Shown piece after piece: positions 1 to 29,194 of a stretch of DNA of 29,194 nucleotides (position 1 is its first letter; the number at the start of each line of letters is the position of its first letter). The notes under the pieces are model-generated. The model was given only the letters and a program-made list of their open reading frames with translations. It had not been told where the DNA came from and did not search any database. The translations under genes and the position numbers were made by a program. Source of the stretch: Promethearchaeota archaeon (GTDB lineage Archaea; Asgardarchaeota; Lokiarchaeia; Sigyniarchaeales; SOKP01); NCBI GenBank assembly GCA_048941015.1, contig JBHLNZ010000039.1, positions 1 through 29,194 on the forward strand. Direction: 5' to 3'.

Positions 1-117
1 TCCGTCTGGATAAAAATTATACCGTCAAATATCATTTCGACATTTGGTGTTGGTGTTAAGTTATTAGATATGAGAAACCCTGAGAAAGCAAGAAACTTAG
101 TAAATTTGAGCGTTTAG
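1..117 (+). CDS. 3' end of a CDS running in from the left edge (SVWIKIIPSNIISTFGVGVKLLDMRNPEKARNLVNLSV*); possibly the C-terminus of a pyridoxamine-oxidase-like split-barrel protein
   Basis: Frame 1 is open from base 1 to TAG at 115-117 with protein-like composition. The family guess rests only on the 'WIKIIP..I' strand pattern. Confidence 0.55.
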   Translation, partial: SVWIKIIPSNIISTFGVGVKLLDMRNPEKARNLVNLSV

Positions 118-195
118 TATCAAAATCGACTTAAATCACTAATTGATAATAGTTTTTAATAATTTTCATCATTATATTGATGATCTGATTACAAA

Positions 196-433
196 ACTTC
201 GGATGGGGGCTACCCGAAACAATAAGTTCTTAGTATCCCAAAACAAATCAAATTTAACGAGAGCGTATAATATGATTGAAGAAACCTGTAAGACCATGGG
301 AGCGTTACAGGGCAGGATGTCAAAAAGCCAAGCAAGGCGGGATAAGATGAAAGAGATGAATCCAGGTAATGTTTCAATTCCAAACCCTTCAATGGCGTCT
401 GAAGACAGAATTTTTAACCAAATTCTTTTTTTT
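196..433 (+). ncRNA. Candidate structured non-coding RNA between convergent genes
   Basis: Locally GC-enriched island in AT-rich intergenic DNA. Hairpins: TTCGG..CCGAA (198-218), CCTGTAA..TTACAGG (285-311), GTC-TGAA-GAC (397-406). An AT-rich TATA-like tract lies upstream (~152-165) and a T-tract follows (~424-433). No known family was recognised. Confidence 0.3.
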
Positions 434-524
434 AATTATTCAGCTTTTTGCTTTAAAAATTAAATATGAAATAAATTGATTAAATAAATATTTAAAAAAT
501 CTATCGTAGAACGATTATAAGGCT

Positions 525-547
525 AAAAGAAAAAAAAAGAAAAAAAA
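525..547 (-). terminator. Oligo-T archaeal terminator candidate for the 588-1094 gene
   Basis: A-rich tract on + (T tract on -) about 40 nt past the stop codon. Confidence 0.45.
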
Positions 548-587
548 TTTGATTGACATTCATATTTAAAATTATTAATTAGCGTCT

Positions 588-1094
588 TTATGGGATATAT
601 GTTTGAACGATTAGAGTGCTATAAAGAATTCCATTACTTGAAGAAGTTCCAGTGATACAGACCGTTATATTATGAGAACCTGCGGATATTATTGTTGCTA
701 TTTGAAGCGTTACCGAATTGTATTGAGTTCCACTATCAATAGAAAAAATGAGTTCGGGATAAGTTGGAGGACCCTTTTTTAACCCATCTAAAACAAAGTT
801 AAACCTAATTGCTGGAGGCGTCCCTCCAGTTAAAATAGCATAGGTATTAAAAAGAAAATATACCGATTCTCCTGAGTTTACTGTAAAATTAATTGTAAGG
901 TCATCTATAACAATATCAACACCAGGAGGGTCAGTTGCATAACCAGTTTGATTATAGTTAAACCATGTATTTTGAATTCCAAAATTATTATCAACGATAG
1001 GTGCTTGGGGAACAATTAGGGTATAAACTCCTAATCCTAAACCTGATAACCCTACTAAAAGAGCTAAAATACCTAATCCCTTTCCATTTGACAT
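588..1094 (-). CDS. Membrane-anchored/secreted beta-sandwich protein (C1q/TNF/BclA-CTD-like), GLGLG-anchor family; paralog of 11149-11661
   Basis: N-terminal hydrophobic MSNGKGLGILALLVGLSGLGLGVY; beta-rich body; N-glycosylation sequons NQT, NFT, NIT. Shares motifs with 11149 (ESVYF, F..DG, TLQ, G.HN.TV.I.GTS, L.VQ). AGGT RBS-like site upstream. Confidence 0.85.
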   Translation of the reverse strand: MSNGKGLGILALLVGLSGLGLGVYTLIVPQAPIVDNNFGIQNTWFNYNQTGYATDPPGVDIVIDDLTINFTVNSGESVYFLFNTYAILTGGTPPAIRFNFVLDGLKKGPPTYPELIFSIDSGTQYNSVTLQIATIISAGSHNITVCITGTSSSNGILYSTLIVQTYIP

Positions 1095-1353
1095 GATATT
1101 TACCTTTTTAAATTTGATACATTTTAGTATCTTTTACATCTATTTAAATGTAGGTGAAGGTAGACTTAATTTGAAACAAGAGCTTTTATATAAAAAAATA
1201 GTGTTGAAACGACCTATCGTAACTAAAATGTTAAGTTTTATATTGAAGCAAGAAATTTAGTTAAGCTAACTTTTTAATTTCGAAAGCTTATTAAGATCAG
1301 TAGGAGATGATATTCTTTAATGAATTTCATTCTCAAAATGAAATTAATTTAGA

Positions 1354-2037
1354 TTATTCTTTGCTTAATTCAATTTTTAACCAAATTGGTAAATTTGCTA
1401 ACGTAATCTTATTAATCGAAAATTTATTTTCGAATAAAGATTTGTTTAATATACTTTTTAGTTCATTTATATCGTATGTCATTTTAAGTTGCTTATTTAA
1501 AAAGTATGGAACAAATTTTCGATTAAAGAATCCTTCATTAGAAAGATTTTTTTTAATTTCTTTTTTAAGATTTGATTTATCGTATGCTTTATGAGACTCA
1601 AACAATATAGCAGTTTTCTTTGGCTTTAATATACGATGAATCTCGTTTAGAGCATCAATTGGAGCGTTCCATAGATAAAGACTTCCTGTACATGTTATAA
1701 GGTCAAAATAATTACTCTTATAATTAGTATTTGTAATATTCCCTTGTTTTAAATCAACTTTTATATTTTTAAGGTTAGATTTCGCAAGAGCGATCATCTT
1801 TTCTGAAATATCAAGCCCATATAACTCAATTTTAGGATTTAATTTATTAATTTCGATTAATAATCTTCCATGTCCCGTTCCAATATCTAGCAAAGCACCT
1901 TCATTTATCTGTTGTAATAAAAGTTCAGCAATTTGCCTTCTTTGGATCTGCATTGGTTCTAATTGCATCATATTATCGTATAATTTAGCGGCAAATTTTG
2001 GTAATGAAGTGAAGCTTTTTTCTCCACGATTATTCAT
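1354..2037 (-). CDS. Class I SAM-dependent methyltransferase
   Basis: Motif I LLDIGTGHG, post-I GLDIS..MI..A, motif II YFDLITC, motif III EIHRILKP. Confidence 0.92.
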   Translation of the reverse strand: MNNRGEKSFTSLPKFAAKLYDNMMQLEPMQIQRRQIAELLLQQINEGALLDIGTGHGRLLIEINKLNPKIELYGLDISEKMIALAKSNLKNIKVDLKQGNITNTNYKSNYFDLITCTGSLYLWNAPIDALNEIHRILKPKKTAILFESHKAYDKSNLKKEIKKNLSNEGFFNRKFVPYFLNKQLKMTYDINELKSILNKSLFENKFSINKITLANLPIWLKIELSKE

Positions 2038-2176
2038 AAATTAAATATAAAGCAATCGTACAATTAAAAGTATCCGGTGAATCATTTCCCAAAGGATTTA
2101 TTTTTCTTAAACCATAAGTATTTAAATCTAGACGCATGTTAAAATCTAATTAAGAGAATAGAAATTATCTATTATA

Positions 2177-3055
2177 GTGAAGAGTTTGAAGTTAAAAGGA
2201 ATAGATAAATTTCGAGAAAAGCTACCAATATTTTCTGGGAAAAAAATAATTATTTTACCGATATATTGTTTTTTAGTTTTTAGCTTTAGTTTAATAATTC
2301 AACTCTATTTTGATTTAATACCATCTATTATTCCTGTTAACGGCGCATTGGGATATTTTATTATTATTTTTCCAGTTTTAGGAGTGATTTTAATGGGTTC
2401 TGTTGGGTTCTTTTTAGTATATCAAATGTGGTATAATCGAGATCGTTTAAAAGCGAAGTATGGTCAATTATCATATCAAAGAATATTTTTTGTAGGATTT
2501 GGAGGGGTTGTCATTATCTTTAGCATTGTTATAAATAACTTAATACCTTTTTATAAGTTGGATCTCACCTTTTGGTCTCAATTTCCCTTCTCAATATTTA
2601 CAACTCCTCTAACATCGTATTTTACTTTAATTTCTCCATTTCTTAGAGAAATACGCTTTTTTTTAGGAGTTTTTTTTTGTATTTTAGGAATTATAACGAT
2701 GGTTCGAGCGGTAGAAACTTTTGGTTTTGATTACATGGCTGTAATTTACCTTTATTTCCCCGAAGAGAGTGAATTAGAAGATCATAAAATTTATTCGATA
2801 TTACGACACCCAGTATATAGTGGAATCATATTGCTTTGTCTTGGTGGAATGATTATCCAACTTACTCCTTATTCAATTATATTCTTTCTCATATTATATT
2901 TTGGTATGTATATTCATATTCATTTTGTAGAAGATAAAGAATTGACTAATCGATTTGGGGATTCATATAAAGAGTATAGAAAAACGGTCCCTGCTTTTTT
3001 TGTACGTTTAAAAAACTGGGGTCAATTTTTTAAATTTATTCTTGGAAAAGAGTAG
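2177..3055 (+). CDS. ICMT/PEMT-family integral membrane methyltransferase (long form)
   Basis: Multiple TM helices; IYSILRHPVYSG motif; C-terminal ED.EL..RFGDSY.EYRKTVPAFF. Confidence 0.88.
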   Translation: MKSLKLKGIDKFREKLPIFSGKKIIILPIYCFLVFSFSLIIQLYFDLIPSIIPVNGALGYFIIIFPVLGVILMGSVGFFLVYQMWYNRDRLKAKYGQLSYQRIFFVGFGGVVIIFSIVINNLIPFYKLDLTFWSQFPFSIFTTPLTSYFTLISPFLREIRFFLGVFFCILGIITMVRAVETFGFDYMAVIYLYFPEESELEDHKIYSILRHPVYSGIILLCLGGMIIQLTPYSIIFFLILYFGMYIHIHFVEDKELTNRFGDSYKEYRKTVPAFFVRLKNWGQFFKFILGKE

Positions 3056-3164
3056 TTTTTAATGTTCATTTGCTCATTTCCGTTTACATTTTTTTAATTA
3101 AATATAAAAATTTGCAGATATTACTCCATTTAATTATAATTTATTACTTAAGAAGCGAAAAACA

Positions 3165-3773
3165 TTGGTTGTAATTGCAGCAATCAATTTTGTTATAATG
3201 TTAAGCACTTTTTTTATAATGGGATATACTTATACTATAAGTATTCAACCTATGAAGCGTTCGGAAAAATATGGTGATAAAGCTTGGGCAGATTGTAAAA
3301 AATTCCGTTCAATCGGTGGAATAGCTGAGTTTATATCTATAGGTAATTTGATCCTGTGGATTTGGTTTCCATTACCTTTAGTAGATGAGTGGATTATTAG
3401 CTCAAATATCTGGATAGGGATCATTATAGGGATTTGTATCTTGATACCATGTACTTACCTTCTGATAAGAGGAATGAAAGATGCTGGATCTGAAACTTTA
3501 AGCCCTTCTAAAGAAACTAAAATGTATGGAGGGATATATAATTATATTAGGCATCCCCAAACCCTCGGTGAGTTTCCGATGTTTCCTGCTCTAGGCTTTA
3601 TATTTAATTCTTGGTTCTTAGTAATAATCTCGTCAATTTTTATTATTATATATGCTCCAATCATGATTCATTATGAAGAAAAAGATTTGCTAAAAAGATT
3701 TGGAGAAAAATACATGGAATACAAAAAACGAACAGGTATCTTAATTCCAAAATTAAGAAAAAAGGCAAAATAA
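3165..3773 (+). CDS. ICMT/PEMT-family integral membrane methyltransferase
   Basis: GGIYNYIRHPQ and EEKDLLKRFGEKYMEYKKRTGILIP motifs; about 5 TM helices. Confidence 0.9.
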   Translation: MVVIAAINFVIMLSTFFIMGYTYTISIQPMKRSEKYGDKAWADCKKFRSIGGIAEFISIGNLILWIWFPLPLVDEWIISSNIWIGIIIGICILIPCTYLLIRGMKDAGSETLSPSKETKMYGGIYNYIRHPQTLGEFPMFPALGFIFNSWFLVIISSIFIIIYAPIMIHYEEKDLLKRFGEKYMEYKKRTGILIPKLRKKAK

Positions 3774-3790
3774 TTAAATTAAAAATCAGG

Positions 3791-4213
3791 ATGAGAGAAT
3801 TAATGATTAAAAAAAATAAGTGGTTATTTGCAGCTTCGATTTGTATGTTGTTTTATTCTATTCTCGAGTTATCAGATAGTGTTATAATTATCCTAATGGC
3901 TCTAAATGTAATACCTAACCTTTATTTAGTCTTTGAATTTACTGTTCCTATTATACAGCAATTATTAGAATCCCAACCACTAACACTGGCACCAATTTTC
4001 TGGGCATTTACCTTAATGCGAGTTATTTCCACAATAGGTCTTTTTAGGAATCTATTATGGGGTTTATATCTTGGATTGATTAGTCTTATTTTAACAATGA
4101 TACTCACAGTTTTATTTCTGCCTTTTGGAAGTTTTGAACTTCTTGCATGTAGCATAATCCTTATCCTTCTTATAGTTGGATATTATGAGAATAAACCAAT
4201 TATAAATAATTAA
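3791..4213 (+). CDS. Hypothetical 4-TM membrane protein
   Basis: Hydrophobic 140-aa ORF starting 17 nt after the ICMT-family stop on the same strand, so probably co-transcribed. Confidence 0.78.
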   Translation: MRELMIKKNKWLFAASICMLFYSILELSDSVIIILMALNVIPNLYLVFEFTVPIIQQLLESQPLTLAPIFWAFTLMRVISTIGLFRNLLWGLYLGLISLILTMILTVLFLPFGSFELLACSIILILLIVGYYENKPIINN

Positions 4214-4265
4214 AGAATAAATAGAATTGATAAAATTGAGTAAATTTATTTAATGCAAAATTAGG

Positions 4266-4805
4266 TTAATTATTATTTTTATGAAGTAAGACTATAGTTA
4301 TTAGATTTGCTAAGTTTGAGAAATCAGTAGTCTCTGGATTATCATTTTGAGCATCCCAACCAAAGAGCATTTTTGCTGCCTTACCATATTTCGATACATA
4401 CCATTTCATAATTGTCATTTTTTGGTTTATATCTGAGACATACTCTATTCGAGGTTTGAAATGATGAAATCCACGTATTACGGATATATCGTCAGGGTTT
4501 GCCCTCATATTTTTTATCCAAGTTGCATTCTCTCCTCTTGCAGCAAAGATAGTGATCGTTCCTTCATATCTTCTGTATTCTAATGGAGTTCTTCTCGTTT
4601 TTCCTGTTTTCCATCCTTTTGTCTTTAAAATCAGAAAAATCTTTCCGAATCCAAATAAAGGCAATATCCTTGCTCTATACAAAGGGATCATCAAATATTT
4701 ATTTAGGTTTCTCCATCTTTTTAAAGTTTTATTTTTAGATACTTCATCTTTGTAATGAAAATTAAACATTACTGATCCAGGACGCGGTAATTTTTCTTTA
4801 TTCAT
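4266..4805 (-). CDS. Deazaflavin (F420)-dependent oxidoreductase, nitroreductase/Ddn (FDOR-A) family
   Basis: LILKTKGWKTGKTRRTPL and W..N.RANP signature; GAGGT RBS just upstream of the ATG. Confidence 0.88.
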   Translation of the reverse strand: MNKEKLPRPGSVMFNFHYKDEVSKNKTLKRWRNLNKYLMIPLYRARILPLFGFGKIFLILKTKGWKTGKTRRTPLEYRRYEGTITIFAARGENATWIKNMRANPDDISVIRGFHHFKPRIEYVSDINQKMTIMKWYVSKYGKAAKMLFGWDAQNDNPETTDFSNLANLITIVLLHKNNN

Positions 4806-4890
4806 TTTAACCTCACTTGATTGAGATATTACTATTTATGATTTTTAAACGAATTTATTCTTTTAAATTTACTATAAATGATAGATCACA

Positions 4891-5982
4891 TTATTTTATT
4901 TTGAGGCATTGAGCCAAACATCTTTTGACACAAGCATTACAATTTATACATTTCTCACGATTTGTTAAGTCAACTTTCTTATCTTTTTCATTAAATAGAT
5001 ATAAATTCCTAGGACATACTTCTATACATACTTTGCATCCAATACATTCATCTCTCTCGATATTTATTTGACCATAGGGTTGTAATTTATATTCACCAAA
5101 CAAAAACTTCATTTTCTCATCACCTTTCTTCCAAGTTTTTGCTCCTAATTCACTTTTATAAATTGGAGTTAGTCCATGAAAATCTTCTGCCATAACCAAA
5201 GTAATTAAAAGTGAAAAGACTATGTTCCAAATTAGATAAAGAAGATTAATTATGATTATTAAGTTAAATAGAACTATTAAAAGGAGGAATATCCCCTCAT
5301 AAATCCAAACTTTTATTTTTCCTGTTTTTGTAGGAATGCTAGGCAAAATCAACATAGTTCCATAAATTATAATAACAAAAATTAAAATGGTATCTAAATA
5401 AAGAATTATATTCAAAATTGGTAAAAATATAGCAACAATCCAATAGATAACGGAAGCTAAAAGAGTTAAAATAAAGAAATATAATGTAGCCATTTCAATT
5501 CTGTTAGAGACGGGAAATCTTATTGTTCTTTGTGCCTTTGATTTATTATATTTTTGACTTATATAAGAGGGGATATCTTTAGCGTACACAGGTCCAAATT
5601 TTACATCCCACCCCGTCTTTTTTTTAATGATAAGGGGATCCATTCCAGGAGCACTTAATTGAGGTAAAATTAGAGTTCTATGTGACACAAGAAGATCAAT
5701 TCCACTGGTTTTTATAATTGACAAGACAGAATCAGTATTAAAATCGTCTCCACAGGCTCCACACCATACATTAATTCCCCTGGAAGGAGCAATTAATAAA
5801 TAACAATCGAGGTTTTTTATTGCCTTTAGAACTCTTTTTACAGTTAAAATAAAATTACATGTTAATAAAACTGGACTTTCACTTGTAGGATTTCCAACTT
5901 TTATAAGAGTTGGTTCTATCGGAAATCCAGTCCATCTTAAGAAATAACTTAGAAATAAGTGTATTGATTTTTTAATCTTCAT
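4891..5982 (-). CDS. HgcAB-like fusion protein: corrinoid-binding domain + ~4 TM + 2[4Fe-4S] ferredoxin
   Basis: GNP..ESPVLLT.N...TV, cap region GINVWCGACG (HgcA consensus G(I/V)NVWCAAGK), HRTLILPQLSAPG, GW.VKFGPVYAKDIP.Y, TM block ending DFHGLTP, CIGCKVCIEVCP and CINCNACVKRC. The ATG at 5982 follows an AGGTG RBS and is preferred over the GTG at 5991. Confidence 0.92.
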   Translation of the reverse strand: MKIKKSIHLFLSYFLRWTGFPIEPTLIKVGNPTSESPVLLTCNFILTVKRVLKAIKNLDCYLLIAPSRGINVWCGACGDDFNTDSVLSIIKTSGIDLLVSHRTLILPQLSAPGMDPLIIKKKTGWDVKFGPVYAKDIPSYISQKYNKSKAQRTIRFPVSNRIEMATLYFFILTLLASVIYWIVAIFLPILNIILYLDTILIFVIIIYGTMLILPSIPTKTGKIKVWIYEGIFLLLIVLFNLIIIINLLYLIWNIVFSLLITLVMAEDFHGLTPIYKSELGAKTWKKGDEKMKFLFGEYKLQPYGQINIERDECIGCKVCIEVCPRNLYLFNEKDKKVDLTNREKCINCNACVKRCLAQCLKIK

Positions 5983-6065
5983 TTTAGGCACCTTAATGTT
6001 AAATAATTTATCACTTTATTAAAAGAAGATATCAAAATGAATGAAATATTTATCAGATAGAATTT

Positions 6066-6725
6066 TTAAAGCTTTTTTTTTAATCTAAATAACTTTAAAG
6101 TGTCTAATAGATAATATTTTTCTTCAATTAAAGAAAAATTATACCCATCAAGCCGTTCTTCTATATTTTTTAAAGATCTAGTGGTTAATTGTGACTTAAA
6201 ATATGTAATAATTGCTAAGGGAATTCTAACAAAAAAATACACAATTTTCTTCCAAATTTTCTGAGGTTTAACCTCATCAACTAAAATGAATTCTCCGTCA
6301 TCCTTTAATTTTTTATAGATTTGTTTCAAGCAGAAATTTTGTTCATCTTGATAAAATTCACTAAATGATAAAATAGCTGTTATTTTATCAAAAGATTTAT
6401 CAGTAAATTGTACATCTAATTCAATAACCGGCATTTTAATAATTTGGATATTGTCTTTTAGTCCTTCTAATTCAATATTCTTTTTTGCTACCTCAAGCAT
6501 TTTTTCCGAATAGTCGATACCGATAACCTTTGCCCCTTTTTTAGCACATAGAATGGCAAATGTTCCTGTACCCATACCAATATCTAAAAGGATATCATTC
6601 TTAAGTACCAATTTATCTGAGATATATCTTTTGATTTTTTGTAAGCGCCCTAATGTTAAATAATTAATTCCTTTATCATATTTTTCGGCCTTCTTTTCCA
6701 ATGCTTTCATATAAACATATGACAT
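6066..6725 (-). CDS. cpaM: Corrinoid protein-associated SAM methyltransferase (CpaM-like)
   Basis: N-terminus SYVYMKALE....YDKGI..LTLG as recalled for CpaM; LLDIGMGTG, GIDYS..ML, SFDKI, FSE, DEV.P. Lies directly upstream of the HgcAB-like gene. Confidence 0.8.
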   Translation of the reverse strand: MSYVYMKALEKKAEKYDKGINYLTLGRLQKIKRYISDKLVLKNDILLDIGMGTGTFAILCAKKGAKVIGIDYSEKMLEVAKKNIELEGLKDNIQIIKMPVIELDVQFTDKSFDKITAILSFSEFYQDEQNFCLKQIYKKLKDDGEFILVDEVKPQKIWKKIVYFFVRIPLAIITYFKSQLTTRSLKNIEERLDGYNFSLIEEKYYLLDTLKLFRLKKKL

Positions 6726-6841
6726 TTCTAAAAATACCGCCTATAGAAATAATTTCTTTTTAATAACTTATAAATTTCATATGTCTTGACTCTTAAATTT
6801 TTCTTGAGGAAAAAAGATAGACAAAAGAGAGAAAGTTTTTA

Positions 6842-6862
6842 TAATAAACTGTAAGTTTATTA
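6842..6862. promoter_or_regulatory. Inverted repeat TAATAAACT-gta-AGTTTATTA in the divergent cpaM / GTPase intergenic region; candidate operator
   Basis: Perfect 9-bp arms with a 3-nt spacer. It is AT-rich, so it could occur by chance. Confidence 0.3.
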
Positions 6863-6945
6863 CTTACACTATTTTGTAAAAAAAAATATAAATTAGAGCA
6901 TTAGAATCAAATCTAATTAAAGTTCTAAAGAGGGAATAATAGAGA

Positions 6946-7644
6946 TTGATTAGAAGGGGTGAGATTGATTACCTTTGTCTTAAAATTGCCCAGATAAAGT
7001 CCAAGAAACAAGAGTCTGGGTTATCTGAGCCATATCCTGAAGCAATCCCTAGAAAAGTAGAAGAAATACCAGAAATACAATATGATGCTACATTTAAAAT
7101 AGTTATATTTGGTGATCCTGGGGTACATAAACAAGGATTAACTGAAAAATTTTTAACAAATACACTTAGCTCGGATTCCACATCGACAATTGGAGTGGAT
7201 CTTAAAGTAAAGGGCATTAAAATTGATGGAAACAAGGTTAAATTAGAAATTTGGGATTTTGGTGGTGAGGAGCGATTTAAATTTTTGCTACCTATATATG
7301 CACGAGGAGCTAAGGGAGGTTTTTTCATTTATGATATCAAGAATTCTTCATCCCTTGCTCATATTGAAGATTGGTTAACTCTTGTTTGGAGAAAAATTAA
7401 TATAGAGAAACATTTTCCGATTATAATGGTAGGGATTATGCATGATGACGAGAATGAACGACAGATTTCAGCAGAAGCGGCTATAGAAATCGCTAAGTCA
7501 AAGGATATAGATGGTTTTATTGAATGTAATATTAATACAGGTGAAAATGTTGAAGAAGCTTTTGAGCAATTGACCAAATTGATGCTTGACAATGAAAGGG
7601 AAAAATTTAGTGAAGAATTACGTGAAATCAGTGATTTATTATAA
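6946..7644 (+). CDS. Rab/Ras-like small GTPase with degenerate nucleotide-binding motifs
   Basis: FKIVIFGDPGVHKQ (G1), TIGVD (switch I), LEIWDFGGEERF (G3), GFFIYDI, VGIMHD (G4 degenerate), ECNINTGENVEEAF (G5 degenerate). The TTG start is uncertain. Confidence 0.9.
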   Translation: MIRRGEIDYLCLKIAQIKSKKQESGLSEPYPEAIPRKVEEIPEIQYDATFKIVIFGDPGVHKQGLTEKFLTNTLSSDSTSTIGVDLKVKGIKIDGNKVKLEIWDFGGEERFKFLLPIYARGAKGGFFIYDIKNSSSLAHIEDWLTLVWRKINIEKHFPIIMVGIMHDDENERQISAEAAIEIAKSKDIDGFIECNINTGENVEEAFEQLTKLMLDNEREKFSEELREISDLL

Positions 7645-7736
7645 TTATACAGAAAGGAAAATTATTTGTAATCTCCTTAGTAAAACACGATAATAAATAA
7701 AAAGGGATCTGAGTTAACGCAATAATTATTTGATAA

Positions 7737-9890
7737 TTAGAGATTTTTCAATTTTTCTTGTTCCTTTCGCTTCTTTTTTTCTAGTTTTTTCTTTTGTTTT
7801 TCTAATTTTTTTCGCTTTTTTGCTTCTCGTTTTGCTTCTTTTTCTTTTTGTTTTCTCTCTCGTTTTAATCTTTCAAGTTCCTGTTTTTCTTTTACAATAG
7901 CTTCTAATTCTTGCCTTTCCTTTTCTATTCGTTCCTGTTCTAATCTTATAGCTTCCTTTTTCTCTTGTTCGATTTTTGCTAATCGTTCTTTTTCTAATTG
8001 TTCTTGTGCTTGTTTTTCTTTTTCTAGGCGAATTCGTTCAAGCCGCTCTTTTTCTTTTCTTTCCTTCTCTAGTCTCTCTCTCTCTTTTCTTTCTTGTTCT
8101 AGTCTTTCTAATCTTTCTTTCTCTAAACGGGCTTTTTCAATTCGTTCTCTTTCTAGTCTTTCTTGTCTCTCTTTCTCTAATCGAGCTTTTTCGATTCGTT
8201 CTCTTTCCAATCTTTCCGCCTCCTCTATCTCAAAAAGCCATTTATCTACTTTTAGAAGTAAATCCGCCGTTTCTTTTTTGGATAACCCCAAGCCTGATTC
8301 TTTTTTAATGTAGATATTAGCATATTTACTCATTTCCCATATTTTTTTCTGGTGTAAAGTGGTTGCGCTCACCCCCATCTGTCTTGCAGTTTCCCTCGCA
8401 AGTTCGAAAGCTTGTCCAATCGAGTGCATTTCATAGTCTCCCTCAATTACATTCTTTAAATACAGAAGTATCTGCTTAATGTCTGCTTCAGGCGGGGAGG
8501 GTAATGGTTTAAGTTCAACAATTTCTGATTTTAACGTATCTAATTCAAATGCTTCTTGTTCGATTTCCCTTATTTCTGGTGTTTTAATGTCGGGAGTTTG
8601 GACCTGAACTTGATCCCAATCTGAAGGTGGCTCTACAAGTTTAGGGATAACTATAGGTTCTTTTTTTACTTTTCTTTGAAATTCTACTGGCCAACTGATA
8701 AATGAATATATACGATCTTCCGCTGAGACAAATATTGATTCTTTAGAAAGTTTTTTAGCTTCTGTGCCTGTCGGTTTCGAAAAGATTGGTGGCATACTCG
8801 ACTTTAATGATAAAAAAGCATTTTCTATTATAGAGAATAGATACATAGGATCAAACTCAAGAGGAGAATAAGTAGACATCAAAGTTTGATTATTATACTC
8901 AATAACACTGAGATTTGTGGGAGAGATAGTTTCCTCTAAAAGAACGTCTGCTGTAAAATCAATCCCATTTAATCCTGCTGTTGGATTGAGGTAAGAGGAT
9001 CCTGGTTTGGTTTTCATTTTATCAGAAACTAAAATTTGGTTATAATAGTCTCTGTGTGCGCTTAAAATTTTATAACCCTCATTTGAGATCTGAAAGGAAT
9101 TATCCGTACGTAATTTTTCCATCATCTCTAAAATTATATCCTTTTTAGGAATGAATACATTTCGCATTAATGCCCCCTTTATAAAGGTTAAGTGATCTTC
9201 TGATTTATTAGACAAATCGAGAGGGATTTTTATCACTTTCTCTGCTATAATTACGTCGCGATCATCTTCTAAAGTTACATTTCCTGAAGTAGCCATATGA
9301 TCGTAAACAAAATCTGATAACACTAATCCAGTTAAGATTCGATTATCAGTTACATAATTGCCGGATTCTAATTCAAATTTGAGGAAATAACATCCTAGGC
9401 CAAAAAGATAATGAACTGTTCCTTGTTTAGTTTCAATTGAATAATCCAAACCACTAAAGAAGATAACGGTGTCCATCTCTATGTTTGAGACAGGATGATG
9501 GACATAAGTTCCTAATGTGGGATAACCTAATAAATCACTCCAACTCGGGATCATAAAAAGCGAGTAATTGGGATATAATTTACTTTCCATTTTCAATTGT
9601 TCAAATCTTTCTTTTTCAAGTCTTTCTCTTTCAATTCTCTCTCTTTCAATTCTTTCTTGTTCGGCTCTTTCCATTTCAAGCCTTACTTTTTCAAGTCTCT
9701 CTTGTTCGATACGTTCTTGTTCAAATCTCTCTCTTTCCATTATTTCTTGTTCTGATTCTTCTTTTTTAAGTTCTTCTTTTTCAGGTTCTTTTTTTTCAGA
9801 GTTTTCCTTCATTAAAGCTTCTAGTTCACGGATCTCTTTTTCTAATTTTTCCATATCCGAGTCATCATCATTATTTTTCTCAATCCCCAT
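7737..9890 (-). CDS. Large hypothetical protein with N- and C-terminal E/R/K-rich single-alpha-helix/coiled-coil tracts flanking globular domains
   Basis: 717-aa ORF; pentad ERxE(Q/R/K) repeats at both ends; Pro-rich linker; Lys-rich tail. Confidence 0.88.
8109..8216 (-). repeat. 54-nt tandem duplication encoding [17 protein letters not shown](Q/L) x2
   Basis: Seen directly in the translation and DNA; the copies differ at synonymous positions. Confidence 0.8.
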
Positions 9891-10083
9891 AATATCAACT
9901 CTAAATATAATTTTTTATTAAAATAATTTTAACGAATAACTATTTCTTACTCTTCACTATAATAAAATTTATACTTTTATAGTCTTTGGATTTTCATAGA
10001 TGATTTATTCTTTTAAAGTCTATCGAATAATATTAATAAGGAGACTATAAGAATTTTTTTAAGGGAGTAAAATAGTAAAGATC

Positions 10084-10995
10084 GTGATGACGTCTCTTAA
10101 TATTCTTCCTATGAGTATTGGCTTTATTCTATTCATTTTGGCTTTTATACATGCATTGTTTGATGGTAAGCACAATCTCGTGCAGCGAGTTCTAATGCTA
10201 GCAACACTTTTTTTCTATGGAATTTTATTGGAGTATATTGGAATTATTTCTGGGCATCACTATTATGCAGTGGAGCCTATTATGATTTTAGGAGTAGTTC
10301 CTCTATCGATTCCATTAGCGTGGGTTGGGATTATATATAGTGCGATGATAATTGGTGAACGACTCGAATTATCGCTATGGAATCGCATATTAACAACTAC
10401 TTTACTAGCTTTAAGTTTAGATTGGGGTATGGATCCTATTGCGGTTGAGTTAGGGTTATGGACATGGACGCACGAAGGAGGTTCATTTTTTGGAGTTCCA
10501 AGTTTTAACTTTATAGGTTGGTTTTTTATTCCTGTAGCGTATTTAATAGCCTATAATTTGCATTGGAATAAAGAGCGCAATAAAATAGAGCTCCTTTCGA
10601 TAAGTGAAATTGATAACCATGTATCTTTGAAGCGTAGGCTTTATACATTGTTTTTCGTCATCCCAATAGCTTTAGGTTTTCTAATATTAATAGGCTTAAT
10701 TACTACAATCCCAATAATATATAATTTACCATTTGTTATTGTAGTAATTTGGGAAATTCTTACAATAGTATATACATCTTGGATGGTTTTAAGGAACAGA
10801 GATAAATTATATCGAAAATTCTGGTACGATCTAATTCCTCCGATCATTATTTTGTATATTGGGTATAGTTATGCCGTTCTTGGGTTCTCTATAGGTCAAC
10901 TAATGTTAGGTATTTTCATGTGTATTACACCAATTCCATTATTATTGGTGTTAATTTTTAATCTGCTAAATGGAAGGAAAGTGATTAGAAAGTAG
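10084..10995 (+). CDS. Carotenoid biosynthesis protein family (CruF/DUF422-like hydratase), membrane protein with C-terminal TM extension
   Basis: E..G...G...Y, LGVVPL.IPLAW, D..MDP.AV..GLW.W and FFGVP..NF.GWF motifs. Confidence 0.82.
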   Translation: MMTSLNILPMSIGFILFILAFIHALFDGKHNLVQRVLMLATLFFYGILLEYIGIISGHHYYAVEPIMILGVVPLSIPLAWVGIIYSAMIIGERLELSLWNRILTTTLLALSLDWGMDPIAVELGLWTWTHEGGSFFGVPSFNFIGWFFIPVAYLIAYNLHWNKERNKIELLSISEIDNHVSLKRRLYTLFFVIPIALGFLILIGLITTIPIIYNLPFVIVVIWEILTIVYTSWMVLRNRDKLYRKFWYDLIPPIIILYIGYSYAVLGFSIGQLMLGIFMCITPIPLLLVLIFNLLNGRKVIRK

Positions 10996-11148
10996 AGAAC
11001 TCAAATAAAGCGAAATTATCAATTATTTTTTTCTAAATATCTAATAATTTTATTTAAATAAAAACAATGCGTAAGATTATACTTAATACATAAATTTTTA
11101 ACTTATTAATTGAGAGCATGATTCAAATTTTTAAAGAGGTTATAAACA

Positions 11149-11661
11149 ATGGGTAGAAGTATTGCTATTTTAGGTATTTTAGGAATAATTTTGGGAGCAG
11201 GTGGTTTAGGATTAGGAGGTTATATGTGGATATCTCTAGCAAGAGTAGAAAATCAAGTGAATAGTATTTCAGGACAATCTTCATGGTATAAATATAATGA
11301 GACTAATTTTGCATCTGATCCAGCCTATACTTACTTGCCATTCTTTGGTTTAACTATTGATTTTGAACTTGGATTCAATGAATCAGTATATTTTAATTTT
11401 ATGGCTCTGGCTCATTTAGAACCAGCTGCAATGTGGTCACAAATCTATGCATTATTCAGAGTAGATGGAATTACTGATACAAGCCATTACGCTTTAGTGG
11501 GACTATATAATGGTCAGACTGCTTCTCTTATGATAACTTTACAACATAAAACTTTCGATCTATCTCTTGGAGAGCATAATGTTACTGTAGTTATATATGG
11601 AACTTCAACGGGCAATTACATTTACCGTAGTTCGTTGTTTGTTCAGAGGTTTTCGGTATAA
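11149..11661 (+). CDS. Membrane-anchored/secreted beta-sandwich protein, GLGLG-anchor family; paralog of 588-1094
   Basis: MGRSIAILGILGIILGAGGLGLGGY; sequons NET, NES, NVT; aligns by eye with the 588-1094 product over its whole length; GAGGT RBS. Confidence 0.87.
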   Translation: MGRSIAILGILGIILGAGGLGLGGYMWISLARVENQVNSISGQSSWYKYNETNFASDPAYTYLPFFGLTIDFELGFNESVYFNFMALAHLEPAAMWSQIYALFRVDGITDTSHYALVGLYNGQTASLMITLQHKTFDLSLGEHNVTVVIYGTSTGNYIYRSSLFVQRFSV

Positions 11662-11676
11662 ATTATGAAGTTAATA

Positions 11677-11685
11677 TTTTTTTTT
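11677..11685 (+). terminator. Oligo-T terminator candidate
   Basis: T9 run 15 nt after the stop of 11149-11661. Confidence 0.45.
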
Positions 11686-11782
11686 CAATCTAATTTTTCT
11701 CCATTAAAAATTAATAGTTAAATAAATTGGATTCTTAATAGAATTGTAACAATCTATCAATTTTAGGTAAAGAATTACTTTC

Positions 11783-12790
11783 ATGTACTCTGAGCTTGAG
11801 GATTCGGAAAACAGTATTTATATTAATATCTTAAAGAAATCCACAGATTATAAAACACTCTTAAACTTTGAAAATTTTGAAGGATATATTACTAAAACGT
11901 CTATCACTAAAATTAGAAAGGCTCTAACTAATTTTATCCAAAATATAAAGCATGATAAAATTTCTCGCATCCTACCTATTTTAGTATCATCTAAATTCGA
12001 AAAAGTTAGACTGCTTGATTTAATAGAAGTAAAGCTTCAAGATGCGCGAATGGTATATGTTCCAAGTCCACCTGCGTCTGAGCACATATTCTACCATATA
12101 TACAATTGTTTAATTGAAGAACTGGGATTAAATATCCTTGATGAAATCTCAAACAAGATTCAGACTGAAAATGTTAGGAGAAGTCGATGTGTAAGAGCAA
12201 TTATAGATTACATTCATAATGAAGAGAAAAAAAATGTGGTAATGCGATGGTTTTTGGGTGAAAAATTATCCAACAGTGAAAAAAACATGTTAGGTTTTAA
12301 AGATAATATAGAAGCAGATGATATTTCACTTGAAATGATAAAATTAATTGGCAATTTCTCTAATGAAGTTATCTTACTTTATTTTGATGATATAGAATTG
12401 CCCTATACGGAATTTGGAGAATTTGCTGAAAGAAAATTTTTAGAAACCTTAAAAAGATTAAATCGCGATGTAAAACAGCTAATTATCATCCTAATCTGCT
12501 CCAGAAATTCATGGCCTAAAATACTAAAACTTGCTGATCAGACTCTCAGTTCAATTTTAGGACCAGAAATGGAATTCTACGATCTTTCAGAGGTAAAAAA
12601 ATTAATTTCAAGCGCGATGGATGAATATTGGTTGAAAAATGACATAAAACCTCCAATAAATCAATTTTTTCCTCTCAATGAGAAGCTAATTAATGAATTT
12701 TTTAAACAGTCCGACGGAGAGATAAGACCTTTCTTAAAAGCATATATAGAAGGAATCAGAAAAATAATATCAGGCGAAATATCCATTTAA
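11783..12790 (+). CDS. AAA+/BrxD(DUF2791)-like P-loop protein with degenerate Walker A
   Basis: RWFLGE....E...LG....I motif and Walker B-like ILLYFDDIE; helical lid with PFFPL-like and G.IR.FL motifs. The Walker A position reads ILVSSKFEKVRLL. Confidence 0.7.
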   Translation: MYSELEDSENSIYINILKKSTDYKTLLNFENFEGYITKTSITKIRKALTNFIQNIKHDKISRILPILVSSKFEKVRLLDLIEVKLQDARMVYVPSPPASEHIFYHIYNCLIEELGLNILDEISNKIQTENVRRSRCVRAIIDYIHNEEKKNVVMRWFLGEKLSNSEKNMLGFKDNIEADDISLEMIKLIGNFSNEVILLYFDDIELPYTEFGEFAERKFLETLKRLNRDVKQLIIILICSRNSWPKILKLADQTLSSILGPEMEFYDLSEVKKLISSAMDEYWLKNDIKPPINQFFPLNEKLINEFFKQSDGEIRPFLKAYIEGIRKIISGEISI

Positions 12791-12821
12791 ATCAATATTC
12801 TGGCTAATTTTGAGATTTTAG

Positions 12822-12989
12822 ATGGGAATGGATTTGGTATTTTCTTCAATGATCTTTCCTTACTGGGTGACTAGTTTAGGAAGATGGATATTTTTTATCA
12901 TTAATCTCTTAGTTGTTGTACTAATATGTGTAAAGTATGGAATTAAGAACCTCTCAAAAGAACTAAGAGATACTAGGATTATAACCTAG
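12822..12989 (+). pseudogene. Probable C-terminal remnant of a CPBP (CAAX protease) family membrane gene, or a small membrane protein (55 aa)
   Basis: Translates to MGMDLVFSSMIFPYWVTSLGRWIFFIINLLVVVLICVKYGIKNLSKELRDTRIIT. The TM + YGIKNLS ending matches the C-terminus of 22650-23462 (LYGIKNLSMKE). Confidence 0.5.
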
Positions 12990-13060
12990 TCACAATAAAA
13001 TAACAGGTGTTACTCACGACACTAAATTTGATATGTATAAATAACAATTTTCTTTTCTAA

Positions 13061-13220
13061 AAAAAAAGGTGACAATTTAACCGATGAACGAGGTTAATCA
13101 TCTTAGATCAAGGTCGATCACACAGTAAACTTAAAAGAGTACTAAAGATTTCAACTGGCGAATAGAATTTTCTAATCGGGAGTATTAAATCTCGAAAATC
13201 TTAAAATTGTACCTTTTTTT
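13061..13220. repeat. Imperfect ~20-bp inverted repeats bounding a 160-bp element with internal hairpins
   Basis: AAAAAAAGGTGACAATTTAA (13061-13080) vs TTAAAATTGTACCTTTTTTT (13201-13220), plus an extra GTCACCTTTT at 13223-13232; internal TTAACC..GGTTAA hairpin. Confidence 0.35.
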
Positions 13221-13767
13221 CCGTCACCTTTTAACTTCTATTTATCAAGATCTATATTTTCGTGATTTATATTTAAATATAGTCCTTATGGATTAATTTA
13301 AAATTTATAATTGGCTCTGGTTTCAAATTCCTATAATTTTGCATTAAAAAGTTCAATTTATAAACTTTTTAAAAGTAACTAAAATCTCTAATATACCAAA
13401 AATTCCCCCTTAATCAAAAATGAATTAGTACCACTTCTTAAAAGTCTGGAGGAGAGATAAGAACATCCATAAAGTAATATAAAGAAGCTATTTATAAAAT
13501 TATAATCTCGCAAAATATCCGATGAGTTCATAAGAGTCAAATTTTGTCAAGTCTTAATTAAAAAATAGGTATAGCCTATTATTTTCAAAAATAGAGGGAG
13601 TTAAATGGACTGATTTTATAAATCCATCTCTTTTATTTTATAAGTTTGATTACTTTCTTCCAATATAATATTAAAATGAATTAAAATTCCTTAACAGACT
13701 TTATTTTGATAATAAATTTCTATAGCCTGTACTATACAACATAAGGTATTATAGAAAGTATTGGACT

Positions 13768-14274
13768 TCACAAAATAACAGGGGAAGGAAAATCATTTCT
13801 TAACACCACAATTTCTCCTAAATCTACGTTATTTTCATTTAGCCAAGATTCGGGTAACGCGATATTCATTTGATCCTTATCTTGATCATTGAAATCGAGT
13901 AATTCATTTAGTTGTAAGCCACATTTATTAGTGCTTGTTTGATAAAAGCAGTTCATTAATTTAATTATTTGACTAATGTATTCTTTATCAACGTATTGGT
14001 ATGTTTTATTAACAAGTGATTGAATTACATCTCGTAAGAGCCAATAATTAGTCATAATTTCATGGAAATATGGGATTAATATGAATTTATCTAGAAATCT
14101 CTTTTTAGAAGGAGATTGAAGAAGGTTACTTATTTTAATATATTTACCGGGTTTTAAATTATATTTTTTAATAGTTTCTTCGTTAGTAACAACAATATTA
14201 TTAAAATTTTTAATACTAGCAGTTACTTTAGCAAGATACCAACTATATTTCCGAGAGATTATATTTATTTTCAA
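13768..14274 (-). CDS. Hypothetical protein with two double-psi beta-barrel-like half motifs
   Basis: IVVTNEETIKKYNLKPGKYIKISN and IALPESWLNENNVDLGEIVVLRN resemble CDC48-N/UFD1 DPBB repeats, separated by a helical insert. Confidence 0.7.
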   Translation of the reverse strand: MKINIISRKYSWYLAKVTASIKNFNNIVVTNEETIKKYNLKPGKYIKISNLLQSPSKKRFLDKFILIPYFHEIMTNYWLLRDVIQSLVNKTYQYVDKEYISQIIKLMNCFYQTSTNKCGLQLNELLDFNDQDKDQMNIALPESWLNENNVDLGEIVVLRNDFPSPVIL

Positions 14275-14469
14275 TTCAATTCATATAATCATGTTTTTGA
14301 TATTTAAATTTATTTAGTTTTAAAAAGGAGTTAAAAAAAGTAAAAGAAATCAATCAAAAATGAAAATTAGGATAATTATAAATGGATGATGAAGGAAACT
14401 ATATATAGCTTCTAAAATTTATGGAGTTAGTAAAATAGATAATAAAATTCATCATTAAATGAAATCCAA

Positions 14470-14919
14470 ATGAAGAAAGAAAATGTAAGAGACAAGTTTG
14501 TTGGAGCGTGGAAGCTTATTGCTTATGAAATTCGAACAATTGATGGTCAGGTTTTAGAGAAAAATGAATTAACGGGCATATTGATATATAGTAAGGAGGG
14601 ATATATGTCAGTCCAGATGATGAAACCTGAACGCCCGAAATTTCAAGATGGTACTGGAGAGGATCTTGATGGAGAATCAATTGAGGTGATTAAAGCTGCA
14701 TTTGAGGGGTATGGAGGTTATTTTGGTAAGTATACTCTCGATGAAGAGAACGGAATTATAACACATCATATTCTGGGATCTCATATTCCAAATTGGGTAA
14801 GTATGGATTTTGAGCGTCTTTACCGATTTTTAGGAAATAAATTAGAACTTACTTCACGACCATTTCAATCTGATGACAAAAGAGTCTTTTATTACCTACT
14901 TTGGGAGCGTTTTAAATAA
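14470..14919 (+). CDS. Lipocalin-like domain protein (Lipocalin_5 type)
   Basis: FVGAWKL..YE, G.LIY...GYMSVQ, YFG.Y, ITHHI..S..PNWV, LLWER. Confidence 0.88.
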   Translation: MKKENVRDKFVGAWKLIAYEIRTIDGQVLEKNELTGILIYSKEGYMSVQMMKPERPKFQDGTGEDLDGESIEVIKAAFEGYGGYFGKYTLDEENGIITHHILGSHIPNWVSMDFERLYRFLGNKLELTSRPFQSDDKRVFYYLLWERFK

Positions 14920-14964
14920 ATTATAGAATTAAAAACGATAGACTTTTTCGCGTAGGAAGGAAAC

Positions 14965-15645
14965 CTAAAAAGAATACGGCTTATCTTTAAGCCTTTTTCG
15001 GGTATTATATTTTCGTGCTCTCATTCTCCAACCTAGATTACCCATTGTTTTGTAGAGACCGACTGGTATTAAATTCTTTGAAATGAGATCGAGAGCTTCT
15101 TGAGAGACATTTTTACCTTCTGATGAAGCCTCACTTGCAAGGTCTAATCCTTTCATCACATTTCTTACCATGCCTCCGCGTTCTTTAAGGGGTATTCCAT
15201 GTACTGCTTCTCCTCCTCCAAAAGCAATTCCTCCCTTCCACGTAAAACCAGCCTCACTTGCGAATATTTGGCAAATTTCTAACGCTACACTTATTTGTTT
15301 CGATTCTGGAAATCCCGAATTGGAGATGGCGACAAAATTCTGAGACTTCGAGCTTTTTATTCTGTCTCGTTCGCTTTTTATCAGTTCCATGGCTTTAATA
15401 ACTGGTGCGGGTAAGCTATCAACATATAATGGAAAAGTTAAAATAATTAAATCAGCGTTCTCAATCATCGAAAATAATTCTTGTACTTTTTCTGGGCGAT
15501 TAACTAGTCTATGTATGAATGTTTTCTCGCTTTTCATCCCTAATTCTTCCAATTTCTCTACTAAGTAATTTCCAAGGGATGCAGAAGTACTATTTTCTCC
15601 TCGAGGGCTTCCAACTAAGAGAAGAACATTCTTTGGATTATTCAT
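14965..15645 (-). CDS. Flavodoxin-like NAD(P)H-dependent (FMN) oxidoreductase
   Basis: LLVGSPR..NSTS, ADLIILTFPLYVDSLP, NSGFPE. Overlaps the upstream gene by ATGA, indicating translational coupling. Confidence 0.88.
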   Translation of the reverse strand: MNNPKNVLLLVGSPRGENSTSASLGNYLVEKLEELGMKSEKTFIHRLVNRPEKVQELFSMIENADLIILTFPLYVDSLPAPVIKAMELIKSERDRIKSSKSQNFVAISNSGFPESKQISVALEICQIFASEAGFTWKGGIAFGGGEAVHGIPLKERGGMVRNVMKGLDLASEASSEGKNVSQEALDLISKNLIPVGLYKTMGNLGWRMRARKYNTRKRLKDKPYSF

Positions 15646-16232
15646 GCTTCTGCCTCCACTTTTTTTAAAATTTTTTTGAACTCGTTTAAAAATTCGGTCT
15701 GATCGCCATTCTTAGTATAGATTATAACATTATGATGCGGTGCTTCCGTATTTAACGAATTACGATGCACTAATTTTCGGAATACGGATTCTTTCGCCTT
15801 ATCAGGTTTATCTAAAAATCCTACAACAATAATAGAAGCTCGTTTTTCATAACGTTGTTTATGGTGAATTTCACCTGCTCGTTTTGTAAAGAAAGGTAAT
15901 ATGGTTGGGATAAATCTATCTATCACTTTCTTTAATTCAGAAGAATATCCTCCAAATGTTATTGGAGTAAAATGCAGAATGAGATTAGTTTGAACCATCT
16001 TTTTAGCGATTTCTCGACCAGAATCATCGATCTTGCATTCTCCCGGTGTTTTAACCCAGCAATCGAAACAACCTTGACAAGCCGCAACTTTAACATCCCT
16101 TAGTAGAATAGATTCAACATTATAATCCCGACGCTTTATTTCTTCTACTATTGACGAATATAGCAAGTCAATTTCAGAATCTTCAGTAATACTTCCATTT
16201 AATAATAATGCGTTAATCATTTTTTCAATCAT
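15642..16232 (-). CDS. Iron-sulfur flavoprotein-like flavodoxin family protein
   Basis: LLNGS, CQGCFDCWVKTPGECKIDD Fe-S motif, TPITFGGYSSELKKVIDR. The true start may be the second Met. Confidence 0.9.
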   Translation of the reverse strand: MIEKMINALLLNGSITEDSEIDLLYSSIVEEIKRRDYNVESILLRDVKVAACQGCFDCWVKTPGECKIDDSGREIAKKMVQTNLILHFTPITFGGYSSELKKVIDRFIPTILPFFTKRAGEIHHKQRYEKRASIIVVGFLDKPDKAKESVFRKLVHRNSLNTEAPHHNVIIYTKNGDQTEFLNEFKKILKKVEAEA

Positions 16233-16307
16233 CTTATTCGATAAAATAAATCCTTAATTAAAAAAAATGTATAGACCAATTTTTTTATCGTATTAATTAG
16301 TATTAAA

Positions 16308-16820
16308 TTAAAGGTTTATAATAAAATCCCCAGAGCATTTTTCACGAGAATTTAATAAACATTTATCGATTTCAGGCTCAATAGTATGATCAATTCCTAG
16401 TCCATCTAACCAACAACTCACTCGATAAATTACCCCACATTCATACTCTTTCTCAAATCCAAACATTTTCATTCCATTATAGGCAAAACATTTGTTCATT
16501 TCCCAATGCATCCGATTTTTTTGAGGAAAAGTGTAGACAAAGTCCATAAAATCCCCTTTTAAGATGCTAAAAGCGTTATCAATAAAATCTTTTAATTGAT
16601 CAAAGGTTTTGATTTTCAATTTATCCAAACCCATTGCCTTTTTGATTCTTTGCATTTCAATTGTTGAAAGAGTTTTAATAGCCGCTTTGTTTAGTTTATT
16701 AGCAGCATCAATTCCTAATTCTCGACCACAATTATAAAACCAGGCACCGTCGTGAGTCATCCAACACTTCACAAGTAGTTCTTTTAATTGCTTCTTATCA
16801 AGTTGATCAAATAATACCAT
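16308..16820 (-). CDS. DUF6125-family protein (V4R-like small-molecule-binding fold)
   Basis: K.WMTHDGAWF, G.DAA..LN..A and conserved Cys (KCFAY, YEC, KC....KC). Confidence 0.75.
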   Translation of the reverse strand: MVLFDQLDKKQLKELLVKCWMTHDGAWFYNCGRELGIDAANKLNKAAIKTLSTIEMQRIKKAMGLDKLKIKTFDQLKDFIDNAFSILKGDFMDFVYTFPQKNRMHWEMNKCFAYNGMKMFGFEKEYECGVIYRVSCWLDGLGIDHTIEPEIDKCLLNSREKCSGDFIINL

Positions 16821-16944
16821 CTTGATATTAAATATGAGTTAATAATTTAAAAAAGAGTTATTTTTTAATTCAAATATAGAGATGAACGTTTTATAAAAAA
16901 TAAAATAAAAAAGTGGATTAAAGTTAAAACTTACTTTGATTTCT

Positions 16945-17949
16945 CTAATAGAATTGGTTTCCGCTTACATATGTATTAGTAGCAAGAGTAATGCCAAAGG
17001 GACTCTCATTGAATAAACAAGTATTCCCAACAACAGTGTTATTAGTACCTCCTCCAAGCCAGATCCCCAAACCTACTATAATTGTAGGAACTACAACATT
17101 ATAACAGCCATTAGCTTCAATAGTATTATAATCCCCATCCACATAGATTCCTGCATATATTCCGTATTGTATATAATTTCCTAAAATTATATTATAATCT
17201 GTCTCTACGCAAATTCCCCATTGATCAAAGTCATATATATGGTTATTACTTATACTATTATAATTGCTATTGGATTCGGTAAAAATTCCAGCAAATCCTG
17301 TGTTATTTATGAAATTTCCATCCACGAAATTATTTGCTCCCGTTAAGTAAATTCCTCGTGAAGAAAAATCATCGATCACGTTATCATAAATATGTGCTTT
17401 ATTTCCACCAGCTTGCCAAATAGCATAATCAACCAAATGAAAGTAGCATTCACTTATCCAAACGTTATCTGAAAGGATATATATTCCCCGCCCTGTTGTA
17501 TTTGAGTCGCCTATTATGTGCACATTCCTAATATAAATGGCATTATTATTCGTTTCATTTATCCGAATTATGTTAAGATTCAATAAAGTCACTTCAGTTG
17601 TATCTATTTTTATATTCTGGATAGTCAATGATCTGGCATTAGTAATGTCAAAAGCTTTTTGATTTATTGCACATTTCATGAACGTGCCTGCTCCTTGAAT
17701 AATGTAATTACCTCCACCCTTAATTTCAATTGTGCCAGATAGGGTTATATTTTTTGTTATTTTAATTATTCCATATCCTGTACCAATTGCACTTAAAGCA
17801 CTATTGATTTCTGCTTCTGATTTAACAGGATATTCTATTCCTTGTGGTTCATCTACTAATTGAAAATTCAGAATTGAAAATACTCCCAATCCCAATCCGG
17901 ACGCTCCAACAATTAATGCGATGATTCCTAATACTGTACTTTTTGCCAT
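16945..17949 (-). CDS. Membrane-anchored right-handed parallel beta-helix (pectin-lyase-like/NosD-type) protein with GLGLG anchor
   Basis: MAKSTVLGIIALIVGASGLGLGVF followed by repeated GI(Y/F/W/C).....N.I..N.I beta-helix rungs; many N-X-S/T sequons. Confidence 0.88.
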   Translation of the reverse strand: MAKSTVLGIIALIVGASGLGLGVFSILNFQLVDEPQGIEYPVKSEAEINSALSAIGTGYGIIKITKNITLSGTIEIKGGGNYIIQGAGTFMKCAINQKAFDITNARSLTIQNIKIDTTEVTLLNLNIIRINETNNNAIYIRNVHIIGDSNTTGRGIYILSDNVWISECYFHLVDYAIWQAGGNKAHIYDNVIDDFSSRGIYLTGANNFVDGNFINNTGFAGIFTESNSNYNSISNNHIYDFDQWGICVETDYNIILGNYIQYGIYAGIYVDGDYNTIEANGCYNVVVPTIIVGLGIWLGGGTNNTVVGNTCLFNESPFGITLATNTYVSGNQFY

Positions 17950-18113
17950 AATTTAACATCTCTCTTTGTAAATTGAAATAATTATAAAAGAATTGTAATT
18001 AAACCTTTTTGCATTTAATTAGGATTAAAATTTTTGTTAAAAAAAAAGTGGTGCTTGAAGTGGGAAATGAAATTAAAGATTTATATTACACTTCAAATAA
18101 AACCTAATTAATT

Positions 18114-18242
18114 ATGAAGATTTTCCTTATTATATTTGACAGTTTGAGAAAAGACCATACCAGTAAAACTTTGAAAAAAATAGCTAATTTTAAAATCGAT
18201 AAGGAAAAAAATGGTTATAATTTTTATTTGAAACTAAAATAA
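18114..18242 (+). pseudogene. N-terminal remnant of a sulfatase/alkaline-phosphatase-superfamily gene
   Basis: Translates to MKIFLIIFDSLRKDHTSKTL...; the 'hhhhhDSLR.DH' pattern is the first metal-binding strand of sulfatase-like proteins. It then degenerates and stops after 42 aa. Confidence 0.6.
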
Positions 18243-18243
18243 A

Positions 18244-18822
18244 TTATTTAATAAGGTATATACTGAACCCTATCATCCAAAACATAAGAAGGTATATGAG
18301 GATTCTTTCAATAGTCCCCTTTGCTAACCCTAAGAATAAAATAGTTGATTCTGTTGGTAATCCTAAATAAGGAAAGAATAACACCATCAAAACAAGAGTG
18401 ATAGAACCTAATGCGACTGATATGTAAGAGAATGGAGGTTTTGAGACTTTATAAGAGAGTATAGCCGTGGCTACTGCAAATATAAAGGTAAACGCGGTGA
18501 CATAACCATGTATTGGTCTTATATTTTCAGGAAATAACCCTACACTTATTACAAATGCTCCAGTAATCAGTAAGAGAATATTAAATAACTTGGAATTCTG
18601 AGACTTATAAAGAATAACTGATGAAAATACAAGGCTCGAACCGAATAATATAATGGAAATATTATAAATAATTGATGTTGTGCCAACCCCTAAAGAACTA
18701 ACATAATTTAAAGAACTATTATAACCAGGCTGAAAACTTTCCAATAGAATTAACATCATTAGCCATTGAACACTACCAACAAAAATAATTATTCCGGCAT
18801 TTAATTTTGTAAAAACTTTAAT
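18244..18822 (-). CDS. DUF998-family membrane protein; probably starts at a non-canonical ATT upstream of the tracked ATG (18759)
   Basis: PGY....NYVS.LG, FN..., VGLFPE....IH, G..ER motifs. The frame stays open upstream with IKVFTKLNAGIIIFVGSVQWL (first TM), and a GGTGA RBS sits 7 nt before the ATT at 18822. Confidence 0.8.
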   Translation of the reverse strand: MKVFTKLNAGIIIFVGSVQWLMMLILLESFQPGYNSSLNYVSSLGVGTTSIIYNISIILFGSSLVFSSVILYKSQNSKLFNILLLITGAFVISVGLFPENIRPIHGYVTAFTFIFAVATAILSYKVSKPPFSYISVALGSITLVLMVLFFPYLGLPTESTILFLGLAKGTIERILIYLLMFWMIGFSIYLIK

Positions 18823-19056
18823 AACGAGATCACCTTTTTTTCTGAAATCCTTAATATTTTTTTTATATTGAGCAAAAAATAAAAAAACAATATAAGTTCG
18901 TAGTAGTCCAATCTTTTATGAATTAAGGATATGATTTTCAAAAAAGAGAGGGATTATAAAGAAAGAATATTATAGAATTAGTAGATTTAACATAAAAACC
19001 CTGAAAGTAGATTTTTAATTATTAGTTATATTCCAAGTACGTAGTTTTTTGGAAGC

Positions 19057-20541
19057 ATGAGTATGCAGAATTCTAAAAGAAAAGTCCAATTAACATTCCT
19101 TGGTGGGGTTGATGAGGTAGGGGGTAATATCGTATTACTCGAAGACTTAGAATATAATGTTAAAATTTTCTTGGATTTTGGTGTTAATATTAAAAAATTC
19201 AAAAAGCAATATGAATTAAATGAACATCCAAATTCTATCGAAGAAATGATAAATTTGGGGCTACTTCCAAACGAAAAGTTTATTCCAATAAAAAATCTGT
19301 ACACTAAACAGGTTGGCATCTATAGGAAGAAAATATCGGATCAGGAATCACCTTCGAACTTGGATGCTGTTTTGATTTCACATCCCCATAAGGACCATTT
19401 TTTAGGATTATCCTTTATAAATCGAACAATCCCTATTTACACAGGTGTTGTTACCAAAAAAATTATTAAAGCCTTTTATAGATCTGCTAGACGCACGATA
19501 GACAACAATTTTAAAGGTTTAAATTGGCATACATTTCGGACGAGGGATGTTTTAAACATTAAAGGATTACGAATAGTACCTTTTCATGTAGATCATTCGA
19601 TTCCTGCTGCATATGGATTTATTATATATAGTTCGGCAGGTCCGATAGTGTATACAGGTGATTTGCGAATGCACGGACCATTATCACATATGACAGAAGA
19701 ATTCCTTGAAGAAATCGGCTCAAACAATTTAATTAAGTCTGAGGGAAATTTAACTCAAGAGCAAATAGACCTAATTTCAAAGGGAGTGAAGATTCTTATA
19801 TGTGAAGGAACAAAAATTAATAAGGGTGTTGTTGAATCGGAAGAAGCAGTAAAAGCCAATCTTTCACGTTTATTCAAAAAAAATCCGTTTGATTATATTC
19901 TAGTTAAGTATGACCGTATTGATTGGGATCGATTTAGAACTTTCTCCCATATCGCTAAAGAGCATGGTTGGAAATATATTATTTCGGAAAGGGATGCGTA
20001 TTTTTACTATCTTTTAAATAAAGGCGCAATTTATGAAACAATGAAGGATCCGAATATTATTGAAGATGAAAATATCTATATTTTAAAAAGTGGGCTCATA
20101 AAATTTACGTGGCAAGAGAAAATTCGAAATGCAATATACACGCAAAATCAAAGTGAGCGATTCCTGGAACATCATCAAATAAAAGAATTAGATAAAAATT
20201 ATTTCATCTTTATCACACACCTTTATGATAGTTTGATGAATAATCTAAATCTTAACCTAAAGGGGTTGTTTATTTCGTCTAGTATAGACCCATATGTAGA
20301 AGAATTTTATGATAATACTAATAAAATTTGTAATAGATTGTTAGAAATCGGGATACCAGCATATCGGATTCATGCATCAGGGCATGCAACTTCTCATGAT
20401 TTAATTAATTTCATAAACCAGGTTAAGCCAGAGATTCTTATTCCTATCCATACTGACCATAGCAACTTTTTTAGCACATTCTTTCAAAATTCAGCAATAA
20501 AAGTAATTATTCCTGAATTACATGAAATAATTGAATTATAA
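19057..20541 (+). CDS. Metallo-beta-lactamase / beta-CASP ribonuclease (RNase J-like)
   Basis: GGVDEVGGN, FLDFG, SHPHKDH, VDHSIPAAYG, YTGDLRMHG, CEGT, HASGH, IPIHT. Confidence 0.92.
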   Translation: MSMQNSKRKVQLTFLGGVDEVGGNIVLLEDLEYNVKIFLDFGVNIKKFKKQYELNEHPNSIEEMINLGLLPNEKFIPIKNLYTKQVGIYRKKISDQESPSNLDAVLISHPHKDHFLGLSFINRTIPIYTGVVTKKIIKAFYRSARRTIDNNFKGLNWHTFRTRDVLNIKGLRIVPFHVDHSIPAAYGFIIYSSAGPIVYTGDLRMHGPLSHMTEEFLEEIGSNNLIKSEGNLTQEQIDLISKGVKILICEGTKINKGVVESEEAVKANLSRLFKKNPFDYILVKYDRIDWDRFRTFSHIAKEHGWKYIISERDAYFYYLLNKGAIYETMKDPNIIEDENIYILKSGLIKFTWQEKIRNAIYTQNQSERFLEHHQIKELDKNYFIFITHLYDSLMNNLNLNLKGLFISSSIDPYVEEFYDNTNKICNRLLEIGIPAYRIHASGHATSHDLINFINQVKPEILIPIHTDHSNFFSTFFQNSAIKVIIPELHEIIEL

Positions 20542-20755
20542 TGTTTAATCACAGCAGCTCTACTAACGATTAGAAAAATTTTATCGGAAATTGATTATAG
20601 CAAGCCGATATCATCTGAAGTTTTAAATTCACTTCTAATTAAAATGGATCACTTTATTACGGCATTACCTAAAATAAAAATATCTTGAAATTAGAGTAAA
20701 ATTTGATTATTATTTTAAGATATAAATGTAAAAAAAAGAAGATATTATGATTAAT

Positions 20756-21460
20756 TTATTGTTTTACTCCTAAGTAGAATAGCACAGCGCTAATTGCCAT
20801 TGCGGCTCTAATAAATATCAATGTAATACCTGGCGAAAACAAACCATCTAATATACCCCCGATAATATACATAAAAGCACCTATAGATAAGAATAAAAAT
20901 TTTCTTCTTATTTCACCAGTTGATTGAATACTTTTTACTAAAAAACCTATACCGTCAAGTAATAGCATTGATAGCAAAAAACCTAATGTTAAAATAGAAG
21001 GGACTAACCCTTCTATACTGTCGTTAATTAAATCTTCGCCTGGAACGGTAGGATAATCGTAGATAATAGATCCTGCAGGATCTAAGATTATAAATAACTC
21101 AAAAATTACTCCTAAGATAAGATAAATAGAAAAAATATACCATTTTTTCGTAGGCATGATAAGTTCAGCACCAAAATACATGGCAAAGAGAGTTACGCCC
21201 GGAAACCATATCCAATTTATAAAACCTATTATACCAGAGGAGTTATCAATATTAGTTTGAGTTATAAGAATAGTTAAGAAGTCTAGAAAATCTCCAGTAT
21301 AAATAAGACCCGCGAAAATATATACGAGTCCTAAATATAATAAAAGTTTCAAATGTGTCTTTCTCGCTTTATATACAGCGAATAGACCGAAAAATATTGA
21401 GAAAATAAAAACGCCTGAAGCGGTTACTCCATTTAACCAACCTATAAAAGATAGTGTCAT
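20756..21460 (-). CDS. Hypothetical ~7-TM membrane protein of a Lokiarchaeia-expanded family
   Basis: About seven hydrophobic segments; WLNG.TAS, KS.QSTG.IR.KF..LS.G and D.L...G motifs recalled from this Loki family; GGTGA RBS. Confidence 0.85.
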   Translation of the reverse strand: MTLSFIGWLNGVTASGVFIFSIFFGLFAVYKARKTHLKLLLYLGLVYIFAGLIYTGDFLDFLTILITQTNIDNSSGIIGFINWIWFPGVTLFAMYFGAELIMPTKKWYIFSIYLILGVIFELFIILDPAGSIIYDYPTVPGEDLINDSIEGLVPSILTLGFLLSMLLLDGIGFLVKSIQSTGEIRRKFLFLSIGAFMYIIGGILDGLFSPGITLIFIRAAMAISAVLFYLGVKQ

Positions 21461-21779
21461 AAAAATTCACCTTTTCATTTTTTTTTGTTTTATAAAAAAT
21501 AATTATGAAAAATTTAAGATTTATTTCAATTAAATAAAGTAGAACCCTTAGGTAATATACTTTTCCACACGAGATTTTAAAAAACTTGGTTTTAACCAAG
21601 AATGAGTTGGGGTTAGATTTCTGTTAGTATAAAAGGCATCTTAATATTAAAGCTCGAGAAGATTCAAATAAAGCAATTTGATTATTATTTTAAGACATAA
21701 AAGTAAATACTTAAATAAAAGCAAAACTCAATTACTTATTGAACTTTACATTAGAGCAATAAAAAATAGATGATGAAAT

Positions 21780-22181
21780 ATGCCTGATTATTTAGAAAAC
21801 TTGATAAGAGGTCTTCCGGGAGAAGCTTTAATAATTGTAGCTTTTAGTGAGGCGTTTATTAAACAAAACCTTGCGAATATTTCACCTGAATTTTTACCTA
21901 TATATGGGATTGTTGTTTTAATCGCAGTATTTATAACCACTTTTATTTTGAAATATTTTGTAACGGGGATTGCGAAGTTTAATGGCTTTAAAAGTAATAA
22001 TGGGACAACCGTGAGCCTAATATTTACCTTAATAGTTTCATTTCAAGCTGTTTGCTATAGTTTAGTGGTTGTGGGAGTTTATATTATTACAAATACAGAG
22101 ATTCTACTACTCACCACCTTTCTAAGCATAATTATTGGATTAGTATTGAGTGCTATTGCTACAATTTTTCCAAAATCATAA
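21780..22181 (+). CDS. Hypothetical 3-4 TM membrane protein
   Basis: 133-aa hydrophobic ORF with N-terminal YLE.LI..LP.E motif. Confidence 0.8.
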   Translation: MPDYLENLIRGLPGEALIIVAFSEAFIKQNLANISPEFLPIYGIVVLIAVFITTFILKYFVTGIAKFNGFKSNNGTTVSLIFTLIVSFQAVCYSLVVVGVYIITNTEILLLTTFLSIIIGLVLSAIATIFPKS

Positions 22182-22235
22182 TTTTATTTAAAATTCTTAA
22201 TTTTATTTTTAATTTATTTAGTAGCTTAAAGCTTC

Positions 22236-22249
22236 TACATTCGAATGTA
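22236..22249. promoter_or_regulatory. Perfect 14-bp palindrome TACATTCGAATGTA
   Basis: Self-complementary; intergenic, about 90 nt upstream of the small ORF at 22339. Confidence 0.3.
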
Positions 22250-22338
22250 TAAACATTTCTAATTCAATTATTCCTTTTTTTGACAAAATGTTTAAATCTT
22301 TACGTTTCTTAAAAGATATTTAGAATTCCGTGGTTAAA

Positions 22339-22491
22339 TTGGCTAGCATCGAGTTTATTAATGACGAATTGGACTTTTTATACGAGTTATTTTTGGATGA
22401 ACCCGATGTAAAAATTCGGGACGACATATTGAATGACATCCATAATTTAGAACACCATTATTTATTATTAGAACTGCCTTCTTCATTATAG
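22339..22491 (+). CDS. Small acidic helical protein (50 aa), below the ORF-track cutoff
   Basis: TTG start (in-frame GTG at 22330) gives MASIEFINDELDFLYELFLDEPDVKIRDDILNDIHNLEHHYLLLELPSSL. Amphipathic helix-turn-helix pattern, higher GC than the flanks, followed by a T tract. Confidence 0.6.
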   Translation: MASIEFINDELDFLYELFLDEPDVKIRDDILNDIHNLEHHYLLLELPSSL

Positions 22492-22649
22492 AAGAAAAGA
22501 AATTCTCTTTTTTTAGTCTAGCCAAGTTAATGTAGAATATTTAGAGATAATAAATTAAAATTTGTTCATAAAGTGATTAAAAATTTCATAAATTTATTAT
22601 ATTAATCCTGCTAGTAATAGTTCATTAAATTAAAGATGAAAAATTTTCT

Positions 22650-23462
22650 ATGCGTTCACCAGAAACAAATAAACCACGAAAGAAACTGATTATTTCAATT
22701 TTTTTTGTAATCATCTCTTATTCTATAACGTGGTCTATCCTTTTTCCTCTAAGTATGATTTATACTGAGTTAAGTATTATTGAACGAGAAGTTTGGCATT
22801 CATTTGGTTCAATTGGACCTTGTATAGGGGGTATTATTGCGATTTATCTTTTAAAAAAAGGTGAAGGATTAAAAATTTTAAAGAAGAGAATTGTAAAGTT
22901 CGCGGGATGGAGACTTTGCTTGTTTGCATTTAGTCCCTTGATTATTTTATTATTAAGTTTATTGTTTGAATCTATATTAGGGTTTTTTAATTTATCTAAA
23001 TTCCTCGCAGAGAATCAAATTACTAACATTGGCTCTATTTTTATATTCATTTTACCAAGTTTATGTTATGGCTTTTTTGAAGAGATTGGCTGGCGAGGAT
23101 TTTTTTTACCCAAATTACAAGGTAGATATAATGCATTAAGTTCAACTTTAATTTTAACAATCATCTGGTGGTTTTGGCACTTTCCAGCTTTCTTTTATCG
23201 TTTTGATTTATTATTTGCTTTAATATTCATGTTCCCTTTAATGTTAGCTGGGTCGATTACTTTTACATTTCTCTTTAATCAATCTAATGGGAGTGTATTA
23301 ATGTTAATTATTATCCATATTAGCTATGATATTGTATCGGCTCACCAAATTTCAATAATAGCGACTATTCTAGTAAGTATTTTCTATATTTCTGTGACTA
23401 TTAGAGTTATTAAATTATATGGTATAAAAAATCTTTCAATGAAAGAGAAAATTACTCTATAA
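22650..23462 (+). CDS. CPBP family intramembrane glutamic endopeptidase (type II CAAX protease/Abi)
   Basis: EEIGWRGF, W..WH.P and H..YD motifs; about 8 TM. Confidence 0.93.
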   Translation: MRSPETNKPRKKLIISIFFVIISYSITWSILFPLSMIYTELSIIEREVWHSFGSIGPCIGGIIAIYLLKKGEGLKILKKRIVKFAGWRLCLFAFSPLIILLLSLLFESILGFFNLSKFLAENQITNIGSIFIFILPSLCYGFFEEIGWRGFFLPKLQGRYNALSSTLILTIIWWFWHFPAFFYRFDLLFALIFMFPLMLAGSITFTFLFNQSNGSVLMLIIIHISYDIVSAHQISIIATILVSIFYISVTIRVIKLYGIKNLSMKEKITL

Positions 23463-23522
23463 TTAGCCTAAAGGTGAATTATTGAAAATATGAATGGTAT
23501 CAGAAATTTATCCCAAAATTTT

Positions 23523-25262
23523 TTACTTATTCATCTGAAAGGCATCCTTTAAGGAGTGTACAAAATCCCATACTTTCTTAAATCTCTGTTCATCAACATT
23601 TGGCTTTTTTATCATTTTTAAGCACCATTCCATTTGTTCAGGGGTGGTGCTTGATTTATGATAAAGATTTAATGCATATTTGGAAAAATCTCTTACGAGA
23701 AAGTCAAATATCTGATCTAATGTATACTCATCAATGTCATAGATAGGTGCATTTTCAATAATTAAATGAGCATAGACAATTAAAGCAAAGATTTCTCCTA
23801 TTCCAGAAAGCATAAAATCCATATCTTTTTGTTGTTGAGCATCTGGGGTTGCTTGTGTTCCAAGAAGGTTAAACATTTTGATTTGTTCCAAGAAAATTTT
23901 AACATTGGGTAAATCATATTTTTCAAATGCGGGTTTCCAATCATGGAGGCGGACACGGCCTAAACCTCGAGTTGGACCTTGATCAAAAAGAAAATCATCG
24001 TTTTTTGCTTGATCCTGTTTAGGAACATCTTCGTATTTTTTATGATTCATAAAGAAGTTTAGCATAAATTTCAAAATTAAAGCGATATTAACATGAACGG
24101 TGCCTTCAAGTTTGGGTAGAGCACGAATATCTCTTGCAGCACTTTCGAAGTACATATCCTTTTCAAATCCTTTTGCTGCAATAACATCCCATAAGAGATT
24201 GATTACTTCTTCGCCTTGAGTTGTTGTTTTCATTTTCATTACAGGAGCATAGAGTAGATAACGTCGATCTTTATCAGATGCAATTCTCATATAATCAGCT
24301 GTTCGTAATCCAAATAATTTCATAGCGACTAATCGTGTATACGCATCGACAAAATTTTGCTTTACATGTTGGAAATCCGTCACATACATATTATACAGTC
24401 TACGATGAGCTGCATGATGAATGGCCTCATAAAATGCGTGTGTACAAATACCAATTGAAGCCCATCCCAAATTATATTTACCAATATTAACGGTGTTAAG
24501 TGAAGCATTCCAAGCTTCCTCTCCTTTAGAAAGAATATCTTCTTCAGTTATAGGATAATCGTGAAGTGCAAAATTTGCCACGTAATTTTGACTATCGCAG
24601 ATATTTTTTATCAATTCATAATTTTTGTGTTTATAGTTAGCAACAAAAAAAACATATTGATCTTTATTTTTCATATCATATGGAGGGATGTTCCCTTCCT
24701 TATCAGCAAATTTACCAAAATTTGAAACCATCTCAGCCTCGTTTCCGTTTCCAATATAATACTTCTCTCCATTAGCTCTATAAGTTCCGTCTTCTTGTGG
24801 TGTAAGGGCCATCTCTGTTCCATAAATATCAGCACCATGAGCCTGTTCTGAAAGTCCAAAAGCAAAAATTGCTCCGTCTCTAAGTAATTTGGCAGCTTTC
24901 TTCTTTGGTAATTCATTTTTACTCATCCAAATGGGACCAAGTCCTAATATAGTGACTTGCCACGTGTACCAATAAGAAAGACCATAAAATGCGAGAATTT
25001 CGTTAAATTCACATATACGCCAAGTATCCCATCGATAGTTTTCGTTATCTCCATATAGAGCGGGTGTTAAAAGCTGTGCAAAAATTTTATTACTTTTTTG
25101 AAACTCAAGAAAATCTGAATACCAAACTCTTTTATGATCATCTTCTTTTAACTTTGCTTTTCCTTTATTTTCAAAAAATTTAATAGTTTGAAGCATTATT
25201 TCTTTTGAACGATCATCAGGATAATAGCGAACATGTTTTTTAGGATTTAATAAAATTGTCAT
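23523..25262 (-). CDS. Acyl-CoA dehydrogenase family protein
   Basis: AFGLSEQAHGAD, ANGEKYYIGN, R.LY...VTDFQHVK, AAKGFEKD.YFE.AARDIRALPKLEGT. Confidence 0.93.
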   Translation of the reverse strand: MTILLNPKKHVRYYPDDRSKEIMLQTIKFFENKGKAKLKEDDHKRVWYSDFLEFQKSNKIFAQLLTPALYGDNENYRWDTWRICEFNEILAFYGLSYWYTWQVTILGLGPIWMSKNELPKKKAAKLLRDGAIFAFGLSEQAHGADIYGTEMALTPQEDGTYRANGEKYYIGNGNEAEMVSNFGKFADKEGNIPPYDMKNKDQYVFFVANYKHKNYELIKNICDSQNYVANFALHDYPITEEDILSKGEEAWNASLNTVNIGKYNLGWASIGICTHAFYEAIHHAAHRRLYNMYVTDFQHVKQNFVDAYTRLVAMKLFGLRTADYMRIASDKDRRYLLYAPVMKMKTTTQGEEVINLLWDVIAAKGFEKDMYFESAARDIRALPKLEGTVHVNIALILKFMLNFFMNHKKYEDVPKQDQAKNDDFLFDQGPTRGLGRVRLHDWKPAFEKYDLPNVKIFLEQIKMFNLLGTQATPDAQQQKDMDFMLSGIGEIFALIVYAHLIIENAPIYDIDEYTLDQIFDFLVRDFSKYALNLYHKSSTTPEQMEWCLKMIKKPNVDEQRFKKVWDFVHSLKDAFQMNK

Positions 25263-25395
25263 AAAATCGTTTTTAAAATTGTATTTTTCAATAAATATTA
25301 GGAATTCTGAAAGGATAATAAAAATTTTGGAATTTCTAATAAAATATTAGCTCTTTAAGTGCTTTAATAAACCTCTTGTTTTAATAAAAACTATA

Positions 25396-26733
25396 CTATT
25401 TGGCCTTATACATACTCCGTAAAGAATCAAGGATAAATTCTTTTACTGATTTACGATCTGTTACAGAAGCCAGCATTTCATATAATGCTGACTGGCCTTC
25501 TGCTTTTTTCACCGGATTTTTAATAACTTCTTCAACACATTCGTTGAGATCTTTGAGAAATGGTTCTACAACTTTGGATTGATGCGGATATATTGTCATA
25601 TGAATTGCAGGAGGAAATTGCAGACGATCTAAATGCCATCCTCTTTTTTCCATTGTATCTGCTAAGGTGTACATATGAAATTTATCGGAGGCAAAAGAGA
25701 ATAAACTCATATTGGGTTTTCCTAAGATATATAACTCGGGGATTTGTTCAATTCCATCGATTAACTTTTTCGTAGCATCCATAACAATTTTTGCGAGTTT
25801 TAAATAACCATTTTCGCCAAGAGCTTTTAAAGCTGCCCAGGCTGCGGCAACAGGTCCTGCTGGGCGGGTGCCCTGCATCGCAGGTGAAGCATAAATTCCT
25901 CCTGACCAATCAATAGTTGCAGAATACTGATATTTCAATAAATTATCAGTTCGGTATAAGATTGTTGAGGTGCCTTTGGGGCCATATCCATATTTATGTA
26001 TATCGGCAGAAATTGATGTAACACCCGGCACTGAAAAATCGAAATCTGGAATCTCATACCCTAAATTTCTTACAAAGGGTAACATATATCCTCCAAGACA
26101 AGCGTCAACATGCATTCCTATACCACATTCTTTCGCAAGAGCCGCAAGTTCAGTAATAGGATCCACTACTCCTCGAGGGAACTCGGGAGCAGATCCAACT
26201 ATAAGAATGGTATTGTCAGTGATACTATCTTTCATAGCCTTAACATCGGCTCTGTAAGTTTTATTATCAACCGGAACATATCTCAATTTAACATCAAAAT
26301 ATTTAGATGCTTTTTCAAAACAAGGATGAGCTGAACTCGCTAAAATCATTTCAGGCTCCTTTATCTCTGGAAATTTGTCTCGCGCCCAATCTCTATATGT
26401 TTTTACTGCCAATAAAATACTTTCAGTACCTCCAGAAGTCATGCTACCACAAGCTTTTCGATCTCCCCCTAATAAATCAATAGTCATTGAAACTACTTCT
26501 GCTTCAAATTTTTGTAAACTTGGAAATGCCATTGGGCTTAATGCATTTTCAGAAAAAAACATGGTATATACTTCTTTAAGCAATTCAGTATGCTCGTCAC
26601 TAGCATGAGATACCAAACTCCAAATCTTACCATTCTGCCAATTTGCGTCCTTTTTACGTGCTTTTCCCATCATTTCAAGAAGCTCCTCTCTGGGAATCCC
26701 CTCATTAGGTAAAATTACTTTTTGTCTTGCCAT
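25396..26733 (-). CDS. PLP-dependent group II decarboxylase-fold enzyme, sphingosine-1-phosphate lyase-like
   Basis: GSMTSGGTESILLAVK.YRD, SAHP.F.KA..YF, LIVGSAP.FP.G.VDPI, HVDACLGG, FDF..PGVTSISAD.HKYGYGPKG.S (PLP Lys), W.GGIYASP...G.RP, LQFPPAIH. Confidence 0.88.
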   Translation of the reverse strand: MARQKVILPNEGIPREELLEMMGKARKKDANWQNGKIWSLVSHASDEHTELLKEVYTMFFSENALSPMAFPSLQKFEAEVVSMTIDLLGGDRKACGSMTSGGTESILLAVKTYRDWARDKFPEIKEPEMILASSAHPCFEKASKYFDVKLRYVPVDNKTYRADVKAMKDSITDNTILIVGSAPEFPRGVVDPITELAALAKECGIGMHVDACLGGYMLPFVRNLGYEIPDFDFSVPGVTSISADIHKYGYGPKGTSTILYRTDNLLKYQYSATIDWSGGIYASPAMQGTRPAGPVAAAWAALKALGENGYLKLAKIVMDATKKLIDGIEQIPELYILGKPNMSLFSFASDKFHMYTLADTMEKRGWHLDRLQFPPAIHMTIYPHQSKVVEPFLKDLNECVEEVIKNPVKKAEGQSALYEMLASVTDRKSVKEFILDSLRSMYKAK

Positions 26734-26872
26734 TTTGAATCACTTTCAAATTATGATATTAGATATTTTTTTTTTTGATAGTAATAATCTAAAATAAAGC
26801 TTTAAATAAATTTTAAAATCTATCTTTTATTACACTTTAATCCAAAAAATTTTAAATTAAGGTGAAATCTAA

Positions 26873-27175
26873 ATGGTAGATTATTTGGCAACAATTACAT
26901 ATCCTTCTAAGGCAGCAAAAGAGTTTGGAAAAAAATTTCTTGAATTATCAAAAATAAAACCGCCAGATTGGCTCAAGATTAAGCTTGTCTACTCAACTGT
27001 AGATGGAAAATTGAAAGGTTATGCGCTTTATGAAGTTGATGATGATAAAATATTGAAAGCGGAAGTTGAAATTTCTAAACGTATGGCATTTTATTTTGAT
27101 ATTGAAGGATTTGAATATAAAATTGAAAGATTATTAACACCAAAAGAAGCTTTACCTATTATAGGATTGGGATAA
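26873..27175 (+). CDS. Small hypothetical protein, probable dimeric alpha/beta-barrel (DUF3303/GYD-like)
   Basis: 100-aa ORF with AAGGTGA RBS and downstream T-tract; ferredoxin-like alternating strand/helix pattern. Confidence 0.82.
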   Translation: MVDYLATITYPSKAAKEFGKKFLELSKIKPPDWLKIKLVYSTVDGKLKGYALYEVDDDKILKAEVEISKRMAFYFDIEGFEYKIERLLTPKEALPIIGLG

Positions 27176-27216
27176 AAACAAAGAATTCTTAGAATTAATA
27201 TAAATTAAAAATCTAA

Positions 27217-27226
27217 TTTTTTTTTT
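27217..27226 (+). terminator. Oligo-T terminator candidate
   Basis: T10 run after 26873-27175. Confidence 0.45.
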
Positions 27227-27367
27227 ATTAAGAAAACAAGATGTTGTTATTTCATTTTTTTTAAAATTAGGTTGTAACATATTTGTTAAAAGTACTTATA
27301 TTATTTTTACTTTTTGTACTTTACCGAAATCTAATCTAAAAATGATATATAAAAATTGAATTATTAG

Positions 27368-27694
27368 GTGGTAAAAAAAATGATGTTTATTACATATTGG
27401 GAGATAAATCCTGATTTTGATCCAGCAGAATTAGCTGAAATAGCCCAAGAGCTTATACGTAAAAAAGTATACCCTGCTGAAGGAGTTACATCACATGCAT
27501 TCTACATTAGTACCTCAGATTATTGGGGTATTGGTATAGATGAGGCTGACAGTGAAGAAGCTCTCGCGAAGAATGTGAATATGTGGAGAATTTCTAAACC
27601 TGGTTTTATTAGATCTATAAAATCAACTCCTGCAATGGAAGTTGTTAAAATACTCCCAGTATTGGTAAAATTGAAAAAAGACATAAAGGGTTAA
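27368..27694 (+). CDS. Small hypothetical protein, DUF3303-like
   Basis: M.FITYWE.NP, GI.I.EADSEE.L...V..W, K.TPAM pattern. The true start may be the ATG at 27380 after AGGTGG. Confidence 0.82.
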   Translation: MVKKMMFITYWEINPDFDPAELAEIAQELIRKKVYPAEGVTSHAFYISTSDYWGIGIDEADSEEALAKNVNMWRISKPGFIRSIKSTPAMEVVKILPVLVKLKKDIKG

Positions 27695-27738
27695 AAGAGA
27701 TATTATTAGAAAGAAGTTTAAAGCCTTAAAATTCATTC

Positions 27739-27785
27739 TTTTTTTTTTATTCTGCTTGTAAAAGGATTAATTTAAAAAAAAAAAA
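27739..27785. terminator. Bidirectional oligo-T terminator region between convergent genes
   Basis: T10 at 27739-27748 (+) and A12 at 27774-27785 (T12 on -). Confidence 0.5.
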
Positions 27786-27838
27786 CTCCATTTAAAATTT
27801 CCTCAAGTAAGAATTAATATTAAAAATAATTCTTTTAT

Positions 27839-29194
27839 TTAGAATTTATCAGCTTTATTTCTTGGATAGCGCTTTTTCTTATTTATTTCTTTAAAGAAAA
27901 GGATGGTAATAGCTATTCCAGAAATTGTTATAAGTAAAGTTATGGGGGTTCCTGAAATAGGTATTGGAGGAAAATACATACCGATAATTACTTTTACATT
28001 TGAGAATGTTTCATATGAATTACCTAAAACACTTTCATAATACAAATTAATTGTGATTAAATAAGTTCCATTACCTACGGATGCTGAAGGCTGAATTTCT
28101 AATAAAAATGATATTATTTGGCCATATTCTAAGTAGGTGATAGCTTTTGTATCATTTAGAATTTCGTCAATCCAATAACTAAAATTATTGGGAGCTGAAA
28201 TGCTTACATTTATGTTTCGAGCATTACCTTCCACTGATTTTATAATTACTTCTACCTCTTTAACATCCTGCACTTTCCCACCATAATCATATTCAATTTC
28301 TACTGGTTGTGGCGATATAATAACATTTGGATTACTAATCGGTGCTACAGCACCCAAATAGAAGGGAAAGTAAAAAATTAAGGCTAAGCTGAAAATAAGA
28401 ATTATCTTTTGTCCAATTTTGCGCAATTCTTTTAATTGAGTTTTTTTCAGCGTTAAATATAGAAATACACCAAATAAAAAAGATATAGTAGGGGTATACA
28501 AGAAAAGCAACATAAAAAAATTACCAAAATAATAACTTCTATTTATTAAGAAATACAATATTGTTATTATACTAAAAGAACTTAATATATACTTAAAAAA
28601 ATCACGTAAAATTTTTCCTTTATTATGAATTGAACTTATTAAAGAGCGGATTTGATAAAATAAGAAATAGATTGCTAGGATTAAGATCCCTAGTAATCCT
28701 ATGAAAAGTAAGTTAGCAAGTTCTCTGCTAGTAACCCAATATAATGGATAATTTACTTTTATTTGATTTTTTAAAAAAATTAAATATAAGCTGCTTATAA
28801 GTATTACTGAATTTAAAATAATGAGATAATTCTTTTCTTTTCTTACACGTCTTAATTGTGACCTTAAATCCACATTTTCAATAGCCTTTTTAATTATAAG
28901 ATCATAGAGATTTTGAATAGTTTTTTGGAGATTAGAACTATTAAACTCAAGTCCTAATCTTGAACTGAGGAGAGGAGGGATATCTTCAGCTTTTGTAAAT
29001 ATTGGTATAATAGGTTTTCCTAAAGAGTCGGCAGCAGTCCATTCCTTTTCGACAGGAATAGAATTTAATGAATTTTTAGAACAAAATAAAAGTACCACAT
29101 CACATTTTCCAAGATTGTCATTCATAAATTTAAAAATATTATCATGCATATCTTCTTGCCAATAAAGAACATCATCAATTCCTTCAAAATCAGT
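27839..29194 (-). CDS. TIR-domain membrane protein (TIR + 5 TM + extracellular Ig-like domain + C-terminal TM); 5' end lies beyond the window
   Basis: The frame is open to the edge (TDFEGIDDVLYWQED-MHDNIF...). TIR motifs CDVVLLFCSKNSLNS..VEKEW.AA...GKPIIPIF..EDIPPLL; hydrophobic helices; beta-rich domain with GTY.ITI.LYYE. Confidence 0.9.
   Translation of the reverse strand, partial: TDFEGIDDVLYWQEDMHDNIFKFMNDNLGKCDVVLLFCSKNSLNSIPVEKEWTAADSLGKPIIPIFTKAEDIPPLLSSRLGLEFNSSNLQKTIQNLYDLIIKKAIENVDLRSQLRRVRKEKNYLIILNSVILISSLYLIFLKNQIKVNYPLYWVTSRELANLLFIGLLGILILAIYFLFYQIRSLISSIHNKGKILRDFFKYILSSFSIITILYFLINRSYYFGNFFMLLFLYTPTISFLFGVFLYLTLKKTQLKELRKIGQKIILIFSLALIFYFPFYLGAVAPISNPNVIISPQPVEIEYDYGGKVQDVKEVEVIIKSVEGNARNINVSISAPNNFSYWIDEILNDTKAITYLEYGQIISFLLEIQPSASVGNGTYLITINLYYESVLGNSYETFSNVKVIIGMYFPPIPISGTPITLLITISGIAITILFFKEINKKKRYPRNKADKF

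Follow-up and report, generated by a model that had tools for sequence, protein, structure and literature searches.

Methionine synthase is reactivated by a reductive methylation in which cob(II)alamin receives a methyl group from SAM with the help of reduced flavodoxin. A corrinoid protein also lies at the center of HgcA/HgcB, for which the accepted HgcA cap-helix motif is N(V/I)WCA(A/G)GK (PMC10087281); true hgcAB genes have been reported beside acr3, arsC, and arsR (PMC7438021; bioRxiv 10.1101/2022.10.17.512643). Fused hgcAB has previously been reported in Asgard archaea, and the fused-HgcAB isolates tested did not methylate mercury (PMC10087281; bioRxiv 10.1101/2022.11.21.517362). The pairing of such a fused gene with one encoding a corrinoid protein-associated methyltransferase, CpaM, is already catalogued by NCBI (NF043040 for CpaM and NF043039 for the HgcAB-like protein).

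We analyzed a 29,194-nucleotide stretch of a Promethearchaeota genome (the window), in which an ORF check located all seven ORFs of a methyl-transfer island at positions 1354–6725 (Table 1). Family assignment with Pfam and NCBIfam profiles against curated cut-offs showed that an earlier note on this DNA had identified the genes correctly and had rightly counted five of the seven as methyl-transfer proteins. It had also described cpaM, hgcAB-like, and a Ddn-like gene (FDOR) as co-oriented with gaps below 90 nt, in agreement with the measured 74 nt between the first two (83 nt if hgcAB-like starts at the ATG at 5982) and 85 nt between the second and third. The block containing the two PEMT/ICMT-family genes (PEMT1 and PEMT2) converges on the FDOR end across a gap of 52 nt; cassette and PEMT block are therefore not co-transcribed. 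We favor a reading in which the island comprises two separable modules side by side, an unexceptional cpaM–hgcAB-like cassette of the catalogued type (6725–4891, minus strand) and an FDOR/PEMT module (4805–1354), whose association is non-obligate and non-random; overall, we judge this somewhat better than an even bet. The clustering exceeds chance, because the only PF04075 gene in the 3.59-Mb genome (Pfam profile search) adjoins hgcAB-like and two of the 12 PEMT-family genes lie within 2 kb of the cpaM–hgcAB-like unit.

Table 1. Features of the methyl-transfer island, in window coordinates
Feature	Position	Strand	Description
cpaM	6066..6725	-	corrinoid protein-associated class I SAM methyltransferase, 219 aa; NF043040
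hgcAB-like fusion	4891..5991	-	366 aa from GTG; NF043039
GINVWCGACG cap-helix codons	5749..5778	-	residues 72-81 of hgcAB-like; Cys77 = presumed cobalt ligand
ferredoxin module of hgcAB-like	4906..5067	-	residues 309-362, two CxxCxxCxxxC motifs
FDOR-A-type (Ddn-like) deazaflavin oxidoreductase	4266..4805	-	179 aa; PF04075
TM140	3791..4213	+	multi-pass membrane protein, 140 aa
PEMT2 (PEMT/ICMT-family membrane methyltransferase 2)	3165..3773	+	202 aa; PF04191
PEMT1 (PEMT/ICMT-family membrane methyltransferase 1)	2177..3055	+	292 aa; PF04191, PF04140
second class I SAM methyltransferase	1354..2037	-	227 aa; divergent from PEMT1

CpaM matches NF043040 over profile positions 1–215 (244 bits, cut-off 180), and SAM motif I (DIGMGTG) can be read in its translation. 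The HgcAB-like protein exceeds the NF043039 cut-off (372.5 bits versus 285), and its homologues carry the name "HgcAB-like fusion protein"; it probably begins at the ATG at 5982, giving 363 aa, as in homologues of that length. It consists of a CdhD-like corrinoid domain (CdhD match at residues 26–142), approximately four transmembrane helices, and a C-terminal 2x[4Fe-4S] ferredoxin (Fer4_10, Fer4_7, and Fer4_9 at residues 309–364). Cap-helix residues N74, W76, and C77 are invariant across an alignment of 22 diverse fused proteins, among which a second cysteine, C80, is restricted to the Asgard subclade; ferredoxin residues C316, C322, C326, C348, C351, C354, and C358 are likewise invariant (alignment A1). 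The domain architecture and N-V-W-C core are common to HgcA, as would be expected of a genuine mercury methylase with HgcA and HgcB in one chain. We consider this highly improbable: the protein scores far below the true HgcA model NF040863 (167.8 bits, cut-off 275) and the HgcB model NF040864 (45.9 bits, cut-off 99), its cap helix (NVWCGACGD) is not of the accepted NVWCAAGK type and is devoid of the motif's Lys, and the tested isolates mentioned above produced no methylmercury. Mercury is thus an unlikely acceptor for the cassette.

A census of approximately 90 cpaM–hgcAB-like loci from more than 10 phyla placed cpaM directly upstream of hgcAB-like (position −1) in 68, with the two fused in 7 more. 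The single-chain CpaM::HgcAB-like proteins fall into several separate 50%-identity clusters, and at least three separate fusion events are needed on the tree. Among 41 related genomes, CpaM exceeds its cut-off in exactly the 10 that hold hgcAB-like, and on the same contigs. Given adjacency or fusion in nearly all loci, this exact co-occurrence, and the repeated fusions, the partnership looks obligatory, which bears out the earlier suggestion that CpaM and the corrinoid/ferredoxin protein form one functional unit. The same note had proposed an undescribed Asgard pathway; this we can discard, since the pair is found across Archaea and Bacteria, already has NCBI names, and is not Asgard-specific. 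Distribution of hgcAB-like is patchy even inside one genus, and the window's genome holds a permuted paralogous system as well, consisting of a CpaM::HgcA-like protein and a separate HgcB-like gene.

These features suggest a catalytic cycle for the cassette. CpaM would bind SAM, as follows from its sequence, and we infer from gene fusion and adjacency that it methylates a Co(I) corrinoid that sits in the membrane-anchored HgcA-like domain beneath the cap helix and its Cys. Methyl-Co(III) might then methylate an acceptor at the cytoplasmic membrane face that is a poor substrate for ordinary SAM enzymes, after which the built-in 2x[4Fe-4S] ferredoxin would bring the cobalt back to Co(I). Such a scheme would amount to the SAM-plus-reductant "reductive methylation" of methionine synthase reactivation, turned into a catalytic cycle.

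The second module is characteristic of this Asgard genus; its most likely target is a compound that is lipophilic or resides in the membrane. Its FDOR, which has an N-terminal helical extension of ~55 aa, passes the threshold of PF04075 (F420H2_quin_red; 40.8 bits versus 22) with a match that spans only profile positions 25–76, and it scores under the TIGR00026 cut-off (40.6 bits versus 46.35). The best 12 PDB fold matches of its AF2 model (pLDDT 84.6) are all F420-dependent FDOR-A enzymes, with the predicted fold matching Ddn, Rv1558, and MSMEG_2027, and the F420 biosynthesis proteins CofD, CofH, and CofE are present in the genome. The protein is most likely an F420H2-type FDOR-A reductase; given the partial PF04075 match and the TIGR00026 score below cut-off, F420 use is a prediction. 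The FDOR clade has so far been seen only in Promethearchaeota, and in relatives the island also contains a second split-barrel gene (PNPOx-like).

PEMT1 passes PF04191 (41.3 bits versus 25) and PF04140 ICMT (26 versus 24), and its alignment with the solved ICMTs 5V7P and 4A2N covers their SAM-binding C-terminal part, with RHPVYSG conserved. PEMT2 (PF04191, 34.9 bits versus 25) carries RHPQTLGE and a C-terminal EEKDLLKRFGEKY, and scores far under the NCBIfam equivalog cut-offs for ICMT, MddA, and LmtA. TM140, apparently co-transcribed with PEMT2 given a gap of 17 nt, has no Pfam or NCBIfam match, and an Atlas search gave a lead to DUF2127 only; its orthologues adjoin PEMT2-type genes in five loci (L023, L034, L047, L060, and L125). 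The second class I methyltransferase matches the Methyltransf_31/11/25 families in Pfam and passes no NCBIfam equivalog cut-off. Its orthologues (65–82% identity) adjoin the PEMT1 orthologue in five loci (L023, L034, L037, L047, and L060), and sub-blocks of the island stay within ~8 kb in 6–7 Asgard genomes despite rearrangement.

Do these genes belong with the cassette? The earlier note envisaged a joint pathway with PEMT and FDOR proteins, a notion contradicted by the ~85% of cpaM–hgcAB-like loci that have neither as a neighbor. FDOR, single-copy in 21 of the 25 genus genomes searched (the window's included), occurs in 14 genomes that lack hgcAB-like, and no FDOR was found in two that hold hgcAB-like (G038 and G040). 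Moreover, locus L125 holds the island's FDOR/PEMT1/TM140/PEMT2 block without an adjacent cassette, and 7 of 16 FDOR loci away from hgcAB-like still have PEMT-family or class I methyltransferase neighbors. Such observations would fit pure juxtaposition, namely genes of unrelated function that share a variable accessory region, with PEMT recurrence reflecting paralogue abundance and inherited synteny. The convergence of the two blocks fits as well, as do the 12 PEMT paralogues in the window's genome, which raise the probability of chance adjacency there. Outside Asgard archaea, immediate neighbors (92 + 85 ORFs) match 159 + 153 Pfam families, none in more than three.

Against juxtaposition, PEMT-family genes occur at 41–60 per Mb within 1 kb of the unit versus 1.4–3.3 per Mb in the genomes, an enrichment of ~20- to 30-fold that falls with distance outside Asgard archaea; its naive Poisson P is ~1e-5. 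Because the Asgard loci are related to one another, counts that include them exaggerate how independent the cases are. A PEMT-family gene is the immediate neighbor of the pair in Hadarchaeota, Baldrarchaeota, Acidobacteriota, and one unclassified bacterium, whereas in Bathyarchaeia it is two genes off; in four unrelated lineages it is on the same strand as the unit with gaps of 50–250 nt. Gene orders that look operon-like include PEMT, TM140, cpaM, hgcAB-like (L047) and PEMT, FDOR, an unassigned ORF, cpaM, hgcAB-like (L031); those of L040, L055, L101, and L105 also look operon-like. The Baldrarchaeum genome has a sole PEMT-family gene, and this neighbors cpaM. On the HgcAB-like tree, PEMT adjacency requires at least 11 state changes. 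FDOR adjoins hgcAB-like in four of the seven genus genomes holding both and recurs inside the cassette's cluster on one Bathyarchaeia contig. We therefore give juxtaposition appreciably less credence than an association, chiefly of PEMT-family genes with the cassette, that is probably too recurrent for chance without making them fixed partners. Recurrent linkage, on which the earlier note had made its proposal depend, thus holds for PEMT/ICMT-family genes, which stand beside the unit in several phyla; for FDOR it extends no further than one Asgard genus and that Bathyarchaeia contig. Cassette-linked PEMTs of different phyla belong to different subfamilies and are not orthologous, which favors juxtaposition and places the link at the superfamily level, where it could reflect several unrelated functions. 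Weighing the enrichment against the ~85% of loci without PEMT or FDOR, we take the neighbors as a weak but real hint at substrate class, retaining in this form the substrate clue that had been claimed for them, and not as evidence of an obligate pathway.

Under the two-module reading, cassette and FDOR/PEMT module may share either a class of membrane-associated substrate or an accessory process of detoxification or modification. The PEMT/ICMT superfamily includes the methanethiol S-methyltransferase MddA, and one possibility, to which we assign a minority share, is detoxification of metal(loid)s or chalcogens. Here the cassette would methylate a soft element (As, Sb, Se, or Te, for example) or a thiol, and the PEMT/ICMT enzymes would do the same to related thiol or chalcogen species; the products of these reactions would be volatile or exported. 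An ACR3-type arsenite pump lies immediately upstream of the genome's paralogous CpaM::HgcA-like and HgcB-like genes, a link kept in at least six further genomes and reminiscent of the arsenic genes adjoining true hgcAB (PMC7438021; bioRxiv 10.1101/2022.10.17.512643), and the cassette, as accessory resistance genes tend to do, has a patchy distribution, readily moves horizontally, and does not depend on context. However, among ~180 ORFs neighboring the fused form, ars, mer, and efflux genes do not recur, the PEMT proteins reach 30–40 bits versus an MddA equivalog cut-off of 270, and an F420H2 reductase would have no obvious role.

Such a reductase would find a place in lipid, quinone, or natural-product tailoring, where the cassette would perform a difficult C-methylation on a prenylated or lipophilic compound that PEMT/ICMT proteins (O-, N-, or S-methylation) and FDOR (quinone or ene reduction) modify further. 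All module 2 proteins are membrane-bound or membrane-associated and come from families acting on lipophilic substrates (ICMT/PEMT; Ddn-type quinone/ene reductase fold), and both the preserved sub-blocks and the PNPOx-like gene of relatives are in keeping with this idea. It too is tentative, and we rate it below the two-module reading: genes for prenyltransferases or for quinone or lipid biosynthesis do not recur near the cassette among the neighboring ORFs surveyed, and patchiness within one genus disfavors a core lipid role.

Among known systems, the island's cassette most resembles the catalogued CpaM + HgcAB-like pair, with both curated cut-offs passed, the same architecture, and cpaM upstream; the Asgard subclade differs by its extra cap-helix Cys (NVWCGACG) and, in this genus, by frequent placement beside the FDOR/PEMT block. 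With HgcA/HgcB it shares a homologous corrinoid and transmembrane domain, the cap-helix Cys, and a ferredoxin partner, whereas it falls below both cut-offs, alters the cap-helix motif, fuses the two proteins, and has a dedicated SAM methyltransferase partner that hgcAB does without. FDOR resembles the FDOR-A reductases Ddn, Rv1558, MSMEG_2027, and MSMEG_2850 in PF04075 membership and fold (TM-scores to targets of 0.57–0.72), and Ddn also in its N-terminal helical extension, but is just 20–24% identical to them and below the TIGR00026 cut-off. PEMT1 and PEMT2 share with the ICMT/PEMT superfamily (5V7P, 4A2N; MddA; LmtA) the aligned C-terminal SAM-binding region, an RHPxYxG-type motif, and passed Pfam thresholds; at 30–46 bits versus equivalog cut-offs of 160–325, they are not orthologues of any characterized enzyme. 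Finally, the likeness to methionine synthase reactivation is one of analogy, in that both combine modules for SAM binding and for the corrinoid with a low-potential electron donor, but the folds are unrelated, the cassette protein is membrane-anchored, and the cassette would run the cycle as its main reaction rather than as repair.

The seven ORFs at 1354-6725 lie in a window of low G+C content (about 29%), and none of them overlap (table). On the minus strand, cpaM, the hgcAB-like fusion gene and the gene for a Ddn-like, FDOR-A-type deazaflavin oxidoreductase (FDOR) follow one another with gaps of 74 and 85 nt. The plus-strand genes for two PEMT/ICMT-family membrane methyltransferases (PEMT1 and PEMT2) and a 140-aa membrane protein (TM140) converge on them. 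ORF coordinates, Pfam and NCBIfam scores, gaps and orientations thus bear out the earlier note's description of these genes in every item. A gene encoding a small GTPase of the Ras family is divergent from cpaM, and related GTPase genes occur within three genes of the cpaM/hgcAB-like cassette in three other loci (L026, L027 and L039).

Features of the island and of the other loci discussed, with family scores where available
Feature	Location	Strand	Match or remark
Class I SAM methyltransferase, generic	window, 1354-2037	divergent from PEMT1 gene	
PEMT1	window, 2177-3055	plus	PEMT, 41.3 bits (Pfam gathering score 25)
PEMT2	window, 3165-3773	plus	PEMT, 34.9 bits (Pfam gathering score 25)
TM140, 140-aa membrane protein	window, 3791-4213	plus	no family match
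Ddn-like FDOR	window, 4266-4805	minus	PF04075, 40.8 bits (cut-off 22)
hgcAB-like fusion gene	window, 4891-5991	minus	NF043039, 372.5 bits (cut-off 285)
cpaM	window, 6066-6725	minus	NF043040, 244 bits (cut-off 180)
Ras-family small GTPase	window, 6946-7644	plus	
ACR3-family arsenite pump	L130 (contig C32 of the window's genome, outside the window), 6012-7097	minus	267 bits, under the cut-off of 282.8
CpaM-like::HgcA-like fusion	L130, 4301-5959	minus	552 aa; cap helix NVWCAARG
HgcB-like ferredoxin	L130, 3910-4239	minus	109 aa
PEMT, PEMT, class I methyltransferase	L131 (contig C122 of the window's genome), 35355-37277	plus	no corrinoid gene in the row
C-terminal half of HgcAB-like	G010, contig C74, 6444-7007		isolated match, 104 bits
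Bac_luciferase-family gene	L030, 1-457	minus	Promethearchaeota contig
PNPOx_N split-barrel gene	L023, 10865-11383		172-178 aa in the four loci
PNPOx_N split-barrel gene	L034, 5589-6125		
PNPOx_N split-barrel gene	L047, 4052-4576		
PNPOx_N split-barrel gene	L048, 3424-3939		

The HgcAB-like protein exceeds the NF043039 equivalog cut-off over its full length (residues 13-363 on profile positions 4-349), and its single chain joins a corrinoid domain to a ferredoxin, as indicated by Pfam matches to CdhD at 26-142 and Fer4 at 309-364. In the translation, hydrophobic stretches at about 165-275 resemble four membrane helices, and the C-terminus carries two CxxCxxCxxxC motifs of the 2x[4Fe-4S] type. 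The cap helix of the CdhD-type corrinoid domain reads GINVWCGACG. Across an alignment of 22 fused proteins (28-56% identity to that of the window), N74, W76 and C77 are invariant together with seven ferredoxin cysteines, and the second cap-helix cysteine is confined to the Asgard subclade. The protein falls below the cut-offs for true HgcA (NF040863, 167.8 bits against 275) and true HgcB (NF040864, 45.9 bits against 99). Its NVWCGACGD does not match the HgcA cap-helix motif N(V/I)WC(A/S)(A/G/S)GK, nor does it appear in the list of accepted HgcA cap-helix motifs (PMC10087281). CpaM is placed in its family by its score, its SAM motif I (DIGMGTG) and its position next to an HgcA-type corrinoid protein.

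The two genes belong to a single unit. Among 41 related Asgard genomes, hgcAB-like exceeds its cut-off in 10, and CpaM does so in exactly those 10 and on the same contigs. We extended the comparison to about 90 loci (80 from a one-genome-per-species scan, supplemented by relatives and metagenome contigs) spanning Promethearchaeota, Baldrarchaeota, Hadarchaeota, Bathyarchaeia, Chloroflexota, Acidobacteriota, Aminicenantes, Spirochaetota and others; for the high-GC loci L086, L087, L093, L094 and L102, neighbors are known from HMM hit tables only. In 68 of these loci the CpaM gene is directly upstream of hgcAB-like; the two usually overlap by 4 nt and are at most about 75 nt apart, the exception being L021, where another ORF intervenes. 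Seven further loci encode CpaM fused in frame to HgcAB-like. Single-chain CpaM::HgcAB-like proteins, 540-640 aa in length, fall into several separate 50%-identity clusters and require at least three fusion events on the HgcAB-like tree. A permuted version is found on another contig of the window's own genome, where a 552-aa CpaM-like::HgcA-like chain is followed by a separate HgcB-like ferredoxin. Co-occurrence, adjacency, fusions and the permuted fusion all show that the SAM methyltransferase, the corrinoid-membrane domain and the ferredoxin belong together as one obligate unit, fused repeatedly and in permuted orders. P0136, P0205, P0217, P0240 and P0179 are HgcAB-like proteins of about 470-500 aa whose N-terminal extension of about 145-160 aa has no Pfam match; they may represent a third fusion type. 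Divergent from one single-chain CpaM::HgcAB-like gene (L030) lies a gene of the Bac_luciferase family, which includes F420-dependent enzymes. The pairing of cpaM with hgcAB-like is already stated by the NCBI family names, and the locus is an ordinary member of this catalogued cassette. Fused hgcAB from Asgard archaea has also been published (bioRxiv 10.1101/2022.11.21.517362). A literature search on the name CpaM, in short and in full, yielded nothing but unrelated acronyms.

Of the remaining genes, those for PEMT1, PEMT2 and the FDOR can be assigned to superfamilies. Both PEMT proteins belong to the ICMT/PEMT superfamily (PF04140/PF04191) by gathering score and C-terminal SAM-binding motif. 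PEMT1 aligns to two solved ICMT structures (5V7P and 4A2N) over their SAM-binding part, its RHPVYSG (of the RHPxYxG type) falling on RHPSYVG of 5V7P, and PEMT2 carries the variant RHPQTLGE. As candidates for characterized ICMT, MddA or LmtA (NF040696, NF045656 and TIGR04571), the two score 30-46 bits at best, where the cut-offs are 160, 270 and 325. The FDOR passes the PF04075 gathering score, and its predicted structure has the split beta-barrel FDOR-A fold: when the AF2 model (pLDDT 84.6) was compared with the PDB using Foldseek, the 12 best matches were all F420-dependent FDOR-A proteins (Ddn, Rv1558, MSMEG_2027 and MSMEG_2850). It stays under the cut-off of the NCBIfam subfamily TIGR00026 (40.6 bits against 46.35). 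F420 should be available to the organism, since its genome encodes CofD (315 bits), CofH (469) and CofE (269), each of which scores above its cut-off. For TM140 the Atlas yielded DUF2127 as its only lead, and no homology could be detected to the membrane ORF of 150 aa that occupies the corresponding position in a Bathyarchaeia locus (L031).

The earlier note had suggested that the island may be one undescribed Asgard pathway, a reading that, as stated, the distribution of its parts does not support. Within the window's genus, 25 genomes were searched (the window's own included), and 21 have the FDOR gene, as a single copy; 14 of those 21 are without hgcAB-like. A search of 16 genomes from other genera did not detect it; these include G038 and G040, which carry hgcAB-like, so that the phyletic patterns of the two genes differ. 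About 14 of 90 loci have a PEMT-family gene near the unit, and 10 of 90 have FDOR there. Away from hgcAB-like, 7 of 16 FDOR loci have PEMT-family or class I methyltransferase neighbors, and one of the seven (L125) reproduces the FDOR/PEMT1/TM140/PEMT2 arrangement of the window without the cassette. The second class I methyltransferase accompanies PEMT1 in six loci, and TM140 accompanies PEMT2. From this pairing, the FDOR pattern and the FDOR loci lacking the cassette, it follows that the island is made up of the cassette as one module and, as the other, an FDOR/PEMT/TM140/methyltransferase block typical of the genus. In loci from outside the Asgard archaea, the first and second neighbors on each side of the cassette (177 ORFs; 159 and 153 different Pfam families) are so heterogeneous, with no family occurring more than three times, as to indicate that the cassette travels alone; by this census, the unit moves as a self-contained two-gene cassette.

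In G010, where the FDOR/PEMT block otherwise stands without the cassette, one isolated match covers the C-terminal half of HgcAB-like; the genome may therefore hold a copy of hgcAB-like that is fragmented or was assembled only in part. The row at L131 indicates that PEMT-plus-methyltransferase clusters recur as a theme in the window's genome. Four relatives (L023, L034, L047 and L048) have within their islands a PNPOx_N split-barrel gene, possibly FDOR-B-like, that is absent from the window.

A weaker claim, that PEMT/ICMT-type neighbors recur and hint at a substrate class, does hold, given an enrichment above background that spans independent lineages. With family assignments checked by Pfam, PEMT-family density within 1 kb of the unit is 41 per Mb in the non-Asgard loci and 60 per Mb in the Asgard ones, the latter value being inflated by kinship; the background, from counts in five of the genomes involved, is 1.4-3.3 per Mb (naive Poisson P about 1e-5). 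Outside Asgard archaea, the density drops with distance to 6 and then 3.6 per Mb. The PEMT gene is on the same strand as the unit in Hadarchaeota (L055, preceding cpaM by 250 nt), Acidobacteriaceae (L101, 176-nt gap) and an unclassified bacterium (L105, 91-nt gap); in a Baldrarchaeum (L065), the sole PEMT-family gene of the genome is divergent at 180 nt. A Bathyarchaeia contig (L031) carries PEMT, FDOR, the 150-aa membrane ORF, cpaM and hgcAB-like on one strand throughout. Asgard arrangements vary: PEMT2, TM140, cpaM and hgcAB-like follow one another with overlaps or a 116-nt gap in L047, a PEMT gene lies 50 nt beyond hgcAB-like in L040, and FDOR is upstream of cpaM in L097. On the HgcAB-like tree, PEMT adjacency requires at least 11 state changes and FDOR adjacency at least five. 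The linked PEMTs do not form one orthologous clade, being scattered among paralog groups on long branches, so the link is to the superfamily's kind of chemistry and not to one enzyme. None of the papers searched mentions hgcA together with isoprenylcysteine. PEMT/ICMT-family membrane methyltransferases are the cassette's only neighbors enriched above chance. Genes for ABC-2 exporters of the DrrAB type (ATPase and permease) are found no more than four genes away from the cassette in L021, L023, L055, L056, L058, L060, L068, L083, L091 and L106; this recurrence, in about 10 loci of several phyla, is probably chance because ABC genes are so abundant. Amidase, amidohydrolase and CoA-ligase neighbors are each limited to a few related bacterial loci.

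As for the methyl acceptor, mercury is unlikely, because the gene fails the HgcA tests and isolates with fused hgcAB produce no methylmercury (PMC10087281; bioRxiv 10.1101/2022.11.21.517362). Two other, tentative readings can be drawn from the neighborhoods. A metal(loid) or thiol substrate is suggested by the paralogous system at L130, where genes for an ACR3 arsenite pump, the CpaM::HgcA-like fusion and the HgcB-like ferredoxin stand in a row on one strand. At least six other genomes (loci L012, L014, L015, L016, L019 and L020) retain this link to ACR3, which is paralleled by true hgcAB, which also has acr3/arsR neighbors (PMC7438021; bioRxiv 10.1101/2022.10.17.512643). A lipophilic substrate would fit the membrane character of every protein in the second module, as well as the further split-barrel (PNPOx-like) gene in the islands of relatives. 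We consider it improbable, if conceivable, that the cassette and the PEMT/ICMT membrane methyltransferases, joined in some lineages by FDOR, act on one lipophilic or membrane-bound substrate, with the corrinoid carrier providing a methyl transfer that is impossible for SAM enzymes, carbanion- or radical-like in character and directed at an electrophilic carbon or soft heteroatom. Were this so, the neighbors would be the first hint as to what class of substrate the orphan fused-HgcAB clade uses.

The native role of HgcA-type corrinoid proteins is a long-standing question, since the methylation of mercury may be a side activity; members of the fused clade are widespread, and those that have been tested make no methylmercury. 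The window's locus adds no new kind of system: it is an ordinary cassette next to a block of membrane methyl and redox enzymes that is typical of the lineage. The PEMT/ICMT enrichment, the coupling and mobility of the unit, and the arsenite-pump link of the paralogous system together narrow the first substrates to consider to soft metal(loid)s, thiols and membrane lipophiles.

We propose a cycle in which CpaM, as its fusions and adjacency to HgcAB-like suggest, would use SAM to methylate Co(I) of the Cys-capped corrinoid. The resulting methyl-cobalt species would pass its methyl group to an acceptor at the membrane, and the fused ferredoxin would re-reduce the cobalt. Methionine synthase undergoes reductive methylation by SAM and flavodoxin, and this reaction may serve as an analog of the proposed CpaM/HgcAB-like cycle.

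Follow-up and report, generated by a model that had tools for sequence, protein, structure and literature searches.

A predicted Asgard membrane protein joining a cytoplasmic enzyme-type TIR domain to an extracytoplasmic beta-sandwich

TIR domains connect the immunity of bacteria, plants, and animals. The Toll and IL-1 receptors (TLR, IL-1R) are single-pass type I proteins in which a signal peptide, an ectodomain, and one membrane helix are followed by a C-terminal TIR domain. To our knowledge, the coupling of a TIR domain to the cell exterior is regarded as an animal invention. The gene considered here lies at one end of a 29,194-nucleotide stretch of Lokiarchaeia-type DNA (the window), which is an entire contig (C92). 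A first-pass annotation had described its product as a receptor-like Asgard protein with a TIR domain inside, an Ig-like domain outside, and a likeness to IL-1R in reversed order. The Asgard origin is supported, given that the TIR relatives and a neighbouring housekeeping gene find their best matches among proteins labelled Loki-, Hod-, Thor-, and Promethearchaeota.

The protein is similar to IL-1R and TLRs in its general plan, in which a membrane span separates an external Ig-like or repeat domain from an internal TIR domain, and to this extent the analogy stands. It does not extend to the architecture: unlike in the animal receptors, the TIR domain is N-terminal, the protein has six helices, and the sandwich, looped out between helices 5 and 6, has a generic E-set/CARDB-like fold, which is neither immunoglobulin-superfamily nor LRR. 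The analogy is thus loose because the protein is polytopic and its domain order is reversed. Moreover, since the membrane module also exists alone in other proteins, the Asgard fusion and IL-1R/TLR were built independently.

The open reading frame at 27839–29194 of the minus strand, on which all features below are located, encodes 451 amino acids, ends with a stop codon at 27839–27841, and stays open at its 5′ end up to the last base, 29194. The final 77 bases of the window contig recur unchanged at the beginning of C28, another contig of this genome, which supplies the missing start, 35 further codons beginning with an ATG (positions 78–182, minus strand). The window (27839..29194) bears the 3′ 451 codons and the stop of a 486-codon gene, with the first 35 codons on C28. 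Other assemblies contain three complete 486-residue copies, the contigs being 42,440, 8,852, and 1,811 bases long, and an 82%-identical ortholog lies on a 4.3-kb metagenome contig behind the same two upstream genes as on C28. The C28 overlap, the three full-length copies, and the ortholog with its upstream genes together exclude an assembly chimera, which the first-pass annotation had named as a finding that would refute it. With the upstream sequence recovered, the start of the TIR domain and the fusion are intact, and the gene is real and whole.

The TIR domain covers residues 36–140 of the full protein (28880..29194), and its first beta strand and helix A fall outside the window. The Pfam family TIR_2 (PF13676, curated cut-off 28) matches the window fragment with 34.4 bits and the full protein with 48.4 bits. 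In the AF2 model of the domain (pLDDT 88.9, pTM 0.82), a flavodoxin-like TIR fold is confidently predicted. Foldseek returned 94 PDB matches at E ≤ 0.001 with TIR domains on top, among them AbTir (7uxu, E = 6e-6, TMt 0.73) and Hydra TRR-2 (TMt 0.75). A VIA search gave Z scores of 12.7–14.5 to the 50 listed TIR-type chains, including Hydra TRR-2 (Z 14.5, 3.2 Å over 121 residues), the SPARTA TIR (Z 14.5, 2.5 Å over 125 residues), and SARM1 (Z 14.2, 2.7 Å over 121 residues). A single-sequence search of the PDB matched nothing but a SEFIR domain from bacteria (E about 0.8); the corresponding profile search was based on a TIR-only alignment (A4), alignment A3 being swamped by LRR parts.

The second Glu of the VEKEW motif, Glu86 (E51 in the window frame, 29042..29044), occupies the catalytic-type position. 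As the first-pass annotation had proposed, this residue is retained, and indeed it is invariant in all 78 aligned TIR domains and in the 12 TIRs of its own genome; the F-x-S-Y/H...D motif of TIR strand A is conserved in both sets as well. Glu86 aligns with the Glu of the W-x-x-x-E pattern, as in WCWDEL of Cat1 and WVKKEI of 9m0n, but there is no Trp four residues ahead of it (P-V-E-K-E-W). According to PMC7075850, a Glu at the catalytic position is a necessary, not a sufficient, feature of an enzymatic TIR, and the NADase activity of this domain may be supposed from the pattern. The protein has the fold of AbTir, SPARTA TIR-APAZ, ThsB, Cat1, and SARM1 and the Glu at the same position, whereas it differs from the TIR NADases and signal synthases in the missing Trp, in the fusion to a six-helix module with an ectodomain, and in the lack of a partner effector gene. 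With respect to Thoeris, the match to ThsB_TIR (PF08937; 13.8 bits, E = 0.079) is under the cut-off of 21.2 and there is no adjacent effector; PADLOC yielded just bSEFIR at E = 0.086.

Hydropathy and AF2 agree on six hydrophobic segments, five preceding the beta-rich domain and the sixth following it, so that the helix count and domain order are as originally described. They comprise TM1 (residues 158–176, 28772..28828), TM2 (197–215, 28655..28711), TM3 (234–252, 28544..28600), TM4 (262–280, 28460..28516), TM5 (299–317, 28349..28405), and the C-terminal anchor helix TM6 (451–469, 27893..27949). A simple script, as opposed to a trained predictor, gave the hydropathy topology, and the sequence used for both AF2 models was P0001, a database copy with two residues in the TM1–TM2 loop that differ from those of the window protein. 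Between the TIR domain and TM1 lies the basic juxtamembrane stretch ENVDLRSQLRRVRKEKN (28829..28879), with six K/R in 17 residues, which is modelled as part of a single helix that continues TIR helix E into TM1 (residues 121–177 in the full model and 121–155 in the TIR model). The Pro-rich linker PPIPISG (residues 444–450, 27950..27970) and the basic tail (470–486, 27842..27892; 8 K/R in 17 residues) are likewise present; the tail, predicted to be cytoplasmic, is the least conserved part of the protein. Over 23 family members, the predicted inner segments contain 27, 23, 34, and 36 K+R per 100 amino acids, versus 6, 11, and 7 for the outer ones. This charge pattern fits the positive-inside rule family-wide and argues for the proposed orientation, with the TIR domain inside and the sandwich outside. 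A wide VIA search found nothing specific for the five-helix bundle, the list being filled by the sandwich alone, and the helical part alone had no usable match in Atlas.

The putative extracytoplasmic domain (residues 318–445, 27965..28348) is a net acidic beta-sandwich of 128 amino acids, for which AF2 models nine strands between residues 325 and 439 with pLDDT about 83–95, in line with the beta-rich domain expected here. VIA relates it to E-set/Ig-like sandwiches (Z 9–12.6), and Foldseek relates it to 3idu (TMt 0.62), the CARDB domain of PF1109 from Pyrococcus. The sandwich resembles CARDB and NPCBM-associated NEW3 domains in structure, while the sequence match is under the Pfam cut-off: NPCBM_assoc hits residues 359–420 at E = 0.07 with 13.6–13.8 bits (cut-off 24.4) and appears at E up to 1 in 2 of 23 family members. 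Atlas gave weak CARDB/NPCBM leads for the membrane module, with scores up to 0.80. No Ig or LRR family of Pfam matches at E up to 1; "Ig-like" here denotes a generic E-set sandwich and not an immunoglobulin-superfamily domain. The four sequons reported earlier, NVS364, NFS372, NDT382, and NGT410, are all there, and their excess over the 1.48 expected by shuffling is marginal (P = 0.04). Just NFS and the N-x-T at 382 are invariant across the six orthologs. NGT falls within an NGTY motif and may be structural, because the Gly and Tyr of this motif are invariant over the module family (alignment A2). Glycosylation of the sandwich, suggested by the sequons, is conceivable, and so is a role in extracellular recognition.

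The orthologs of the protein form five other 90%-identity clusters (477–489 amino acids, 62–82% identity, 90–100% query coverage), and all six ortholog proteins have six hydrophobic segments. In pairwise comparison, they are on average most alike in the TIR domain (0.87 identity), less so in TM1–5 and in the sandwich (0.66 each), and least in TM6 with the tail (0.38). The fusion is rare, yet recurrent in these six clusters. Among the 120 matches listed in the first search, 114 are non-orthologous; 75 of these contain at least one hydrophobic segment, and in every one of the 75 the helices precede the TIR domain. Without a TIR domain, the membrane module is found in stand-alone proteins (P0122–P0138, E down to 6e-57, no Pfam family), which are homologous to the entire non-TIR part and share its helices, a sandwich opening with SP-x-P, and the motifs G-x-A-W-N and NGTY. 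In three distant module homologs, CFI-box-CTERM (NF041770, E 1e-18 to 3e-22) follows the sandwich, along with additional helices, at the point where others enter the anchor helix directly; this also counts towards the predicted topology. A gelsolin-like assignment of the C-terminal part of P0008 was dropped, as no Pfam match was obtained. The profile search with module alignment A5 detected three loci in metagenome contigs and no relative in species genomes; viral contigs gave no match, and among sequencing runs no RNA run was listed as holding the gene. A nearly identical TIR domain is also fused to a soluble tail. The protein arose by fusion of a TIR domain, from a family that has expanded in these archaea, with an otherwise stand-alone membrane module, and the gene illustrates a way of receptor construction in which whole modules are swapped at the end of TIR helix E.

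Membrane-coupled TIRs appear to be a theme in this organism, because the same genome contains 12 TIR genes, including two (contig C114, which also encodes a NUDIX protein) whose products start with a hydrophobic signal and continue with a WD40 or LVIVD propeller and a single helix before the C-terminal TIR domain. Across the genus, TIRs occur in 36 of 42 genomes (0–16 each). Other membrane-tethered Asgard TIR proteins include those of about 410 amino acids with 5–7 helices and then the TIR, those of about 255 amino acids with two helices and then the TIR, and the single-pass propeller proteins of C114. They share a TIR core of the same family, predicted to be cytoplasmic beside the helices; however, their helices precede the TIR, whereas the TIR-first order with the 5TM-sandwich-TM module is confined to the six orthologs. 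The immediate neighbours of the gene are metabolic (LigB, a thioesterase, DUF3303, and a PLP decarboxylase), and neither a defence island nor a Thoeris-type effector gene is found beside it. A literature search revealed no paper describing membrane TIR receptors in Lokiarchaeia.

By its sequence, the protein looks like a surface-to-TIR sensor, and the reading that we favour, if only tentatively and at somewhat less than an even chance, is that of an intact 486-residue polytopic Asgard protein in which a surface or membrane event would switch on a cytoplasmic enzyme-type TIR domain. The N-terminal TIR, with its enzyme-type pattern, is joined by the basic helix to the five transmembrane helices, and the sixth helix and the tail are predicted to return to the inside. 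A trigger at the surface or within the membrane (contact with a ligand or a virus, clustering, or envelope damage) might alter the packing of the membrane module and so bring TIR domains together. As with other TIR enzymes, their self-association could then lead to NAD+ cleavage or to production of a signal derived from ADP-ribose. Several observations were counted against such a sensor. The neighbourhood is metabolic. As 17 of 18 representative module matches have no cytoplasmic output domain, the module is not a dedicated sensor module. It is also dispensable, since just one genome among the 154 of the order was found to contain it, and none of the 41 other species of the genus did. Finally, variability in the ectodomain does not exceed that in the helices (mean identity 0.66 for both), which would not be expected of an arms-race receptor and counts against that role.

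An alternative that we regard as unlikely, though worth serious thought, is that the TIR domain is non-enzymatic and forms a homotypic dock recruiting soluble TIR proteins to the membrane, much as the Toll/IL-1 receptors recruit adaptors; the partners would be soluble TIRs fused to LRR, WD40, TPR, PCI, or Roc/Ras-type GTPase domains. Such docking is consistent with the abundance of TIR genes in this genome and genus, with TIR cores that are unusually alike (45–81% identity to the Glu86 TIR over 77 proteins of very different architectures), and with a fold that resembles MyD88, MAL, and Hydra TRR-2 no less than it does the enzymes, the Z scores being tied within about 1. Nor does the Glu alone prove catalysis: according to PMC7075850, it is kept in more than 70% of all TIRs, some of them non-enzymatic, and is an unreliable guide to activity. 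However, the same source states that MyD88, TIRAP, and the endosomal TLRs are mostly without this Glu, whereas Glu86 is invariant, and the high similarity of the cores may reflect recent duplication and domain shuffling. The direction of signalling might also be the reverse, in that a cytoplasmic cue (infection, or a signal of other TIRs) is sensed by the TIR or nucleates its assembly and the six-helix module perturbs the membrane and stops growth. This is improbable, even if membrane-spanning effectors are common in nucleotide-signalling defence systems (bioRxiv 10.64898/2025.12.03.692087), the module works without a TIR domain in other proteins, and both models show a continuous helix from TIR helix E to TM1. 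The acidic ectodomain, which is conserved and well folded and has two sequons that are the same in all six orthologs, would serve no purpose in a pore; if the module were a toxin, its stand-alone homologs would do constant harm; and no pore-forming family was matched, the sole such hit being BB_PF at E = 0.021 in one of the 14 homologs scanned.

Two further readings deny the TIR domain a signalling part or the gene its integrity. The first-pass annotation had likened the C-terminus to a Loki-CTERM sorting signal; if TM6 and the basic tail were cleaved as such a signal, the sandwich would be held by helices 1–5 and a modified C-terminus, and the TIR domain would have no essential part in what is then a surface or envelope function. 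The ortholog P0006, ending in IIPGF, a helix, and RKKK, scores 18.2 bits for Loki-CTERM, just under the cut-off of 19.9, and 17.5 bits for Heimdall-CTERM (cut-off 24), seven proteins of the genome pass the Loki-CTERM cut-off, and the poor conservation of the tail would fit as well. Nevertheless, the likeness was not upheld and the reading is quite improbable: the window protein has no Loki-CTERM (NF033507, cut-off 19.9 bits) match at E up to 5 and is absent from the 20 matches of its own genome at E up to 1, and at that same limit this short model also finds matches in 13 of the 14 control genomes. An exosortase/archaeosortase (PF09721) was not found in the 95%-complete genome, and the protein was rejected as a PGF-CTERM/archaeosortase substrate on this ground and for want of any TIGR04126 match above the cut-off in the genome; the stand-alone module homologs have plain, motif-free anchors. 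As for an assembly chimera or a decaying gene, the contig end does cut the gene inside the TIR core, and depth rises 3- to 7-fold at this break, which is explained by paralogs sharing the core. With three independent full-length copies, stop-free orthologs down to 62% identity, upstream synteny kept, and a strongly constrained TIR domain, this reading is already refuted and has practically no probability left.

Returning to the favoured surface-to-TIR sensor, a broader and distinctly doubtful extension of it is that Lokiarchaeia-type Asgards run an outside-in TIR pathway, in which interchangeable surface modules feed one conserved cytoplasmic TIR. The surface modules would include the Ig-like loop of the six-helix protein, together with the WD40 and LVIVD propellers that single-pass proteins of this genome carry; the TIR domain would either fire as an enzyme or co-assemble with the soluble TIR-LRR, TIR-WD40, and TIR-GTPase paralogs. 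If true, the lineage closest to eukaryotes would possess a prokaryotic equivalent of Toll/IL-1 receptor signalling, or even its precursor. In that lineage, a conserved and intact archaeal protein is predicted to hold a TIR domain inside and a folded binding-type domain outside, and the same genome adds Toll-like single-pass TIR proteins, which raises the question of whether surface-to-TIR signalling is older than eukaryotes or had an independent origin.

The TIR-membrane gene begins outside the window, which is an entire contig (C92) of the 3.59-Mb host genome G000 (144 contigs, rated 95% complete). On the minus strand, an open frame of 451 codons, without a start codon inside the window, runs from 29194 to a stop at 27839-27841. 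The first 77 bases of another contig of this genome, C28, are identical to the last 77 of the window, and C28 adds 35 codons upstream to an ATG (MQNKSK...), giving a gene of 486 codons. The C92-C28 join is supported beyond the 77-base overlap because three 486-aa copies, encoded on contigs of 42,440, 8,852, and 1,811 bases in other assemblies, are present in the protein database, and because a 477-aa ortholog, 82% identical, lies on the 4.3-kb metagenome contig L023 directly 3′ of thioesterase and LigB-dioxygenase genes, the pair found at the start of C28. The upstream part lacking in the first-pass annotation has thus been recovered; the 451-aa and 60-aa pieces of G000's own split gene are in the database as well. 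The contig ends inside the gene because 29050-29194 is a conserved TIR core common to paralogs. When contigs of four public runs were mapped to the region, summed depth rose 3- to 7-fold over this stretch, and many contigs with 4-15 differences map there alone. Near the other end of the gene, one contig of public run X6 links 27754 to 27861 with 106 bases missing; as the final seven codons and the stop are among them, it represents a strain variant whose C-terminal tail differs. Full-length analyses were made on P0001, a 486-aa database copy with two residue differences from the window protein, both in the TM1-TM2 loop; residue numbers refer to the 486-aa protein (minus 35 for the window frame). 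The gene product is an intact membrane protein that is under selection, with mean pairwise identity of 0.87 in the TIR domain, 0.66 in the helices, 0.66 in the sandwich, and 0.38 in the least conserved linker-helix-tail part.

The TIR domain, which the first-pass annotation had recognized from the sequence, occupies residues ~11-140 and is borne out both by Pfam TIR_2 (48.4 bits for the full protein and 34.4 bits for the window fragment; cut-off 28) and by a confident AF2 fold. AF2 supplied with six near-identical sequences only gave an unfolded TIR part (pLDDT < 50), and a run on residues 1-156 with a 78-sequence alignment gave pLDDT 88.9 and pTM 0.82. AbTir was the top Foldseek match of this model (7uxu, E = 6e-6, TMt 0.73), followed by Hydra TRR-2, SPARTA TIR-APAZ, BtpA, SARM1, and MyD88. 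In VIA, TRR-2 (Z 14.5, 3.2 Å over 121 residues), SPARTA (Z 14.5, 2.5 Å over 125), and SARM1 (Z 14.2, 2.7 Å over 121) came out close together, with TIR enzymes and adaptors tied within a gap of ~1 Z unit. The glutamate noted in VEKEW is indeed present as the second Glu of the motif, E86, one of just six invariant columns (F15, S17, D22, L35, E86, and P99) among 78 aligned TIRs, and it is also invariant in the TIRs of G000's own 12 TIR genes. A TIR-only profile searched against the PDB aligns E86 with the Glu of WCWDEL (Cat1) and of WVKKEI (TIR-TPR protein 9m0n). E86 thus occupies the canonical W-x-x-x-E position, although in this family Pro, not Trp, stands four residues ahead of it, and the sequence displays an enzyme-type pattern. 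The catalytic-position Glu is described in PMC7075850 as kept in >70% of all TIRs and as not necessarily tracking activity.

The rest of the protein forms a membrane module. The five TM helices and the last C-terminal one described earlier were recovered by a hydropathy scan as TM1 158-176, TM2 197-215, TM3 234-252, TM4 262-280, TM5 299-317, and TM6 451-469, and AF2 helices coincide with these segments (block-mean pLDDT mostly ~77-93). The basic stretch RSQLRRVRKEKN after the TIR domain is modeled with moderate confidence, in both AF2 models, as part of one continuous helix from TIR helix E to TM1. For the five-helix bundle, nothing specific was matched by VIA among PDB representatives or in Atlas. 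Among 23 aligned family members, the segments predicted as inner have K+R densities per 100 residues of 27 (ahead of TM1), 23 (loop 2-3), 34 (loop 4-5), and 36 (tail), and those predicted as outer have 6 (loop 1-2), 11 (loop 3-4), and 7 (sandwich). In P0001, the sandwich is net acidic (6 K/R vs 14 D/E). Three distant homologs bear a CFI-box-CTERM domain (NF041770, E 1e-18 to 3e-22) after the sandwich, where the others enter the anchor helix; domains of this type are typically found at the C-terminal end of exported proteins. Since charge pattern, acidic sandwich, and CFI-box position all fit, the TIR domain is predicted inside and the sandwich outside, in agreement with the orientation first proposed, the basis being a simple script and the positive-inside rule rather than a trained predictor or experiment.

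Residues 318-445 comprise nine beta strands (AF2 pLDDT ~83-95). Compared by VIA with 48,161 PDB representatives, model residues 319-442 resemble many E-set/Ig-like sandwiches (Z 9-12.6), the best being a BBSome domain (Z 12.6, 1.8 Å over 98 residues), along with macroglobulin MG domains, an ArnB paralog, HAP2/Fsx1 domain III, and a FixG-related protein. Foldseek returned TRAP subunits (sandwich plus one helix), MSP/PapD-like domains, and the Pyrococcus PF1109 CARDB domain (TMt 0.62). Pfam gave NPCBM_assoc/NEW3 alone, sub-threshold (E = 0.07), and Atlas gave weak CARDB/NPCBM leads with scores up to 0.80. Because the matches are generic and the Pfam and Atlas leads weak, the term "Ig-like" of the first-pass annotation holds as a fold class and for nothing narrower. 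All four sequons listed there (NVS, NFS, NDT, and NGT) are present, a marginal excess over the 1.48 expected by shuffling (P = 0.04). NFS372 and N382-x-T are invariant in 6/6 orthologs, NVS364 occurs in P0001 alone among the six, and NGT410 occurs in three; the latter may be structural, as it falls within an "NGTY" motif in which Gly and Tyr do not vary in any member of the module family.

A word-index search with the full protein matched 123 proteins. Among the 120 listed, six (477-489 aa) show 62-100% identity over 90-100% of the query, and the other 114 have the TIR alone in common (21-33% coverage); where a source is named, labels include Promethearchaeota, Lokiarchaeota, Thorarchaeota, and Hodarchaeota. 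A rough hydropathy count gives at least one hydrophobic segment for 75 of these 114 listed TIR-only proteins, ahead of the TIR in 75/75, common forms being ~410 aa with 5-7 segments and ~255 aa with two; the remaining 39 are without such segments, and their Pfam domains include LRR, Roc/Ras-type GTPase, TPR, WD40, and PCI. One of these 39, the metagenomic P0007 (604 aa), bears four tandem TIRs, 58, 53, 42, and 27% identical to that of the E86 protein. An exhaustive HMMER search of the non-TIR part against 1.84 billion representatives found 18 proteins only (E up to 0.001): one TIR-fused (the ortholog P0005) and 17 without TIR. The latter are mostly 290-343 aa, with helices, sandwich, and anchor alike, and include three fragments and three with the CFI-box extension; no Pfam family was found in any of the 14 module homologs scanned. 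P0131, P0133, and P0137, distant TIR-less homologs from more GC-rich organisms, carry the CFI-box-CTERM domain and several further helices after the sandwich.

When 119 TIR segments were placed in a quick maximum-likelihood tree, the six fused proteins and P0008, a 293-aa metagenomic protein, formed one clade (SH-aLRT 100), in which P0008 adjoins the fused orthologs P0005 and P0006 (support 93 and 89). P0008 is 79% identical to P0005 over 173 aligned columns, the identities lying nearly all in residues 1-143; no similarity is left beyond TIR helix E, and its remaining 150 residues are soluble and have no Pfam match. Because a near-identical TIR is followed there by an unrelated tail, the TIR-membrane protein arose by an exchange of modules where TIR helix E ends: a single TIR lineage acquired a membrane module that elsewhere stands alone in some cases, and a soluble tail in others.

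The membrane module occurs in 1/154 species genomes of the order (G000 itself) and in 0/41 other species of the genus; none was found in a scan of the species-genome collection or on viral contigs. A second match in the order (E = 8e-4) was not credible because of five stops. Near-identical DNA is present in sediment and mangrove metagenomes, with half or more of the words in six runs of three studies, one of which runs may be the source. TIR domains occur in 36/42 genomes of the genus (0-16 matches each, 12 in G000). The gene has metabolic neighbors, with LigB and a thioesterase on its upstream side and DUF3303, a small ORF, and a PLP-dependent decarboxylase on its downstream side. L023 does not share the downstream gene order: there, DUF3303 is replaced by an inosine-uridine nucleoside hydrolase (PF01156, E = 3e-11; L023:3661-4287). 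An A/T-rich TATA-like stretch upstream and a T run ~60 bases beyond the stop suggest, by eye, a transcription unit of its own. The best matches of the decarboxylase are labelled Hod-, Loki-, Thor-, and Promethearchaeota (84-90% identity), which supports the Asgard assignment.

Elsewhere in G000, an island on contig C114 (L027, positions 1-20000) contains genes at 3100-4746, 4947-6590, 6778-9981, 10062-11792 (minus strand), and 12752-16417, four of them TIR genes. Their products combine 4 TM, TIR, and ~260 aa unknown; a hydrophobic N-terminal signal, WD40 propeller, one TM, and TIR; an N-terminal signal, seven LVIVD repeats (E = 7e-85), a TSP3 repeat, one TM, and TIR, in a Toll-like single-pass layout; and a 1221-aa WD40 protein with TIR at its end by Pfam TIR_2. 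Among them, on the other strand, lies the gene for a 576-aa protein that has two hydrophobic segments and ends in a NUDIX domain. A paralog on C87 (L002:535-1836) shows the opposite order, ~260 residues with many hydrophobic segments and then a C-terminal TIR with 72% DNA identity to the start of the TIR-membrane gene; its PADLOC scores are weak (bSEFIR E = 2e-4, SpbK E = 3e-4). The genome's single SIR2_2 match (C62:23701-24072, E = 9e-10), within a 1361-aa open frame, is a possible NAD-consuming effector.

The features observed in the first-pass annotation are confirmed. As for function, its trans-membrane sensor stands in part: the protein is intact, with predicted TIR-in/sandwich-out topology. 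Several points speak against a dedicated receptor: the membrane module usually occurs by itself with no output domain attached, the ectodomain shows no hypervariability, and this rare gene does not lie in a defence island. We tentatively infer, at somewhat short of an even chance, that a change at the surface or within the membrane would shift the packing between membrane-module copies, that the rigid helix joining TM1 and TIR helix E would relay it, and that the TIR domains would then gather, cleaving NAD+ or producing an ADPR-type signal. The main rival, which we consider rather unlikely, is that the TIR serves as a docking domain recruiting the many soluble TIR paralogs; it fits the observation that TIR cores in differing architectures are unusually alike, and the modeled fold cannot separate docking from enzyme.

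Two lesser readings are that the membrane helices are the effector and signaling runs inside-out, which seems improbable, and that this is a sorted surface protein, which is slightly more doubtful. On the latter, two orthologs end in IPGF, a helix, and RKK, and P0006 scores 18.2 bits with Loki-CTERM (cut-off 19.9) and 17.5 with Heimdall-CTERM (cut-off 24). The resemblance to a Loki-CTERM-like sorting signal noted for the window protein found no profile support: the protein has no match at E up to 5 and is absent from G000's 20 Loki-CTERM matches (E up to 1; 7/20 pass the cut-off), and this short model also matches in 13/14 control genomes (E up to 1). G000 yielded neither an exosortase/archaeosortase (PF09721) nor a PGF-CTERM match above the cut-off, and a literature search on Loki-CTERM found no paper. 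The last helix is read as a plain anchor, its cleavage being a minor possibility.

Asgard defence systems are reported to include Rst_2TM_1TM_TIR and TIR-NLR (PMC11291487) and have been discussed in general (PMC11249213); Thoeris types with membrane effectors (bioRxiv 10.64898/2025.12.03.692087) and a general survey of TIR defence systems (bioRxiv 10.1101/2024.10.26.620412) are also available. Titles and abstracts retrieved by literature searches on Asgard TIR domains describe no membrane TIR receptors of Asgard archaea; supplements might list such architectures. Among the sequences searched, the fusion of TIR with this membrane module appears confined to six sequence clusters. The protein is of interest mainly because it adds one more component that can be tested to what may be a surface-to-TIR system of Asgard archaea.
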